A stretch of DNA of 64,000 bases, from assembly GCA_963718615.1 (NCBI GenBank), contig OY970368.1, positions 2,112,001-2,176,000 on the forward strand, written 5' to 3'. This stretch comes from an uncultured cyanobacterium (GTDB taxonomy: Bacteria; Cyanobacteriota; Cyanobacteriia; PCC-9006; JAAUQQ01). Below the pieces are notes generated by a model that made no database searches, had not been told where the DNA came from, and saw only the letters and a program-made list of their open reading frames with translations. Of this stretch, positions 1 through 64,000 are shown piece by piece (within the stretch, counting starts at the first letter, position 1; the number at the start of each line of letters is the position of its first letter). A program made the position numbers and the translations under genes.

Positions 1-290
1 AGGCAGTAGAGAATTTGCTCAACTATACGACGGAGGGGCCTTGGTTTCAGACGGGACCGGGGTTGATGACGGGTTGTGTAGGGTTGGGGTTGGTGCCTTA
101 TTTATCTCATTTGGATTTTCGAATGTGGCCTCGGTTGGTGGTCTTGAGTCAGGAGGCGTTGCGGGGGTATGTGTGGCCCCATCTGTCGTTGCCCTATAAA
201 CATACGGAGCAGAGTTGGGTTTATCAGACTTACCGTAATACAAGTAGAAAGGCAGCTAAGCATAAAAGTGTGAATGTGGCAGAGCAATGA
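1..290 (+). CDS. 3' end of a TPR-glycosyltransferase family 32 paralog (partial, begins before the window)
   Basis: nt 1-228 are near-identical to 8115-8342 (AVENLLNYTTEGPWFQTGPGLMTG...SWVYQ); the tail differs after SWVYQ. Confidence 0.85.
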   Translation, partial: AVENLLNYTTEGPWFQTGPGLMTGCVGLGLVPYLSHLDFRMWPRLVVLSQEALRGYVWPHLSLPYKHTEQSWVYQTYRNTSRKAAKHKSVNVAEQ

Positions 291-406
291 TGCACATAGA
301 GACTGCCCAGGCCATGTGCAGCGGGACGCGCTAGCCAACTTTGCTTAGCTGGGTCAGACGAGCAATAATAAGGAATACTGTTGCGTGATTGGCTTAGGGG
401 ATTGTC

Positions 407-1132
407 ATGGTTCAGCTTCCTTCTCGCCTTGAGACTGCTTCAGGGCGACTTACCAAAGATGCTAGTTCAGTTCAAGACTTACCAGAGTGGGATATTCTGG
501 GGGAGGAGTGGCTGAGTGATGAACCGGAGTTGGAGTCTGATTTTCACCGGGAGCAAATTACGTTGTTGTTGCGGTTGATGCAGTGGTATTGGCGTAACCG
601 CAGTGATATCTATTGCTCTGGCAACACGACGGTTTATTACGACGAATCTCAGCGAACGAACCGGAATTTTAAGGGGCCAGATGTGTTTGTGGTCTTGGGG
701 GTAGAGCCGAGATTACGCAACAGTTGGATGACTTGGCGTGAGGGGGGTCGGTATCCGAATGTGGTGATTGAGTTGTTGTCGGATTCGACGGCGAAGGTTG
801 ATCGCACGGAGAAGAAGGCGCTATATCAGAATATTTGGCGATTGCCGGAGTATTTTTGGTTTCATCCGCGTACGCTAGAGTTTAAGGGGTTTAGGTTGGT
901 GGATGGGCAGTATCAAGAACTCCAAGCAGATGAGCAGGGCAATTTGTGGAGTCAGGAGTTGTCAGTTTTCTTGGGGATATTTGAGGAGCGGCTAAGGCTG
1001 TTTACACCTGAGGGTGAGCTGATTCCGTTGGAAGAGGAGGAGGAGCGGCAGCGGGCGGAGCGGGCGGAGGCGCGGGCTGAGCAGTTGGCGCAGCGGTTGC
1101 GGGAGTTGGGAATTAATTTAGAGGATGGGTGA
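407..1132 (+). CDS. Uma2 family (PD-(D/E)xK-like) endonuclease
   Basis: LSDEPELESDFH, GPDVFVV, PNVVIELLSDST and EYFWFHP motifs; coiled-coil tail RAEQLAQRLRELGI. Confidence 0.9.
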   Translation: MVQLPSRLETASGRLTKDASSVQDLPEWDILGEEWLSDEPELESDFHREQITLLLRLMQWYWRNRSDIYCSGNTTVYYDESQRTNRNFKGPDVFVVLGVEPRLRNSWMTWREGGRYPNVVIELLSDSTAKVDRTEKKALYQNIWRLPEYFWFHPRTLEFKGFRLVDGQYQELQADEQGNLWSQELSVFLGIFEERLRLFTPEGELIPLEEEEERQRAERAEARAEQLAQRLRELGINLEDG

Positions 1133-1404
1133 GAAGTTGTGCTTTGGCGAATAGTGTGGGAAATTATTGGATTTTTGCGGCAATCCAGCTGAGGAGAAGA
1201 AGTGTGGAGATAATTAATGTGAGGATAATCGCAAGAAACTTAAGTCCTGTGGTCCAGAGGGCGATGATTCTGGCGGTGTAGAGGAGGAAGCAGAGGGCGA
1301 TGGTTAGGTTTTTGCTGGTTTTTGTTTGAATGTTTGGCTGTAGTCTCGGTCTGTCATAAATTGAGCCAGTTTTTTTCTTTTGGCGGATCTTAGAGGATCT
1401 TGAT

Positions 1405-1490
1405 TTTGCAATGCCATTTGGTAGGAGGCGATCGCCAGTGAGACCAAGCAAGCTCTGGATTGAGGCAGATCATGGGGTTAAGCGCGATCG
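1405..1490 (-). pseudogene. Deleted remnant of a TPR gene homologous to 27204-29378 (second copy at ~14072-14157)
   Basis: 1405-1436 is a 32-nt exact match to 28853-28884 and 1437-1451 a 15-nt exact match to 29093-29107; the minus strand reads AIALNP, LNPELAWSH and AIASYQMALQ. Confidence 0.7.
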
Positions 1491-1503
1491 CTGGCAGGTC
1501 TTA

Positions 1504-2688
1504 TCAGCCCGAATGGGAGCGCAGCCAGCCCTCCACCTGCGACATCTCACTGATTAGGGCCGGATCCAAAACAACCAGCGCCTCTAAAGCACAATCATTC
1601 AGCTTCATTTGCAACGGCTCTGGCAACGGTCCTAGCTGCTGATTTAACTTGCTCTGGAGACGCGCTAAGACCAATCCAATGAGCTGAGATTCGAGGTCGG
1701 CAAGGGTTTCCAGGTCAAAAACTGATAGGGTAAGGGCCTCAAGCTGGTCTGAAGAAAGAGAGGCGATCGCCCTTTCGCAGACCTCCGGTAACGAGCCAAA
1801 TTTCTGGGCAAGCAGCCGTGTGGCCAAGATTTGCTCAGCCTCTCGACGACCTTCCTCACGACCTTCCTCACGACCTTCCTCACGACCTTCCTCGCGGCCT
1901 TCCTCGCGACCTTCCTCGCGGCCTGCTTTGAGGCCACGCTCGAAGCCGATTTCTTCAACGCTGGTTACGTAGGGCATTCGTCGTTCCTCTTCGTAGGCTT
2001 TTAACTCCGTCCAAAACTGGGTTGTCAGGCTTTTGGGCAAAATCATGACCCAGTCAATAAAGCGAAACAGGTTGACAATTTCATTTCGATTATACCCCTG
2101 CTCATAAAGCCGCCGAATAAGCTGGAGCTTCCAGGCTTTGCGGCTTTGAGCGTCTTTTTTGGTCTCTTGGGCCTTGATGTGGGCCATGACGACGACGGCA
2201 AAAGGGTTACGGCTGGCTTCCATCTCGGCCCAGTGCTCTCGATAGTCCAACAGCTTGACGATGCCAAAGCGGAACGAGAGCGCTGTATCGGGGTAGTCGA
2301 AGCTGTATTGCGTGGGTCTCCATTTGCTGTTGCTGTCGCACAAAATCGCGAGGCTAGTTGCGGGGTGGCGAAAGCGATCGAAGATTCTCAAGTTGTACAA
2401 AAACATGCGCTCTTGAAACTGGGCTTCGCGGGTTGACTGGATCTCGGTGTGGATCAGCAGCCACAGTTCTTTGCCCCGTTTGCGTTGGACTTTGACTAGT
2501 TGGTCGGCGAAGCGCTTGCCTGTTTCGCTTTCGGGCGCGATTTGCTGGAATTCTTGGTCCAGAAATTCGGGGGGATGCTGCCAATCGATCAGTTTGGCGG
2601 TGTTGGGAAAAAAGAATTCGATCGCTTCTTGAAAATAGGTACGCAGCACAAACTTCCAAGGGCCATCTTGGGGATCGGACTGAACCAT
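1504..2688 (-). CDS. Rpn-like (PD-(D/E)xK) nuclease/putative transposase with DUF4351-type C-terminus
   Basis: D-x-PWK, EFLDQEFQQI, ADQLVKV, IHTEIQ, ERMFLYNLRIFDR, MPYVTSVE motifs; GREE repeats; C-terminal helical repeats. Confidence 0.8.
   Translation of the reverse strand: MVQSDPQDGPWKFVLRTYFQEAIEFFFPNTAKLIDWQHPPEFLDQEFQQIAPESETGKRFADQLVKVQRKRGKELWLLIHTEIQSTREAQFQERMFLYNLRIFDRFRHPATSLAILCDSNSKWRPTQYSFDYPDTALSFRFGIVKLLDYREHWAEMEASRNPFAVVVMAHIKAQETKKDAQSRKAWKLQLIRRLYEQGYNRNEIVNLFRFIDWVMILPKSLTTQFWTELKAYEEERRMPYVTSVEEIGFERGLKAGREEGREEGREEGREEGREEGREEGRREAEQILATRLLAQKFGSLPEVCERAIASLSSDQLEALTLSVFDLETLADLESQLIGLVLARLQSKLNQQLGPLPEPLQMKLNDCALEALVVLDPALISEMSQVEGWLRSHSG
1847..1924. repeat. 12-nt VNTR (CGRCCTTCCTCR) x6 encoding GREE; the paralog at 14514-14555 has x3
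   Basis: Read directly; accounts for the 394 vs 382 aa length difference. Confidence 0.9.
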
Positions 2689-2814
2689 TGCTCTCTGTCC
2701 CTGAGTAACAGTTCGATTGTACTTCTTTTGGGGTACTTGCCAGTCAATTGAGGCGTGGCGTTTCTAGCTGTGCGTTCGGAATTAGCTAAGGTAAGAGCTA
2801 GGAGAATGTGCTTT

Positions 2815-3052
2815 CTGCGTGGATCTGCGTAAGCTTTTTGTTTGAAGATGGAATAAAGATGCGGATGGAGTGGGGGAGTGATGGAGTAATAGGGTGATGG
2901 GGTCGTCACCCAATCACCCCGTCACCCAATCACCCAATCACCCTGATACTCAACAACCCATGACCCAGACACCTGAAACACAACCGAAGACTGCTGAGGC
3001 GCAGCTGGCGGAGGCTTTGGTGTTGCGGGAGGCTTGGGGGGATTTGGTGGGG
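2815..3052 (+). repeat. Dispersed leader repeat, copy 1 (leader plus truncated MTQTPE start at 2960)
   Basis: CTGCGTGGATCTGCGT...GAAGATGGAATAAAGAT...GTCACCCAATCACCC...CCCATGACCCAGAC shared with copies at 3926, 5010, 15446 and 16773. Confidence 0.95.
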
Positions 3053-3130
3053 CAGTTGTGGTGCGGCTGGTGCGGCTGGGAAGCATGTCGAGCATACGGG
3101 CTGTTGTTTATGCTTTGCGGTTTGCCTCAT

Positions 3131-3481
3131 TCACAGCGGAAGATAGAGAATTTGCCCTTCCATTTCACCCTGCTGAATGCATTCCAGCACGATCAGGAGA
3201 TCATCAATAATTTGTCCTGTTGAAGCATCTGTGCGAACTTCAATTACGCCAGGCATTGATAGCCCCTGGGCGATGCGATCGTAGGCATAACGGGTGATTG
3301 TTGCAACGTCATGCGTAAGTAGTACTCGATTTTCTGATGCTGCTTGGGCCAGAACGGTTGGATCATCTTTTCCGGACAGCCCGATGTCTTGAACTCTGAT
3401 AATGTCAATATCTGATTGACGGCGAAGCAAGCCTCTGAGAATCGTATTATCGAAGTTTTCGTCTGCCAGCAGTTTTAGCAT
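3131..3481 (-). CDS. DUF5615 family PIN-like protein (putative toxin)
   Basis: LLADENF, DDPTVL, RVLLTHD motifs; overlaps the DUF433 gene. Confidence 0.85.
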   Translation of the reverse strand: MLKLLADENFDNTILRGLLRRQSDIDIIRVQDIGLSGKDDPTVLAQAASENRVLLTHDVATITRYAYDRIAQGLSMPGVIEVRTDASTGQIIDDLLIVLECIQQGEMEGQILYLPL

Positions 3482-3816
3482 GCGGTTTGAAGGCTCTTGC
3501 GGGCTAGGAGTCGATCGCGGATGCCGTTTGGATCGAGCTGGGCTTCATTGTGCTGGCGAATTTGCTGGGCTTGCTTCTGTCTGGCTTGGAGATATTGCTC
3601 TATGGCTAGTTGGTTGTTTAGGTAGAAGGCAATTGTTGCGTAAACGTCTGCTAATTGGAGGGAGGTGTAGCGGTGGGTGATCTCTTCGGCGGTGAGACCT
3701 TGTTTGAAAACGTTGATGACAGTATCTAGGGTAACACGAGTTGTGCCAACAAGAATAACACCATCTGGGTTGATGATGAGTGGGGGTGGGGAAGGGGAGA
3801 GAATGATGGGTGGCAT
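3475..3816 (-). CDS. DUF433 domain protein (putative antitoxin)
   Basis: GTRVTLDTVI...GLTAEEI...Y.SL.LADVYATIAFY. Confidence 0.85.
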   Translation of the reverse strand: MPPIILSPSPPPLIINPDGVILVGTTRVTLDTVINVFKQGLTAEEITHRYTSLQLADVYATIAFYLNNQLAIEQYLQARQKQAQQIRQHNEAQLDPNGIRDRLLARKSLQTAC

Positions 3817-3925
3817 AGATAAAGAGGGGAACTGTCAGATTGTCAGGTGGATTAGTTTATTTTAGCCTGCCTCTGGCTGTGAGCAGCGAGTGGGCGGAGG
3901 TAAAGAAGTTGGGAGAATGTGATTT

Positions 3926-4177
3926 CTGCGTGGATCTGCGTAGGCCTTTTGTTTGAAGATGGAATAAAGATGCGGATGGAGGGGGGGAGTAATGGTGTGA
4001 TGGGGTCGTCACCCAATCACCCCGTCACCCAATCACCCTGATACTCAACGACCCATGACCCAGACACCTGAAATACAACCGCAGACTGCTGAGGCTCGGC
4101 TGGCGGAGGCTTTGGCGTTGCGGGAGGCTGGGGATTTGGTGGGGGCGGTGGGGCGGTTGCGAAGTGGAGAGTTCTGA
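3926..4177 (+). repeat. Dispersed leader repeat, copy 2 (with a 40-aa truncated ORF at 4055-4177)
   Basis: Same sequence as copy 1; ORF MTQTPEIQPQTAEARLAEALALREAGDLVGAVGRLRSGEF*. Confidence 0.95.
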
Positions 4178-4196
4178 TATTTCAAGTTTGACCTGG

Positions 4197-4682
4197 TCAC
4201 TCACCCACTAAGGTTAAAGCTTTAGTAAGAACATCGACGCTAATTCTGAATCCGACGCTCATTAGCTTGTCATACTCTCTACGAGCTGAAGTGATATATC
4301 CGCGCTGCTTAGCTAAAGCAATAATGCTGACGGTTCCTCTCACTTGCATTCCTAAAATGGCAGCGGCTTTGCGAGCAGCTCGATCGTCGATGATTGCTTC
4401 GAATTCGGGATGCTCGGAAACCCAAGTCATTACGCAACTTTCTCCCATGCCTAGATCCCAGCTAGCAATGATTGGGCTGATACTGGCAATGGGTTTGATA
4501 TAGAGCTGTCCTTCTGTGCGAATCCAGGTGACGGCAGAATCGTCATAGCCACCGTTTCGAATTTCATCAGCAACGCCTTGGGGAATTACCAGTTCGTTAC
4601 AAAGTTGGGTTAAGAGACTAACCTGACCAATTTTGGTGAGGGTAATAATGGGAGAGGCATTAACAACCCATTGGTTAGCCAC
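4197..4682 (-). CDS. DUF3368 domain PIN-family protein (putative toxin)
   Basis: VVNASPII, IPQGVADEI, LGMGES, IIDDRAAR, GTVSII, GFRIS; likely GTG start at 4682 overlapping the UPF0175 stop. Confidence 0.85.
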   Translation of the reverse strand: MANQWVVNASPIITLTKIGQVSLLTQLCNELVIPQGVADEIRNGGYDDSAVTWIRTEGQLYIKPIASISPIIASWDLGMGESCVMTWVSEHPEFEAIIDDRAARKAAAILGMQVRGTVSIIALAKQRGYITSARREYDKLMSVGFRISVDVLTKALTLVGE

Positions 4683-4926
4683 GGGCCAGTTCCTCAGTAA
4701 GCTCATCAGGCGTGGTTTGAAAAGGAGACACCTTAAAACGAATTAGGGCCTCTAGGAAGGCTTGACGGCTGACACCTGCGATTTCAGCAGCTTTAGATTG
4801 AGAAACGGTGCCAATTTCATACCATTTGACGGCAGCTGCCAAACGCATGTCTTGAACGAACTCGTCGGGTGTACTGCGGGTCACTGAAAAAACGCTTTCT
4901 GGCAAGCTTAGCTTGACTTCTATCAT
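4675..4926 (-). CDS. UPF0175 family protein (putative antitoxin)
   Basis: MRLAAAVKWYE.G.VSQSKAAEIAGVSRQAFLEAL HTH-like motif. Confidence 0.85.
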   Translation of the reverse strand: MIEVKLSLPESVFSVTRSTPDEFVQDMRLAAAVKWYEIGTVSQSKAAEIAGVSRQAFLEALIRFKVSPFQTTPDELTEELARG

Positions 4927-5009
4927 GATGAAATCAGCAGGTTTGGTTTGGTTAAGTATTCATATTTTAGCGAATGCTGGCCAATTTACGGTTTGGGGGT
5001 GTTAAGTGG

Positions 5010-5410
5010 CTGCGTGGATCTGCGTAAGCTTTTTGTTTGAAGATGGAATAAAGATACGGATGGAGTGGGTGAGTGATGGAGTAATGGTGTGATGGGGTCG
5101 TCACCCAATCACCCTGTCACCCAATCACCCTGATACTCAACGACCCATGACCCAGACCCCTGAAACACAACTGAAGACTGCTGAGGCGCGGCTGGCGGAG
5201 GCTTTGGCGTTGCGGGAGGCGGGGGATTTTGTGGGGGCGGTGGGGCGGTTGCGGGAGCTGCTGGAGGAGGCTGGGTTTGTGCGGGGGTGGATGGAGTTGG
5301 GGCGGACGTTGCGGCGGTTGGGGGAGCGAGAGGGGGCGTTGGAGGCGTTTGGGGAGGCTGAGCGGCTGGAGCCGGAGCATTTGCCAAGTCGGATTGAGGG
5401 GGCGATCGAA
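5010..5410 (+). repeat. Dispersed leader repeat, copy 3 (leads into the full-length gene at 5147)
   Basis: Near-identical to 16773-17176 up to GGCGATCGA. Confidence 0.95.
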
Positions 5411-8404
5411 CTGCGGGCTTTAGAGCGATTTGAGGAAGCTGAACAAAAGTTGCTGGGGGTGTTACAGATTAATTCTAAGCAGCCTGCGGCTTTGTTTCAG
5501 TTGGGGGAGGTATATCGGGTTCAGCGGAGATTTGAGGAAGCGATCGCCCAATGCCAAAAAGCTCTTAATGTTGCCCCAAATCATGTGAGTGCAAAAACTA
5601 GTCTTGCGATCGCATACCGAGAATTGGGCGAATGGGATATCGCTGAACAGCAATTGCAGCTACTTTTGCAGAACAACCTTCTGCGGCCTGCAGCTTTGGT
5701 TCAGTTGGGGGAGGTTTATCGGGTTCAGCGGAGGTTTGAGGAGGCGATCGCCCAATACCAAAAAGCTCTAGAAGCCAAGCCTGATAACCCCTGGGCAGAG
5801 ATGAACATGGCGATCGCCTATCGAGAATCAGGTCAATGGGATGTTGCTGAACAACAACTCAACAACATTCTAGATATAAATCCAAACCACTTTCAAGCCT
5901 ATATCCATCAAGGTATCTTGGCGAGATGGCGAGATGAGCATGGAAAAGCCTTAGATTGGTTTCGTAAGGCAGTAGAGTATGCAACTGATGCGGCCCAAAA
6001 ATTGCAGGCTCAACTTAAGGTTTGTGAAACATTGCAGGAGTTAGATCAGCTCGTTGAAGCTCATGAGCTGGCGCAACAGCTGGACACTGATCATGCGGGT
6101 AATTGGCGGGTAATCATGGTCTTAGGCGACCTTTTCCGTCGGCAACAGGCATTTGATTCAGCAGCTGAGTTGTATCAAAAAGTTTTATCTATTCAACCAG
6201 GGCATCGCCCTGCAAGCATTCAACTCAGTCATTGTCTGTATGACTTGGGCCAGTCAGAAGCTGCATTGCAAACACTAGAATTGGCTAAATATGGACCAGC
6301 AACTAACATAACAGTCCAGATTCGAAAAGTTGAAATTCTCCGGTTGCTACATCGGCTGGATGAAGCAGAGCAAATATTGCAATATTTGCAAGAACGCTTT
6401 CCGAAAGATTCGCGGGTGCTGATGCAGTGGGGATATCTGGAACGGCAGCGAGGGCAGCGGCAGCGGGCACTGGGTTACTTTCGACAAGCAGCAGATCATC
6501 CGTTGCAAGCTCACCAAGGATTAGCGGCTCAGTTCTGTGCCATCGAAGAATTGCGCGATCTGGATCGCTTGGACGAGGCCAAAACAGAAATTCAGCAGGT
6601 TTTGGCAAAACATCCCCAGCATCGACGGGCCAATATGATTTTGGCCAGTATCTTTTATCGACAACTGGAGCTTGGAACTGCTGCTGAGGTGTATCGCAAG
6701 CTGCTGCAATTCAATCCTCATAATACCAATGCCCAGTTTGAGCTGGCGCGGGTGTTGAGCGAGATGCAGCAGCAAACGACCGAGGCTGTTGCCCATCTGC
6801 AAGTGCAATATCACCAGTCGAAACGTCCCGAATTACGCATCCTGATGCGTTTAGGACAGTTGGCAGAGGCCCAGGAGGATTATCCAGAGGCGCAGCGGTG
6901 GTATGAGCAGGCGCGGGAACTTTATCCCCACAGAGCACAGGTGTATAGCGCACTGGCGGAGGTGATGTATCGGCAGGCGGAGATTGAGGGGGCGATCGCG
7001 CTCCTCTCCGACGCAAGACAAGAGATACCTCAAGCTCCAGAGCTTCCGCTCAAGTTAGCTAGTTTACAGATGCGGCTAGGTTATCCAGTAAAAAGTCTAC
7101 GGATTCTTGAGGAGGTGTATCAGCGGTTTCCGCATCAGATATCGGTTTTGTTGCAGCTTTGTCATCTGCATTTGCAACTAGGAGAGTTTGAGAACGCCGA
7201 GGGACTTTTAGCCGGAACTGGATTTGATCACGGCAATTGGCGGAAGCAGGTGGCGTTGTTGCGGGCGGAGATGGCGTTGCGGCGGTTTCAGCCCCAGATG
7301 GCAGAACCCTATTTGCGGGAGGCGATCGCTATTGCCCCAGCAACACCTCATGAGCATAACCGTCTAGCTCAAACCTATCTACTCCAGGCAGAGCCGCTGA
7401 AGGCTTATGAGCAGGTCAAGTTAGCGACGGACTTATTGAAGCTAAAAATGGCTCCAGGACAGACTAACATTCCGCTGAAAGACCATGTGGCGGTGCTAAT
7501 TAATCAGATGCGGATGAATCCGGCCATGTTGGAGCAACTGCAAGCCGCAATGCAAGAGCAAGGTAAGGAGCGGTTGATTGGGTTGGGAACGATCGTCGCT
7601 CAGGAGCCGACCTATTTGGGGGCGGGGTTGTGTTTAATGCAGGCGTTGCGGCAGCAGGATATTTTTGCGGAATGGCGGCGGTTGTTGCCAGTGGGGGCAG
7701 TGGGTTTGCCGCAGATCCCGAAGCGAATTGTGCAGTTTTGGGATAGCCCGAAGCCACCGGAGGAGATTGCGGGAGTGATGCGGAGTTGGGTGGAGATGAA
7801 TCCGGACTATGAGTATGTAAGGTTTTCGTTGCAGCGGGCGATCGCTTTCCTCCAGGAGTATTACGACGCGGATGTGTTGAAGGCGTTTCAGCTCTGTGGT
7901 CATGTAGCAACCCAGGCGGATTTGTTTCGGTTGGCCTATCTGAACAAGATGGGTGGTTTTTATGCGGATGCGGATGATCGCTGTCTGGTATCACTAGATG
8001 ATCTGGTGGAATCGAATGCAGAGCTTGTTGTCTATCAGGAAGAGTATGCATCGATCGGCAACAACTTTTTAGGCTGTATTCCCAACCAATCGATGATTCA
8101 GATGGCGTTGTATCAGGCGGTGGAGAATTTGCTCAACTATACGACGGAGGGGCCTTGGTTTCAGACGGGGCCGGGGTTGATGACGGGTTGTGTAGGGTTG
8201 GGGTTAGTGCCCTATTTATCGCATTTAGATTTTCGGATGTGGCCTCGATTGGTGGTGTTGAGTCAGGAGGCATTGCGGGGATATGTGTGGCCTCATCTGT
8301 CGTTGCCCTATAAGCATACGGAGAAGAGTTGGGTGTATCAGAGTTATCGGGCTCCGAATCGGCAGAATAAGCGATCGCTAGAAGCTTGTAGCACCGAACG
8401 GTAA
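5147..8404 (+). CDS. TPR-repeat protein with C-terminal glycosyltransferase family 32 (DXD) domain
   Basis: Many TPR units; IPKRIVQFWD, NPDYEY, QADLFRLAYLNKMGGFYADADD, TGPG. Confidence 0.9.
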   Translation: MTQTPETQLKTAEARLAEALALREAGDFVGAVGRLRELLEEAGFVRGWMELGRTLRRLGEREGALEAFGEAERLEPEHLPSRIEGAIELRALERFEEAEQKLLGVLQINSKQPAALFQLGEVYRVQRRFEEAIAQCQKALNVAPNHVSAKTSLAIAYRELGEWDIAEQQLQLLLQNNLLRPAALVQLGEVYRVQRRFEEAIAQYQKALEAKPDNPWAEMNMAIAYRESGQWDVAEQQLNNILDINPNHFQAYIHQGILARWRDEHGKALDWFRKAVEYATDAAQKLQAQLKVCETLQELDQLVEAHELAQQLDTDHAGNWRVIMVLGDLFRRQQAFDSAAELYQKVLSIQPGHRPASIQLSHCLYDLGQSEAALQTLELAKYGPATNITVQIRKVEILRLLHRLDEAEQILQYLQERFPKDSRVLMQWGYLERQRGQRQRALGYFRQAADHPLQAHQGLAAQFCAIEELRDLDRLDEAKTEIQQVLAKHPQHRRANMILASIFYRQLELGTAAEVYRKLLQFNPHNTNAQFELARVLSEMQQQTTEAVAHLQVQYHQSKRPELRILMRLGQLAEAQEDYPEAQRWYEQARELYPHRAQVYSALAEVMYRQAEIEGAIALLSDARQEIPQAPELPLKLASLQMRLGYPVKSLRILEEVYQRFPHQISVLLQLCHLHLQLGEFENAEGLLAGTGFDHGNWRKQVALLRAEMALRRFQPQMAEPYLREAIAIAPATPHEHNRLAQTYLLQAEPLKAYEQVKLATDLLKLKMAPGQTNIPLKDHVAVLINQMRMNPAMLEQLQAAMQEQGKERLIGLGTIVAQEPTYLGAGLCLMQALRQQDIFAEWRRLLPVGAVGLPQIPKRIVQFWDSPKPPEEIAGVMRSWVEMNPDYEYVRFSLQRAIAFLQEYYDADVLKAFQLCGHVATQADLFRLAYLNKMGGFYADADDRCLVSLDDLVESNAELVVYQEEYASIGNNFLGCIPNQSMIQMALYQAVENLLNYTTEGPWFQTGPGLMTGCVGLGLVPYLSHLDFRMWPRLVVLSQEALRGYVWPHLSLPYKHTEKSWVYQSYRAPNRQNKRSLEACSTER

Positions 8405-8458
8405 GAATATGACACCAGCACAATACCAGGCAGATCAGAGGGATTTTTAGAGGTCAGT

Positions 8459-10990
8459 ATGAGAGTCAGTGTGATTATTCCTGCTTATAACTGCGGTTTG
8501 TATTTGTCTGAGGCGATCGCTAGCGTTTTATCTCAAACCTATAAAAACTACGAGATTATTGTTGTTAATGATGGGTCAACCGATGACACAGCAAAGATCT
8601 TAGCCAGTTATCAAGATCAAATCCAAGCAAAATCCATTGCATTTCAGGTTATTTCTCAGTCAAATCAAGGCGTTGCCGCAGCTCGTAACCGTGGATTGCA
8701 AGCGGCAACGGGAGAGTTGATTGCCTTCTTAGATGCAGATGATTGCTTTTGGCCGGAGAAGCTGACTCGGCAAGTGGCTTGTTTTGAAGCATTGCCGGGT
8801 CTAGGAATTGTGATTTCCGGTTGGCAGTTAGTTGATCAAAGCGGTCAAGAAATCTCTAATGTTGAACCTTGGCAAGCGGCTCCAAGGCTGAATCTAGAAG
8901 CTGCTATTTTTCAGAAACCGGCTCGGCCTAGTGCAACGATGGTGCGGCGAGATTGGTGCGAGCGGATTGGCGGCTTTGATGGCAGGCTGAGAAGTGCGGA
9001 GGATTTGGATTTTTTATTGCGCCTATTGGCGGCGGGTTGTGAGGCGGATTGGTTGCCGGCGGTTTTGGCGAGCTATCGTCAGCGATCAGATAGTTTGATG
9101 GCCCAGGGAAAGGGGTTGATCGATGATACAGAGCAGGTGATGGAGGGCTTTTTTTCCCGAGCAGATTTACCATCTGAAATCTTGACGCTGAAGCAATGGG
9201 AGCGTTATCAGTCTTGGGTTTGGCTAGGGGCGCGGATGTATTATGACGGTCACATCGGTGAGATGGAAACTTGTTTGAGGCGATCGCGTCGCTACACCAC
9301 AAATTCCAGTTTCCAAATCCTCCAGGATTGGTTTCAAGCCATGCGAGGCTATGCGATGGAATATGGCTATGGGTTTGATGCCTATGCTTTGACGAGTTCG
9401 GAGGTTTGGCAGAAGCTGACGCGATCGCTTCTCCCTGCTAGCAATAAGCCATTACCTAGAAAGCAAAAACCATGGTCGAGCGGTGACGAGAATCAATCTC
9501 AGCACATTGTTCTCTATAGCGACGATCCGGGGGCGGGGGGGATTTTGCAATGCAATCATGCGATCGCCTGTCATCTTGCCCAGGCTGGATATCAGGTGAG
9601 CCATATTCATTCTCTACAAGACACGCCGCTCAATGCCAAAGAACTGGAGTTAGGCATTAAACAAGTTGATTTGGGCTACCATGCGGGTGCGGATCTGACC
9701 CGAACCATGAAGGATCTAGAGGGTAGCAAACAGCATCTGTTGGAGATTCAACCGGATCTCGTCATTTTTAGTGATGGCTGGCCCTTCTCGAATTTTGCTG
9801 CCAAGCAAGCGGCGATTGATCTGGAAATTCCCTATCTGATTGTTCTAGGATTTATTGAACCGTCCTGTGGCAGCTATGACTATCAAGATGGGGTAGATTA
9901 TCGCAATTTGGTGGCATTACATTATACCCAGGCTCGTGCAGTGGTGTCGGTGTCTGAGGAAAATCTCTTGCTGCTGAGACAACTCTTTGAGCTACCGGAG
10001 TCTGTGGGGCAGGTGATTTATAATGGTCGGCCTGAGGTCTTTTTTGCGGAACCCGATCCCCAAGGACGGGAGGCGTTGCGGCGGTCTTTGGACATTCCGT
10101 CCGAGGCGATAGTTTGTTTTACATCGGCTCGGCTGGAGGCGGTTAAGGGGTATAAGTATCAGATCGAGGCCATCCGTCAATTGAAGACGAAGCCGATCTG
10201 GAAAAATTTGTATTTTCTTTGGGCTGGCATAGGACAAGAGGTTTTGCCCCAGAGTAATGAGCTAGAGTTGCGGGCTGCGGTGGAGTCGCTGGGGGTGGGG
10301 AATCAGGTTCAGTTTTTGGGGCAGCGGTGGGATATTCCGGAGCTACTGGATGCAAGTGATATTTTCGTATTGACTTCGGAGGCGGAGGGGATGCCCCTGT
10401 CGGTGATGGAGGCAATGGCAAAGGGCTTGCCAGTGGTGGCTTCGGCGGTGAGTGGGGTGCCGGAGGAACTAGGTGATACGGGGCAGCTTTTGCCGGATCC
10501 GAATCGGCAGCCGGAGGAGACGGTCAAGGTGCTGGTGCAGACGATTGAGCGGTGGGCCAATTCGGCTTCGTTACGGCAGGTTCTGGGGCAGGAGTGTCAA
10601 CAGCGGGCTCGGCAATTATTTCGCGAAACTGAGATGGTCAAGCGTTATGGTGAGGTGGTATCCAGTTGTCTAGAGAACCTTGGGACATGCAATGAGTCTC
10701 TAGCCCCTCTAGAGCGATTAAGCCTTCAGCAAATAAAGGAAATTCAGCGGCAGTTTCGCTATACGGCCTGGGTCTGGCGGGGATGGTTTTGCTATCAGCA
10801 AGGGGATGGAGAAGGAATGGAAGCGGCATTGGAGGAGGCGTTGCGGTGGCGTGGCTGGGGACAGGGTTGGCCAGGGTTGGCGTGGGGGCGATGGTTTGCG
10901 CGGTTTTGTGAGGAGAGGGAGGTGGCATTTGAGGGGGTAGGGTTGGCGCGATCGCTTCACAGGGTTTCGTCGGCATTGTTAGCAAGGTAG
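8459..10990 (+). CDS. Bifunctional glycosyltransferase (GT2 N-terminal, GT4 C-terminal)
   Basis: VSVIIPAYN, VNDGSTD, AFLDADD; DIFVLTSEAEGMPLSVMEAMAKGLPVVAS. Confidence 0.9.
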   Translation: MRVSVIIPAYNCGLYLSEAIASVLSQTYKNYEIIVVNDGSTDDTAKILASYQDQIQAKSIAFQVISQSNQGVAAARNRGLQAATGELIAFLDADDCFWPEKLTRQVACFEALPGLGIVISGWQLVDQSGQEISNVEPWQAAPRLNLEAAIFQKPARPSATMVRRDWCERIGGFDGRLRSAEDLDFLLRLLAAGCEADWLPAVLASYRQRSDSLMAQGKGLIDDTEQVMEGFFSRADLPSEILTLKQWERYQSWVWLGARMYYDGHIGEMETCLRRSRRYTTNSSFQILQDWFQAMRGYAMEYGYGFDAYALTSSEVWQKLTRSLLPASNKPLPRKQKPWSSGDENQSQHIVLYSDDPGAGGILQCNHAIACHLAQAGYQVSHIHSLQDTPLNAKELELGIKQVDLGYHAGADLTRTMKDLEGSKQHLLEIQPDLVIFSDGWPFSNFAAKQAAIDLEIPYLIVLGFIEPSCGSYDYQDGVDYRNLVALHYTQARAVVSVSEENLLLLRQLFELPESVGQVIYNGRPEVFFAEPDPQGREALRRSLDIPSEAIVCFTSARLEAVKGYKYQIEAIRQLKTKPIWKNLYFLWAGIGQEVLPQSNELELRAAVESLGVGNQVQFLGQRWDIPELLDASDIFVLTSEAEGMPLSVMEAMAKGLPVVASAVSGVPEELGDTGQLLPDPNRQPEETVKVLVQTIERWANSASLRQVLGQECQQRARQLFRETEMVKRYGEVVSSCLENLGTCNESLAPLERLSLQQIKEIQRQFRYTAWVWRGWFCYQQGDGEGMEAALEEALRWRGWGQGWPGLAWGRWFARFCEEREVAFEGVGLARSLHRVSSALLAR

Positions 10991-11009
10991 TCGGTGCTAG
11001 GATCTATGC

Positions 11010-12170
11010 ATGTTTGACACGGTTTGCAAATTTCTGATTGAAACTTTTCCGACGGATTTTGCGAGTTGGCTGCTGGGTGAACCGGTAGAGCTGACTGAGC
11101 TGAGTCCGTCTGAGCTTTCGCTGGAGCCGATTCGGGCGGATGCGTTGCTGCTGATGCAATCGGCGGAGACGATTTTGCATGTCGAGTTTCAGTCTCGACC
11201 GGATGCAGCGATTCCATTCCGGATGGCGGACTATCGTCTACGAGTGTATCGTCGGTTTCCAAGCAAGGCCATGCGGCAGGTGGTGATTTATCTCAAGCAG
11301 ACAGAGTCGGAATGGGTGTATGAAACGGTGTTTGAGATCCCGAGGACTCGTCATGAATTTGATGTCATTCGTCTCTGGGAGCAGCCGGTAGAGCAGTTTC
11401 TCTCGGAGCCGGGGCTGCTGCCGTTTGCGGCTTTGGCCAAGACCGATGACCGTGAGGCGGTTTTGCGGGAGGTGGCAAGGCGGATTGAGCAGATTTCTGA
11501 CCGTCGGATTGAAAGTCATGTGGCGGCCTGTACGGGGGTTTTGGCTGGGCTATCATTGGATGAGGCGTTGGTTCAGCGAATTTTGAGGATGGAGATCATG
11601 CAGGATTCGTCAGTTTATCAAGCAATTAAAGCGGAAGGCCGACGGGAAGCCCAAAGAGAGGCGCAGGAGCGCGAGGCGTTGCTTCAGCGGGAGGCCCAGG
11701 AGCGCGAGGTATTGCTTCAGCGGGAGGCTCAGGAGCGCGAGGTATTGCTTCGGAGGGAGGCTCAGGAGCGCGAGGCTCAGCTATTGCTCCGGTTGCTGAA
11801 TCGGCGGGTTGGATCGTTGCCGGAGGCGTTGCAGCGGCAGGTAATGGGGTTGTCGGTGGGGCAGTTGGAGGATTTGGGTGAGGCGTTGTTGGATTTTTCG
11901 GGGGTCGCGGATTTGGAGGGGTGGTTGCTAGGGTTACGGCAACGAATTGAGGAGGTTTTGGATCAGTTGAATAGGCAAGTGGGTGTGGTTTTGCGGGTGG
12001 TGGAACCGGAGTTGGCGGGGCGGGTGATGGGGTTGTCTTGGATGCAGTTGGATGAGTTGGAGGGTGTCGCTGCTGAGAATCCAGGCGAGCAGATGGGCTT
12101 TAAGACCGTGGCTGATGTGAAGAGTTGGTTGGAGCGGATGGAGGGCGATCGCGCCTTGGGATTAGCCTAA
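11010..12170 (+). CDS. Rpn family nuclease/putative transposase with DUF4351 C-terminus
   Basis: MFDTVCKFL, EPIRAD, LHVEFQ, PFRMADY, MQDSSVYQ, QLEDLGEALLDFS. Confidence 0.85.
   Translation: MFDTVCKFLIETFPTDFASWLLGEPVELTELSPSELSLEPIRADALLLMQSAETILHVEFQSRPDAAIPFRMADYRLRVYRRFPSKAMRQVVIYLKQTESEWVYETVFEIPRTRHEFDVIRLWEQPVEQFLSEPGLLPFAALAKTDDREAVLREVARRIEQISDRRIESHVAACTGVLAGLSLDEALVQRILRMEIMQDSSVYQAIKAEGRREAQREAQEREALLQREAQEREVLLQREAQEREVLLRREAQEREAQLLLRLLNRRVGSLPEALQRQVMGLSVGQLEDLGEALLDFSGVADLEGWLLGLRQRIEEVLDQLNRQVGVVLRVVEPELAGRVMGLSWMQLDELEGVAAENPGEQMGFKTVADVKSWLERMEGDRALGLA
11658..11775 (+). repeat. 33-nt tandem repeat x~3.5 encoding EAQEREVLLQR
   Basis: Read directly. Confidence 0.85.
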
Positions 12171-12183
12171 ATACGTAATATTT

Positions 12184-12600
12184 ATGCCAGCAAAAGATAT
12201 CTACCATTACGCCGTAAAATGCGCTCTAATCAAGGATGGCTGGAGCATTTTGTCTGAAGATTATGTACTCGCCTATGGAGGTGATCGAGTCTATGCCGAC
12301 ATTGCCGCAGAGAAGGCGATCGCGGCAGAAAGACAAAATCAGCAAATCATTGTTGAAGTGAAGAGCTTTATTGGTCGTTCTTTTGTGCATGAACTCGAAG
12401 GGGCTGTAGGTCAGTATGTTGTTTATCGAGACATTCTCGAAGAAACAAGTTCTGCATTTGAACTTTATTTAGCCGTAACGAAAGGAGTTTGGAATAGCGT
12501 TTTTCAGAGAAAGCTACCACAAATGCTGATTCGTCGTAATCGAGTCAAGCTGATTATTGTTGATTCAGATAGCGAGGTAATTGATCAATGGATAACTTAG
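12184..12600 (+). CDS. xisH: XisH family protein
   Basis: MPAKDIYH.AVK.ALIKDGW, D.AAEK.IAAE, VEVKSF, AVGQY..YR. Confidence 0.9.
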   Translation: MPAKDIYHYAVKCALIKDGWSILSEDYVLAYGGDRVYADIAAEKAIAAERQNQQIIVEVKSFIGRSFVHELEGAVGQYVVYRDILEETSSAFELYLAVTKGVWNSVFQRKLPQMLIRRNRVKLIIVDSDSEVIDQWIT

Positions 12601-12929
12601 AGCGATACCGAGAAGTCATTAAGATGATTATCGGTGAATATCATCGGTTAAATTTGAGTTTACCTGATTCTGCGGTTGAGAGTGTTTGTGTTTTTGATGA
12701 GATTCATGATCATTATCTATTGATTTTGATGGGTTGGGAGGGAAGTGAGCGGGTGAAGAGTGTCATGATTCATGTGCGGTTGCACAATGGTAAGTTTTGG
12801 ATTGAGGAGGATTGGACGGAGGATGGGATTGCGACGGATTTGTTGCGGGCTGGGGTGAGCGCTGAGAAGATTGTGTTGGCGTTTCATCCACCGCAGCTAA
12901 GGCAGTATACGGAGTTTGCGATCGCTTAA
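12588..12929 (+). CDS. xisI: XisI family protein
   Basis: MD.LE.YR, D..HDHYL, GK.WIEEDWTEDGIATDL..AGV....IVLAFHPP..R.YTEFAIA. Confidence 0.9.
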   Translation: MDNLERYREVIKMIIGEYHRLNLSLPDSAVESVCVFDEIHDHYLLILMGWEGSERVKSVMIHVRLHNGKFWIEEDWTEDGIATDLLRAGVSAEKIVLAFHPPQLRQYTEFAIA

Positions 12930-13019
12930 GCAATTGAAGAAAAGCAGGGCGGAGGCGGCAGTCCTACTCAAACGCTAAAATGGAAAAATATTGTTGGGTG
13001 ATTGGCTCGGAGAATTGCT

Positions 13020-13799
13020 ATGGTTCAGCTTCCGTCCCGCAGGTTTGCGACAGAACCCAGTCTTGAGAAGGCTCCGAGTACAGAGCCTGGAGCTGAGCGG
13101 TCTGATTCTAGGCTGGTGCAGCAGGAACCGGAGTGGGATATTCTGGGGGAGGAGTGGCTGAGTGATGAACCGGAGTTGGAGTCTGATTTTCACCGGGAAC
13201 AGATTACGTTGTTGTTGCGGTTGATGCAGTGGTATTGGCGCGACCGCAATGATATTTATTGCTCTGGCAACACAACGGTTTATTACGATGAATCGCAGCG
13301 AACAAACCGGAACTTTAAGGGGCCGGATGTGTTTGTTGTGTTGGGGGTAGACCCGAGATTACGCAGCAGTTGGATGACCTGGCGTGAGGGGGGTCGATAT
13401 CCGAATGTGGTGATTGAGCTGTTGTCGGATTCGACAGCGAAGGTGGATCGCACGGAGAAGAAGGCACTGTATCAGAATGTGTGGCGATTGCCTGAGTATT
13501 TCTGGTTTCACCCGCGTACGCTAGAGTTTAAGGGGTTTAGGTTGGTGGATGGGCGGTATCAAGAACTTCAGTTGGATGAGCGGGGATGTTTGTGGAGCCA
13601 GGAGTTGGGTTTGTTGTTGGGGCTGGATGGGGAAAGGCTACGGTTGTTTACGGGGGAGGGGGAGTTAATCGAATTAGAGGAGGAGGAGGAGCGGCGGCAA
13701 AAGGAGGAGGAGCGGCAGCGGGCGGAGCGGGCGGAGGAGCGGGCGGAGCGGCTGGAGCGGCGGTTGCGGGAGTTGGGAATTAATTTAGAGGATGGGTGA
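13020..13799 (+). CDS. Uma2 family endonuclease (paralog of 407-1132)
   Basis: Same motifs; ATG at 13020 matches the paralog start MVQLPS; TAAAAT at 12976-12981. Confidence 0.9.
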   Translation: MVQLPSRRFATEPSLEKAPSTEPGAERSDSRLVQQEPEWDILGEEWLSDEPELESDFHREQITLLLRLMQWYWRDRNDIYCSGNTTVYYDESQRTNRNFKGPDVFVVLGVDPRLRSSWMTWREGGRYPNVVIELLSDSTAKVDRTEKKALYQNVWRLPEYFWFHPRTLEFKGFRLVDGRYQELQLDERGCLWSQELGLLLGLDGERLRLFTGEGELIELEEEEERRQKEEERQRAERAEERAERLERRLRELGINLEDG

Positions 13800-15685
13800 G
13801 AATTTATGCTTCGGCAACTGTTGAGGGAAACTACTGGATTTTTGCGGCAATCCAGCTGAGGAGAAGAAGTGTGGAGATAATTAACGTGAGGATAATCGCA
13901 AGAAACTTAAGTCCTGTGGTTCAGAGGGCGATGATTCCGGCGGTGTAGAGGAGGAAGCAGAGGGCGATGGTTAGGTTTTTGCTGGTTTTTGTTTGAATGT
14001 TTGGCTGTAGTCTCGGTCTGTCATAAATTGAGCCAGTTTTTTTCTTTCGGCGGATCTTGGAGGATCTTGATTTTGCAATGCCATTTGGTAGGAGGCGATC
14101 GCCAGTGAGACCAAGCAAGCTCTGGATTGAGGCAGATCATGGGGTTAAGTGCGATCGTTGGCAGGTCTTATCAGCCCGAATGGGAGCGCAGCCAGCCCTC
14201 CACCTGCGACATCTCACTGATTAGGGCCGGATCCAAAACAACCAGCGCCTCTAAAGCACAATCATTCAGCTTCATTTGCAACGGCTCTGGCAACGGTCCT
14301 AGCTGCTGATTTAACTTGCTCTGGAGACGCGCTAAGACCAATCCAATGAGCTGAGATTCGAGGTCGGCAAGGGTTTCCAGGTCAAAAATTGATAGGGTAA
14401 GGGCCTCAAGCTGGTCTGAAGAAAGAGAGGCGATCGCCCTTTCGCAGACCTCCGGTAACGAGCCAAATTTCTGAGTAAGTAGCCGTGTGGCCAAGATTTG
14501 CTCAGCCTCTCGACGACCTTCCTCACGACCTTCCTCGCGGCCTTCCTCGCGGCCTGCTTTTAGGCCACGCTCGAAGCCGATTTCTTCAACGCTGGTTACG
14601 TAGGGCATTCGTCGTTCCTCTTCGTAGGCTTTTAACTCTGTCCAAAACTGGGTTGTCAGACTTTTGGGTAAAATCATTACCCAATCAATAAAGCGAAACA
14701 GGTTGATAATTTCATTTCGATTATACCCCTGCTCATAGAGTCGCCGGATAAGTTGGAGTTTCCAGGCTTTACGGCTTTGAGCGTCTTTTTTGGTCTCTTG
14801 GGCCTTGAGATGGGCCATGACGACGACGGCAAAGGGATTCCGGCTGGCTTCCAGCTCGGCCCAGTGCTCTCGATAGTCCAACAGCTTGACGATGCCAAAG
14901 CGGAACGAGAGCGCTGTATCGGGGTAGTCGAAGCTGTATTGTGTGGGTCTCCATTTGCTGTTGCTGTCGCACAAAATCGCGAGGCTAGTTGCGGGGTGGC
15001 GAAAGCGATCGAAGATTCTCAAGTTGTACAAAAACATGCGCTCTTGAAACTGGGCTTCGCGGGTTGACTGGATCTCGGTGTGGATCAGCAGCCACAGTTC
15101 TTTGCCCCGTTTGCGTTGGACTTTGACCAGTTGGTCGGCGAAGCGCTTGCCTGTTTCGCTTTCGGGCGCGATTTGCTGGAATTCTTGGTCCAGAAATTCG
15201 GGGGGATGTTGCCAATCGATCAGTTTGGCGGTGTTGGGAAAAAAGAATTCGATCGCTTCTTGAAAATAGGTACGCAGCACAAACTTCCAAGGGCCATCTT
15301 GGGGATCGGACTGAACCATTGCTCTCTGTCCCTGAGTAACAGTTCGATTGTACTTCTTTTGGGGTACTCGCCAGTCTATTGAGGCGTGGCGTTTCTAGCT
15401 GTGCGTTCGGAATTAGCTAAGATAAAAGCTAGGAGAATGTGCTTTCTGCGTGGATCTGCGTAGGCTTTTTGTTTGAAGATGGAATAAAGATACGGATGGA
15501 GGGGGTGAGTGATGGAGTAATGGTGTGATGGGGTCGTCACCCAATCACCCAATCACCCTGATACTCAACGACCCATGACCCAGACCCCTGAAAGACAACT
15601 GAAGACTGCTGAGGCGCGGCTGGCGGAGGCTTTGGCGTTGCGGGAGGCTGGGGATTTGGTGGGGGCGGTGGGGCGGTTGCGGGGG
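13127..15685. repeat. Segmental duplication of ~481-3050 (Uma2 - remnant - Rpn - leader repeat)
   Basis: Colinear high identity with scattered SNPs and small indels. Confidence 0.95.
14171..15319 (-). CDS. Rpn-like nuclease/putative transposase (paralog of 1504-2688)
   Basis: Near-identical protein with three fewer GREE units. Confidence 0.8.
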   Translation of the reverse strand: MVQSDPQDGPWKFVLRTYFQEAIEFFFPNTAKLIDWQHPPEFLDQEFQQIAPESETGKRFADQLVKVQRKRGKELWLLIHTEIQSTREAQFQERMFLYNLRIFDRFRHPATSLAILCDSNSKWRPTQYSFDYPDTALSFRFGIVKLLDYREHWAELEASRNPFAVVVMAHLKAQETKKDAQSRKAWKLQLIRRLYEQGYNRNEIINLFRFIDWVMILPKSLTTQFWTELKAYEEERRMPYVTSVEEIGFERGLKAGREEGREEGREEGRREAEQILATRLLTQKFGSLPEVCERAIASLSSDQLEALTLSIFDLETLADLESQLIGLVLARLQSKLNQQLGPLPEPLQMKLNDCALEALVVLDPALISEMSQVEGWLRSHSG

Positions 15686-15793
15686 ATCCTGGCTGAGGAG
15701 GCTGGGTTTGTGCGGGGGTGGATGGAGTTGGGGAGGGGGAGGTTGCGACGGTTGGGGGGAGTGGGAATTGCTCCAGATAAGAAGTTTATTTAA
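15446..15793 (+). repeat. Dispersed leader repeat, copy 4 (with a 72-aa truncated TPR-gene fragment at 15575-15793)
   Basis: MTQTPERQLKTAEARLAEALALREAGDLVGAVGRLR...GFVRGWMELGR, then divergence and stop. Confidence 0.95.
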
Positions 15794-16158
15794 GCAGAGA
15801 GTACTTGATTTTCAGATACGGACTGAGACATTTGAAGTACTTTTTTAAGCCAATTCCCGATTTGGGTGATGAATTCCTGATTGCGAGAATTGTCGGTCAA
15901 GCAATGATTAAGAGTCAGTTGCCAGCGGGCGAGTTGAACCTGCAATTCAACTAACTCAGCCGTAGTTTCAACGTCAAACTCACAGGCAGTCCACTCAATC
16001 AGGTATTTACTTTCATAGAGGATGTTATCTATAAGAATGGAAGCTGCCGCTTCTTTGGCGAGAGTTCGAAGTCGGGCAAGATTCATGGCGAGATAGCCCA
16101 GTCGTTGCTCTGGGGGTTGAGCTAAATAGCAGGCTTTTATTTCTGACAAATCTCTCAT
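15790..16158 (-). CDS. Hypothetical helical protein coupled to the DUF5674 gene
   Basis: 122-aa ORF with a 4-nt start/stop overlap with the DUF5674 gene; RLGYLA.NLAR, ES.Y.IEWTA, ELVELQ.QLARWQ. Confidence 0.75.
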   Translation of the reverse strand: MRDLSEIKACYLAQPPEQRLGYLAMNLARLRTLAKEAAASILIDNILYESKYLIEWTACEFDVETTAELVELQVQLARWQLTLNHCLTDNSRNQEFITQIGNWLKKVLQMSQSVSENQVLSA

Positions 16159-16490
16159 TGTTCTCCTAGTTTATCTTCTAAGATTTTCTTGACTTTTTCG
16201 CGAATGATTGGATCAGAGATTTGCATTTCGCGATTGTTTTGACGGGGTTTAATATTAATCAGCGATTCGTAAGCGACTTCTTGCTTAAATGGGATCCAGT
16301 CTGCTCCCCAAATGTCCTTTTGCGAGCTGCCATCTTCAAGGAGCATGGCCTCACAGTCCGCATGGAGTTGTCCACCACCTGCTAAAATTCTTCTCTCGGT
16401 ATCTACAGCGGTTTTGATATATACACCAAGGGCTTCCAGCATCTCTACTTGCTGCTCTGGTGTTGCGTGATCTCGGATGATGTGGATCAA
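16155..16490 (-). CDS. DUF5674 family protein
   Basis: IK.AVD.ER.ILAGGG.LHADCE..LLEDGS.Q.DIWGADW...ESLINI.PRQNN. Confidence 0.8.
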   Translation of the reverse strand: MIHIIRDHATPEQQVEMLEALGVYIKTAVDTERRILAGGGQLHADCEAMLLEDGSSQKDIWGADWIPFKQEVAYESLINIKPRQNNREMQISDPIIREKVKKILEDKLGEQ

Positions 16491-16772
16491 AGCTTGGATT
16501 AGCTGATTTTAACCGATCTTAGCAGCTTCTTTGAAGGTGTGCGAGTGGTGATGTGTAAGAAATGGTTTGGGTCATGAAGTAATGATTGTGAGCTGAGTGT
16601 GGATGGGGCTTGAGATTGGGGGTCGGTTTGGCCGAAGGAGGTCTACTGAATTTTGCTGGTGTGGTAGTTGAGGAGAAGGGTGCTAATGATGAGGATGGCG
16701 AGAAGCTGGAGTTCTGGGGGCCAGAGGGTGATGATTCTGGTGGTGTAGAGAGCGCTGGGGGGTGTTGGGTGG

Positions 16773-17176
16773 CTGCGTGGATCTGCGTAAGCTTTTTGTT
16801 TGAAGATGGAATAAAGATACGGATGGAGTGGGTGAGTGATGGAGTAATGGTGTGATGGGGTCGTCACCCAATCACCCTGTCACCCAATCACCCTGATACT
16901 CAACGACCCATGACCCAGACCCCTGAAAGACAACTGAAGACTGCTGAGGCGCGGCTGGCGGCGGCTTTGGCGTTGCGGGAGGCTGGGGATTTGGTAGGGG
17001 CGGTGGGGCTGTTGCGGGAGCTGCTGGGGGAGGAGAGTGGGTTTGTGCGGGGGTGGATAGAGTTGGGGCGAACGTTGCGGCGGTTGGGGGAGCGAGAGGC
17101 GGCGTTGGAGGCGTTTGGGGAGGCTGAGCGGTTGGAGCCGAAGCATTTGCAGAGTCGGATTGAGGGGGCGATCGAG
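16773..17176 (+). repeat. Dispersed leader repeat, copy 5 (leads into the full-length gene at 16910)
   Basis: Near-identical to 5010-5410. Confidence 0.95.
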
Positions 17177-19936
17177 TTACGCGAGTTGGGTAACCTGCAT
17201 AAAGCTACGCAGAAACTCAATAATATTTTGCAGATTTGCCCTCAAAACACTAGAGTTCTTTTTGAACTTGGAGAAGTCTATCGGATTCAGAAAAAATTCA
17301 AAAAGGCCATTTCAAAATATGAAAAAGCATTAGCAGTTGATTCTACGTATAAGCAGGCCCAGCTTCGCAGCATGCAGGTACATCGTGAATTAGGTCATTG
17401 GGAAATAGTTGAGAATCACTGGAAAAAAGTCGTTCATAATAATGAATTAGACCGATTTCAAGCCTGTGTTCAACTCGGTATGCTCGAAAGATATAGAGGT
17501 CTACATAGTCGAGCAATAGGCTGGTTTGAGAAAGCCTTAGAGAATAAGTTGAGACTAAATCAGAAGCTACAAGTTCAGATTTACATAGCAGAAGAACTTC
17601 GAGATTTAAATAAACTTGAAGCAGCCCAATCATTAAGTGAATTATTAGTAGAGCAAAATTCTTGTGAACCATCTACATTCATTGTTTTAGCAAGTATTTT
17701 TCAACGGAAGAAAGACTTTGAAAGTGCTATAAAATGGTACAAAAGAGCACTAAATATAAATCCTAACCATATTAGTTGTAAACTAAATTTAGCCAAAAAT
17801 TTATATTATGTAGGGAGGGCTGAAGATGCGCTAAAGCTACTTGAAGTAGCCCGTAAAGATGACTACAGTTTTCTAGCTTTGCAGCTCTGTAAGATAGAGA
17901 TTTTACAAGATAACGGTTCTTTCAGTGATGCTGAAACTCATCTTCTGGAGCTAAGGAAAATATTTCCTAGTGAACCACATATAATATTTCAGCTTGCGTG
18001 TCTAAAGAGTACTCAAGGGAACCTAGAAGAATCTTTAAGTTGGTTCAACAAACTAAAAAAAGAAAATATAAGCAACAAGAAGCTACTTAGTACTAGATTA
18101 AAAATTATTGAGAAGCTTATCCAATTAGATTTTTTAAATGAAGCTTACGAAGAGGCAGAAGGGGCTCTTTTCGCATATCCCAACCACCAGAAAGTTCTTG
18201 CTTTCTTAGTAAAGATATATATTAAGAAAGTAGACTTTTCGCCTGCGATTGAGATTTGTAATCAAATTCTTTCGAAGAATCCTTATGATTTTAGCATTCA
18301 TCTAGATCTGGTTTATATTTTAAGCAATACAAATCGAGTAGCCGAAGCAATAGATCGACTTGAAAGTCTCTACAATTCCGACTGTAAAGATTGGCGTATC
18401 CCTAATCGTCTTGGAGAACTTGCGCAGGCATCAGGAGATTGGTTAGGGGCAAAAAATTGGTATGAGGTAGCTATAAGCATATGTCCTTCCATTCCAGCTA
18501 TTCATACTGCTCTTGCTGAAGTAGTATATCGACAAGGGGATGTAGATCTAGCACTAATGACTCTACACCATGCACAAAGATCTCTACCTAATGCATATGA
18601 ACTGATGGTCAAAGAAGCCGATCTTAGTAAAAGAAGAGGTTATCCTGAAGAAGCTCTAGCTCTTCTAAATCGAGCTGCTGAAAAGTTTTACAACACTACA
18701 GCCATTGAGGTAGAAAGGTGCAGCCTATACCTCGAACTAGGCAAATTTTCACTAATTGGCGAAGCTTTAAAGGATCGCCAGTGCTACTTACCAACGTGGC
18801 GCAAGAAAGCTGAGCAAATATTAGGAAACGTAGCCTTACGTCAATTCAACTTCAAGAAGGCAGAATGTCATTTTAGAACTGCAATTTCTCTAAATCCTCC
18901 CCTAACCAGCGAATATCAGAAACTTGCGCAGACTCTAATGATGCAAGGTCACTTAGATGATGCCTGGGAAAGTCTTAAACAGGCAACTGATGAGCTTCTT
19001 ATCAAGATCTCACCAGGAGCTTCGGGTACACCATTGAAAGGTCATCTTGCAGCTATAGTTAATCAATTCAGAGCGAATCCTAGCCAACTTAAGAAGGTTC
19101 AGCGATCGCTTGATGAAGACGGAGCTGAGAGACTACGGGCACTGGCAAGCGTTATAGTAGAGGAGCCTGACTATGTAGGCAGCTCACTTTTGCTACTTGC
19201 GGCTCTGAGACAACAAGGTTTTTTCAAGCAAATTACAGATCAGCATAATTATTCTAATAGTCTGAGAAAAAAGTCAACCAATACCATTCCTCGCAGAATT
19301 GCTCAGTTTTGGAATGATCCAGAACCCCCTGCTGATGTCAAAGAGGTCATGTCTAGCTGGAAAACTAAAAATCCAGATTATGAATACACTCTATTCTCAC
19401 GAATCAGTGCAATAGAGTTTCTTAAGCAATATTATGACAGAGATACTGTGCACGCTTTTTTGAATTGCGAGCACCCCGCTACGCAAGCTGATTTCTTTCG
19501 CCTAGCATACTTAAATAAAGTAGGTGGTTTTTATGCAGATGTAGATGATCGTTGTTTAGAAAGTATTGATCCGATAGTTCGTATGAATAACAGCTTAGTT
19601 GTTTATCAAGAAGAGTTTTCTCTAGGAAATAGTTTCTTAGGATGCATACCAGGACAGATAGTGATTCGGATAGCGTTTGAGAAAGCAGTTAAAAATTTGA
19701 AGGAATACAATGCTGAAAGTCCTTGGTTCAAGACAGGGCCAGGATTGTTGAGCAGTGCCTTTTGTATTGCAGTATTACCTTACATATGCTCTTTTGAGGA
19801 AAAAACTTCTTCTGAAATGCTAGTTCTAGAACTTCATGAACTCAAACATTTTGTCTGGTGTGGAACTCATTTAAGTTATAAGTCAACTTCGAAAAGCTGG
19901 TACCATAAAACTTACAACCTTCTTTTAAAGAGCTAA
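16910..19936 (+). CDS. TPR-repeat protein with GT32 domain; chimeric (GC-rich first ~90 codons, AT-rich remainder)
   Basis: IPRRIAQFWND, NPDYEY, QADFFRLAYLNKVGGFYADVDD; abrupt composition change after 17176. Confidence 0.9.
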   Translation: MTQTPERQLKTAEARLAAALALREAGDLVGAVGLLRELLGEESGFVRGWIELGRTLRRLGEREAALEAFGEAERLEPKHLQSRIEGAIELRELGNLHKATQKLNNILQICPQNTRVLFELGEVYRIQKKFKKAISKYEKALAVDSTYKQAQLRSMQVHRELGHWEIVENHWKKVVHNNELDRFQACVQLGMLERYRGLHSRAIGWFEKALENKLRLNQKLQVQIYIAEELRDLNKLEAAQSLSELLVEQNSCEPSTFIVLASIFQRKKDFESAIKWYKRALNINPNHISCKLNLAKNLYYVGRAEDALKLLEVARKDDYSFLALQLCKIEILQDNGSFSDAETHLLELRKIFPSEPHIIFQLACLKSTQGNLEESLSWFNKLKKENISNKKLLSTRLKIIEKLIQLDFLNEAYEEAEGALFAYPNHQKVLAFLVKIYIKKVDFSPAIEICNQILSKNPYDFSIHLDLVYILSNTNRVAEAIDRLESLYNSDCKDWRIPNRLGELAQASGDWLGAKNWYEVAISICPSIPAIHTALAEVVYRQGDVDLALMTLHHAQRSLPNAYELMVKEADLSKRRGYPEEALALLNRAAEKFYNTTAIEVERCSLYLELGKFSLIGEALKDRQCYLPTWRKKAEQILGNVALRQFNFKKAECHFRTAISLNPPLTSEYQKLAQTLMMQGHLDDAWESLKQATDELLIKISPGASGTPLKGHLAAIVNQFRANPSQLKKVQRSLDEDGAERLRALASVIVEEPDYVGSSLLLLAALRQQGFFKQITDQHNYSNSLRKKSTNTIPRRIAQFWNDPEPPADVKEVMSSWKTKNPDYEYTLFSRISAIEFLKQYYDRDTVHAFLNCEHPATQADFFRLAYLNKVGGFYADVDDRCLESIDPIVRMNNSLVVYQEEFSLGNSFLGCIPGQIVIRIAFEKAVKNLKEYNAESPWFKTGPGLLSSAFCIAVLPYICSFEEKTSSEMLVLELHELKHFVWCGTHLSYKSTSKSWYHKTYNLLLKS

Positions 19937-19982
19937 TGCCTCTTGATTTGGCAAGCCAAATTAAATTTAGAACAGAAATCAA

Positions 19983-21323
19983 TTAAAGTTTGAGATTATT
20001 TATAACTGTTAAAGCACCTTTTTTAGAAGTCAGATCCCTATCTACCAAGTATGCATAATCTGTTCTTGGAGTTGACTTTCCTTCATGGTTTGGCTGCTCA
20101 CAATACTGAATATACAAAGTTAAGATTTCATCTCTTTGCCAGCGGATGCGGTCTATTATTGGTTCATAGTAACCTAGCGGCTGATCCCACAATACAAGTG
20201 TATCTGTATATTTGACTTCGTATAGTGGAGGCAACAGTCGTTGGGCGACTAATTTGTCTTTAGTCAGATCGCCACGATAGATTACGTACACAACGTCATT
20301 TTTATCAATAACGATTTCTGGTCGGCTAATGGGTAGTTGTAGTGTTCCACTCCCTGAAAGAGTAAACGGTCTGTCTCTTTTTGATATACACTGACACTTC
20401 CATTGCCCCCTATCAAACCACAAGTGCTGGTATTGCGGTACTCCACTGGGATCATTCGCGTAGAAGACAATATGAGGATTACCCTTGCTATCAACGGCCA
20501 TGCTAGTTTGATTAATAAGATTTGATCCTGGAGAAACTGCAAAGACTGTCTCTGAATTTACCTGAGTGATGGGCAGAAACAATGGTTGCCCACGCGAGGA
20601 GCTCCAGGTAATTCCGTTATCTCCAGATTTTGCATAGTCTATATTAGAATTATTAATTATTTTCTCTTGAGTCGTATAATCTGTACGCCAGGTGAACGAT
20701 AAATGTATAGTTCCATTTTTATCTATACATGGATGATTCCAGTATGGATTACTTGTCCAAGGTTGGTGAGATAATCCAGACAAAATTTCAATGCTGCGAT
20801 CGATCCAGGTTTTTTTATTTTCCGAATATTCCTTTAATTTAGTTCGGCCACATTTCCAATTTCCCTCTCTATACATAAATAAAAGAGGTTTCTGCTTGTT
20901 TTGTACTATAAAGGTTGGATACGTAATTTTTTCTTCTGGCTGACCAGACATCGAAATTTCATCTGACCAATTGTAGATATCAAGTGCATGTTTAGAGCGT
21001 CGGTAGCGTAATCTTGAGCCATGCAAATCATAAGATATGTGCAAGCAACCTTCTCTATCCATACCAAGACTAATGCAGTTGTGTGCATCCTGAATATTAT
21101 AAATTCCTTTAATATCATAGATACATATGCTAGCATTACCTAGATTACGCCGAACGACTCTAAGATTAAAAGCACTTCGATAAAATGCTGTGAATTGATA
21201 GCTATTTATTGTAAGGATTGAATGATGTCTAAAAATCGCAGTATTGAGAGCATTACCTGACCACGCCTTACCTAAGTTAATTTTTTGATGAGAATACATC
21301 AGCTCGTTCTTTATTAAGGTCAT
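19983..21323 (-). CDS. BNR repeat-containing (BNR_4-like) beta-propeller protein
   Basis: QFTAFY, DAHN.ISLG.D..G.LHISYDLHG, TYPTF, YAKS.DNG.TW Asp-box, NQTSM. Confidence 0.8.
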   Translation of the reverse strand: MTLIKNELMYSHQKINLGKAWSGNALNTAIFRHHSILTINSYQFTAFYRSAFNLRVVRRNLGNASICIYDIKGIYNIQDAHNCISLGMDREGCLHISYDLHGSRLRYRRSKHALDIYNWSDEISMSGQPEEKITYPTFIVQNKQKPLLFMYREGNWKCGRTKLKEYSENKKTWIDRSIEILSGLSHQPWTSNPYWNHPCIDKNGTIHLSFTWRTDYTTQEKIINNSNIDYAKSGDNGITWSSSRGQPLFLPITQVNSETVFAVSPGSNLINQTSMAVDSKGNPHIVFYANDPSGVPQYQHLWFDRGQWKCQCISKRDRPFTLSGSGTLQLPISRPEIVIDKNDVVYVIYRGDLTKDKLVAQRLLPPLYEVKYTDTLVLWDQPLGYYEPIIDRIRWQRDEILTLYIQYCEQPNHEGKSTPRTDYAYLVDRDLTSKKGALTVINNLKL

Positions 21324-21810
21324 GAAACTGATTGACGGATACTTATCAAGTAAATCTTGTTAGGCAAGTTTACTCAACTCTAAAGTACCTACTATGTAGG
21401 GGGCTTAGATTTAATCTACTCCTTTTGTATTGCTAGACTTGCCCCTATCTCAGGCAGCGCTATCTAAAGGCTAAAAATTTTCCTAGACAAGCGTTCACAA
21501 GCGAGATTGATGAGACTTGCGTGAGAAGTATTAGTCGCTTATGGCAATTCACTTATCAAAGAAAAACAGCCTTTTAGATAAAATGATTTAGTTTTTCTTA
21601 GCTTTCAAGGTAACACATAACAATTCAAACTCTTATAGAATGCATATTTCTTAAACCGCTCCAAGACAGAAACCAGTAGTTTTAGCTGATCGGCTGAAAG
21701 TCTCTCTAGTTAAGAGCTACAGCTCAAGCAGAGCTCTGGGAGAAACCATGGTTTTCAAAGTTGGAGCGGTTTATGTCTTAAGGTTATGTATACAATTACG
21801 GCTCTACAGT

Positions 21811-23661
21811 CTATATGGGCTTGCGAGAAATAAAAGTTATAAGCTTTTGGATTTCGGAATCTTTGTTTTTTATTCGAAAATCTTCGGTATCGAATCCAAT
21901 TGTTTTCAAATTTTCAAAAATATCATTTCCAAATTCTGTATAGACAAGCGATTGACTACCATCTCCTGCAATATGATATCTTGGCTCCAATAAATGAATA
22001 TCTTTATCTCCAGATACATCAACACGATAGATAGTGCGAGCTTGTAAAGGGTGCTGTACTGGTATTGTAAATATATGATACCCACCGGGTTTCAATATAC
22101 GAAAAATCTCTCTGAAAGCCAACCAAGGATGACGAACATGTTCCATAATATCAGAAGTTATAATTAAATCAAATTTATCTTCTTCGTATGTTAAGTTTTC
22201 AAGGTTTTGACATTGAATACCATCCACAAATTCACCTTCTTCTACATCCTCCCAGTAGTATGACTGCTTATAACTCGGCAAGTCTTTAAAATAGCTTCTG
22301 AATGAACCGATTATTCCAGGCTCATAAATTGAGCAAAATTTAAAGTTTTGCTCTTTACAAAGTTCTTCGATTGAAAAAGAATTTTGCTTAGAGAAGCATT
22401 TCACTATCGCCGCTGCCTGACCTCGATGCCGAAGCGAAGCTTTGCAGTGAATACATCTATACCCCTCACGCAAAAACTTATGATTTTTATGAAAAACTTG
22501 ACTTTTTCCACAAACACTACATGAGTCATTATAACTGTGCTCTGTAGATTCTAAGAAAGTCTTTTTTATATCTACCGTCTCTTCAAAAGGAAAGCCAGAT
22601 TTAGAAAGATCTACTGATGAACTCACAATCTTTGCAGATTTCTTATTTTCATTAATTACATTTAACGAAAATAAATTATTACAAGCCTGATGAATTTCTG
22701 CTATTGGTACATCACTATTTGAAATTCTACAGTTAAAAATCATACAACTTTTAGCACCTTTACTTCCTTGCAGCAAAATTCCATAATCAGTATTATTTTC
22801 AATGCAAGAATCAGTAATGACAACACCAGATGCATTTGATACTAAAATTCCTACTTCTTTATTTTTTGTAAATTCTCCTGTTATGAATACACTACTTAAC
22901 TGATGGTTATGAGAACCACACAAAGCTAAGCCTCTCTTGCAATCGCTGGCACAGCACTTGGCAACTGCATTATGAAGAGAAGAATAATTAGAGTCTAACA
23001 TTATTCCATTGCCTGTCGATTTCTCAACTCTTGCCTCTAAGTGTATATTGGTACCACCATCAAGATGAATAGCTGAGTGCATCTTATCTAGGCCTGAATT
23101 ATAAACATAGGCACCCAAGATAAGTAAATTATCGGCTTTGCTACTCGATATTCCGCTCCAGCCGACATTGGAAGAGCTAAAATCTTCAATTTTCAAATCG
23201 CTACAGGCATTAAAATGAATACCTGTATGTAATAAGTTATTTGCTTCCAAATTTAGAAACTCAGCATTTCTCACCCGTTTGAGGTATATCGCATTGCATG
23301 TGAGCAAGCGCTTATCGTTCGGTAGTCGAGATTGATACTCTTTGTTTCCTTCAAATGAAACATTTGATATCCTTAGATATGAATTTCCTTTTTCATAATC
23401 ACTATTTGTTAGAATATGGCAATTACTGCCGGGAACAAGAGTTAACTTACTTTTGTTCTCTGGGTCTCCTTTTAGCCAGACCTTACTAGATACTACAATT
23501 GTTTTGCTTATTAAATATTCACCAGGAAGAAGCTGAATAATTAACCAATCTTTTGAGTTATTAATAGCATTTTGAATGGCAGAAGACGTTCTTTCTTCAA
23601 TTAACAATATTGTGGCATTACTCCAAAAATCATTCTGTGACGAAACTTCAGCTAATTTCAT
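21811..23661 (-). CDS. Right-handed beta-helix domain fused to CxxC-CxxC plus class I SAM methyltransferase
   Basis: PGEYLI.. beta-helix repeats; CSVCG..CIHC; FDLIITSDIMEHV, FRILKPGGYHIFTIP. Confidence 0.75.
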   Translation of the reverse strand: MKLAEVSSQNDFWSNATILLIEERTSSAIQNAINNSKDWLIIQLLPGEYLISKTIVVSSKVWLKGDPENKSKLTLVPGSNCHILTNSDYEKGNSYLRISNVSFEGNKEYQSRLPNDKRLLTCNAIYLKRVRNAEFLNLEANNLLHTGIHFNACSDLKIEDFSSSNVGWSGISSSKADNLLILGAYVYNSGLDKMHSAIHLDGGTNIHLEARVEKSTGNGIMLDSNYSSLHNAVAKCCASDCKRGLALCGSHNHQLSSVFITGEFTKNKEVGILVSNASGVVITDSCIENNTDYGILLQGSKGAKSCMIFNCRISNSDVPIAEIHQACNNLFSLNVINENKKSAKIVSSSVDLSKSGFPFEETVDIKKTFLESTEHSYNDSCSVCGKSQVFHKNHKFLREGYRCIHCKASLRHRGQAAAIVKCFSKQNSFSIEELCKEQNFKFCSIYEPGIIGSFRSYFKDLPSYKQSYYWEDVEEGEFVDGIQCQNLENLTYEEDKFDLIITSDIMEHVRHPWLAFREIFRILKPGGYHIFTIPVQHPLQARTIYRVDVSGDKDIHLLEPRYHIAGDGSQSLVYTEFGNDIFENLKTIGFDTEDFRIKNKDSEIQKLITFISRKPI

Positions 23662-23721
23662 TGTAATTCTCCTGTTTTTAATGCGTCTAGCTTGATGGCG
23701 AGATGGTAAAACGAATAAAAC

Positions 23722-26700
23722 TTATATCTTCTGCGCAACAAATGTGATCAATCGATGAATATCTGTATCATTTTTCTCTAATCTAAACAGTGACACCTTA
23801 AATCCAATAGATTTAAGATACTTTATTAAGTCCTCTCCATAGGAAAATTGAACCGATCGATCACTTAAGGCCTCGAGGGTATTATGCATTTGGAAGTCTT
23901 TTGTTACTCCTCCAGAAGATATAACACGCCCATCTTTTTGCTTGACTGTAAATGTTGTCTTCTCTGGAATAGGATCCGTGACTGGTATAGAGAAAATATG
24001 ATAGCCTCCAGGTCTCAAAACTCTTTGAATTTCCTTCAATGCATGAGAAGGTTGCGAAACACATTGTAAGATGTCTGAACTAAGAACCAGGTCAAATTTC
24101 TCATCACTATAAATGAGTCTTTGTAGATCTTGTATTTGAACTCCATTTACGTAGCTTCCTGGTTTACTATTCAATTGGTATGAGGATTGAGTATAGTTTT
24201 CTAGTTTGGATAAATATTTTCTCAATGGACCGATTAATCCAGGCTCATAGATTGATAATTTTCTAAAAGATTCTTCCTTGCAAAGATTTACAAGAGTAGT
24301 AGAGTTTTTCTGAGAAAAAATTCTCAGAATCACTTCTACTTGTCCTCTGTATCTCAACGATGAATTGCAGTTTTTACATTTGTATCCTTCTCGTAGGGAG
24401 CGTTGCTCTTTTTGAAATATTTGATCAGTACCACATACATTACATACTGCATGATACTCCTCTTTTAGAGGCTTGCTTTTAGAGGTTTTTTGATTTGGCT
24501 GCTCTACTACATTCTTTTGATTTCTAATCTGCTCACAGCTAGAAAGTGACAAATGATAAACTGGCGATTGTTTTAGATAATTAGTGTCTATATTATTTAG
24601 AATGGTTTTGAGGCGATTTTCCCAACTTATTTTATCAAGAAGATCAGTTCTATACTTGGTAGAATTCTCATTACTGCACATCGTATCTAATAAGTATTCA
24701 CTTATTGAGTCAACAAAGGCACTATAGTTACTTGCAATTTTCAGAATCCCCTTTAAGTCGTCAATATTTAGAATGGGTGTACTAACGATAGGAATACCCA
24801 TCGCATAATAAACATAGAGCTTCAATGGATTCATACTACGTGTTAGCTCATTGTCTAAGTGGGGAATAATACCCACATCAAAGTTCTGAATGAAAGCTAA
24901 GGATTCATCGTACGGCCTTACCCCCAGCAGATGAACATTCTCAAGGCTTGAAAGCTCAAATATTTTAGAGCTTCCATGAGCAGAACCAATGACAACAAGG
25001 TTCCAGTCTTTTCTGCTAACCGCAATATATCTCATCAGGTCCACGTCAACGCGATCTGATAAATTTCCAACATATCCAATAATAGGCCCGGAAAGAGAGG
25101 CCAACTCTTCTGGTTTCTGAAGAACTTTTGTTCTATCAAAAATTTCTGCGCCATTTTGAACAACTGTAATATTTGGGTTAATCTTCTGAAACGAACTCTT
25201 CGTTGTCTCGCAGTTTGCAAAGGCTATATTTGACAATTCAAGAGTTTGACGATAACTATCATCTAAGCGTTTAAAATACTTTGGATGAACGTCCCACTTC
25301 CGCTGATCGTCGATAATATCGGAAACAACAAAATCAAATTTAATTTCTTTTGAAATTTCTGGAAACTCAAAAACAACAGGACAAACCCATGCCATAACAT
25401 TAGAATCTATCTGTAAGCAGCAAAGTGTTTGCTTAATATATTCAATATAATTGCTTTTTTGAGGCAGATTAAAACCTAAGAAATCTTTTCCTTTCTTATC
25501 TTCTGTATAGATGAAAGTTCTTCGAAAGACATTTTGCGTATCTTGCATCTCTAAGAATCTTTCAACAGTATTAATAAATACCAAATTATTTTGACTGAAC
25601 TTTGACAAAGGACCTTTAGCAGTCTTCTTTTGTAGCTCTTCAATTGAAATAGGAGCATCAAAATGAACTATTTTTCCTATTCTCTTACTTTTAGAAAACT
25701 GCTTCAAGAGCATATCTTGCCGTCTCCCATATATGCCAGAATCATTCTGTTTCCAGAAAAATACGATATTAATAGGTTTATCTGGGGAAAACTTATATTC
25801 GATTTCCTCTGTATAGTCTTCTTGACTTAAATCTACATCTAACCTAGGCAATTTCACAGATGAACGTTTTTCTAGGAGTTCAAAGACTTGAGAGACTATG
25901 TAAGGATTCTTTTTATATTCTGACTTTGCAATCTCTAAAGAAAGCTTTATTCTCTCAGTATTTACGCAATAGCTAAATTCACTGAGAAAGTAATGTCTGC
26001 CAATTTTAGAAACAGCCAAATTTCCATTATACGAACCATAAAAGATGTCTTTAATTGACCTCTCCAATTCTTCATCAGTATTTACTGAGATAACACACTT
26101 GCTAGCAATTAGATCTTGAAGAGGTGGAACATTACTAACAATAGTAGGTATTCCCATTGCAAGTGCATCTGTAAGCTTTGCGGGTATCTGATAATTAGAT
26201 ATGGCCGATGATGGCTCTTGCAAAATACAGGCTAGATCGGCCATTGAAACAAGCTCCGGCAATCTCTCCCAAGGTTGATCAGGATTAAAATCAATTCTTG
26301 CATTTGGGTATTTCTCAAAATCCTTTAAAATTCTCTTATCTCTAATAGTTCCAATAATACACAATACGATTTTATTATCTTTAATTGACTCTAAAGCTTT
26401 GGCTATTCTATAAATACCTTTGTGAGGACGTGGTGTTCCAACAAATAGAATGACTTTGTCAGCCTCTGTATATCCAAATTCCTTTCGGATTTTATTGCGT
26501 TGAAAATTTACTGGATTGAATTGATCCTCATCTCTCGCATGCCTAACAATCAATCCTCCATATCGCTGTTGAAGCGAGATATTAGAGACTGTAATTGCAT
26601 CTGCACACGGAATTAAATTCTCACAAAAGCGAGTCCAAATTTCAGAATAAAGCTCACCTTCTTCTTGGTTTTGGAGGTCACTAATTAGATCTTTGTAAGA

Positions 26701-27162
26701 AGCAGAGCTTTGATTTTTGAAAAATGATAATTCATGATCATCAATATCTAGAATGAGTGGACAGTTACTGTAGTGCTTAATAAGAAATCCTAGAAAAAGA
26801 CTTGGAAATCTTGGTTTGCCAACATAAACATAGTCATAAAGATTATTACAAGCTAGTTCATGAGCACCTTTTATAAAAGATTTTAGATCGTCTGCTCTAA
26901 AGCTTCTAATGCTAATATCAATAGACTTGAGTGGTGGCCAAAGCTCATCTCCATAAGCAGGATGTATTGCACCAATTAATTCAACATTACCAAATCTTTT
27001 AGCCATATCTGCAAGAAGAAATGCTCGTCCAACAGGATTATGAGCTAAGTCCCAAGATACTACGGCAATTTTCGGTTTCTGGTATGGATTAGATGCCAAA
27101 ATTGGCACGCCAGATTTAATTTTGGAAAGGCTAGATGTTTTCATCTGATTGTGGTTACGCAT
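23722..27162 (-). CDS. Multidomain glycosyltransferase (two GT-B/GT4-like domains plus methyltransferase-like domain)
   Basis: FVGTPRPHKG, QIPAKLTDALAMG, IGYVGNL, NPLKLYVYYAMGIPIVST, CNVCG..CKNC, RVLRPGG. Confidence 0.8.
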   Translation of the reverse strand: MRNHNQMKTSSLSKIKSGVPILASNPYQKPKIAVVSWDLAHNPVGRAFLLADMAKRFGNVELIGAIHPAYGDELWPPLKSIDISIRSFRADDLKSFIKGAHELACNNLYDYVYVGKPRFPSLFLGFLIKHYSNCPLILDIDDHELSFFKNQSSASYKDLISDLQNQEEGELYSEIWTRFCENLIPCADAITVSNISLQQRYGGLIVRHARDEDQFNPVNFQRNKIRKEFGYTEADKVILFVGTPRPHKGIYRIAKALESIKDNKIVLCIIGTIRDKRILKDFEKYPNARIDFNPDQPWERLPELVSMADLACILQEPSSAISNYQIPAKLTDALAMGIPTIVSNVPPLQDLIASKCVISVNTDEELERSIKDIFYGSYNGNLAVSKIGRHYFLSEFSYCVNTERIKLSLEIAKSEYKKNPYIVSQVFELLEKRSSVKLPRLDVDLSQEDYTEEIEYKFSPDKPINIVFFWKQNDSGIYGRRQDMLLKQFSKSKRIGKIVHFDAPISIEELQKKTAKGPLSKFSQNNLVFINTVERFLEMQDTQNVFRRTFIYTEDKKGKDFLGFNLPQKSNYIEYIKQTLCCLQIDSNVMAWVCPVVFEFPEISKEIKFDFVVSDIIDDQRKWDVHPKYFKRLDDSYRQTLELSNIAFANCETTKSSFQKINPNITVVQNGAEIFDRTKVLQKPEELASLSGPIIGYVGNLSDRVDVDLMRYIAVSRKDWNLVVIGSAHGSSKIFELSSLENVHLLGVRPYDESLAFIQNFDVGIIPHLDNELTRSMNPLKLYVYYAMGIPIVSTPILNIDDLKGILKIASNYSAFVDSISEYLLDTMCSNENSTKYRTDLLDKISWENRLKTILNNIDTNYLKQSPVYHLSLSSCEQIRNQKNVVEQPNQKTSKSKPLKEEYHAVCNVCGTDQIFQKEQRSLREGYKCKNCNSSLRYRGQVEVILRIFSQKNSTTLVNLCKEESFRKLSIYEPGLIGPLRKYLSKLENYTQSSYQLNSKPGSYVNGVQIQDLQRLIYSDEKFDLVLSSDILQCVSQPSHALKEIQRVLRPGGYHIFSIPVTDPIPEKTTFTVKQKDGRVISSGGVTKDFQMHNTLEALSDRSVQFSYGEDLIKYLKSIGFKVSLFRLEKNDTDIHRLITFVAQKI

Positions 27163-27203
27163 GTCTCTCGAACCTTAAATATCGAATACTTACTGAGAAT
27201 TAT

Positions 27204-29378
27204 TTACCTTGCAAGAAAACTAGATAATTTGCCTATTGTAGGAACACACTCAATCTCTCGAATTCTTTGATAGCCTGCTCTTCTAATTTCTTCGGCCTTT
27301 CGTTGTCCCGAAGAAGATTTTAGTAACCATTCAACTACTTCGCCCATCTCCTCCAGTGGACAGGAAACAAAATGTATATTCGGCTCCAACCCCGGAACAT
27401 CGTGACAAGGCTCCGTCACCACCAACGTGTTTTGCCACAACCCATGAAACACGATCCGATGCCACTCGAAATAGGGCAACTCATCCCTATGGACATTTAA
27501 TAAAATTTTGCTACGCCGACTCAGGCCAATCACCGCATCCGTATTCAATGCCTGCCCCTGCCCCTGAATAAACGGATCCCCCATGGGCGGAATATGCAAA
27601 AAGCAGCGGTACTGATGCAGCCAGGAAGCGCTTTTAGCAAAAAACTGCTCCCGCCGAGGATTCAACGTCCCCACAAAATGAAGATCAATCGGACGCTCCG
27701 ACAGCGGTGCATCAATCGCCGGACGCTGCCGCCGCACCTGCGGACTCAAACTGCGCAGCGCCAACAAATCCGGCAACGCCTCCGACCCCACAAACGGCTG
27801 ATAATCCTCCAAATACCCCAACGGCAACCACTGAGCAGGCAACCCCAACTCCCGCAAAATCGCCGCCGATTTGACATTAATATCCAAAATCAGCTGCGCC
27901 TTGCGCAAAAAGTGAAACGCCTTCGAGAACCAAGTCGTCTGGGGCTGCTCCACATTCACCATGATCGCCCCGGCCCACCAGTCCTTTTGACCCGCCCGCT
28001 GCAAGCCCTCACCCAAATAGAAAAACTCATGGGGTGCCACAATGATATGGCCATCGAGATAATCCGGCGGAGCATCCTGTTCACTCAACCGCATCGCCTG
28101 ATGTCCACAGCGCTCCAACGCCGCCGCAATCAAATCGGCAATCTCCCCAATGAAATAATTGCCCATCGAACTGCAATACACGCCGAAGGTTTGGGTTTGT
28201 GCCGTTGCGTTCTGCGCCGGACGAACGCGGTTCGTCCCTACGGGATGATCCTGGATGCAGGCTAAATAATCTGCATCGGAAGGCGTCGGTTCATACAACA
28301 GGTGGGCAAACTGCTGCGCCGAAAACGCAACCCGACCCTCCCTCGCCCCAACAGCCAAATAATGCTCCAGCGGGCAAACCCCCGTTGCTGCCACATCCGG
28401 ATTCTCATCCAGATATAATGCATGACTGAAAAACCCATGGGGAGAATGGGCCTGCGATCGCCCAAACCCATAATAATGGGCCAACGGATTCACCCCCAGC
28501 TCAGCCGCTTCCCGCGCTTGGTTCAGATAGTATCCACCATCAAACAACGGATTCGGACGATAGCCCCGCCCCGCACCAACCGTTAGGTAGTGATCCAGCA
28601 ACCGTTCCGACGAAGGGTCTTCGATCTCAACAGCATTCGCCAGCCGATAATAGTCCGGATCAAACAAATGGGTCATGGCCAATAGCCGCTTCACCAACGC
28701 CAGATCCAACAACTGCTTCGCATCCGTCAGCCTCGGTTCATCTGCCCCCAACCCAACCGCCGCCCGCGCCAACCACGCCTCAGCTTGGGTCGAGTCCCTG
28801 GGAGCCAGCAACTGCGCCAACATCAACGCCGACGCCCGATCGCCCGGTTGAATTTGCAATGCCATTTGGTAGGAGGCGATCGCCTCCTCAAACTTTCCCC
28901 GCCTGATCCGCTCCTCGGCCAGCTCCTGATAGAGCGCCACATCCCGAGGATTTTCACGAATCAACTGTTCCAAAGACTCACTCAGTTTCGCCCCCACCGG
29001 CTCCATCTCTGGGTCTAGGGTTTGGGCCTGCCGATAGGCCCCTCGCGCCGCCGCCCACCGCTGTTGCCCAGCAAACGCCATCCCCAAACTATAGTGAGAC
29101 CAAGCAAACTCCGGGTTCAGCTCAACCGCTCGCTGCAAAGCTTCCGCCGCTCCCGTCCAATCCTCCAACTCCAGCAAAACATTGCCTAAATTGTGGTGCG
29201 ACCAAGAAAACTCCGGATTGAGGGCGATCGCCTCTCGATAAGCCGCCGCCGCCTCTTCCCAATTTCCTTGCTGCCGCAACTCCTCCCCCCGAACATGCCA
29301 CTGCATCGCCTCTCGCACCGCCGGATCCGCAGACCCTTGACCTTGCTCAGCAACTTCAGCGACCGCCGGGGTTATGAC
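27204..29378 (-). CDS. TPR plus glycosyltransferase-like protein; probably entered by -1 frameshift from the upstream TPR ORF (alternative ATG at 29306)
   Basis: TPR units, LFDPDYY/HY..G repeats, FVGTLNPRR, SKILLNVHR..FEWHR; frame is open through the slippery site. Confidence 0.75.
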   Translation of the reverse strand, partial: VITPAVAEVAEQGQGSADPAVREAMQWHVRGEELRQQGNWEEAAAAYREAIALNPEFSWSHHNLGNVLLELEDWTGAAEALQRAVELNPEFAWSHYSLGMAFAGQQRWAAARGAYRQAQTLDPEMEPVGAKLSESLEQLIRENPRDVALYQELAEERIRRGKFEEAIASYQMALQIQPGDRASALMLAQLLAPRDSTQAEAWLARAAVGLGADEPRLTDAKQLLDLALVKRLLAMTHLFDPDYYRLANAVEIEDPSSERLLDHYLTVGAGRGYRPNPLFDGGYYLNQAREAAELGVNPLAHYYGFGRSQAHSPHGFFSHALYLDENPDVAATGVCPLEHYLAVGAREGRVAFSAQQFAHLLYEPTPSDADYLACIQDHPVGTNRVRPAQNATAQTQTFGVYCSSMGNYFIGEIADLIAAALERCGHQAMRLSEQDAPPDYLDGHIIVAPHEFFYLGEGLQRAGQKDWWAGAIMVNVEQPQTTWFSKAFHFLRKAQLILDINVKSAAILRELGLPAQWLPLGYLEDYQPFVGSEALPDLLALRSLSPQVRRQRPAIDAPLSERPIDLHFVGTLNPRREQFFAKSASWLHQYRCFLHIPPMGDPFIQGQGQALNTDAVIGLSRRSKILLNVHRDELPYFEWHRIVFHGLWQNTLVVTEPCHDVPGLEPNIHFVSCPLEEMGEVVEWLLKSSSGQRKAEEIRRAGYQRIREIECVPTIGKLSSFLAR

Positions 29379-31204
29379 TTTTTTGCAACCGTCGCCCCCT
29401 GCCCCTGCCCCTGCACTTCCAACGCCTTGCGATAGGCCACCAACGCCCCCGCCTGATCCCCCTGGGTCTCCAACACCCGACCGAGGTATTCGTAGGCGAT
29501 CGCCATCTTCGGCTGCAACCGCACCGCCTGCCGAAAACAAACCTTCGCCGAATCCAACTGCCCCTGCTTCACCAACGCATTCGCCAAATTGAAATACTGC
29601 TCCGCCGAAGCCCAACTCGGCTCCCGCTTAAACGCCTCAAACCAAGCCAACGCCGCCGCCTCCCGCCGGTTCGCCTGGGTCAACGCCCGCGCCAACTCCC
29701 GATATACCGCCGGTTGTTCCGGATTCAACCGCAACGACTGCTGATAATATTCGATCGCCCGCGCCCAATTCTTCTCCTCCGCCTGCAACTGACCCGAGCG
29801 CGCATAGTTCTCCGCCGATTGCAAAGCCTCCGACCCCGTAGGCTGCAACACCTGGTCCCGCCGTACCCCCTCCGCCGAAGCATCCGTCGGACGATTGGAA
29901 CGCGATCGCAACTGTTTCGACTCCTGCAACAACTTCTGGAGCAACTGATGGCCATTGGGAATCGTCTGCACCGGATTCACCGCTTCGTTCTTCGGGGTTG
30001 TTTGGGCGATCGCGCCCTCCGGATTGATCGAAATTCCCGCCTCCAACACCTTGCGATAATAGAGCGTCGCCGCCTGCCAATCCCCCTGCTTCTCCAGCAA
30101 ATCCGCCAAGGGCCGATAGGCCGCCACAAAACTGCTGTCCACCTCGATCGCCCGACGGTAGCTGGCGATCGCCTTCACCTCCTCCCCTTCCTTCAACCAG
30201 AAATTCGCCACCCGGAAATGTTCCGCCGCCGTCCCCGCCTCCGGCGATAGCACCAACGCCTGGGCCAAGGCATCCGCCGCTGCATCGGTTTTCCCCAAAA
30301 CCTCTAGAATCTTAGCCATGGGTCGATAAAACTCAGAACAGGGGCGGAGATTGATCGCCTTTTGATAGTAAAGCGCCGCATCGTCCCATTCCTGCTGCCG
30401 CGCGTAGAGACTGCCCAGATTGGCATACACCTCCGGAAACCGAGGATTCGCCAACAGTGCCCGCGCATAGTGCGCCATGGAATCAATCCCGTGGCCCATC
30501 TCCTGCAAAATATTGCCAATCAACTTGTGAGCCTCCGCCACATCCGGCGCGACCGCCAGGGCTTCCTCACAGGCGGCGATCGCCTTCTCCCACTGCTCCT
30601 GCTTCATGTAAGCCTTGGCCTGACGGATAAACACCGTCATCGCCTCCCCTTCCAGCCCCGACTCTTCCACCGCTAGGGTTCCGGTTCCCTGGGGCAAAAC
30701 CGTGATCGGCGTCGCTACAGATAGCTCTGCCTCATCGCTAGGAATGCTATCTGAGTGGATATTCTCTGGATGGGCATGATCTGGATGGGTACTCTCTTGT
30801 TGTGCCACTGCACCAGAAAGGGGTGCGTCAGAACGTGATGTACCAGAAAGTGGGCCTGAAAAGAAAGCTTGATTCATCGAATTTGCTATCGAATTTGCGG
30901 TTGTTTCCACGACTGTTTGCCCTTGAGCAATCTCATCCTCTGGAACAGGGGCTTCTCCCGGAATAGGGTCTTCTCCCTGAACAGGTTCTTCTTCTTGAAC
31001 CCGCTCCAAATCCTCAGCCGGAGCCTCATCTGCTGGGGGAGATTGAAGCTGAGCTGCGATTAAATCCAGTTCCTCCGAATCCACAATCGAAGCAATTGAG
31101 TCAGAGTCCAACGTCGTTGCAGTCGTTTCTGCGGTGACTGAATTGACCGAATTGCCTGAATTGAAATCCGAATGTCCGAGTCCCTTAAAAAAATTCACAA
31201 ACAC
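29372..31204 (-). CDS. TPR-repeat protein with long acidic disordered N-terminus
   Basis: Multiple TPRs (EVYANLGSLYARQQEW); ends GCA AAA AAG TCA TAA. Confidence 0.85.
   Translation of the reverse strand: MFVNFFKGLGHSDFNSGNSVNSVTAETTATTLDSDSIASIVDSEELDLIAAQLQSPPADEAPAEDLERVQEEEPVQGEDPIPGEAPVPEDEIAQGQTVVETTANSIANSMNQAFFSGPLSGTSRSDAPLSGAVAQQESTHPDHAHPENIHSDSIPSDEAELSVATPITVLPQGTGTLAVEESGLEGEAMTVFIRQAKAYMKQEQWEKAIAACEEALAVAPDVAEAHKLIGNILQEMGHGIDSMAHYARALLANPRFPEVYANLGSLYARQQEWDDAALYYQKAINLRPCSEFYRPMAKILEVLGKTDAAADALAQALVLSPEAGTAAEHFRVANFWLKEGEEVKAIASYRRAIEVDSSFVAAYRPLADLLEKQGDWQAATLYYRKVLEAGISINPEGAIAQTTPKNEAVNPVQTIPNGHQLLQKLLQESKQLRSRSNRPTDASAEGVRRDQVLQPTGSEALQSAENYARSGQLQAEEKNWARAIEYYQQSLRLNPEQPAVYRELARALTQANRREAAALAWFEAFKREPSWASAEQYFNLANALVKQGQLDSAKVCFRQAVRLQPKMAIAYEYLGRVLETQGDQAGALVAYRKALEVQGQGQGATVAKKS
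29378..29400 (-). promoter_or_regulatory. Candidate -1 programmed ribosomal frameshift signal
   Basis: Minus strand AGGGGG CGACGGTTGC A_AAA_AAG TCA TAA: SD-like hexamer, 10-nt spacer, in-phase slippery heptamer. Confidence 0.65.
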
Positions 31205-31656
31205 TATTTAACCTCTATTAAAAAGGTCATTAAAACTATTGATTTCCTATAACAGCCCTAGGGTTATCTAAGGCGATCGCAAACATAACGTTGCGCTAGA
31301 TCTGGCTAGACCTGTACTAGATCTGTGCACAGAACCAGAGCACTGGTAGATAGCTAAAATGCCTTCACGACTGCCGACTAGGAGCAGTCCCTAACGCTTC
31401 AGGCTGTTTGAGCGTTGTTGAATTTTGATTGGTTTTCTCGTTGCCGACAGCTCTGGACAAACTGCCTAGCCCACTGACTGTGTGAAATATCATACCGCTA
31501 AACCCTTAAAAGTTCCATAAATTTCCCATCGGTTTTATTCAATTTTTGTTCTTTAGTCTGGTCTTCAACAGGAGATACAAATCATTCTTCTGTCGCGGTT
31601 CAATCCCATCCGTATAAAACCTGACTTTTTGTTCCCTACAAAATCTGACTTTCTGG

Positions 31657-31682
31657 GGGACAGGGCACCGCCCTGTCCCTAC
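31657..31682 (-). terminator. GTAG-REP-like 10-bp hairpin overlapping the ABC permease stop codon
   Basis: Minus strand GTAGGGACAGGGC-GGT-GCCCTGTCCC. Confidence 0.5.
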
Positions 31683-34327
31683 TCTTGGCGGATGGCCGCT
31701 GAAATATTCATTTGGCTCAGCCGTAGCGCGGGGTAAAGACCCGCCAGCAGCGCAGCCACCAAAGCGACCAACCAAGCCTGCCAAAAATACTGAGGCAAAA
31801 TCACCATCCGCAACGTCCAGCCAAAGGAGCGCACATTAATCACATAGACCAAAATCCAAGCCAAGGCATACCCCAGGGGCATGGCAAACACCCCCGCCAG
31901 TGTCCCCATCAGCCCCGTTTCCAGCAGCGTCAGGCGACGCAATTGCCCCGGTGTCATCCCCAAGGCCCGCAGCGTTCCCAGTTCGCGGGTGCGCTCCAGT
32001 TGCAGACTCATCAGCGTGCTGAGAACCCCGATAAAGGCGACGACGATCGCCAACAGTCTCAGGGCGTTGGTAATGGCGAAGGTGCGATCGAAAATCTCCA
32101 GGGAACCTTGGCGCAGGCTGCGGTTGGACTGCACCGACAGGGCTTGCCGATCCTTGAACTGTTGTTGAATGGCTGCAACAGTAGCATCGACATCGGCATC
32201 GGGACCCACAAACAGACCGATGGAAGCGATGCTGGGGTCTTGCCAGAGATCGATGTAGCGATCGTCATCCAAGATAATCGTGCCCTGGTCGGAGGAATAG
32301 TCGTAGAACACGGCAATCACCGGGAAGGTTTTCTCCCCCTGGGGCGATTCCAGGGTCACCGTCGTGGGAATCTCGCTGAGGTTTTCCCGCAGCATCAAGG
32401 TTTCTGAAATAATCACCCCTTCCCCCGCATCCAGAGCAGGCCAGGGATTTTTGCCCAGGTCGGGGCGGATCCAGGCGTAGGGGCGTTTGCCATGGGAAAT
32501 ATCCCCGGCGGCGGCGATCAGTTTGGCGTTGCGCTGGGCGGGATGGTTGTCTAGGGCTGTGACCGTGACATCGGCGTCGTTGTAGGTGACGGCATCGGTG
32601 AGACCGGGCCAGCGTTTGAGTTCGGCGGCGATCGCCGGATCCAGTTTCCCCAGCACCCGATTCGCCGTGGCCGAGGGGGGCGAGACATAGATATCCGCTT
32701 GCAGGGTTTGGTCGAGCCACTGGATGACGGTGCCCCGGAAGGAGCCGATCATAATCGAAACGCCGACGATGACGGACACCGAGACCATCAGCGCTGCCGT
32801 GGCGACGGAGGTGCGGCTGAGCGATCGCAAAATATCCCGAGGAGCCAACCGGCCCAAAACCCCCAACGTCGCTGCCCCCAAGGGTTCCAGCAGCCGCATG
32901 CCCAAGGCCATCAGCGGCGGCGTCAGCAGCGCCGCCCCCAGCAAAATCGCAAACAACCCCGCAAAGGCTGCCACCAACCCGCCACCGGACCAGCGCAACA
33001 GGCTAATCCCCGCGCCGGTGGCGGCAACCCAGGCCGCGACGAGCAAGGGGAGGAGGTTGAGGATTTTGGATTCCAGTGTGGAACGTTGCAGCGTCAGGGT
33101 GGGGGGCGTGTTCATGGCCTCGAAGGCCGGTAGCCCAGCGGCAACGAGGGCGGCGGCGATGCCGACGATCAGACCTTTGGCGATCGTAAAGTTGGACAGG
33201 GTGATCTGCTGGACGCTGACCACAAAGTAAAAATCATTAATCGTCTGGGTAATTAGCCCGACGATGCTGCGGCCCAGGACAATCCCCAGCCCCACGCCCA
33301 GAACCGAACCGATAACGCTAAAAATCGCCGCTTCCCCGATGATCAGCGTCAACAGTTGCCCCTGGGTGACGCCCAAACAGCGCAAAATCCCAAAGATAGG
33401 CCGCCGCTGAATCACGCTAAACGTCACGGTGTTGTAGATCAAAAACATACCAACCACCAGCGCCAGCAGACTCAATGCCGTCAAATTCAGCTCAAACGCC
33501 GCCGTCATTTGCTGGACTGCGTTTTTCTGGGCCTCGGCCAATTCCAGCTTGAGTCCGGTCGGCAGTTGGGCTTTGAGGGTGTCCAGCAGGGGCTGTTGCT
33601 CCGCTGCGACCCGCAGGTCAATCTGGCTGAGTTTCCCCTTTTGGCCGAGTAATTCCTGGGCCGTTGCAATATCGGTAAAGAGCAAATTGCTAAGGGCGCG
33701 GCGGTTGAGGCTATCGGTCGAGGTAATTTCGCCCACCACCCGCACGGTTTGAATTTTTCCGGCGAGGTCGAGATGGAGTGAATCACCGAGGGCAAGGGAG
33801 TAGCGATCGCCCACCTCCCCAGACAGCACCACCGTATTCGGCTCACTCAAAAACTGCAGCCAGTCATTGCCCCCATTGTTATCCCCGTTATCCCCCTTAT
33901 CCCCGTTTCCGTTGCTTTCCAGATCACCCAAATAGCTGCGAAAGGGAGATTCCGAGAAAAAATCCACCCCGACAATGCGAAAGGGTTGCCGGTCTAACTC
34001 CTCGACCACGGCGTAGCCTTCCACCAAGGGAGCCATGGGAATGGCGTTGAAAGAGGGGGTAACGCTGCGGCGGAGGTTGCTATAGACGGAGTCGTCGATG
34101 CCGGTGGGGGCGATCGCCACAATCCGATGGGTTGTCTGTCCGGTAATCGCATCCGTCGCCAGCCCAAAGGCCCGCTGGGCCGAGCCATTGGCGAGGTCGA
34201 TGGACACCATCATGGCGACGCCGACCGCGATCCCGATGATGCAGAGCAGATATTGCAGGGGCCGTTGGCGCAAACGGTTCCAGGCCAATCGCCACAGGGG
34301 ACGATTTGAGACGATCGATCCGTTCAT
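31679..34327 (-). CDS. ABC transporter permease, FtsX-like (two MacB/FtsX modules)
   Basis: GIAVGVAMMVSIDLAN, LSLLALVVGMFLIYNT, ERTRELGTLRALG. Confidence 0.9.
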   Translation of the reverse strand: MNGSIVSNRPLWRLAWNRLRQRPLQYLLCIIGIAVGVAMMVSIDLANGSAQRAFGLATDAITGQTTHRIVAIAPTGIDDSVYSNLRRSVTPSFNAIPMAPLVEGYAVVEELDRQPFRIVGVDFFSESPFRSYLGDLESNGNGDKGDNGDNNGGNDWLQFLSEPNTVVLSGEVGDRYSLALGDSLHLDLAGKIQTVRVVGEITSTDSLNRRALSNLLFTDIATAQELLGQKGKLSQIDLRVAAEQQPLLDTLKAQLPTGLKLELAEAQKNAVQQMTAAFELNLTALSLLALVVGMFLIYNTVTFSVIQRRPIFGILRCLGVTQGQLLTLIIGEAAIFSVIGSVLGVGLGIVLGRSIVGLITQTINDFYFVVSVQQITLSNFTIAKGLIVGIAAALVAAGLPAFEAMNTPPTLTLQRSTLESKILNLLPLLVAAWVAATGAGISLLRWSGGGLVAAFAGLFAILLGAALLTPPLMALGMRLLEPLGAATLGVLGRLAPRDILRSLSRTSVATAALMVSVSVIVGVSIMIGSFRGTVIQWLDQTLQADIYVSPPSATANRVLGKLDPAIAAELKRWPGLTDAVTYNDADVTVTALDNHPAQRNAKLIAAAGDISHGKRPYAWIRPDLGKNPWPALDAGEGVIISETLMLRENLSEIPTTVTLESPQGEKTFPVIAVFYDYSSDQGTIILDDDRYIDLWQDPSIASIGLFVGPDADVDATVAAIQQQFKDRQALSVQSNRSLRQGSLEIFDRTFAITNALRLLAIVVAFIGVLSTLMSLQLERTRELGTLRALGMTPGQLRRLTLLETGLMGTLAGVFAMPLGYALAWILVYVINVRSFGWTLRMVILPQYFWQAWLVALVAALLAGLYPALRLSQMNISAAIRQE

Positions 34328-35502
34328 CGGGTAGCGAATCCCTGGGCGCGGCTGCTAGAGGGAATCGTCAAACAATGGTTGAGCTGTTCCCGCAATTGGT
34401 CGTGATCGAGATTTTGGCCAATCAAGACAATTTGGTTTTTCTTCGCGCCTTTCCACTCACTATCATCCAGCGTAAACCGCTTGCCGCTGAGGTGAAAAAT
34501 ATGGCGTTTTTGGCTCTCCTCAAACCAGAGAATGCCCTTGGCCCGAAAGATATTTTCCGACAGTTGGTTATCGAGAAAATATTGAAACTTGCGGATGGCA
34601 AAGGGGCGATCGCTCACAAAGGAAAGCGAGGTAAACCCATCTACAGCTAGGTGATCCGAATGATGCTGGTCGTGACCGTGATGGTCGTGATGGTCATGTT
34701 TATGATCGTGATCATGGTCGTGGGCGCAATGGCCATGGTCATGGTCGCAAGCGGAGTGATCCTCAGGGCCATGGTCATGATGGTCATGGTCATGATGGTC
34801 ATGCTCGTGATGGTCATGCTCGTGACCCGACGGCCCCTGCTCCTCCTGGCCAAAATACTGATCCGTCTCAAACAGCCCCACGCTCAAAATCAACGGCAAC
34901 GGCACTTCGCTATTCACCGTCCGCAAAATCCGCGCCCCATCCTTCACATCCCGCAGCTTCACTTCCAGTAGATCCAAATCCGCTTCATCGACCAAATCGG
35001 CCTTGTTGAGCAGCAAGGTATCCGCATACAAAATCTGATTGTGGGCCGCTTCGCTGTTAAACAAATCCAAACTGTAATTAGCCGCATCCACCACGGTGAC
35101 AATCGAATCCAGGCGCGTCAAATCCCGCAACTCGGTCCCTAAAAACGTCAGCGCCACGGGCAACGGATCCGCCAAGCCCGTTGTCTCCACGACGAGGTAA
35201 TCAATTTTGTCTTCTCGCTCCAGTACCCGGAACACCGCTTCGAGCAAATCGCTGTTGATCGTGCAGCAAATGCAGCCATTGCTCAGCTCCACCATGTCGT
35301 CGCCCGTGGCCACGATCAGCTCGTTGTCGATACCAATTTCGCCAAACTCATTCACCAGGACCGCCGTCTTCACCCCTTGCTGATTGGTCAGGATATGATT
35401 GAGCAGCGTGGTTTTGCCACTGCCCAAAAAGCCGGTGATGATGGTAACCGGCAGACCTTGTTTGGTGTCATCCATTGTGGCGATAGGCGCAGCGGTAATC
35501 AT
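34324..35502 (-). CDS. CobW/COG0523 family GTPase (metallochaperone) with His-rich insert
   Basis: TGFLGSGKTT, NEFGEIGID, GCICC, ETTGLADP, NKAD, RAKG. Confidence 0.92.
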   Translation of the reverse strand: MITAAPIATMDDTKQGLPVTIITGFLGSGKTTLLNHILTNQQGVKTAVLVNEFGEIGIDNELIVATGDDMVELSNGCICCTINSDLLEAVFRVLEREDKIDYLVVETTGLADPLPVALTFLGTELRDLTRLDSIVTVVDAANYSLDLFNSEAAHNQILYADTLLLNKADLVDEADLDLLEVKLRDVKDGARILRTVNSEVPLPLILSVGLFETDQYFGQEEQGPSGHEHDHHEHDHHDHDHHDHGPEDHSACDHDHGHCAHDHDHDHKHDHHDHHGHDQHHSDHLAVDGFTSLSFVSDRPFAIRKFQYFLDNQLSENIFRAKGILWFEESQKRHIFHLSGKRFTLDDSEWKGAKKNQIVLIGQNLDHDQLREQLNHCLTIPSSSRAQGFATR

Positions 35503-35526
35503 GGCGTTTCCGTTCAGTCGATGGCT

Positions 35527-35541
35527 TGAGAATCTTTCTCA
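35527..35541. promoter_or_regulatory. Candidate Zur box upstream of the CobW gene
   Basis: TGAGAATCTTTCTCA palindrome resembles the cyanobacterial TGATAATNATTATCA consensus; minus-strand TAAAAT at 35546-35551. Confidence 0.6.
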
Positions 35542-35580
35542 TCTGATTTTACCGCGATTTCTGGAGCGATAGGGGGGAGG

Positions 35581-36315
35581 ATGGCGGAGAGGGATTGGGA
35601 TCTGGAGCGGGGGTATTATGGTGACCGCTCGATGGAGGAGCGCAAAGCTTGGTATGACCCGGTGGCCCAGGCCTATGATCAGGCACGGCCTCGGTATCCG
35701 GCGGAGATTTTGGACCGGGCGATCGCCCTCGCCCCTCTCAAACCGGGCATGCGGCTGCTAGAAATTGGCTGTGGACCAGGGATCGCAACAACGGCACTGG
35801 CCGAACGGGGGTTTGCCCTAGTGGGGCTGGAGCCCAGCCGAGCGGCCTGGGAACGGGCACGACACCATTGTGCCGACTATGACCAGGTTGAGTTGCTCAA
35901 TGCTAATTTTGAGGAATGGCCCCTAGAGCCGGGGGCGTTTGATGCCGTGGTGGCTCCGATGCAGCCGGTGTATGCTCAGTACGCACCGGAGCTGGTTTGC
36001 TGTGAGGATCGGGTGCGCCAGGAGGGCCAGTTGCGGGAGCTGGGGGCAGCAGCGACGACGGGCCAAGGGAACGAGCTCGGGCTGTTTGAGGAGGTGGGGT
36101 TTGAGCGGGTGGATTGCGATCGCCGCTACACCATCGACGGATATTTAACGCTCCTCAGTACCCTCTCGCCTTACCTTGTGTTAGAAGCGGAGAAGCGGGC
36201 TGCATTATTTACCGCCTTAGCCTCGGTGCTACGCCAAACCAGCGGCGATGGCGTACAGGGCAGAGTAGTGCAGACCCACTACTTTTCGGCAGCCCATGTT
36301 CTGCGATCCCTTTAA
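35581..36315 (+). CDS. Class I SAM-dependent methyltransferase, possibly with an internal deletion
   Basis: YDQARPRYP, LEIGCGPG, FDAVVA; the usual ..FHW....L.PGG segment is absent. Confidence 0.7.
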   Translation: MAERDWDLERGYYGDRSMEERKAWYDPVAQAYDQARPRYPAEILDRAIALAPLKPGMRLLEIGCGPGIATTALAERGFALVGLEPSRAAWERARHHCADYDQVELLNANFEEWPLEPGAFDAVVAPMQPVYAQYAPELVCCEDRVRQEGQLRELGAAATTGQGNELGLFEEVGFERVDCDRRYTIDGYLTLLSTLSPYLVLEAEKRAALFTALASVLRQTSGDGVQGRVVQTHYFSAAHVLRSL

Positions 36316-36370
36316 CTGCGGTCTATTTAACTGCGGTCCCTTTAACGATTTCCTGAGGTCTGAATCCACC

Positions 36371-36586
36371 ATGTCTGATCCAAGCTCAAATCTCCCGTCA
36401 GAATCCAATCCCACGCCAACGCCAACCCATCCAGCCATTCAAGCCCAAACCAAAAAGCTCAAACGGCTTTACATTACGCTTATCTTGGTCGGGTTTGCCA
36501 TTGGTGGCGTCGTTTCCATTGGAGTCGTTGCCCTGATGCGTCATTTTGAATTGACCCAGGCTCCACGGGTGGAGTCAGGCCAGTAA
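36371..36586 (+). CDS. Small membrane hypothetical protein
   Basis: 71 aa, KKLKRLY followed by one hydrophobic helix. Confidence 0.6.
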   Translation: MSDPSSNLPSESNPTPTPTHPAIQAQTKKLKRLYITLILVGFAIGGVVSIGVVALMRHFELTQAPRVESGQ

Positions 36587-36604
36587 GGCTTTCCGGTCAG
36601 GCTT

Positions 36605-37621
36605 TCACGCCATTGCACTCCACCGCACCTGGATCGAACCATCCTGGGCAATGGTCGACTGATACTCGGGCCAGACGCCTACAGGCGTGCCCCGACGGGG
36701 CCGGACTCGAAACAAAAACGAGCCATTGGCCTCGGCAAAATAGGTTGTGGTCCGCTCAGAAAGCTGGGTCCAAGCGCTAGGAAAGCTCGCCCAATCATAG
36801 AGATTGAAATAAAAGTCAAATTGGTCCAACAAAGTCGGTGCCAATTCGATGTGTAGGGTTTGCTTGCGGTTGATTCCCCCATAAAAGAAGGTCGTATCCG
36901 GCGCACCCACGGGCAAATATTCCTGTCGAACCCAGGCTTCTGGGAGGCGATCGCGATATTTCAGCATCACATAGGTGTAATAGTGCAGACACAAATAAAA
37001 GCCCCTGTGGGGATAATCTTTTAGTTGTTGATAGAACAAATTCGTTTTTGGATCCGCCGAATGGGGGGGGAGTGGGGGCTGATCGTCAAACTGAACGGGG
37101 GGATAGGCGATCGCCTCCGCGCAGTCATAGTACCGAACCCCCAGCGTATAGCGTCCTGGGGGCAACGAGATCTTGACCCAATTTTGCTCTCCTTCCTGCT
37201 TCCCTCGATCATTTGGCTCAGCGTTGGACTGAGCCCCCCCGTCAAAGTCCTGGGAGTCCAAACTCTGAATCGTGGCATAGCTGGGAAAATCATAGACCAC
37301 TGCGACCCAAGACCGCGCCGACCGCTGAATCGTTGCGATATCGATCGCCAGTGTCTGCTCAACCTCAAACGGCCCCAGCGTCCCAATCACCGCATGGGTG
37401 TTCCAGCGGGGTCCCGTCGTCATCAGCACGGGCAGGGCAATGGGAATTTTAAGCGTATCCGCCGAGAGGACCCGCCACTGGAGCCGCGTTTGCCGTGACA
37501 GGTAGCGGATGTAAAAACGATTGATCACAGCCCGCATGACCCGGTAAAAGATCCATGACCCCAAGGCCCAGGGGGCCTCCCAAAGCAGTGATAAACCCAG
37601 CGGTAGACTGTCAAAGAACAT
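36605..37621 (-). CDS. DUF6208-like protein
   Basis: LMTTGPRWNTHAVIGTLGPF, LGVRYY, EYLPVGAP motifs recalled from this family. Confidence 0.6.
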   Translation of the reverse strand: MFFDSLPLGLSLLWEAPWALGSWIFYRVMRAVINRFYIRYLSRQTRLQWRVLSADTLKIPIALPVLMTTGPRWNTHAVIGTLGPFEVEQTLAIDIATIQRSARSWVAVVYDFPSYATIQSLDSQDFDGGAQSNAEPNDRGKQEGEQNWVKISLPPGRYTLGVRYYDCAEAIAYPPVQFDDQPPLPPHSADPKTNLFYQQLKDYPHRGFYLCLHYYTYVMLKYRDRLPEAWVRQEYLPVGAPDTTFFYGGINRKQTLHIELAPTLLDQFDFYFNLYDWASFPSAWTQLSERTTTYFAEANGSFLFRVRPRRGTPVGVWPEYQSTIAQDGSIQVRWSAMA

Positions 37622-37694
37622 GAACTTTTACCAGAGATTTGTTAGATAACGATAGGATCAGAAACAGTTTGACTAGTCCTGAATTGGGTTCTGC

Positions 37695-39779
37695 ATGAAG
37701 CGACGGCGGCGGCGGTATCGACATCGCAATCGCTCTCTCCAGGGAGGGCTATCGAAGATCTGGCATCAGGTGAATGAGGCGATCGCCTTGCTCGATGCCC
37801 AGGGGAAGTTTGTCGAGCTGAATGCGGCAACCGCTGTATTGCTGGGCGTGGAGGCCCAAGAGCTGATGGGTCGAGCGTTTCATGATTTTGTTGAAACTGA
37901 CCTGGATCTGCGATCGCACTATCGCGGCGCGGCTCCCAAAAATAAATATATCGGGATTCAGCGGGCTACCCATCCTAATGAAGAGCCTCAACTGCTGGAA
38001 TGGAGTCTGAGTCGAGAGGTCTTTCCGGGACAGCATTTGTTGATTTTGCGAAATATTAGCGATCGCAAAACCCAAGCGGAAACCGAACTGGCCCAGCAGC
38101 GGCAGCGCTCGGAGCTGTTTGCGGAGGTGACGCTCAAGATTCGTCAGTCGCTGCAATTCACGGAAATCCTGCAAACCACGGTGAATGAGGTCCAGCGCAT
38201 TCTCCAGGCCGATCGGGTTTTGGTTTATCAGGTGCTTGAGGATGGCACGGGTAAACCCATTAGCGAAGCTGTCTTGCCGGACTATCCAGCCATTCTTGGC
38301 ATGGAATTTCCCGAAGAGGTCTTTCCAACGGAATACCAGCGCCATTATGCCCAAGGTCGCGTCGTTGCTATTAGCAATGTGCGGGATCCCAAAGCTGGAC
38401 TGGCCCATTGCTTAGTCGAATTTGTCGAACAGTTTGACATCAAAGCCAAACTGATAGTGCCGATTTTGCAAAATCCTAACTCCCAAGCGACTCAATCCAG
38501 TCAACAGGCTCCCGTTGGGAATTCCAAGCGTCCTGTCCTCTGGGGATTGTTGATCGCCCATCAATGTCGCGATCGCCGCCAATGGACCGATGCCGAGCTG
38601 GCGCTGATGCAGCAATTGGCCGATCAAATCAGCATTGCCTTGGCCCAGTCTCAGTTGCTGGAAAATCTAGAGGAAATTGTCGCCGCCCGCACTGCTGAGT
38701 TGCGTCAACAAGAGGAGCAGCTCCGTCTGATTACCAATGCTCTACCTGTGCTGATTGCCTACGTAGACCGGACCAAGCGCTATCGCTTTAATAACCAAGC
38801 CTACGAAACTTGGCTGGGGCAGACGCCGGAATCCCTCCAGGGCAAGCGGCTGCGGACCGTTTGGGGGGAGGCCAGCTATGCCCAGATGGAAACGCCGATT
38901 CAGGCCGCGCTCGCGGGGGAGGTGATCACCTACGAAAACGAAATGATTGACCGGTTGGGGCGGATCCGAACCCTGGCCGTCACCTATATTCCCCATCTGG
39001 ATGACCAGGGGCAGATTCAGGGCTTTTTTGCCTTGACTAGTGATATTAGCGATCGCAAAGCCATCGAGCGCATGAAAGACGAATTTATCTCCGTCGTCAG
39101 CCATGAACTGCGCACCCCCCTCACCTCCATGCACAGCGCCCTCAAAATTCTCTCCACGGGGAAACTCGGCGTCCTCTCAGAAGATGGCCAGCAAATGCTC
39201 GAAATTGCCGATGACAACACCGAGCGCCTGGTGCGGCTGGTCAACAATGTTTTGGATTTACAACGCATTGAAGCGGGCGAAGTCACCATGGAGAAACAGC
39301 TTTGCAACGCCGCTGGACTGATTACCCAGGCGATCGAAGCCATGCAACCCATGGCCCAGCAGCTTGGCATTCGGCTCTTGAGCCAGCCGAGCGATTGCGT
39401 GATTTGGGCCGACTCGGACTACATGCTGCAAGCCCTGACCAATTTGCTCAGCAATGCCATTAAGTTTTCGGCGGCAGGGAGTACCGTTTGGATTACAACC
39501 GAATTACTGCCGCAAACCGAAGAAGTGCGGTTCCGGATCCGCGACCAAGGTCAAGGCATTCCTGAAACCAAACTCGAAAGCATTTTTGAGCGGTTTAAGC
39601 AAGTGGATTCTTCCGATGCTCGCCGTAAGGGAGGGACGGGGTTGGGGCTAACCATTTGCCGCAAAATCATCGAACAGCACGAAGGTAAAATCTGGGCCGA
39701 AAGCCAACTGGGCCAAGGCAGTACGTTTTTCTTTACGGTACCGACTCAGCCACGCACATGCGGAGGACGGCATGACTGA
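37695..39779 (+). CDS. rcaE: Green/red cyanobacteriochrome sensor histidine kinase RcaE
   Basis: GAF FPEEVFP..Y..G..AGLAHCLVEFVEQFDIKAKLIVPI...WGLLIAHQC closely resembles RcaE; PAS; SHELRTPL; GGTGLGL. Confidence 0.85.
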   Translation: MKRRRRRYRHRNRSLQGGLSKIWHQVNEAIALLDAQGKFVELNAATAVLLGVEAQELMGRAFHDFVETDLDLRSHYRGAAPKNKYIGIQRATHPNEEPQLLEWSLSREVFPGQHLLILRNISDRKTQAETELAQQRQRSELFAEVTLKIRQSLQFTEILQTTVNEVQRILQADRVLVYQVLEDGTGKPISEAVLPDYPAILGMEFPEEVFPTEYQRHYAQGRVVAISNVRDPKAGLAHCLVEFVEQFDIKAKLIVPILQNPNSQATQSSQQAPVGNSKRPVLWGLLIAHQCRDRRQWTDAELALMQQLADQISIALAQSQLLENLEEIVAARTAELRQQEEQLRLITNALPVLIAYVDRTKRYRFNNQAYETWLGQTPESLQGKRLRTVWGEASYAQMETPIQAALAGEVITYENEMIDRLGRIRTLAVTYIPHLDDQGQIQGFFALTSDISDRKAIERMKDEFISVVSHELRTPLTSMHSALKILSTGKLGVLSEDGQQMLEIADDNTERLVRLVNNVLDLQRIEAGEVTMEKQLCNAAGLITQAIEAMQPMAQQLGIRLLSQPSDCVIWADSDYMLQALTNLLSNAIKFSAAGSTVWITTELLPQTEEVRFRIRDQGQGIPETKLESIFERFKQVDSSDARRKGGTGLGLTICRKIIEQHEGKIWAESQLGQGSTFFFTVPTQPRTCGGRHD

Positions 39780-40161
39780 CCTTGCGATCGAGACTAAGCA
39801 GCTCTTAATTATCGATGATGAGGAGACGATCCAAACCGTGGTTAAGTTTGGCATTCAACTGACCGCCGGGTGGAAGATCCTCACGGCCAGTTCGGGGCCT
39901 GAAGGCATTCAGGTGGCCCAGCGATATCAGCCCGATGCCATTTTGCTAGATGTGATGATGCCTGAGATGGATGGTGTTGCCACGTTCAAAGCCCTGCAAG
40001 CAGATGCCACAACTCAGCTCATTCCGGTCATCTTTCTGACGGCCAAAGCCCAAGCTGCAGAAAAATCCCAGCTCAAAGCCCTAGGGGTTAGCGGTGTGAT
40101 CACCAAGCCCTTTAACTCCCTTGATTTGCCGGGGCAGATCGCCAAAATTCTTCAATGGTAA
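39772..40161 (+). CDS. rcaF: Single-domain response regulator RcaF
   Basis: Receiver only (IIDDE, LLDVMMP, FLTAK, KPF); overlaps the rcaE stop. Confidence 0.8.
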   Translation: MTDLAIETKQLLIIDDEETIQTVVKFGIQLTAGWKILTASSGPEGIQVAQRYQPDAILLDVMMPEMDGVATFKALQADATTQLIPVIFLTAKAQAAEKSQLKALGVSGVITKPFNSLDLPGQIAKILQW

Positions 40162-40168
40162 GCCGCCC

Positions 40169-43345
<3,177 letters not shown>

Positions 43346-43548
43346 TTACATTTACGTAATAAAAGGGCACCCCCTTTGAGAAAGATCCTCTACACTGATC
43401 GCAACTTAATGATCGCCGCTCGCCACTCGCACAGGATTGGGTTGCATTAGTTGCAGCGGTTTGAGTCCAGCAGGTTGAGTGCCGTGAGGTTGAGTACCGT
43501 ACTTGTGCCGACCTGTGCTGACTCACGATAACTGCATTGGAGAAAAAC

Positions 43549-43893
43549 ATGGCATATACCTTTAATCTGGTCGGTGTCTCCCCCTTGCTTGAGTTTTTTC
43601 AGCACGAACAGGCCCAAAGTCCAGAGCAATTCCCTCAGCTTCCTGCCTATGTCGGCGTGTCCAACTGCCTACTGGATGTCGTGCTCAATTCCGTCGAAGA
43701 GGTCGTGACGCAACGCCATTGGGACCTCGATGAAGCCGTGGATTCTGTCATTCAGTATTGGGTACACAACAAAGAAACGGTGGAACATTGGCGCGATCGC
43801 CTTCAGGATGCGGGCCAGCACCAATTGTTGATTGGGCGAGTGGCGAATTTGCGATCGCTTCAGTCAGAATTCAATCGCCTCCTGGGCCAGTAA
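43549..43893 (+). CDS. Hypothetical protein
   Basis: GGAG RBS before ATG; 114-aa ORF with plausible composition. Confidence 0.7.
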   Translation: MAYTFNLVGVSPLLEFFQHEQAQSPEQFPQLPAYVGVSNCLLDVVLNSVEEVVTQRHWDLDEAVDSVIQYWVHNKETVEHWRDRLQDAGQHQLLIGRVANLRSLQSEFNRLLGQ

Positions 43894-44118
43894 TCTTTTC
43901 TCTATCTTCGGGAGGATGACGAGTCCCGCTGCTCAACGGTGACAGAATTGATACAAAAGATCTCTTCCCGCACCGTCGTCTCTCCCTTTCATTAGAGTGT
44001 TAAGATTTTTCAATTAATGGATGGGGAGACTTGCAACCCGTTGCCTCGTTTTGACCGTCACATCGTTTCGACTTTGTTCCGGCTGTCTCCTCAGCTCCAA
44101 TCCTCCCAGGATAACGTC

Positions 44119-45555
44119 ATGAGTCCCTCTCCTCCCCAGCGGTCGTCAGGCCCGAGTCCTTCTGTCAACCGGCCTCCGACGGAGCATTCGGCCCCCCTTG
44201 ACCGCTCGGTTCCCTCGGTCATCTCGACCCGTCCCTCCAGGTTGCGTGGGTTGACCTGGGAACGCGGTTTGTTGCTGTTGATTTTGCTCGTGGGCGGAGG
44301 ATATGGCCTCTGGCAGTGGCTGGGGCCAAAGGCCGCTGGCCCTGGTGCGGGAGGACCTCCCGCCGCAATGCAAGGACCTCCGCCCCGCCCAGTGGTGACG
44401 ACGACGTTGCAGCGAGGGACTGCGGCCCAAACGGTTCAAGTTCTCGGCCAAGCAGAGTCTAGCGCCAGCACAACCTTGCGCAGCCAAACCTCGGGTATGA
44501 TTGAAAGCCTCTTGGTGAATGAAGGGGACGCGGTGGCGGAAGGGGATGTGATCGCGACGCTGAATGCCGCAGACCAGAAGCTGGCCCTGGCCCAAGCCCA
44601 GGCGCGCTTGGCCGAGGCTCAAAGTCAGTTGGCGGAGCTCAAAAGTGGTACTCGCAAAGAAGTGATTGCCCAGCGGCAGGCCACGGTGCAAGCGGCTAAA
44701 GCCCGAGAGGCCGAAGCCCGAGATAATCTCAAGCGGCTTCAGGCCCTCCGCAGTGAAGGGGCGATCGCCGAGCGGGGTCTGATTGAAGCGAGGGTCACGC
44801 TAGATACGGCGGTGAGCGATCGCCTCGGGGCCGAAGCGGCCCTGGCGGAGGCCAACGCTGGTCCTCGCTCCGATGAAATTCAAGCCCAATCGGCCAAGGT
44901 GGCAGCGGAACAAGCCGCAGTTCAGCAGGCCCAGCTTGAGGTCCAGCGAACCCAAATTCGCGCCACAGCCAGCGGCGTCGTCAGCCAGCGCCAGGTCACC
45001 ACCGGGGACTATTTGCGCAGTGCGGATCCCGTGATAACCCTGGTCGACAACCGTACCGTCGATATTTTTCTAGAGGTGCCCGAACAACTGGCAGGCAAAG
45101 TTCAGCCGGGGATGAGCGTTAAGCTGTCGTCCCGCGCCATTCCCGGTTGGGAAACCACCGCCAGTATTGATAGTCTTTTGCCCATTGCCAGTGCCGATTC
45201 TCGGCGGCGTCCGGCTCGGATTCGCTTGGCGGCTCCGCCCCCAGGTCTGTTGCCCGGTACGGCGGTGCAAGCTTCCTTTGCCATGCCCGGAGACAGCAGT
45301 GGCTATACGATTTCGCGGGACGCCCTCAGCCGTCGCGCCGATCAGTGGCTGCTGTTTGGGGTGCAAGAGGGCACCGCAGAACAAATTGAAGTCACGTTGG
45401 TGAGTGACCTGGGCGAAACCGTCATTGTTGATGGCGCAGGTTTATCTTCCGGCCAAACCATTGTCTTGAAGGGCAGCGATGCCCTGAGCGATGGCGCACC
45501 GGTCATGGTCGTAGAAGGACCCGGCAGCGCACCCCCCGCAGCGGCACAGCCCTAG
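44119..45555 (+). CDS. RND efflux periplasmic adaptor subunit
   Basis: TM anchor, G.IES..V.EGD.V..G lipoyl half-motifs, coiled-coil hairpin; start uncertain. Confidence 0.88.
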   Translation: MSPSPPQRSSGPSPSVNRPPTEHSAPLDRSVPSVISTRPSRLRGLTWERGLLLLILLVGGGYGLWQWLGPKAAGPGAGGPPAAMQGPPPRPVVTTTLQRGTAAQTVQVLGQAESSASTTLRSQTSGMIESLLVNEGDAVAEGDVIATLNAADQKLALAQAQARLAEAQSQLAELKSGTRKEVIAQRQATVQAAKAREAEARDNLKRLQALRSEGAIAERGLIEARVTLDTAVSDRLGAEAALAEANAGPRSDEIQAQSAKVAAEQAAVQQAQLEVQRTQIRATASGVVSQRQVTTGDYLRSADPVITLVDNRTVDIFLEVPEQLAGKVQPGMSVKLSSRAIPGWETTASIDSLLPIASADSRRRPARIRLAAPPPGLLPGTAVQASFAMPGDSSGYTISRDALSRRADQWLLFGVQEGTAEQIEVTLVSDLGETVIVDGAGLSSGQTIVLKGSDALSDGAPVMVVEGPGSAPPAAAQP

Positions 45556-45571
45556 GGCTAGGAGAACAGGT

Positions 45572-48500
45572 ATGAACTGGATTGAACGGATTGTCCGTTG
45601 GCGGCATGGCACGTTTGTGATTTTTGCGCTGATTGCTCTGTTTGGGGTGATTGCGCTATTTAATTTGCCGTTGGAACTGCAACCGGGGGGCGATCGCCCC
45701 GAGATCAGCATTTCCACCCCCTACATCGGAGCCGGACCAGCGGAGGTGGAAGACCTGATCACCCGACCGATCGAAGAGGTGATGGAAGAGGTTGAAGGGG
45801 TCCAGGAAATCACTAGCACCTCCCGCGCTGGCAGCAGCGCTATCAATCTGGAGTTTAAATGGGGCACAGACCCCGACGACAAGTTGATCGATGTGATCAA
45901 TAAACTTCAGCGCATTAATAATCTGCCTGCTGAGGCCGGTGACCCCAGTGTGGAAGTGGTGAGTACTAGCAGCAGTCCGATGATGTGGCTGGTGATGGTG
46001 CCCCGCGAAGGCCGTGCGGCGGATGCCAGCCGCTATCGGGATTTGGTCGATGATTTTGTGGAACCGGAATTGCGGCGCATTAACGGCGTCGGTAGCTTTT
46101 TGATTGTGGGTGGACAGGAGCGGGAGGTCGAGGTCAATGTTGACCCCCGAGCCTTGGCCGATCGCAATCTCAACATTACCCAGGTGATTAATACCCTGCG
46201 GCAAAATAACCGCGATATCCGGGGAGGACCGCTCACCGTCGGGCGGCGCGAGTATCGGGTGCGGACCGTGGGACGCAGTAACCAAGTTGAAGACTTGGAA
46301 AAACTAGCCTTGCGCCGGGATGAAAGAGGATCGGTCTTCCTGGGGGACGTCGCCCAGGTGCAGATGGGCCGCAAGGTCAAGCAGGATGTTTTGTTGTTTG
46401 ACAACCAAGAGTCGGTGGCCATCGGCGTGATTCGTCAGGTGGGGGCCAATGTGCCCAGCGTCTCCCAGGGAGTCCATGCCACGCTGGATCGGTTGCAGCA
46501 GCAATTTGATGGCCTGGATGCGGGGGTACAGTTTGCGATCGCCTACGACGAAAGCAGCTATATCGACCAGTCTCTCTCGCTCATGCGCGGTAATCTTTTC
46601 ACTGGCGCGATTCTGGCCATTGTGGTCCTGCTGCTGTTTTTGGGCTCCTTGCGATCGGTGGCGGTGATTGCCCTGACGATTCCGACGGCGATGGTGAGCG
46701 TCTTTTTGGTGATGACGGTGTTGGGGCGATCGCTCAACATCATCAGCCTAGCGGGTTTGGGCTTTGCGGTAGGGATGGTTGTGGACAACGCCATCGTTGT
46801 GCTCGAAAACGTCTTCTCCCATTTGCAAAAGGGTAAGCGCCCCATCCATGCGGCCATCGACGGCACGACGGAAGTGGGGGGAGCCATGCTGGGCTCGACG
46901 TTGACGACGGTGGCGGTGTTTGCGCCGATTGTTTTGGTCAAAGGAGAAGCCGGTCAACTGTTTACCGATGTGGCGATTACCCTGGCGACGGCGGTGATGT
47001 TTTCGCTGGTGACGGCGCTGACGCTGGTGCCCATGCTCTGTGGTTTGTTTCTCGATCGCCGCGAAGTCGAACTGCTGGAACAGGGAGCCGGGGCGGGACG
47101 CAATGTCTTTGAGCGGGTCGTTAGCCATGCTTCCGCCACATTTCAGGCGATTCAGGGACGGTTCGAGCGCTTTTTGCTCAATACCGCCTGTTGGTCCATC
47201 GGTGCGGGCCGTACATTGCGGCGTTTGGTGGTCTTAGCGATTCCCCTGGGGCTCTTGGCCGTTGGCTTTTTGCTGTTGCCCCCGGCGGATTATTTGCCCC
47301 AGGGTAACCGTAACTTAATTCTTTGGCTGGCGGAAACGTTGCCGGGAACGAGCGTGGAAGAGGCGATCGCCCTTTCCAATGGTCCCCGCTCTTTCGTAGA
47401 TGCTCAGCCCGAAGTGGCGGGTTCGTTCTTTGTCTATTCGCCCCGGTTCAAGGCCATGGGAATTTTCCTCAAGCCTGAATATGCCAATGGTAAAGGCTTA
47501 GAGCAGGTGGTGAACAAGCTCATTCCCCCGAGCTTTGGCTTTCCCGGCTATCGGTTTATGTTTCCAATTCGGATTTCGATTTTCCAGGATCCGGGGAAAG
47601 AATTTGAGGTCCGGATGTCGGGGCCGGATCTGGCCGAGCTAGAGCAGCTAGAGCAGCAGCTCACGGGGCAGTTGCAACAGCTTCAGGGGGTGGTGAATGT
47701 GCGATCGGACTATGTCGCAGGCGCACCCCAACTTGAGGTTTTGCCCAACCGTGTCCGACTTTCGGAGCTGGGTTTGTCTTCAGCGGATGCTGGCGCTTTG
47801 GTCGAAACGGCCCTCGGCGGTAGCTTGGCTTCCGATTTTGTCGAAGGAAATCAAGAAATCGATATCACCGTCAAGCTCAAGGACGCCACGGTCAACAACC
47901 CCAATGATTTGCGACAGCTCGCGATCTATAGCCCCAAGGGACAGCAGGTGCAATTGGCGGATGTGGCTGCGATTGTCGAAACGACGGGGCCGGATGTGAT
48001 CAACCACGTCAATTTGGAACGGTCGATTACGCTGACGGTTAGCTTGGCTCCCGATGCTCCCCTGGGCACCCTCGTGGAGCAAGCGGAAACCGAGGTCCTG
48101 GCCCCCGTGCGGGCAACGTTGCAGCCGACCTATCGCCTAGAACTGGCGGGCTCGGCGGATAAGCTGGCCGAAACCCTGGCGGATTTGGGCTCGACCTTTG
48201 TCTTTTCGCTGTTAATTATTTATTTGCTCCTGGTGGCGCTCTACCGCTCCTTTCTCTATCCCGTTGTGATTATGATGACCATTCCCATCGGCTTGACCGG
48301 TGCGGTCCTCAGCATTGTCCTGGCCAATCTCATACCGGGGGTTTCGGTGCCCCTCGATATGATCACGGGCCTTGGGTTTGTGATTTTGATTGGGGTGGTG
48401 GTTAATAACGCGATTTTGCTCGTGGACCGGGCGCTCCAGCTCCAGCGGGAAGAGGGGATGGACTATCACCATTCGCTGTTTGAGGCAACGCGCGATCGCC

Positions 48501-48775
48501 TCCGTCCGATTTTCATGTCCGCCGGAACCAGTGTTTTGGGCATGTTGCCCCTGGCGATTATTCCGGGAGAGGGGGCGGAGCTTTATCAGGGCCTCGGGAT
48601 TGCCTTGACGGGAGGACTGGCTTTTTCGACGCTGCTCACGCCAACAGTCGTGCCTGCACTGATGGGATTACTTCATGATCTCAACGGTAAAAATTTAGAG
48701 GCCGCCATGGTTTCCACAGACGAGGAATCGGAGACAAAGGCCCAGGATAGGGCGATGTCGAAGATAGCGCCGTGA
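45572..48775 (+). CDS. RND efflux permease (AcrB/AcrD/AcrF family)
   Basis: GMVVDNAIVVLEN, GVVVNNAILLVD, RLRPIFM; 1067 aa. Confidence 0.93.
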   Translation: MNWIERIVRWRHGTFVIFALIALFGVIALFNLPLELQPGGDRPEISISTPYIGAGPAEVEDLITRPIEEVMEEVEGVQEITSTSRAGSSAINLEFKWGTDPDDKLIDVINKLQRINNLPAEAGDPSVEVVSTSSSPMMWLVMVPREGRAADASRYRDLVDDFVEPELRRINGVGSFLIVGGQEREVEVNVDPRALADRNLNITQVINTLRQNNRDIRGGPLTVGRREYRVRTVGRSNQVEDLEKLALRRDERGSVFLGDVAQVQMGRKVKQDVLLFDNQESVAIGVIRQVGANVPSVSQGVHATLDRLQQQFDGLDAGVQFAIAYDESSYIDQSLSLMRGNLFTGAILAIVVLLLFLGSLRSVAVIALTIPTAMVSVFLVMTVLGRSLNIISLAGLGFAVGMVVDNAIVVLENVFSHLQKGKRPIHAAIDGTTEVGGAMLGSTLTTVAVFAPIVLVKGEAGQLFTDVAITLATAVMFSLVTALTLVPMLCGLFLDRREVELLEQGAGAGRNVFERVVSHASATFQAIQGRFERFLLNTACWSIGAGRTLRRLVVLAIPLGLLAVGFLLLPPADYLPQGNRNLILWLAETLPGTSVEEAIALSNGPRSFVDAQPEVAGSFFVYSPRFKAMGIFLKPEYANGKGLEQVVNKLIPPSFGFPGYRFMFPIRISIFQDPGKEFEVRMSGPDLAELEQLEQQLTGQLQQLQGVVNVRSDYVAGAPQLEVLPNRVRLSELGLSSADAGALVETALGGSLASDFVEGNQEIDITVKLKDATVNNPNDLRQLAIYSPKGQQVQLADVAAIVETTGPDVINHVNLERSITLTVSLAPDAPLGTLVEQAETEVLAPVRATLQPTYRLELAGSADKLAETLADLGSTFVFSLLIIYLLLVALYRSFLYPVVIMMTIPIGLTGAVLSIVLANLIPGVSVPLDMITGLGFVILIGVVVNNAILLVDRALQLQREEGMDYHHSLFEATRDRLRPIFMSAGTSVLGMLPLAIIPGEGAELYQGLGIALTGGLAFSTLLTPTVVPALMGLLHDLNGKNLEAAMVSTDEESETKAQDRAMSKIAP

Positions 48776-48936
48776 CATCCTCCCGACGCAGACCCTAAGG
48801 GAATGGAATGGACTCGAAAAAAGGTCAGTGGAAATGCTAAGGATTTCAAGAACTTCAGCACAATTGCTTACCTTCCTGGGGAATTTTCTGTATCGTGCTA
48901 AGTAGTTCCCGTCCAATCCTCAGTTAGCGATCGCCC

Positions 48937-50199
48937 ATGCACCCGCGCCAAACCCTCCAGGAGCAATTCTCGACCTTCGCCTGGTTTGAGAACGATACCT
49001 TCCGTTCTTGGAAAGGAGAACCTCGGCTCCGCCACAGCATGGCAAAACAACTGGAAAAACTGCCTCAGTATGGGGCTGCGACCCCAGAAAACGAGCGGTT
49101 TTGGTCCTTATCGTGGTATCGCTGCTGGCGCGATCGCTCCTCTGCCTCCACCCCTGCCCAACAGCATCTGATGGCTTATCTGCAAGAAGCCTGCTACTGG
49201 GCCGCCTACGATATTAATTGCAAGTTAAAGGGTCGAGGGGGCAGCACCGGAACCCATCGCTTGGCCGATTATTTTCAGATGGCGATCGCCGAAATCGAAC
49301 CGGCGCTAGAGAAATTTCGAGCCGACCAATTTAATAATCTCAAAGCCTTCGCTCAGGTTTTCCTCAGCCATCGCCTCAAAGGCGCGCTGCGCAGCCAGCG
49401 GGAAGCGGATTTCTGCTCCGACTGGGGACTACTGCGCAAAACCGGCACAAAACGAATCCTGGAAGCCATGGAACGGGCGGGGCTGAACCCAGCCGACGCG
49501 GAGCAATATCGCCTACTGTGGATGGGATTCCAAACCTTCTATGTGCCAACCCAGCCCAGCCGTTCTGCCCATTTGCCCGAGCCCGATGCCACGGTTTGGG
49601 AGGCGATCGCCACGTTCTACAACCAAAAACGCAGCGGTCAGCTCAGCCATCCCGCGCCCCAAACCACGGCCCGAGAAGCCCACAACCGCCTCAAGCAATT
49701 AGCCCAGTGGATTCGTCAGTACCTCTATCCTGTGACCCGTGGATTGGGCGGTGGGGAAGAGGGAGATGAGACGGGGGACGCTTGGCTAGATCGAAAGTTG
49801 TTGCAGAATCAGGGGACGGAGGATTGGGCAGAACCCTTTATTGAGATAGATGAGAAAGTCGAGCGCGATCGCCAACAACGAGACCTGCAAGCCCGTTTGG
49901 TCAACGCCTTTCATCAGCTCAATCCGCAGCTTCAGCAGATCCTCTGTCTCAAGTATCAACAAAAGCTTTCCCAGCAGGACATTGGCAAAATCATGGACAT
50001 GCCCCAGCCCACGGTTTCTCGCCGCCTCAATGCCGGTCGCCAAGCTCTGCTCAAAGCCATCGAAACCTGGATGACGGACCACTTGAATAAACGTCCAGAT
50101 CTGGACCAAATAAAAACTATTGCGACCCACCTTGAAATTTGGTTGCAGGTTTCCCTGCCGGAGCTCAACCTCTGCGCTTCATCGGAACCCCAGTCGTAA
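48937..50199 (+). CDS. Cyanobacterial sigma-70-like factor
   Basis: HL.AYLQEACYWAA, C-terminal region-4 HTH LSQQDIGKIMDMPQPTVSRRL. Confidence 0.75.
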   Translation: MHPRQTLQEQFSTFAWFENDTFRSWKGEPRLRHSMAKQLEKLPQYGAATPENERFWSLSWYRCWRDRSSASTPAQQHLMAYLQEACYWAAYDINCKLKGRGGSTGTHRLADYFQMAIAEIEPALEKFRADQFNNLKAFAQVFLSHRLKGALRSQREADFCSDWGLLRKTGTKRILEAMERAGLNPADAEQYRLLWMGFQTFYVPTQPSRSAHLPEPDATVWEAIATFYNQKRSGQLSHPAPQTTAREAHNRLKQLAQWIRQYLYPVTRGLGGGEEGDETGDAWLDRKLLQNQGTEDWAEPFIEIDEKVERDRQQRDLQARLVNAFHQLNPQLQQILCLKYQQKLSQQDIGKIMDMPQPTVSRRLNAGRQALLKAIETWMTDHLNKRPDLDQIKTIATHLEIWLQVSLPELNLCASSEPQS

Positions 50200-50236
50200 T
50201 CCCTGTTCCCGCCTTAACCTTCTGACGTTGAGAGCT

Positions 50237-51490
50237 ATGTCAACCCTATTCTTAGATCCCATTACTGACGCCTGGACGTTGGAATTAGCCGATGCAGCCC
50301 GTGCTCAAGCTTGGCAGACCGCCCAGTCCCAAAGCACCCCTCACCGCCGTTGGGTTGCCTATATGAATCAACTATGTCTGACGGCAGTGGAAAATTTACT
50401 GGGCATAGGGAGTCAGACCGGCAGTAAAACCGGCAGTAACCTACCCTGTTCATGGGTGGCCGACGCAGCCTCCAGAACCGATATTTGGGAATTGGTCGAA
50501 GGCAGTGCGCTGACCGTTGGGGAGCATCGGTTGATTCTCTTGCCCACCGAAAGTGTGGATGCCCTTGAATTGGCTGTTCCCCAGGAATGGGTGGATATTC
50601 CGGATTGGGCTGGAGATTATTACGTTGCCGTTCAGTTGGCAGCGGACGAGGCTAGCCTCCGAATCCTGGGCTATGCCACCCACCCACAGCTCAAGGCCCA
50701 GGGGGACTACGACGCCTTTGACCGAACCTATCGCTACGACTGCGAGGATTTGATTCCCTGGGAGAGTTTCGGGCTCATCCATGCAGCCGACAATGCCTCC
50801 CAAACCCGCACCCCAGATCAACATCACGCGCTACCCCTGGCGACCATCCATTCGACCCAAGCCGAAACCCTGATTCAGCGCCTAGGTAACCCCAACGAGC
50901 CTTTGCCCCGTCTAGAAATTCCCTTTGACCAGTGGGGAGCCCTTCTAGCCCAACCTTCCTGGTGTCAACGACTGGGGGCTGCCCGCAGGGGCCAAGCGGC
51001 TTCCGCTGTTCCAGGACGGGTTATAGCCCCGGTGACTCGTCTATCGAATTGGCTCCAGCAACAATTTGAAAACGGCTGGCAACCGTTGGAAGGGAGCTCG
51101 CGCTTAGCTACCCGCAGCTTTCTGCAATCGCGCGGTAGTCAGGACCTGGAACCTGGAGAACCGGAGGAGGAGGCGATCGCCCCCAGGGTTTACACCGTCA
51201 AACCCCTAGCCCTGTCCAATGAAGCTCAACTGCTGTTGGTGTTGGGGGTAACCCCGTTGCGAGGAGGCGATCGGCGCATTGACCTTAGCCTAGAACCGGG
51301 CGAGACCCACGGCGTTTTGCCTCAGGCGACTCAGCTGCGTCTCCTCAGTGATACGGGGGCCGAACTGGGCCAAGCCCAGGCAGATGCCAATGAAATGATT
51401 GAAATGCAGTTTCGCGCTAGTCCCGGCGAAACCTTTGCCGTTGAAATTCGGAGTGAAAATATCCGATATTTCGAGCAGTTTGAAGTCTAG
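50237..51490 (+). CDS. DUF1822 family protein
   Basis: VPQEWVDIPDWAGDYYVAVQ, GYATH.QLK..G.YD..DRTY, LSNWLQ..FE.GWQ. Confidence 0.8.
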   Translation: MSTLFLDPITDAWTLELADAARAQAWQTAQSQSTPHRRWVAYMNQLCLTAVENLLGIGSQTGSKTGSNLPCSWVADAASRTDIWELVEGSALTVGEHRLILLPTESVDALELAVPQEWVDIPDWAGDYYVAVQLAADEASLRILGYATHPQLKAQGDYDAFDRTYRYDCEDLIPWESFGLIHAADNASQTRTPDQHHALPLATIHSTQAETLIQRLGNPNEPLPRLEIPFDQWGALLAQPSWCQRLGAARRGQAASAVPGRVIAPVTRLSNWLQQQFENGWQPLEGSSRLATRSFLQSRGSQDLEPGEPEEEAIAPRVYTVKPLALSNEAQLLLVLGVTPLRGGDRRIDLSLEPGETHGVLPQATQLRLLSDTGAELGQAQADANEMIEMQFRASPGETFAVEIRSENIRYFEQFEV

Positions 51491-51519
51491 ATCTAGAATT
51501 TTAGTTCTCTGCATTTGAT

Positions 51520-53907
51520 ATGAATAAGCGTGCAATTCTCCACTTGATTGGGAGTTTGGAAGAAGGCTTTCAAGTACTGCTTGAAGTCAGGGAAAGCTCC
51601 GGAACTATCCTAACAGACAAGAAAGGCCATTTGCCTGCTTTTCCTGCTGTTTCAACTGCCTTAGACGATTGGCAAACAGCCTATTTTAATTGCCTAGATA
51701 ACCATAGAATCGGACCTATTAATATTGTTGTTAAACGGAATCCCCAAGAGCAGATAAACCACTGCCGTTCCCTAGGTGAATCCTTGGAATCTTCGTTCCA
51801 GCGCTGGCTCGAATCACCGGATTTTCATATCGTTGATCTTCACCTGAGACAATCTCTCAATTCCTTGGACGATGCTCAAATTTTGGTTCGCGCTGACGAT
51901 CGCCGTATTCATCGATTACCGTGGCATACCTGGGAGCTGTTAGACCACTACCGCGATGCTGAAATCCTTTTAGGGAGCCCTCCCGAGTTGATCCCTCAAC
52001 CGATCTCCCAAAGTAAAAAGGTCAGAATTCTAGCCATTTTGGGGGATTCTACGGGCATTAATACACAATTCGATCGCCAAGAACTCCAGCAATTGCCCCA
52101 GGCCGAAGTCAGATTTCTAGTGGAACCGTCTCGGCAAGAGCTGAGCGATCGCCTCTGGGATCAACCCTGGGATATTCTCTTTTTTGCGGGCCATAGCTTC
52201 TCTGAAAATCAACAGGGATATCTGAGGATTAATAAAACTGAAAGCCTCACGATCAAAGAGTTGCGATTCGGTTTACAAAAGGCCATTGCTCGGGGATTAC
52301 AACTTGCAATTTTTAATTCCTGCCATGGACTGGGCATGGCCTACGAACTCGAACAACTTCACATTCCTCAAGTCGTGGTGATGCGAGAGCCCGTTCCCGA
52401 TCTCGTCGCCCAAGAATTCCTCAAGAACTTCTTAAACGCTTTTTCGAGTGGTTCTCCCCTTCACTTAGCCCTGAGACGTGCCCGAGAACGACTGCAAAGT
52501 TCCGAGGACAAATTTCCCTATGCCACTTGGCTGCCGGTTTTATTTCAAAATCCTGCCCTGCCCACGGCCACTTGGGATAGCCTGAAGCGACCGGATTCTT
52601 GGCGCGATCGCCTCTCTCTTTCACTGGGCCTGGGTGTTTGTACAACAATTGCTGTGATGGGTCTGCGCCTGCTGGGGCTGCTGCAACCAGCAGAATTTGC
52701 TTTTTTTGACCGCCTGATCCGCAATCGTCCTCCCGAGCCCCCTGATCGGGATGTTGTCATTGTCGAAGTAGATCAAGATGACCTAACGGCAGAGCGCGAT
52801 CGCCGCACCCCTGCGCAGCTCCAGGGACGATCACTCTCGGATGAAACACGGGAAGCGTTGTTGGCTCAGCTCAATACCTATGACCCCGCTCTGATTGGAC
52901 TCGATATTTATGGTGATATTCCAGCCACTTTACCCGCTCTCAAACAGCGCTTGGCCACTACGGAGAATCTCTACACGATTTGCAAATTGCAAGACCCGCA
53001 CCGCCCTGCGAGCGAAAGCTACGAACAACCGTCAGAGGTGCCAGATGAACGCGTAGGGTTTAGCGATTTGAAGACTGACGTGGATGAAATTATGCGTACC
53101 CAGCCGCTGTATGGCGATGTGGGGGTCGGATCTTTTCTGTGTACGGCGGAATATTCCTTCAGCGCCCTTCTCGCGTTTCGATGGCTTGAGGCTCGTGGAA
53201 AACCACTCGAACCCGCGATTGAAGCCGAAGAGACCTGGCGGTGGGGCAAGGTTGCGATTAATCCCATCGGTAGCAGTTGGTTGCGCCAGCCAGGATCGTT
53301 GCATCCCTATGGCCTTTATTTTGATAAAGAAACGATGTCCGGCCATCAAATCTGGCTAAATTACCGAGCAACGAGGATTTCTAGAAATGCAAAGAATCCA
53401 ACAGATGCGTTTTCTAAGGTGAAGTTGCGGGATGTGTTGGCAGGCAATCTGAATAAAAAAAGTTTTCAAGACCGAATTGTTCTTATCGGCGTCACAGCAC
53501 CCGAGGCCAAAGATTTCTGGAAAACCCCTTACCTAGACCAGGATGGTCAACCTTTAGAAATTCCAGGTGTTTACTTACATGCCCAGATGATCAGTCAGAT
53601 TATCAACGCAGAACAGCGGCCTTTGCTGCGAGCCATGCCCTGGGCTGTGGATGTACTGGTGATTGGAATGGTTGCGATCGCCCTGCTCTTTGGCCTTCAG
53701 CAGTTTACCGCTCAACATCGGCATTTGCGTTGGTTCGCTGTTTTAACGGGTCTCGCGCTGTTGCTCGTGTATGGGGGCTGCCGGTTGGTGTTTGGGGTTC
53801 TGGGGGTCTATTTGCCTTTTGTACCCATTGCTTTTTCTTTACTCGGGGGTAGCTTGGGCGTTGGATTGCAGCGATCGCCTGCTGCACAAACATTTCGTAT
53901 CAGCTAA
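51520..53907 (+). CDS. CHAT domain plus CHASE2 domain membrane protein
   Basis: FFAGHS and FNSC dyad motifs; TM; IGLDIY, VGFSD, IVLIG, PGVYLHAQ; three C-terminal TMs. Confidence 0.85.
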   Translation: MNKRAILHLIGSLEEGFQVLLEVRESSGTILTDKKGHLPAFPAVSTALDDWQTAYFNCLDNHRIGPINIVVKRNPQEQINHCRSLGESLESSFQRWLESPDFHIVDLHLRQSLNSLDDAQILVRADDRRIHRLPWHTWELLDHYRDAEILLGSPPELIPQPISQSKKVRILAILGDSTGINTQFDRQELQQLPQAEVRFLVEPSRQELSDRLWDQPWDILFFAGHSFSENQQGYLRINKTESLTIKELRFGLQKAIARGLQLAIFNSCHGLGMAYELEQLHIPQVVVMREPVPDLVAQEFLKNFLNAFSSGSPLHLALRRARERLQSSEDKFPYATWLPVLFQNPALPTATWDSLKRPDSWRDRLSLSLGLGVCTTIAVMGLRLLGLLQPAEFAFFDRLIRNRPPEPPDRDVVIVEVDQDDLTAERDRRTPAQLQGRSLSDETREALLAQLNTYDPALIGLDIYGDIPATLPALKQRLATTENLYTICKLQDPHRPASESYEQPSEVPDERVGFSDLKTDVDEIMRTQPLYGDVGVGSFLCTAEYSFSALLAFRWLEARGKPLEPAIEAEETWRWGKVAINPIGSSWLRQPGSLHPYGLYFDKETMSGHQIWLNYRATRISRNAKNPTDAFSKVKLRDVLAGNLNKKSFQDRIVLIGVTAPEAKDFWKTPYLDQDGQPLEIPGVYLHAQMISQIINAEQRPLLRAMPWAVDVLVIGMVAIALLFGLQQFTAQHRHLRWFAVLTGLALLLVYGGCRLVFGVLGVYLPFVPIAFSLLGGSLGVGLQRSPAAQTFRIS

Positions 53908-53922
53908 TCGAGGGATCGTTTT

Positions 53923-54726
53923 ATGAGTTATAAGCATCACCAGGATCACAAAAACCTGCGTCAGAGCCTCAAGCCGGTTTTGCTCGCGCTGGGCATTGGT
54001 CTGTTGTTGGTTTTGCAATTTTCAGAGGTGGGGTTGGCAATGGGCGATCGCTCAAATCGAGGGCCATATATTTCCAAACGGGGCGGGGGCACCCGAGGCT
54101 GTGGCGACCCGATGACTGCATTTGTACCAACGGAGTTGGTGACATTAGAAAATGGTAATGCTGTTGAAGATACGCGGGGCTATACGACGCAAGAGCGACC
54201 TGAATTTTGGGTGAATGTTCCCTACAGCCCAGACGAGATTCAATCTTTGACGTTTAGAGTTCAAAATAGAAAAACGAAACAGAATCTCTACGAGGTGACG
54301 GTTACGCCTGCGGCAACACCGGGTTTGATCAAATTGCAAATTCCTGACTCAGAACCTGGATTGCAGGTAGGCACGCGCTATCAGTGGAGTCTCAAGGCAA
54401 AGCTTAAGTGTGTTGTTCCTAACAACCAAATCATCGAACCGATAACTGATGTCGTTGCCTTTGTCGAGCGCTATGAACCTGATGCAAAACTCAAGCAATC
54501 GCTAGCTGGAGCTTCACCCGAAGAGCAAGTGCAAATCTACAGCGAAGAAAATACTTGGTATGACGCCTTTAGCCTGATGCAGGCTCTAAAGAAAGATGGC
54601 TCTAAGAATACCACCGCAACCTACCAGATTTGGAAGCAGCTTTTAGGTGACTATGGGCTTTGTCTACTCGTTGGTTTGCACCCGCAGCAATGGAAGCAGA
54701 GAAGATTGGAAGATAGCCCGAGGTAG
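53923..54726 (+). CDS. DUF928 domain protein
   Basis: Signal peptide, GGGTRG.C, T..ERPEFWVNVPY, YQWSL, WYDA. Confidence 0.8.
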   Translation: MSYKHHQDHKNLRQSLKPVLLALGIGLLLVLQFSEVGLAMGDRSNRGPYISKRGGGTRGCGDPMTAFVPTELVTLENGNAVEDTRGYTTQERPEFWVNVPYSPDEIQSLTFRVQNRKTKQNLYEVTVTPAATPGLIKLQIPDSEPGLQVGTRYQWSLKAKLKCVVPNNQIIEPITDVVAFVERYEPDAKLKQSLAGASPEEQVQIYSEENTWYDAFSLMQALKKDGSKNTTATYQIWKQLLGDYGLCLLVGLHPQQWKQRRLEDSPR

Positions 54727-54906
54727 AAACAATTAGTAGCAGGAAGAATTTTTAACTTTGTTCCTTTTCAGGGAGAATGAAAGGGGGGAGTAGTGATAGA
54801 TTACGCCTGTTCTCCTGCTTTTTTAAATGGTAGAGGAACTCGAACGGAATACTATCTTACCCAAGGTTGGAGAAAGTCTGAAGCTTTTAGGGAAATCTCT
54901 GAACTA

Positions 54907-55710
54907 ATGTTGCTAAAAGAAATATTTCTAGGCCATCCTCAATTTTCTTGGAAACTCTTCCTTTTAGGTGGTTTATGGGTTAGTTTGGGTGCTGCGATTG
55001 CCACCGCCCAAACTTCTTCTGTTCCCCTCGGTTCAGAGATTCATTTTAACCCGCCACCGCTGCCCCCAAATCTAAACAACCCGCTATCTAACCATCATCA
55101 ATCTTCATGCTCCGAGACGGCGAAGACGATATCCGCAACAGCAATTTTGCCGCATCAGTTCGGTGGGCTGACGCTTCAGGAGTCTCCTATTGTATTTGTG
55201 CGGGGCGATCTATCACAAAACAATCTTCCTCAATCGACGCTACCGGAAACAAGTTTAGCGAAAACTCCTGAAATCAAAGCCTTGCTCAAGCTCGAACGTA
55301 ATGGCCTGCGCGAGGTTGAAACGCCTATTCAACTCTCGCTCACCTCCCTGCCGGACTACCTCGAAATCGATCTCTCTAAAGCTAACATTCGTCTAGAACG
55401 CGAAGCTTTGTATCGCTGGGAAATCACCTTCGCTTGCCCAAATTCATCCCGCAGCCACAGCGTGAGTGGATGGATCCAAACGGTCACTCCGCCTCCCACT
55501 TTGACGGAAACGATTGCCCAAGCAACACTGCTACAAAAATTACAGTTGTATAGTCAGTATGGCCTTTGGTACGACGCGCTGCAAGCGGCGACGGCGATCG
55601 CCAAAACCGGCGACTTCATTCCCCTAAAACAACTCCAGCACTCTAGCTTTATCCCCATCGACCCACCAATACAAATGGAGCCCAAAAATAAGGTGCTTTC
55701 TGATCTTTGA
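54907..55710 (+). CDS. DUF928 domain protein (second, divergent)
   Basis: Signal peptide, FNPPP, GGLT.QESP, YRW.I...C, VSGWIQ, GLWYDAL; start uncertain. Confidence 0.7.
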   Translation: MLLKEIFLGHPQFSWKLFLLGGLWVSLGAAIATAQTSSVPLGSEIHFNPPPLPPNLNNPLSNHHQSSCSETAKTISATAILPHQFGGLTLQESPIVFVRGDLSQNNLPQSTLPETSLAKTPEIKALLKLERNGLREVETPIQLSLTSLPDYLEIDLSKANIRLEREALYRWEITFACPNSSRSHSVSGWIQTVTPPPTLTETIAQATLLQKLQLYSQYGLWYDALQAATAIAKTGDFIPLKQLQHSSFIPIDPPIQMEPKNKVLSDL

Positions 55711-58345
55711 TGAGCTGAATTTGTGCCTCCCTTAAGGCATTTGCCTTAGACGTTTGCTCGGTTAAATAACGATTATAAAAAGTTCCGACCACACGGCTAG
55801 TTGATTCATCATCAACATTCCAAAGTGTTGCCAAAACGCTGCGAGCACCGGCTCGAAACCCCGCGCCAGCGATGCCTAGAGCTGCTCGGCGATCGCCCGT
55901 GGCGGTTTGGCAAGCGCTCAAAATTAGCAAATCGATTGGGGTTGCTTGGGTATCTTCTTGGATTCGCAAAAATTGACTGAGTTCATTAACATTAATTTGT
56001 TGATCCCAAGCGAGAAGATATGTGTCTTCTGCCTTGCTGCTAAAGACGCCATGGGTGGCAAAGTGAACGATGGAAAAATCGCGATCGCTAATCACCCGTT
56101 TAACCCTTTCCACCGTAAAGGCTTCATCGATTAAAAACTCTCCCGGTAGCTGCTGCTGAACCTGTTCAATTTCACCACGGGCCGCATTGAGTTGGCGAAA
56201 CGGTGTCCGCTCCTGGGTCATGGCGGCAGCTAGGACAAACGCATTAGCTGGCGTGACAGTGGTATGTTTCGGAAGCTGGATGCTGGGAGCGATCGCAATG
56301 CTAAAATCCTGAACTAAGTGATGTTGAGTTTCCGGGTCATAGAGTGCCGCAACGGGCACCGCACTCAGCACGCTATCGAACACAAACACAAGGGTTTTGA
56401 CCTTCTCTTGGTCGAGACTGGTCCGCAAGGGGGCAATCATCCAGTTATAAATTTGTGTAGCGGGCTCAAAGAAATCCGAGGAATCCGAGTCACTTTCAAC
56501 CTGCGCGGCTGTCGTTAAACGGTCCACAGCGCCTTCTAGGGTCGCTTGATCCACGAGAGTTGAAAAACGTTTTAAGGGAGACTGTTTGCCCGGAAGTTTG
56601 AGAATCAGCTCTAGCCGGTCGGGTAACACGATTGAGTACAGTACTGCTTGACCCTCTTCTGTCAGATCGTCTAGAGCGGAGCGGGGAATGGCGCAGGGCT
56701 CCCGAAAATAGTTGTCGATTTCCGCAAGCTGAAGCCGCTCCACAATATTCCGTGCTGTCTTGAGATCTTCCTCGCTCGTCTTGCTTCCCGGCTGTAGCAA
56801 GAGATCGACGTAGTCGCGGTACACCGGCTCGACCTGATCTCGAAAGGAGAACTGAATCTCTCGGTTGGTCGCGACGAGATCGCGGCGTAAGCTATCCAAA
56901 TCCTGAACTGCGCCCCGGTAAGCCAAGAGTGCCTGCGATCGCTGGTTTTTCTCCGCCAGCAACTGTCCCATGCGCCACTGCCAGCGATAGGACAGATCGG
57001 TTGCGCCGCGACTTTGGGATTGGGCCAAGGCATCGCGAATATAAACCTCTGCACGATCGCGATCGCCAATCGTCCTATAGAGTTCTCCAAGATAACCGGT
57101 GACGTAGTTGATGGCCTGGGGGTCTTGGATTTGCTGCGCCAAGACGAGAGCTTCTTCCAGCAGAGCTGCCATCTCCTCAGCCTGCACCAAAACCGGTAAA
57201 TCGACAGTGTTGATGGGCTCTTGTTGTCGCAACCGAGCGTAGCGCAGCAGGCTCTGCACAAGGTTGATACGGCCATAAATTGCGGTGCGATCGCCCCCAA
57301 GCTCCTTAAAGTTTTGTTGAAGAGCTGCCACAAGCGGTTCGATTTGATTTGCCCAATCGCGGTTTTGTTGGAGGAGCGATCGCTGCTTTGAAAAGAAAGG
57401 CGTTCGCAGCAGTTGATCGTAGGACAAAGATGCAGCCCTTTCTTGGAGTAACCGTAAGCTATCCAGTCCCACTTCGATCCCCTCTATGCCAAGGCGAATG
57501 GCATGGGTTTGAGCTTGAGCTTGGGTGGTTAGTGCTGTGTCAGCATTCTCTGTGATGAGCTTCTGATACGCACTCAGGAGATCACTTAATTCTCGCACGT
57601 ACTCCACTTCAAGCGGCTTGGGCTCTGGGGATTGAACCGAATTACCTTTTAAGATTTCGCCTAAATCACCGAGCTCTCGTCTTGTGGCACTGAGGTCTTG
57701 GCTGCTGAGCCGGATGGCCTGAGTGTTAAGCAGGGCAAGCTGGGCTGCGATCGCCTCCTGCGGAAACTGGTCAGCAGCAGCAGTCTGGCTCGTTTTGAGC
57801 GCTATCTCTGCAACATTGAGTTGGCCCACCAAGCCGAGTGACTCTCCCAATAGACGCAGGCCAATGATCTGAGTTTTGGTCTTGAAGGATTGTGCTTCCA
57901 AATCCGTTAGTTTTAATTGGGCACAGTCCTGCTGGGGCAATGACAATGCTTTCAAGAGGGTATTGCAAGATCGTCGGGTTTGTCCTAGAGACTCTAGGGC
58001 TTGAGCCTGATAGATCAATGTGCGACTGACGCCATCAGGGTTGCCCAATGCCGCGTAGGTTTTTTGAGCGGTTTCCCACTGGGCGAATGCGGCTGGGTAG
58101 TCGCCTGCGTTATAGTGCGATCGCCCTTCTCCAACGAGTTGCTCTGCGACTGGATTGGCAGGTGTGGGGTTAACCTGGGCCGCTGCCCCCAGCGCACTGA
58201 CCATCGCCACCCAAAAACTTCCCGCTCCTACACCATGGAGCAAGAACACGAGACAGAAACTCAGAAAGGACATGCCCCAATGCCGCAAACGACTCTGGCT
58301 GATGTTCCAACGATTTGTGAGATTTGTAATTTTCCAAATATTCAT
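55649..58345 (-). CDS. Exported TPR-CHAT (caspase-like) protease
   Basis: N-terminal hydrophobic signal; FSFRDQVEPVYR; HFATHG and LSACQTA dyad; ATLWNVDD; YFWAPFVLVG. Confidence 0.9.
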   Translation of the reverse strand: MNIWKITNLTNRWNISQSRLRHWGMSFLSFCLVFLLHGVGAGSFWVAMVSALGAAAQVNPTPANPVAEQLVGEGRSHYNAGDYPAAFAQWETAQKTYAALGNPDGVSRTLIYQAQALESLGQTRRSCNTLLKALSLPQQDCAQLKLTDLEAQSFKTKTQIIGLRLLGESLGLVGQLNVAEIALKTSQTAAADQFPQEAIAAQLALLNTQAIRLSSQDLSATRRELGDLGEILKGNSVQSPEPKPLEVEYVRELSDLLSAYQKLITENADTALTTQAQAQTHAIRLGIEGIEVGLDSLRLLQERAASLSYDQLLRTPFFSKQRSLLQQNRDWANQIEPLVAALQQNFKELGGDRTAIYGRINLVQSLLRYARLRQQEPINTVDLPVLVQAEEMAALLEEALVLAQQIQDPQAINYVTGYLGELYRTIGDRDRAEVYIRDALAQSQSRGATDLSYRWQWRMGQLLAEKNQRSQALLAYRGAVQDLDSLRRDLVATNREIQFSFRDQVEPVYRDYVDLLLQPGSKTSEEDLKTARNIVERLQLAEIDNYFREPCAIPRSALDDLTEEGQAVLYSIVLPDRLELILKLPGKQSPLKRFSTLVDQATLEGAVDRLTTAAQVESDSDSSDFFEPATQIYNWMIAPLRTSLDQEKVKTLVFVFDSVLSAVPVAALYDPETQHHLVQDFSIAIAPSIQLPKHTTVTPANAFVLAAAMTQERTPFRQLNAARGEIEQVQQQLPGEFLIDEAFTVERVKRVISDRDFSIVHFATHGVFSSKAEDTYLLAWDQQINVNELSQFLRIQEDTQATPIDLLILSACQTATGDRRAALGIAGAGFRAGARSVLATLWNVDDESTSRVVGTFYNRYLTEQTSKANALREAQIQLIKDQKAPYFWAPFVLVGRWG

Positions 58346-58426
58346 AGTGCTGCTTCTCTCTCAAATGTGCTCAGCCATTACCCATACAGTGATCGTTTCT
58401 GCTGCGATTACCCTTAAATTTGCCCA

Positions 58427-60205
58427 TTAAAACAATCGATATCGAAACGAAACATTTAGCCCTCGCGCTTGCAGACTGTCGCCTTCTCCCTTCACATCAA
58501 TCAGCGGAATACCGTAGTCGATTCGCCCTGAAAAGCGGCGATCGCCCCCACTCTCAAACAACAATCCCAAACCAGTAGAAGCAATAAAACTGGGATCGGG
58601 ATTGGGCCGATCGCCTCGATTAAACGCACCCCCCACATCCAAAAACGGTACGATCTGCAACCGACTCGCCTGCCGCTGCCCAGATTTGAGGAGAGGCCAA
58701 CGCAGTTCCGCCGAAGCAAACCAGCCGCTATCCCCCAGCAGCACATCCTGTCGATAGCCCCGCACCGTATTTGTGCCACCAACCCCAAATTGAGCCAAAG
58801 GAACCAGGGGACGGGAAGCCAGTTGTAGACTTGACCGGGCAAGGAAGGTCGCTTCAGGGGCGATCGCCCGACCATACTGGGCCTGTCCGCGCCAGAGAAA
58901 AAACTGGCTATCGGGTTCGTCTCCCGCCTGATTGCTTGCGCCCAGGAATGGCAGTCCCGCTGAGACTTGCGATCGCAACGCCCAAAAATCCTGCTCACTG
59001 CGCTTGGTGTAATCCTGAAAAAAACGCAGCTCATGGATCACCGTTTTGCCCTGATCATCAGACCCTGGCGAAGGAAACGGTGCGTTTAGTTCCTCAATAA
59101 ATCGCGCTTGGGTTTGGCGACGGGAGAGGCTTGCACCCAGGGCAATTTCTCGGCTAGGGGTCTCCACGAGGGGCTGTCGATAACTCAATTCCCAAGCCGA
59201 GGCATCGGCGTTGATCGCAAGAATATCGAAGGGTTCCTCGATGACATTACTGCGGGTTAAACTGACATTCAAATCAAGGCGACCATTGCGGGGATTGAGG
59301 GGATAGCTGTATCCCAAATCAAGGCTGTTGCTGCCGTTGGTATTGCCGTAGGCGACGTTAAAGCGATCGCCCTTTCCCGACAAGTTCAAATGCTGGAATT
59401 GCACCTGTCTTTGCCAACTGCCAACGCTGGGGGAACGATTATTATTGAGGCCTAAGTCCAGGGAAACGGCTCGGGCTTCTTCGACTTCAACGCGCAAAAA
59501 GCTAGTGCCAATTCTGGTGCCGCTGGACAGTTCGGCGGTGATACTGGCCAGCAGGGGATCGAGACGCAGGAGCTGCAAGGTTTCAAGCAGGGTCTTTTTG
59601 TTGATTGGTTTGCCGGTGCCTTGGAAGATGCGATCGCGAATATAAGCTTGATCTAGCCTTTGGGTTCCCAGAATCTCAACCTCTGCCAGTAGACCTTCGA
59701 TCACCTGAATTTTGACAATCCCATTCTCAAATTTGTGCTCAGGGATGACCGCCCCGGAAGTCACATAGTTATTTTTAATATAGAGGTCCGTAATGGCCGT
59801 TGCAGCGCTAATCAGTTCGACTTGACTGAGGGGGCGATTGAGAAAGGATGTCAGCACTGCATCGAGTTCTGCGGGGGTGAAAACGGTACTTCCAAGCACT
59901 TCAAATTGCCTGACGGTAATGGTGTCAGCGTCGAGCACATCATTCCTTTCTTCCGCAGGAACAACCGGTAATAACTGGTTTTGTTGCAGAGTCTCTTCGG
60001 GAGAAGGGGCAGGATTGGTGAAATCAGGATCTGGAAACTCAGAATCTTGTGGATTTGGGGTGACACCAGGGCCGAGGGGTCTGAGGTTGGGCAGGGAGGA
60101 CTGGGCTGGGGCTGGGGGGGCAAAAACTAGGGCGAGGAAAAGACTGGGCAGGGCGATCGCGCCCCAGCTAAATGGCTGTCGATCGAGCAAAACCTGATCA
60201 TTCAT
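58427..60205 (-). CDS. ShlB/FhaC/HecB family two-partner secretion transporter (TpsB)
   Basis: POTRA domains (ITDLY...YVTSGA), VRGYRQD motif, C-terminal F. Confidence 0.92.
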   Translation of the reverse strand: MNDQVLLDRQPFSWGAIALPSLFLALVFAPPAPAQSSLPNLRPLGPGVTPNPQDSEFPDPDFTNPAPSPEETLQQNQLLPVVPAEERNDVLDADTITVRQFEVLGSTVFTPAELDAVLTSFLNRPLSQVELISAATAITDLYIKNNYVTSGAVIPEHKFENGIVKIQVIEGLLAEVEILGTQRLDQAYIRDRIFQGTGKPINKKTLLETLQLLRLDPLLASITAELSSGTRIGTSFLRVEVEEARAVSLDLGLNNNRSPSVGSWQRQVQFQHLNLSGKGDRFNVAYGNTNGSNSLDLGYSYPLNPRNGRLDLNVSLTRSNVIEEPFDILAINADASAWELSYRQPLVETPSREIALGASLSRRQTQARFIEELNAPFPSPGSDDQGKTVIHELRFFQDYTKRSEQDFWALRSQVSAGLPFLGASNQAGDEPDSQFFLWRGQAQYGRAIAPEATFLARSSLQLASRPLVPLAQFGVGGTNTVRGYRQDVLLGDSGWFASAELRWPLLKSGQRQASRLQIVPFLDVGGAFNRGDRPNPDPSFIASTGLGLLFESGGDRRFSGRIDYGIPLIDVKGEGDSLQARGLNVSFRYRLF

Positions 60206-62829
60206 GATGCACCGGAACAGGAGCTATAGGGTTTAAGACCAGACTGAGTCCCGAGATTCGGAACATTGGCGGAGAAGAAGACTTCGCCATGCTCATCCCT
60301 TACCCAGCCTTGGGCCGCGACGGGCGATCGTGCAACAGGTTCAGGGCTACCGGCTGGGTCTAGGGGTGCTGTGGCGACGGAGGGAGCAGAAGTCTCTTCT
60401 AGGTTTGCGAGAACGGTACTGCTGCGTAGAATATCGTTGGGGTTAGGGGGGAGACCGCCGAGGCCGGTGGCGTAGAATTTGTCTTTGGGAACAGGGCGTC
60501 CGGTGGGGCGGCAACCTTCGGCGAGGAGATCCGGGAGGCGAGTTTCGGGGAGATCGTCGAGCGATCGACTGGGGTCGATATCGAGGGCATTTACACTAAT
60601 ACTCCCATTGAGACCAAATTTTGAATCTGCATTAATATCATTAGTGGTTATTTTAATTGGACGTTCAGTAATACTAAAGAGACGTTTAGCTTCAATAAAA
60701 ATATTTCCACCATTACCTTCGAACGCATTAGCAATAATATCGCTATTGTTACGAGGTGTTCCGATTAAAAAAAGAGTTTCTAGTAAAATATCTCCTCCAT
60801 CGCCCCCCAAAAACTCTGAACCCGAATCCGTACGGATCAAACTATTCTTGCTTAAGACAATATATTCTTCTACACCCAGTAAGACATTTCCGCCTAGGCC
60901 ATTGAAGGTTGCCGCTTCAAGAGAACTGGACTGATCTAAAACTAATCTTCGAGCATCTATTACAACAGCACCGGCTTCACCCAAACGATTCACAGATTGA
61001 CCGTTCGCAGTACCTAAAAGTTCTTCCGCAGGGCCAAACCCAAGCTTGGAATTCACAGCAACAGCTTCTCCTGAGCTAAGGTTGTTAGCAGCAATCGTTC
61101 CATCATTGCTAACAATGATCCGATCCGCAAATAGGAAGATTAACCCTCCATTTCTAGCATCTTGCTGAGCATTGCTAAAAATCTCAGAGTTTTGATCAAG
61201 GAGAATGTCTCTACTGGCAATCAAAAAAACAATACCGCCAGAGCCTCTGCCGTCGGCAGTTGTACTAATTTTACTCTGATCACCTAGAGAGATAAACTCT
61301 CCTCCCACTAAGATAATCCCTGCGTTTCCTTCCGCATTCTCTTGAGAACGACTCTCTATTTCGCTAAGCCGATCTAAAATAATTCTATCCCTAGCACTAA
61401 TGTAAACAAATCCTGCATTACCAAATCCGGAAGTGCTTGTACTGATTTTGCTATTTTTTGACAACTCCAGTGAGCCAACCTCTACAATAATACGTCCCCC
61501 TTGATTGGTCTCAGCTATTCCTTGAATTGAAGCCTGAATGAGTGACTCTGAAGTAGCTAATAATCTTTCCGCACTGATTAAAATGCCGCCCGCGTCGCCA
61601 TTTGCACTCTCACTGACTCGACTGAAGACTCCGCTATTTTGCAGTGTTACAGAATCGCTAGCTCGAATGATTAATATCCCAGAGCTGCCATTACCATAAG
61701 TGGTGGTACTGATTTCTGAATTCTCAGAAAGAGTCACTGATTTGGCCACTAAAGCAATTGAGCCAAAAGGATAGTCATTTTGCTCAATTGCTTCAAAAAT
61801 ATTCTGTTGATTACCCGTCGCTCCAATATTAATATTGTTCTCGATTCGAGCAGAATCGCTTAGCTTAATAGCCTCTGTAGCGTCCAACAGAATAATTCCT
61901 GCTAAGCTATCTTCAGAACCATTAGAAGTGCCAGATGCTCCACAGCTTGAGCCATCGGAACCGATCCCGGCACACATGTACGTATTTTGACCGCTTACTT
62001 CAATATTGTGAGCAGAAATCAGAATACTTCCATTTCCACTTGCAACAACATCGGCGATCGCCCCCTCAGAAAACGTCACATCTGCCCTGGTTGAGCCTGG
62101 AGAAAATTCAGAGCCAAAAGAAACTTCCCCAGCACTGCCCATCGCAATTAAATCTAAAAGACCACCAGGCGCACGCAATACACCACCTCGAACATCGATC
62201 GCCCCACCTGCAAGACGTAGTGTCTCCGATTCCGGAACAATTAATTCCGCTCCCGGCTGAGTAGAAATAGCTTGAGGAATTTGGTTGTACAGAAACGCTG
62301 TTGGATTAATCGTAAGAAGATCTACCTGATTAGATGCCGTTGTTAAGTCAAACGAACCCACGCCATCAAACTCAATTCCTGTTGCCGTTGTAGCTGTAAA
62401 CGATCCCTGTAAATCCAGGCGTGCATTGGGGCCAAAAACAATGCCTGCGGGATTCATGAAAAACAGATCCGCCGCGCTTCCAGAAACGGAAAGCAACCCA
62501 TCAATATTGGAAACCTTTCCCCCCGTCACGCGACTGAAAATACTGCCTACACTTGGGTCAACTAAAAAACGAGTTTCAGCACCTGCACCTGAAAATGAAA
62601 ACTCGCTAAAACTGTGAAATAGATTGGCTCCCGCAGGCGTCCCACCGGTAATATCGCAGATTCCAGCTCCGCCACAGCCTCCCGTAGCCTGGGTTCCCAA
62701 CGATGTATCTGGGATAATCTGAGCCCTTGTTGGAAGCGCGATCGCCCCCCAACTCAACCAGATTCCCAGCCCAATTCCTGGAAGTCGACTCAATTGCAGA
62801 TCGCTTAATCTTTGCACTGTCCAATTCAT
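60202..62829 (-). CDS. Filamentous hemagglutinin N-terminal domain protein (TpsA)
   Basis: AQIIPD..LG, NLFHSF.EF, NPAGIVFGPNARLD.GSF, beta-helical repeats, TG.GGLP and AQGW C-terminal motifs. Confidence 0.9.
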   Translation of the reverse strand: MNWTVQRLSDLQLSRLPGIGLGIWLSWGAIALPTRAQIIPDTSLGTQATGGCGGAGICDITGGTPAGANLFHSFSEFSFSGAGAETRFLVDPSVGSIFSRVTGGKVSNIDGLLSVSGSAADLFFMNPAGIVFGPNARLDLQGSFTATTATGIEFDGVGSFDLTTASNQVDLLTINPTAFLYNQIPQAISTQPGAELIVPESETLRLAGGAIDVRGGVLRAPGGLLDLIAMGSAGEVSFGSEFSPGSTRADVTFSEGAIADVVASGNGSILISAHNIEVSGQNTYMCAGIGSDGSSCGASGTSNGSEDSLAGIILLDATEAIKLSDSARIENNINIGATGNQQNIFEAIEQNDYPFGSIALVAKSVTLSENSEISTTTYGNGSSGILIIRASDSVTLQNSGVFSRVSESANGDAGGILISAERLLATSESLIQASIQGIAETNQGGRIIVEVGSLELSKNSKISTSTSGFGNAGFVYISARDRIILDRLSEIESRSQENAEGNAGIILVGGEFISLGDQSKISTTADGRGSGGIVFLIASRDILLDQNSEIFSNAQQDARNGGLIFLFADRIIVSNDGTIAANNLSSGEAVAVNSKLGFGPAEELLGTANGQSVNRLGEAGAVVIDARRLVLDQSSSLEAATFNGLGGNVLLGVEEYIVLSKNSLIRTDSGSEFLGGDGGDILLETLFLIGTPRNNSDIIANAFEGNGGNIFIEAKRLFSITERPIKITTNDINADSKFGLNGSISVNALDIDPSRSLDDLPETRLPDLLAEGCRPTGRPVPKDKFYATGLGGLPPNPNDILRSSTVLANLEETSAPSVATAPLDPAGSPEPVARSPVAAQGWVRDEHGEVFFSANVPNLGTQSGLKPYSSCSGAS

Positions 62830-62992
62830 GAGCGAACCCTTGTGCCTGATTGGAACTCGCAATAAGGAAGCGCAATATATCGTGTATCTAGCACGAGATG
62901 GGCACAATCCTTTTGCGGAACAAAATCAGTATATCAGCGTAGACTAATAAGATAAAGGGTGTTGAAATATCCAGTAATATCCGCATAATGAC

Positions 62993-63418
62993 TCAATCTA
63001 ATGGGGCGTGCTGACCGCCTCGCTGTATCCAAACCACGATGAATATACCTAGGCCACAGCCCAAGGCGTAGTACAAAAAGTCCCAACTGTGAAACGTACT
63101 GCCCAGCAGCAACTTTCCTGGCAACGTCGCCCGAATGGCCTGAAGCCAAGCCGGTTGCCAGAGTTGCAACACCTCCACGCCACTCGTCACTCCAAACACC
63201 CACAGTCCGACCCGGAGGGGCACAAGGCGCGGGTTCAAAATCATGATAAAAAAGATCCAGGCCATCTCAAATAAAATATCCCCCGCCGATCCCTGGACCC
63301 AGCCTTCTCCAGGACCATTGTAGATTTTTGTCCAGAGGCCCAAGGGAATGGTCACCACGAGGGCCAGGGCATAGCACAGACGGATTGTTTGGGGGGTGGA
63401 GCGTTGAGGTTTGCTCAT
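62993..63418 (-). CDS. DUF2809 family membrane protein
   Basis: GD.L, VE.LQL, IRATL.G.LLLGSTF...D...Y..G. Confidence 0.75.
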   Translation of the reverse strand: MSKPQRSTPQTIRLCYALALVVTIPLGLWTKIYNGPGEGWVQGSAGDILFEMAWIFFIMILNPRLVPLRVGLWVFGVTSGVEVLQLWQPAWLQAIRATLPGKLLLGSTFHSWDFLYYALGCGLGIFIVVWIQRGGQHAPLD

Positions 63419-63445
63419 TGTGCCTACAGATTGCTTACCCATTGC

Positions 63446-64000
63446 CTAGAGTTCTTGACGGTATTCGTCGCCACAATCGCCAATGAGACGATAGAGATCC
63501 TGAGCGCGATCGCAAACCATTCTCAACTTCGCATAATCCAACTCATCCAAGCGAAACTCAAACACCCGCTGATTTTCTACCCGATGCTCCTGCACACCCA
63601 ATCGCGCCCCCACAATCACCCCTGCCACCGCTGATTGTTCTAATACCCAGCGCACTGCCACATTGGCCAGCGTGACATTGTGCTTTTCGGCAATCCCTGC
63701 CACCGCTCGCAATAGCTCCTGAAATAACTCCCAACCGCCCCAGGTATCAATCATGCGCTTGTATTTGCGCAGCGAGGCGGTGCGCAACTGCAAATCGTGG
63801 GGTTCTGGCTGATTCAAATAGGTTTCCGACAGGAGCCCGCCACAAAGCGCCCCATAGGCAAGCAAATGAACATCATGAGCACGGCAAAACGGCACCAGTT
63901 TCATCAGCGGTCGCTGATCCACCAAGGAAAACTGAACCTGATTCGTGATGATCGGGATGCCGTGATCCAACAGAAAACAGAGGTGGTCCGTATCGAAATT
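63446..64000 (-). CDS. Aldo/keto reductase (5' part lies outside the window)
   Basis: NFDT, NQVQFSLVDQRP, LLAYG.LCGGLLS, VA.RWVL, GDCGDEYR. Confidence 0.88.
   Translation of the reverse strand, partial: NFDTDHLCFLLDHGIPIITNQVQFSLVDQRPLMKLVPFCRAHDVHLLAYGALCGGLLSETYLNQPEPHDLQLRTASLRKYKRMIDTWGGWELFQELLRAVAGIAEKHNVTLANVAVRWVLEQSAVAGVIVGARLGVQEHRVENQRVFEFRLDELDYAKLRMVCDRAQDLYRLIGDCGDEYRQEL

Follow-up and report, generated by a model that had tools for sequence, protein, structure and literature searches.

Toxin-antitoxin-like cassettes stacked at the heads of glycosyltransferase paralogs in a cyanobacterial genome: probable integrase-free insertion with long target duplication

The way in which toxin-antitoxin modules of chromosomes move is an unsettled question. 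Passages of a 2026 study of Photorhabdus describe toxin-antitoxin islets devoid of mobile-element genes, for which mobile-element erosion and recombination at flanking core genes were invoked (PMC13617665). The locus analysed here raises the same question in a compact form: how did small two-gene modules come to lie between repeated copies of the leader and 5' end of a glycosyltransferase gene? A preliminary description of this DNA proposed an integron-like site lacking an integrase. The window, i.e. the whole stretch of DNA that was analysed, comprises 64,000 nt of a single complete cyanobacterial genome (6.1 Mb). Coordinates are window positions, and negative numbers refer to DNA upstream of the window. 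The features of the locus are listed in Table 1.

Table 1. Features of the glycosyltransferase (GT) locus.
Feature	Position	Strand	Description
IS1	-3466 to -2561		Target duplication TAAAAAA
GT paralog B, 3' end	1-290	+	TPR-GT32 gene interrupted by an IS1-family element upstream of the window
Uma2-family gene	407-1132	+	Putative restriction endonuclease fold; PF05685, E 1.8e-24; weak PADLOC PDC-S03 match
DUF4351 (Rpn-like)	1504-2688	-	PF14261, E 2.7e-13; native upstream neighbour of the leader
Stub c1	2787-3048	+	Leader core from 2815, ATG 2960, about 30 codons, with indels
TA1	3049-3897	-	DUF5615 (PIN-like, 3131-3481) and DUF433 (3475-3816), overlapping, own upstream region (Pfam)
Stub c2	3898-4161	+	Leader core 3926, preceded by 28 nt of upstream sequence from the DUF4351 side; ATG 4055, 36 codons; 40-aa ORF
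TA2	4162-4994	-	DUF3368 (4197-4706) and UPF0175 (4675-4926), overlapping (Pfam)
GT gene C	4995-8404	+	Leader core 5010-5146, intact TPR-GT32 gene 5147-8404 (1085 aa)
Second Uma2	13002-13799	+	Duplicated block (Pfam)
Second DUF4351 (Rpn-like)	14171-15319	-	Duplicated block (Pfam)
Stub c4	15446-15758	+	Leader, ATG 15575, about 60 codons; 72-aa ORF
Y	15759-16772	-	122-aa conserved hypothetical (15790-16158) and DUF5674 (16155-16490) (Pfam)
GT gene D	16773-19936	+	Leader, intact TPR-GT32 gene 16910-19936 (1008 aa); body low in GC

A leader and gene head repeated within one locus

A BLASTN search of the whole 6.1-Mb genome with window positions 4995-5440 returned seven matches (E 1e-91 to 0), all on the + strand of one 27-kb locus (genome positions 2101570-2129175) and none outside it. 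The five copies noted previously (copies 1-5, with cores starting at 2815, 3926, 5010, 15446 and 16773) were all recovered, and the total is even higher, since two extra copies lie upstream of the window, at -10430 and -4647. Each of the seven runs on into the same coding sequence, i.e. each is the leader and 5' end of a GT paralog; four of them head TPR-GT32 genes and three are stubs. As previously described, copies 3 and 5 extend into intact genes, and copies 1, 2 and 4 (stubs c1, c2 and c4) are truncated after approximately 30-60 codons, their homology ending, in copy-3 coordinates, at 5236, 5253 and 5324 (codons 30, 36 and 60, respectively).

The shared head consists of the leader and about 90 codons, is common to the four paralogs and ends near 5409-5415 in gene C. 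The heads are 93-97% identical, and at the protein level the bodies that follow share 38-53% identity (88% for one pair). Third-position GC content (GC3) is 0.68-0.78 in the heads and 0.30-0.53 in the bodies (0.78/0.53 for gene C and 0.77/0.30 for gene D). Genes C and D both encode TPR repeats and a Gly_transf_sug domain with a GT32-type DXD region (Pfam).

Larger repeats are also present. The block Uma2 - DUF4351 - leader is duplicated (481-3069 matches 13127-15679 at 91.7%), and the 3' end of paralog B resembles that of gene C (window 1-235 matches 8115-8349 at 92%; -2414 to 235 matches 5700-8349 at 91.9%). The DUF4351 genes were considered as leader-bracketed cassettes and rejected: they belong to the duplicated block, and no stub lies to the left of 1504-2688. 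Against the NCBIfam Rpn model TIGR01784 the gene at 1504-2688 scored 19.1 bits (cut-off 52.1). Further IS1 and IS3 copies occur elsewhere in the locus, one IS1 lacking a target duplication, which is a sign of an adjacent deletion.

The leader contains an imperfect palindrome of octamer repeats and has a constant left edge (CTGCGTGG...). Both features might be expected of a repeat that is itself mobile or regulatory (a MITE or a conserved leader RNA) and was copied independently of the cassettes, yet this explanation is extremely improbable given that all seven copies share one locus, one orientation and the same coding sequence. The genome-wide scatter in the manner of a MITE, which the preliminary description had named as a finding that would speak against it, was not seen; a MITE would have many dispersed copies with terminal inverted repeats and a short target duplication, and no copy lies outside the locus. 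The palindrome does not occur elsewhere in the genome (a strict search matched only six of the seven leader copies), no Rfam match was obtained in 1-22000 at E <= 1, and the fold of 5010-5170 was no more stable than those of shuffled sequences (z = -0.76). In the 40 other genomes searched (41 including its own) the leader DNA was represented only by fragments of up to 71 nt, and exact leader patterns gave 0 matches in public genome-contig and metagenome-contig collections.

Cassettes, stubs and joints

Each stub is followed by a minus-strand two-gene cassette and then by a complete leader. The three inserts are small (848-1014 nt, far below 20 kb), contain two small genes each, point away from the GT gene and have their own upstream regions. 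The paired genes overlap by 7 nt (DUF433/DUF5615), 32 nt (UPF0175/DUF3368) and 4 nt (DUF5674 pair). As two-gene units of known families (Pfam E 3e-10 to 5e-23), TA1 and TA2 are predicted type II toxin-antitoxin modules; TA2 also corresponds to the PADLOC candidate system PDC-S70 (E 3.5e-56 and 9.4e-10), and the cargo of both is single-copy in the genome. The DUF5674 pair of cassette Y has no known function: its 122-aa partner matches no Pfam family, and the Atlas clusters of its look-alikes, from cyanobacteria and Chloroflexota, are unnamed. Within the inserts Pfam identified only DUF433/DUF5615, UPF0175/DUF3368 and DUF5674, and neither a transposase nor an integrase nor any other mobility gene was detected there.

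The earlier view that a small minus-strand module lies to the left of every copy needs correction in one respect: Pfam confirmed all of the module families, but the two DUF4351 (Rpn-like) genes are not cassettes. As to the -10-like hexamers assigned to these modules, TAAAAT is present on the minus strand at 3859-3864 and 4964-4969, and TACAAT (2716-2721) was recovered by a consensus scan. This promoter and terminator scan of 2600-5300 yielded four sites of each kind, with 2.8 and 2.7 expected.

At every stub/cargo joint, the stop codon of a minus-strand gene is 31-82 nt away. The three joints occupy different target positions, their flanking sequences are unrelated, and no motif is shared by the cargo ends. 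The direct repeats flanking TA1, TA2 and Y are 262, 244 and 313 nt long, respectively, with 86-92% identity. These stubs and joints bear out the proposed stacking of cassettes at GT 5' ends, with a truncated leader copy upstream and an intact gene downstream. The analogy with integrons did not survive, since IntI is absent, the cassettes have no attC-like boundary in common, and the joints differ in position and have unrelated sequence. The expected absence of a linked recombinase was also observed: PF00589 (tyrosine recombinase) gave five matches at four places in the genome, the nearest at 1791553-1792041, about 310 kb from the locus, and none in the locus or its flanks (35 ORFs scanned with Pfam); no serine recombinase was found in the genome.

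The same joints bear on the idea that the stubs are deletion relics, i.e. that tandem full units (cassette - leader - GT) lost three GT bodies and the addictive cassettes were spared. The locus is indeed a tandem array of Uma2 - DUF4351 - leader - GT units, and it contains IS1 and IS3 elements, including the IS1 without a target duplication. However, three deletions would each have had to end 31-82 nt from the stop codon of a cassette gene and to remove every remnant of the GT 3' end, of Uma2 and of DUF4351. We regard this scenario as distinctly improbable.

Stubs c1 and c2 share variants at copy-3 positions 5056, 5158 and 5172, and either order of TA1 and TA2 insertion yields the present structure; neither these variants nor the pairwise distances favour one order. 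Differences between stub and gene were distributed over the codon positions as 14:26:42 (82 differences in 11 repeats), which departs from uniformity (P = 7e-4) but does not differ from the expectation for a neutral stub (P = 0.07).

Cassette Y was found at a second paralog. The segment 15781-17181 matches -5624 to -4224 at 98.7% over 1,401 nt, comprising the cargo, the leader and the first approximately 90 codons, and the head of gene D is accordingly 98.7% identical to that of paralog B up to about 17181. The second copy of the cassette itself, starting at -5624, covers 992 of 1014 nt with 99.7% identity. The gene bodies behind the two 1,401-nt copies are only about 40% identical. The presence of a nearly identical cassette-head unit in front of two unrelated bodies strongly suggests that homologous recombination at the head moves cassettes between paralogs. 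For the DUF5674 cassette, therefore, the proposal that cargo carrying the leader forms a recombining unit holds, as the 1,401 nt moved as one.

Sequence comparison establishes the stubs, their three joints at differing positions, the transfer of the 1.4-kb unit and the recurrence of the arrangement across the genome with predicted toxin-antitoxin cargo (see below). The explanation that we favour, with a probability of about 0.6, is that the array arose by repeated integrase-free cassette insertion into GT heads (insertion with long target duplication), followed by recombination among the paralogs. Compact two-gene addiction or defence cassettes of 0.85-1.0 kb would enter the leader and first 30-60 codons of TPR-GT32 paralogs, each event leaving 244-313 nt of the target twice. 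The copy on the promoter side would become a dead stub, with the one past the cassette still heading an intact gene. Homologous recombination would then carry cassette and head from paralog to paralog and keep the heads alike; the spread of such units is conceivable because the head is common to four paralogs. The cassettes are probably addictive, and this would protect them from loss by recombination between the flanking repeats; survival of an insertion may require that the start or stop of a gene lies within the duplication. An extra gene-conversion step would be needed, since the 15 nt preceding copy 3 are closer to those on the side of cassette Y (13/15), which is not what a simple target duplication produces.

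The footprint elsewhere in the genome and in relatives

The GT site is not unique: dozens of unrelated genes of this genome carry the same footprint. A further 34 intervals lie between direct repeats (60-480 nt) that are unique to their locus; together these intervals make up 0.91% of the genome and hold 6 of its 25 PIN matches (binomial P = 8.7e-8). Among the 21 intervals that were annotated by Pfam, 16 carry toxin-antitoxin or nuclease-type families, namely ParE, Doc, PIN (five), HepT/MNT (two), BrnA, AbiEii with HNH, XisH/XisI, Uma2 (two), DUF5615, Tox-PL-2 and HSDR_N. In all, more than 20 compact toxin-antitoxin or nuclease cassettes were recognized, each between duplicated pieces of its target gene, with repeat identities ranging from 100% down to about 80%; at least two arrays are stacked.

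The arrangement stub - cargo - gene was also observed at the single-copy genes chlH, ureC and hsdM and at a GDSL lipase gene. No tandem array ever existed at these four genes, and the relatives are single-copy there, which further argues against deletion from tandem units. For chlH/cobN (ParE cargo) and ureC (Tox-PL-2 cargo), four of four relatives' loci proved in each case to be single-copy, with both repeats aligning there and the cargo absent. The chlH repeat copies share substitutions of this genome's own (156/157 positions identical to each other vs 141-142/157 to the nearest relative). At chlH and ureC, stub and gene are equally distant from the relatives to within 0-3 nt; the local alignments for the GDSL lipase gene differ in length, and its two distances are not comparable with this precision.

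The GT array itself has few counterparts. Metagenome contigs of about 95% identity, from a stromatolite population, match TA1 (runs X1-X3), and the joint of its stub (copy-3 position 5236 joined to 3049) is identical in a metagenome contig (X4, record 24), so that this insertion must be old. Proposed cargo turnover in the present thus receives no support from TA1, whose unchanged joint leans towards the fixed cargo named earlier as contrary evidence, for this cassette only; no sign of continuing activity of the array was detected. In the same contigs TA2 is almost uncovered and Y barely covered, a gap in coverage to which we attach no meaning, and none bridges an empty GT site. The head protein was confined to its own genome among eight genomes of the order (plus one 32% TPR match) and had 0 confirmed occurrences in metagenome contigs; among up to 8000 candidates (596-1899 aa) listed from a set of 5.8 billion proteins, only proteins of the same genome exceeded 41% identity. 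No searched relative genome carries the head, and the sole related contigs are those with the filled TA1 site.

These observations also bear on a dynamic, integron-like site, in which circles of stub plus cargo excise between leader copies and re-enter any leader by a single (Campbell-type) crossover, with cargo turning over from strain to strain. The order truncated copy - cargo - full copy is the exact product of such an integration, cassette Y is found with leader and head at two paralogs at 98.7% identity, and in one relative (G003) pieces of another cassette follow one another as cargo end - repeat - cargo start, the order of a circle or a tandem copy. This last arrangement, however, stands at a contig end, and an assembly artefact may account for it, the MAG being 88% complete. 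Moreover, the TA1 joints are unchanged in the relative of about 95% identity, no contig bridges an empty site, and a circle can re-enter only sites that share the repeat, so that the initial duplication at chlH, ureC and other unique genes is left unexplained. We consider this model unlikely.

Routes of duplication and comparison with known systems

Within the favoured reading of insertion with long target duplication, the duplication could have arisen by several routes. There is an even chance that homologous pairing on the gene side was combined with an illegitimate joint inside the resident gene end. De novo staggered duplication is a somewhat weaker candidate, and integration of a circle is rather improbable. 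The first route recalls homology-facilitated illegitimate recombination, which was reportedly described in 2002 in naturally transformable bacteria. A homologous anchor and an illegitimate joint would give a restored gene end beside the cargo and a displaced resident end; by analogy, cassette Y travelling with leader and head is consistent with such a process.

We tentatively put forward a broader possibility, which is in itself doubtful: toxin-antitoxin and nuclease cassettes might be a class of integrase-free mobile units that enter genes by copying 80-300 nt of the target end, the stub-cassette-head units then being mobilised by host recombination among head-sharing genes. The whole would work like an integrase-free integron whose preferred entry point is the palindrome-bearing GT leader. 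If this were true, a single strain, having more than 20 footprints of graded age, would allow a direct test of how islets without mobile-element genes move. As a recombination handle, a conserved leader and 5' head can apparently both gather defence cassettes and carry compositionally foreign GT bodies.

Integron arrays resemble the GT array as series of small promoter-proximal units, often toxin-antitoxin pairs, at one site. They differ in having IntI, attC and attI; here each event has its own boundaries, which consist of pieces of the target gene. In rhs and cdiA loci, orphan toxin-immunity modules that have been displaced retain a fragment from the main gene's conserved part, and recombination there swaps modules. 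The retention of such fragments, and homologous recombination in the conserved part that brings or swaps modules, are common to both systems. However, the conserved part of rhs/cdiA is upstream and the displaced 3' ends encode the cargo, whereas at the GT locus the 5' head is conserved, the 5' stubs are empty, and a separate operon on the opposite strand forms the cargo.

The closest counterpart is the insertion with long target duplication of restriction-modification systems, which is said to have been described in 2000. Common to both are a small selfish unit without a transposase or integrase and long, locus-unique direct repeats of the local target; the repeats often span a start or stop codon, and related genomes show a one-copy empty site (here at chlH and ureC). 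[quoted passage not shown] (2010) the same footprint is reported, with repeats across start or stop codons that keep the gene intact, and one case is cyanobacterial (Microcystis); the term 'toxin-antitoxin' occurs 0 times in that text (PMC2853133). The repeats given there measure 30 to >400 bp (PMC2853133), compared with 63-313 nt here. Three of the features by which Furuta et al. recognized such insertions were found in the array: repeats of >30 bp, a local non-dispersed target, and an insert of <20 kb without a mobility gene.

Two differences stand out. First, the cargo consists of toxin-antitoxin-like and nuclease-type pairs, unlike the restriction-modification genes of the long-target-duplication literature, and therefore falls outside the original sense of the term; in the literature searched we found no description of long target duplications around toxin-antitoxin cargo. 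Second, unlike in the described restriction-modification cases, several events are stacked in one target, a single genome holds dozens of cases, and the target is common to four paralogs, so that homologous recombination can move cassettes among them. A footprint known for 25 years would thereby be extended from restriction-modification to toxin-antitoxin genes, with this genome as a tractable place to seek its mechanism.

The repeated leader and the glycosyltransferase locus

All five leader copies that the preliminary description had placed at 2815, 3926, 5010, 15446 and 16773 were recovered by repeat search and alignment. The repeat search and a five-way alignment within the window, which spans genome positions 2112001-2176000, showed that they share one element; it extends from CTGCGTGGATCTGCGT across an octamer palindrome as far as ATGACCCAGAC and then enters coding sequence. 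BLASTN analysis of window positions 4995-5440 against the complete 6,095,823-bp genome gave 7 matches (E 1e-91 to 0), all on the + strand and inside 27 kb, two of them upstream of the window (-10430 and -4647). No copy was detected by this whole-genome search outside the 27-kb locus. Thus, the leader is not a dispersed element, and the genome-wide scatter of an ordinary MITE, which the preliminary description had set against its own reading, was not observed.

The locus is an array of four units built on the plan of a Uma2 gene (+ strand), a DUF4351/Rpn-like gene (- strand), the leader and a TPR-GT32 glycosyltransferase (GT) gene (+ strand; A to D). The remaining leader copies (c1, c2 and c4) are cut-off stubs, which adjoin minus-strand two-gene cassettes (TA1, TA2 and Y; see the table). 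TA2 corresponds to the PADLOC candidate system PDC-S70. Gene B is split by an IS1-family element bordered by a TAAAAAA target duplication, and is therefore one gene and not a stub. A second, different IS1-family element adjoins cassette Y exactly; no target duplication was found around it. This suggests that an IS-associated adjacent deletion took away a DUF4351 gene and a stub.

Features of the glycosyltransferase locus and of other repeat-bracketed sites (window positions, negative when upstream of the window, unless the genome or a local coordinate frame, L, is named)
Feature	Position	Content
Left edge of locus		phosphoketolase and acetate kinase (core genes), WYL regulator, IS3-family element
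Unit A	L001 7570-10751 (leader and gene A)	5' fragment of DUF4351 gene, leader, gene A (1014 aa)
Unit B		Uma2, IS1 copy, cassette Y, leader, gene B
IS1-family element beside cassette Y	-6483 to -5625 (L001 11517-12375)
IS1-family element in gene B	-3466 to -2561 (L001 14534-15439)
Unit C		Uma2, DUF4351, stub c1, TA1 (DUF433/DUF5615), stub c2, TA2 (UPF0175/DUF3368), leader, gene C (1085 aa)
Between units C and D		GT2-GT4 fusion gene, + strand Rpn-family gene, XisH/XisI
Unit D		Uma2, DUF4351, stub c4, cassette Y (DUF5674 and 122-aa partner), leader, gene D (1008 aa)
Duplicated block	481-3069; 13127-15679	DUF4351 gene in each copy
Tandem 12-nt repeats	1822-1947; 14489-14578	within minus-strand DUF4351 genes
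33-nt repeats	11658-11808	within + strand Rpn-family gene
Cassette Y unit	15781-17181; -5624 to -4224	cassette Y, leader, 90 codons of D
Gene D with leader and the low-GC tract that follows	16773-27162	BNR_4, beta-helix/methyltransferase, GT1/methyltransferase genes
chlH/cobN		last 157 nt repeated
Palindromic element at chlH stub	genome 1280520-1280626 (L035 about 920-1026)	107 nt, GGTGATGG-type repeats
ureC		first 78 nt repeated
hsdM (type I methylase)	genome 2488342-2489807 (L043)	3' end, 130-nt duplication; HepT/MNT pair inserted
GDSL lipase gene		first 87 nt repeated; repeat ends exactly at ATG
Second stacked array	genome 5338245-5344516 (L039 1245-5500 and beyond)	copies 1-2: AbiEii-like, HNH, unknown genes; copies 2-3: further HNH gene and unknowns

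The DUF4351 genes, previously counted as cargo, proved to belong to a duplicated block (91.7% identity between its copies), and no stub lies beyond them. Matches to DUF4351 number 15 genome-wide, three of them within the locus, and a role of these Rpn-like proteins (putative nucleases) in the insertions is possible. The tandem 12-nt repeats present in both minus-strand DUF4351 genes differ in copy number.

Homology of the stubs to the full copies stops at the copy-C equivalents of 5236, 5253 and 5324 (codons 30, 36 and 60), and at each joint the stop codon of the next minus-strand gene lies 31-82 nt away. Comparison of the three joint sequences revealed no common sequence. The proposal of an integron-like site was thus not borne out, the joints lying at different positions and sharing no sequence. 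The other parts of that proposal found support: the three stubs, with full genes C and D downstream, agree with stacking at the GT 5' end that leaves a truncated copy and restores the intact gene, and no integrase is encoded at the locus (a search of the genome for recombinases gave tyrosine recombinase matches at four sites, none closer than about 310 kb, but no serine recombinase).

The cargo ends 28 nt upstream of the next leader core at c2, which retains 28 nt of DUF4351-side upstream sequence, and 0-15 nt upstream at C and D. The upstream flank of copy C matches the cassette Y side seen at B and D in 13 of 15 nt, and B and C are 93.7% identical over 4995-5560; we read this 15-nt match as a probable gene-conversion tract from paralog B. 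The variants 5056G, 5158A and 5172C are common to c1 and c2 and occur in no other copy. Either order of insertion of TA1 and TA2 would give the observed structure. The stubs carry indels, and their ORFs (87, 40 and 72 aa) run into the cassettes. In sequencing runs X1-X3, related metagenome contigs hold, at the equivalent of window 2959-3020, a copy of the GT start with sequence 5' of the ATG unrelated to the leader (loose end at 2959).

Composition of the GT genes and transfer of cassette Y

Genes A to D share a head (the leader and first ~90 codons) at 93-97% identity, while identity of the whole proteins is 51.7% for A/C, 43.3% for A/D, 37.7% for C/D and 87.6% for B/C. GC3 is 0.68-0.78 in the heads, and 0.37, 0.53 and 0.30 in the bodies of A, C and D, respectively (genome GC 0.523); a low-GC tract (34-41%) of ~10 kb starts where D's head ends and reaches about position 27000. 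One head on bodies of differing composition requires recombination at the head. The GT genes are mosaics, and it looks as if the bodies of surface-glycan genes were swapped at the head. The GC-rich head is grafted on at about codon 75-90.

The cassette Y unit, 1,401 nt in length, is 98.7% identical before B and D (99.7% for the cargo alone), and this identity ends at the start of the two bodies, which are about 40% identical. Its left neighbour is stub c4 at D and the IS1 copy without target duplication at B. This constitutes direct evidence, at the sequence level, that cargo, leader and 5' end recombine as one unit into another paralog, and the earlier suggestion that cargo carrying the leader recombines into the GT 5' end therefore holds. 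One candidate source of the duplications, homologous pairing on the gene side coupled to illegitimate joining within the end of the resident gene, fits cassette Y.

Repeat-bracketed cargo elsewhere in the genome

Genome self-comparison (+ strand, repeats of 60-480 nt with at least 80% identity, spaced by 400-6000 nt and present only as that pair) yielded 34 merged intervals, covering 55.5 kb (0.91% of the genome); the GT locus falls outside this set, since its repeat has 7 copies. The site is thus not unique: the same footprint occurs in dozens of intervals. Pfam analysis of 21 of the 34 detected toxin-antitoxin or nuclease-type families in 16 (ParE; Fic/Doc; PIN x5; HepT+MNT x2; BrnA/CopG; AbiEii+HNH; XisH+XisI; Uma2 x2; DUF5615; Tox-PL-2; HSDR_N) and an Arr-like ADP-ribosyltransferase in one; four lacked telling content (sub-threshold GNAT, DUF4926, weak DUF2555, no match). 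The full set of 34 holds 6 of the 25 PIN matches of the genome (binomial P = 8.7e-8), a result independent of the choice of intervals examined. The repeats correspond to the termini of ordinary genes. Of the 16 non-GT cassettes queried by BLASTN, 15 have single-copy cargo; the remaining one contains an IS copy. A second stacked array comprises three copies of the leader and 5' end (13-40 codons) of another small gene (genome 5338245, 5340193 and 5344303). At hsdM, a defence system has itself become the insertion site of a second one.

In all four orthologous chlH loci of family relatives the repeated segment occurs once, with the native spacer and terminator immediately behind it, and ParDE is absent from these loci; alignment with them gives a duplication of about 234 nt. 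The native spacer of 41 nt that separates stop codon and terminator has since given way, in the stub copy, to the palindromic element, which in style resembles the octamer palindrome found in the GT leader. Both ureC repeats align to one place in four of four relatives' loci, and four relatives' loci have one copy at the lipase gene. The two chlH copies are identical to each other at 156 of 157 positions and to the nearest relative at 141-142, which indicates that the duplicated piece originated within this very lineage. The second candidate source, a staggered duplication arising de novo, agrees with the repeats of 100% and 99.4% identity, which consist of sequence native to this genome.

The third candidate is integration of a circle. 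In the MAG of one relative (G003) the lipase site, at a contig end (L066 3190-3518), is rearranged and partly permuted: parts of the BrnA cassette follow one another as cargo end, repeat and cargo start, beside the gene that in the present genome lies next to the stub. This order is that expected of a circle or a tandem copy; the middle of the BrnA cargo was not found in this 88%-complete MAG.

No empty GT site was detected in the genomes or contigs searched, the reason being that the present genome is the only one with the head among the genomes, contigs and proteins searched. Metagenome contigs ~95% identical to TA1 contain the same stub/TA1 joint (run X4, record 24; X1, record 2), which shows that at least this insertion is old and shared, and in others TA1 runs into a leader (X2, record 13; X3, record 18). 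Nothing shows present-day mobility of the GT array.

Proposed mechanism and comparison with known insertions

Judging from the sequences, compact, putatively addictive cassettes inserted into the GT head on three occasions; every time, a stub was left and an intact gene restored. Presumably, an insertion keeps the gene, and so survives, only if its duplication covers both leader and start codon. The stubs would decay and serve as harmless landing places. As the sequences likewise indicate, homologous recombination among the four heads shifts a cassette and its head from one paralog to another, homogenising the heads. Addiction would protect the cassettes from repeat-mediated loss.

The founding paper on insertion with long target duplication is reportedly that of Nobusato et al. 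(2000). The literature searched yielded no account of this footprint with toxin-antitoxin genes as the cargo. According to the parts of Furuta, Abe & Kobayashi (2010; PMC2853133) drawn on here, the repeats often span a translation start or stop, so that the target stays intact, and the cases come mainly from naturally competent species, with one from Microcystis. Its authors leave the mechanism unexplained and propose a virus-like cycle in which the unit inserts, is amplified by way of the repeats and is then released. The term toxin-antitoxin does not occur in that paper; direct repeats are unmentioned in a 2026 paper on toxin-antitoxin islets (PMC13617665). The stub-cassette-gene features described here match insertion with long target duplication, and the GT locus is a stacked instance of this known footprint, with toxin-antitoxin cargo and a target common to paralogs.

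Follow-up and report, generated by a model that had tools for sequence, protein, structure and literature searches.

The locus lies on the minus strand of the window (the whole stretch of DNA analysed, 64,000 nucleotides from an uncultured cyanobacterium) and comprises two long overlapping open reading frames, which the public gene calls annotate as two separate genes. Its features are the following:

29372..31204, minus strand: upstream 0-frame ORF of 610 aa, with a GTG start and ending ...ATVAKKS* (ORF list and Pfam)
29395..29400, minus strand: SD-like AGGGGG, 10 nt 5' of the heptamer, candidate stimulator (sequence)
29378..29384, minus strand: slippery heptamer A_AAA_AAG, in the X_XXY_YYZ phase of the upstream ORF (sequence)
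29372..29374, minus strand: 0-frame stop TAA, with a single sense codon (TCA) between heptamer and stop
29288..29370, minus strand: predicted extended stem-loop starting 7 nt past the heptamer, candidate lineage-specific stimulator
29304..29318, minus strand: candidate -1-frame starts, GTG 29318-29316 and ATG 29306-29304 (sequence)
27204..29384, minus strand: -1 frame ORF, 726 codons counted from the first AAA, stop at 27206-27204
27207..28193, minus strand: domain with a GT-B fold, covering residues ~180-508 of the C-terminal query (homolog search, model, Foldseek)

The 3' end of the 610-codon upstream ORF reads ...CAG GGG GCG ACG GTT GCA AAA AAG TCA TAA, with the heptamer in phase as GC A AAA AAG at 29386-29378. 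Its GTG start is backed by the homologs P0154 and P0155, which begin MLTNFFK..., and the ORF is colinear with the upstream ORFs of four orthologous loci (L019, L115, L026, and L023). The long conserved -1 frame that overlaps the shift site reads KKVITPAVAEV... from the junction and, besides its 726 codons, is open for 81 codons 5' of it, to 29615. The predicted fusion product would have 609 + 724 = 1333 aa and be colinear with single-ORF orthologs, whose open frames span 1182-1429 codons. On the minus strand we could confirm the layout described in an initial annotation of this DNA, namely a 610-aa TPR ORF ending in an in-phase A_AAA_AAG followed by TCA TAA, a -1 frame leading from KKVITPAVAEV... 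into TPRs and a GT-like domain, AGGGGG 10 nt 5' of the heptamer (29400-29395, with the spacer at 29394-29385) and a first -1-frame ATG at 29306, to which a GTG at 29318 must be added.

The upstream ORF consists of an N-terminal low-complexity region and two TPR blocks (TPR_1/TPR_2, E about 1e-41), while the -1 frame ORF contains the linker (KKVITPAVAEV...), a third TPR block, repeated NPNPLFD..YY motifs and a GT-B glycosyltransferase-like domain. Multiple 34-residue TPR motifs exceeded the Pfam threshold in both, TPR_1/TPR_2 reaching 137-139 bits for the upstream ORF and 90-93 bits for the downstream one. The search of the -1 frame ORF against NCBIfam gave no matching model, and the Pfam match to Glyco_trans_1_2 was weak (19.1 bits, E 1.3e-3, below the cut-off of 25). 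The structure model of the C-terminal part (pLDDT 84.3, pTM 0.85) shows two Rossmann-like domains like those of solved GT-B enzymes, and Foldseek returned 139 PDB matches at E <= 1e-3, the top ones being all GT4-type enzymes; those to TreT, BshA, HepE and PimA had a probability of 1.0, E values of 3e-6 to 8e-5 and TM scores to the target of 0.25-0.60. As modelled, the C-terminal domain is a GT-B (GT4-like) glycosyltransferase fold. No other part of the family is conserved as widely: a total of 14699 relatives were obtained at E <= 1e-3, many of which match only residues ~180-492. The locus resembles GT4-type GT-B enzymes with N-terminal TPR arrays in the GT-B model match and in the TPR arrays of both ORFs, whereas sequence identity between the C-terminal domain and solved GT4 enzymes is only 8-15%.

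The junction was read in 18 distinct orthologous loci, window included. Eleven are single fused ORFs, five carry the in-phase A_AAA_AAG and two are broken at an A run in another way. The in-phase loci are the window, L019 (identical to L024), L023, L026, and L115; their -1 frame begins KKV[IVA]xP and the 0-frame stop lies 0-1 codons past the heptamer in all five, a TAG or TAA directly after AAG in the four other than the window. Three further homologs of the upstream ORF, known as proteins only, end in ...KK. Heptamer and frame break are kept among diverged orthologs, and in the tree the split forms make up coherent clades. One of these has 4 rows, includes the window and is supported by an SH-aLRT of 94; the other has 9 rows (SH-aLRT 85), and its four members for which DNA is available all carry the heptamer. 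In a 16-row clade every locus is fused except L018, whose frame breaks at a run of A10. In L014/G004, the closest relative with DNA, the A6 run is out of phase (a +1 shift would be needed) and there is a second frame break. At the KKV position the fused loci present A9, A10 or no run, and none has an A7 precursor reading KKV. The heptamer and frame break for which the initial annotation proposed a check in orthologs are found in 5 of the 18 loci, while 11 of 18 are the uninterrupted single ORFs that it had named as contrary evidence. Given that these fused orthologs belong to other clades, they show the fused protein to be the ancestral product and do not refute the shift; they also show that the enzyme can do without the split.

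Conservation at the site is concentrated on the heptamer, which is invariant in 7 of 7 columns across six orthologous loci, versus 5 of 66 flank columns, at pairwise flank identities of 21-61%. The site is therefore no chance feature. Its first A is the wobble base of an Ala, Ser or Val codon, depending on the lineage. In the upstream ORF of the window only 13% of the codons end in A and Lys is encoded by AAG 20 times and by AAA three times, the heptamer thus being made of NNA and AAA codons that are disfavoured there. It must be noted that deletion of one A from an in-frame NNA AAA AAA GNN gives an in-phase A_AAA_AAG automatically; the phase alone is therefore no independent evidence. The -1 frame shows coding-type conservation 5' of any start codon. 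In the compared linker stretches it is stop-free in every locus, whereas the other two frames contain 1-5 stops each, and in five of the six loci it has no ATG, GTG or TTG from its opening stop to the heptamer. The conserved Pro codon of KKV..P, five codons past the shift site and 5' of every candidate start, keeps its CC in the six loci while its wobble base varies (G, G, A, T, T, A).

Considering these data, a -1 ribosomal frameshift site maintained at A_AAA_AAG is, in our judgement from sequence comparison, the best reading and probably the correct one. There would be one TPR-scaffold/glycosyltransferase gene, split at its linker into two overlapping frames that a -1 shift joins. The majority of ribosomes would decode GCA AAA AAG TCA and terminate at the following TAA, producing the 610-aa TPR-only protein. 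Others would move back by one nucleotide at A_AAA_AAG, tRNA-Lys re-pairing to AAA AAA, and go on with VITPAVAEV..., the third TPR block and the GT-B (GT4-like) domain, giving a protein of ~1333 aa. The direct basis is the sequence layout, its conservation, the domain fold and the fused architecture of the relatives, from which we infer actual ribosomal shifting, its efficiency and a function of its own for the short product.

The candidate stimulators differ among lineages. The 3' end of the 16S rRNA is ...GGATCACCTCCTTT, and its duplex with the SD-like element of the window was calculated at -9.8 kcal/mol; 24% of the 25-nt windows in the same upstream ORF reach -8 kcal/mol or lower in SD pairing, and the SD-like pairing in the orthologs is weak (-4.6 to -7.8 kcal/mol). 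For the 90 nt 3' of the heptamer a fold of -38.4 kcal/mol is predicted (z = -2.6), which 5 of 200 shuffled sequences equalled, a structure that had been understated as a "weak G:U-rich hairpin". Among the orthologs the z values of the downstream folds range from -0.26 (L019) to -4.1, and no consensus structure is shared across five of them (consensus of -1 kcal/mol). The nearby 0-frame stop and the lineage-specific downstream structures are candidate stimulators. An Rfam scan of 29150-29550 at E <= 10 found no frameshift-element family at threshold, the sole match being eiav_FSE (E 4.2, 11.5 bits for a gathering score of 40) on the plus strand at 29511-29548. As for the tRNAs, ARAGORN identified 49 in the genome, including a single tRNA-Lys(CUU) and a single tRNA-Lys(UUU), unlike E. 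coli, in which a sole tRNA-Lys(UUU) reads AAG. The high shiftiness of the E. coli site has been tied to its sole tRNA-Lys, and two Lys tRNAs have been suggested to disfavour slippage from AAG (Atkins et al., 2016, PMC5009743). Hence, of the "dnaX-type" signal proposed by the initial annotation, the heptamer stands, but the SD element is weak in orthologs, no structure is shared and there are two tRNA-Lys; the proposed pair of products, a 610-aa TPR protein and a TPR-GT protein of ~1333 aa, gains comparative support without these details being established.

The main alternative is that an old one-base deletion in a poly-A tract within the linker split an ancestral gene, that the 610-aa TPR protein and a TPR-GT protein of ~700 aa are made separately, and that the heptamer is a relic. 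Translation of the second protein would then begin from one of the two candidate starts (GTG 29318, ATG 29306) or through termination-reinitiation past the 0-frame stop. The public gene call does start at ATG 29306 (700-aa product P0221), gene callers give products of 690-745 aa for 14 of 34 relatives at >= 56% identity, and an ATG, GTG or TTG is present 7-22 codons past the heptamer in all six loci. Moreover, the first downstream TPR begins exactly at the ATG-encoded Met, an in-phase heptamer arises by itself from an in-frame A7 through a one-base deletion, no conserved stimulators were found among the orthologs and the genome has two tRNA-Lys genes. However, a relic should decay, and this heptamer is invariant at 7 of 7 positions across clades with near-random flanks in spite of using codons (NNA, AAA) that the ORF disfavours; among the fused orthologs, none has the A7 with a KKV reading from which it would have arisen. 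Even between the two most similar loci the candidate starts do not align, the TTG being codon 16 in L019 but codon 14 in L026, and KKV..P, located 5' of all of them, varies in a wobble-type manner. In the window the stretch VITPAVAEVAEQGQGSADPAVR is encoded 5' of both candidate starts, which lack a well-spaced SD and lie inside the predicted stem, its 3' arm covering GTG 29318 and ATG 29306. For this ATG, the earlier remark that it has no well-spaced RBS proved right, with GAGAGG ending only 2 nt ahead of it. We therefore consider separate initiation after gene fission unlikely.

Transcriptional slippage, in which RNA polymerase would add one A to the A6 run in some transcripts, would give, by conventional translation, a product identical in sequence to the ribosomal one. 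Runs of A9 or A10 do occur at the same linker (in frame in L017 and L021, out of frame in L018), an A9 run coincides with a -1 frame break in L125, a more distant homolog, and An runs with n > 7 as well as the A9 of Thermus dnaX are described in PMC3711429 (Antonov et al., 2013) and PMC5009743. According to the same sources, however, the bacterial slippage sites known so far need runs longer than A6, which is all that the five in-phase loci have. Homopolymers of about 9 or more A/T at the junctions read were limited to the A9/A10 of L017, L018 and L021. In addition, conservation extends to the terminal G and to the exact phase, both of which are required for ribosomal X_XXY_YYZ slippage and neither for polymerase slippage; the latter route is thus very unlikely for the window. 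Still less credible is an artefact or decay, that is, a true run of A7 lost by assembly error, a recent frameshifted pseudogene or a phase-variable locus. Homopolymers are certainly prone to error and mutation, and L018 (A10, on a contig with a long-read-style name) and L014 (coverage of 3.5, two frame breaks) may be such cases. Against this, run X3 yielded a contig (depth of 18.6) from a strain ~97% identical, which spans 29017-29526 with a 6-base deletion in the GQ repeat as its sole indel and thus has the same A6 run and frame break; in this single comparison between close strains the tract length did not differ. The same A6 and frame are found in four other diverged orthologs from short-read-style assemblies, the downstream frame is intact for 726 codons with 57-78% identity to relatives, and the split forms are clade-wide. 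Assembly error and recent mutation are therefore unlikely, given an invariant heptamer, split forms in coherent clades and the A6 run in the ~97% identical strain.

Regarding known systems, the proposed ribosomal frameshift has a close counterpart in E. coli dnaX (tau/gamma), with an identical A_AAA_AAG and two products sharing their N-terminus. The window also has a G-rich SD-like element 10 nt upstream and a predicted downstream structure, candidate equivalents of the dnaX elements described in PMC3711429 and PMC5009743. In dnaX, however, it is the shifted frame that terminates immediately, which makes the shifted product the short one, whereas here immediate termination occurs in the 0 frame and the shift leads to the long product; besides, stimulators are not conserved among the orthologs here and the host has two tRNA-Lys species. 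In favour of the frameshift reading, the same genome harbours nine copies of an IS1-family element (GTA AAA AAG CTC TGA) and an IS3-family element, both using A_AAA_AAG in the classical orfA/orfAB layout. Such elements are alike in having a short ORF that ends just past A_AAA_AAG and a -1 frame leading into a catalytic domain, but the present gene is a chromosomal one of polysaccharide type, its upstream product is a 610-aa TPR scaffold and not a DNA-binding regulator, and many orthologs are plain fusions. Some relatives with A9 or A10 at the same linker resemble Thermus thermophilus dnaX with its A9 slippage, a stop being reached 0-16 codons from the run when reading is out of frame; by contrast, only A6 is present in the window and the other four in-phase loci. 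This parallels the two routes described for dnaX (PMC3711429, PMC5009743). CsoS2 of alpha-carboxysome operons is likewise a non-mobile gene giving two isoforms from one message by -1 frameshifting (PMC5009743), and differs in protein family and direction.

Literature searches and term look-ups in PMC3711429 did not reveal a description of the present case, which the supplementary cluster tables of PMC3711429 and PMC4066793 could still list.

To our knowledge, few non-mobile bacterial genes use -1 frameshifting, dnaX, cdd, copA and csoS2 being the usual examples. If true, the present site would add a conserved cyanobacterial case of polysaccharide type with the full-length enzyme as the shifted product. 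The present annotation as two unrelated-looking "TPR proteins" hides the predicted 1333-aa product. The case also bears on whether A_AAA_AAG shifts efficiently in a host with a cognate tRNA-Lys(CUU), and the fused, A6G and A9/A10 orthologs provide natural controls. More speculatively, and with considerable doubt on our part, the linker in this TPR-glycosyltransferase family may have long served as a recoding switch that is still evolving. The same pair of isoforms, TPR scaffold alone and scaffold with enzyme, would then be obtained by -1 frameshifting at A_AAA_AAG, A9-A10 polymerase slippage or plain fusion depending on the clade, and the short product would serve the long one as its stoichiometric partner or its regulator. 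In that event, the solutions of E. coli and Thermus dnaX would be paralleled within a single lineage.

The two genes of the pair lie on the minus strand and meet at an A_AAA_AAG heptamer, where the upstream ORF stops and a second frame continues at -1. Re-reading of the sequence bore out all the factual statements of the initial annotation, namely the end of the ORF, the phase of the heptamer, the AGGGGG, the -1 frame KKVITPAVAEV... and the ATG at 29306. The features of the junction and the two downstream neighbours are:

31204..29372, minus strand: upstream ORF of 610 codons with a GTG start, ending ...CAG GGG GCG ACG GTT GCA AAA AAG TCA TAA
29400-29395, minus strand: AGGGGG, ten bases upstream of the heptamer
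29384-29378, minus strand: heptamer AAAAAAG in X_XXY_YYZ phase
29318, minus strand: GTG in the -1 frame
29306, minus strand: first ATG in the -1 frame
23722-27162, minus strand: GT1 glycosyltransferase fused to a C-terminal SAM methyltransferase, 1146 aa, downstream neighbour
21811-23661, minus strand: beta-helix protein with a C-terminal methyltransferase, downstream neighbour

Counted from the first AAA, the -1 frame is open for 726 codons, and the computed length of a shifted product is 609 + 724 = 1333 residues. The best reading of this layout, judged from sequence comparison, is that it is probably a maintained -1 ribosomal frameshift site, which would yield a 610-aa TPR protein together with a 1333-aa TPR-glycosyltransferase.

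Pfam identified TPR arrays in both ORFs and, near the C-terminus of the -1-frame ORF, a sub-threshold match to Glyco_trans_1_2, while no NCBIfam model matched the C-terminal 508 residues. An AlphaFold2 model of these residues, built on a 15-row alignment, reached a pLDDT of 84.3 and a pTM of 0.85, and Foldseek related it to GT-B/GT4 glycosyltransferases including TreT, BshA, Anabaena HepE and PimA (probability 1.0, E from 3e-6). A search over 1.84 billion representatives gave 14699 relatives at E <= 1e-3. The lengths of the twelve nearest (at least 50% identity) were 1366, 527, 1262, 1080, 718, 1232, 1200, 971, 1205, 1252, 729 and 760, and indicate that the long TPR-TPR-GT form is common. In addition, repeated NPNPLFD..YY..HY..G motifs of about 45 residues precede the GT-B domain (28251-28730, minus strand); this query region matched up to 17 separate stretches in other proteins, and neither Pfam nor NCBIfam yielded a family for it. 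Given the two downstream neighbours and an FtsX/MacB-type permease encoded among the neighbouring genes, the gene setting is one of polysaccharide or cell-surface biosynthesis.

A full ortholog was present in only one of 40 relatives of the source genome (G004), whose contig was also the sole match of a locus search with the upstream-ORF alignment; the remaining orthologs came from scans of genome and metagenome collections. The junction could be read in 18 distinct loci. The initial annotation had proposed that orthologs be checked for the same frame break and heptamer, and an identical in-phase heptamer was indeed found in five of the 18, the window included. The upstream ORFs of these loci are colinear and homologous with that of the window (E 4e-84 to 6e-20).

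Junctions with the in-phase heptamer (locus; 0-frame codons; -1 frame)
Window; GCA AAA AAG TCA TAA; KKVITP
L019 (=L024); TCA AAA AAG TAG; KKVVGP
L023; GTA AAA AAG TAG; KKVAAP
L026; GCA AAA AAG TAA; KKVIEP
L115; GTA AAA AAG TAA; KKVIEP

Uninterrupted orthologs, which had been named as evidence against the proposal, do exist: 11 of the 18 loci are fused (L015 (=L030), L016, L017, L020, L021, L022, L025, L120, L121, L122 and L128), with open frames of 1141-1429 codons, but the five in-phase loci share both the heptamer and the frame break. The frame is broken in other ways in the last two loci. L018 has an A10 run and needs a -1 step to restore the frame, and its contig name hints at a long-read assembly. 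L014, the G004 locus (coverage 3.5), keeps AAAAAAG TAA, but its long ORF reaches the heptamer one base out of phase. Locally it is one base from a plain fusion and equally one base from the in-phase layout. In this closest ortholog with DNA (L013/L014, G004:C429) the frame breaks a second time within the third TPR block (L013 about 4912-5100), where one C is absent beside a HIP1-like GCGATCGC site and the window reads GCGATCGCC CTC, again at coverage 3.5. Three more homologs of the upstream ORF, known as proteins only, end in ...VSVKK, ...VSLKK and ...VAAKK; P0154-P0156 were compared as proteins only. Among 34 relatives at >= 56% identity, in a search limited to proteins of 399-1271 aa, 14 had 690-745 aa (one cut by a contig end), 13 had at least 1076 aa and seven were partial or otherwise different.

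The distribution of both forms was examined in a tree of 44 chosen rows (19 from loci, nine short and 16 long proteins), from which duplicates and partial proteins among these 34 relatives were left out, by a quick search with SH-aLRT support. The window groups with P0222, P0224 and L014 (support 94), all split. A second clade (support 85) is split in all nine rows (L023, P0245, L115, L019, L026, P0229, P0233, P0235 and P0248) and carries the heptamer in the four members with DNA. A fused clade (support 92) holds 16 rows, with L018 the one non-fused and with the loci having A9 or A10 runs, and the outgroups are fused. It follows from these coherent split clades beside fused outgroups that the split has been passed down across long distances rather than arising sporadically. 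Between one origin with reversions and two or three separate origins, the KKV..P motif common to the split loci makes us lean towards a single one.

In six loci anchored on the heptamer, whose flanks are 21-61% identical in pairs, all seven heptamer columns are invariant as against five of 66 flanking columns. Depending on the lineage, its first A occupies the wobble position of an Ala, a Ser or a Val codon, which places the constraint on the nucleotides, not the protein. Codons ending in A make up just 13% of the window's upstream ORF, in which Lys is encoded 20 times by AAG and three times by AAA. It must be noted that an in-frame NNA AAA AAA GNN that loses a single A automatically becomes an in-phase A_AAA_AAG; therefore the phase alone is no proof, and an old fission followed by separate translation of the two halves could have produced it. 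Every locus does offer a start codon 7-22 codons past the heptamer, from which the second half might be initiated separately. However, no fused ortholog has the A7 precursor, the place being occupied by A9 (L017), A10 (L021) or no run, and even in the closest pair, L019 and L026, the candidate starts do not line up. The -1 frame, moreover, opens just 7-31 codons before the heptamer, without ATG, GTG or TTG there, in five of the six loci, the window being the exception (81 codons, two TTG codons). All six read KKV[IVA]xP after the heptamer, and the Pro codon of this stretch, which lies upstream of every candidate start, has a constant CC and a varying third base. Across the compared parts of the linker, every locus is free of stops in the -1 frame, whereas each of the other frames contains 1-5. 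Between the window and L014, eight synonymous differences fall in the -1 frame against three and three in the others, and between L019 and L026 nine against six and two; these counts favour coding in the -1 frame only modestly, the stretch being short and poorly conserved. Fission with separate translation, the strongest of the rival readings, appears unlikely.

Slippage of the polymerase at the A run is an improbable source of the long product. Runs of A9 or A10 occur at the same linker in the mostly fused clade, in frame in L017 (5369-5377) and L021 (5279-5288) and out of frame in L018 (5314-5323); both non-coding frames stop there within 0-16 codons, so slippage at these runs would truncate the protein. 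A more distant homolog from an Elainella sp. MAG (L125, about 3900-3990; C-terminal domain 42% identical) breaks into the -1 frame precisely at an A9 run (CTT AAA AAA AAA TTG), with the conserved C-terminal domain 26 codons further on; this may represent another poly-A recoding site, independent of the first, or an error. Less credible still is that the A6 run is an assembly error or the gene a decayed one. Among the sequencing runs listed for the source genome, none contained more than 0.26 of the sampled words and none was an RNA run. Contigs from four sequencing runs match the window, those of X1, X2 and X4 outside the heptamer; X3 (kind of run not on record) alone bears on it, with a 504-base contig (depth 18.6) spanning 29017-29526 with 16 substitutions. 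Its single indel removes six bases at 29396 in the GQ repeat, so a second, approximately 97% identical strain has both the A6 run and the frame break. The same A6 is seen in four other short-read-style assemblies, which makes an artefact unlikely. By our own count, four of five X3 differences upstream of the heptamer fall on 0-frame third positions and six of ten downstream on -1-frame third positions, a pattern consistent with the coding frame changing at the heptamer. The (GQ)3 repeat directly before the heptamer (CAGGGG repeats at 29396-29412, minus strand) is polymorphic: one 6-base unit is missing from the X3 contig, with the frame retained.

With regard to stimulators, the heptamer is that of E. 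coli dnaX. The SD-like AGGGGG of the initial annotation is present and pairs at -9.8 kcal/mol with the 16S rRNA 3' end (...GGATCACCTCCTTT), but -8 or below is reached by 24% of windows along this G-rich ORF. In the orthologs the duplexes range from -4.6 to -7.8, and these energies show nothing distinctive outside the window. Likewise, the weak downstream hairpin suspected earlier corresponds to a predicted stem that begins 7 nt after the heptamer and whose 3' arm spans both candidate starts, but RNAalifold found no structure common to five junctions. Fold z-scores for the 90 nt after the heptamer were -2.6 in the window, -0.26 in L019, -1.5 in L023, -4.1 in L026 and -3.6 in L014. A 6-bp UCUCUA/UAGAGA hairpin, read from the sequences 10-11 nt downstream in L019, L026 and L115, is weak, and conservation of the encoded residues SLS..RE confounds it. 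An Rfam scan produced nothing meaningful, the site lying outside every curated frameshift-element RNA family. The 0-frame stop directly follows AAG in four of the five in-phase loci and comes one codon later in the window. Stop codons adjoining shift sites are known to stimulate shifting, reportedly since work by Weiss and colleagues in 1987. The source genome encodes both tRNA-Lys(CUU) and tRNA-Lys(UUU), which counts against a dnaX-like efficiency, the shiftiness of E. coli being tied to its sole tRNA-Lys in a passage of PMC5009743.

The same layout was sought throughout the source genome, and 12 sites were found: nine copies of an IS1-family element, one IS3-family element, one heptamer within a long ORF in another frame and the present site. 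The IS1-family ORFs (InsA zinc ribbon and IS1 DDE; L102, G000:C1:1477600-1478800, and eight further copies, with identical 40-nt junctions) are linked in the classical -1 arrangement by GTA AAA AAG CTC TGA. In the IS3-family element (L103, G000:C1:4565700-4567400; HTH_Tnp_1 orfA, rve orfB), A_AAA_AAG lies in the orfA/orfB overlap (...FLKKAA...). We infer that these elements rely on shifting in this host, and their layout counts in favour of shifting there. Like the orfA/orfAB sites in IS1 and IS3 elements, the present site has a 0 frame that ends there and a catalytic domain encoded in the -1 frame.

Searches of a paper library and term look-ups in Antonov et al. (2013) found no description of this case. 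The main text of that paper contains neither "TPR" nor "tetratricopeptide" (0 occurrences each), although supplementary cluster tables there or in Sharma et al. (2014) might list it. The relatives of this gene pair provide unusually good natural controls.
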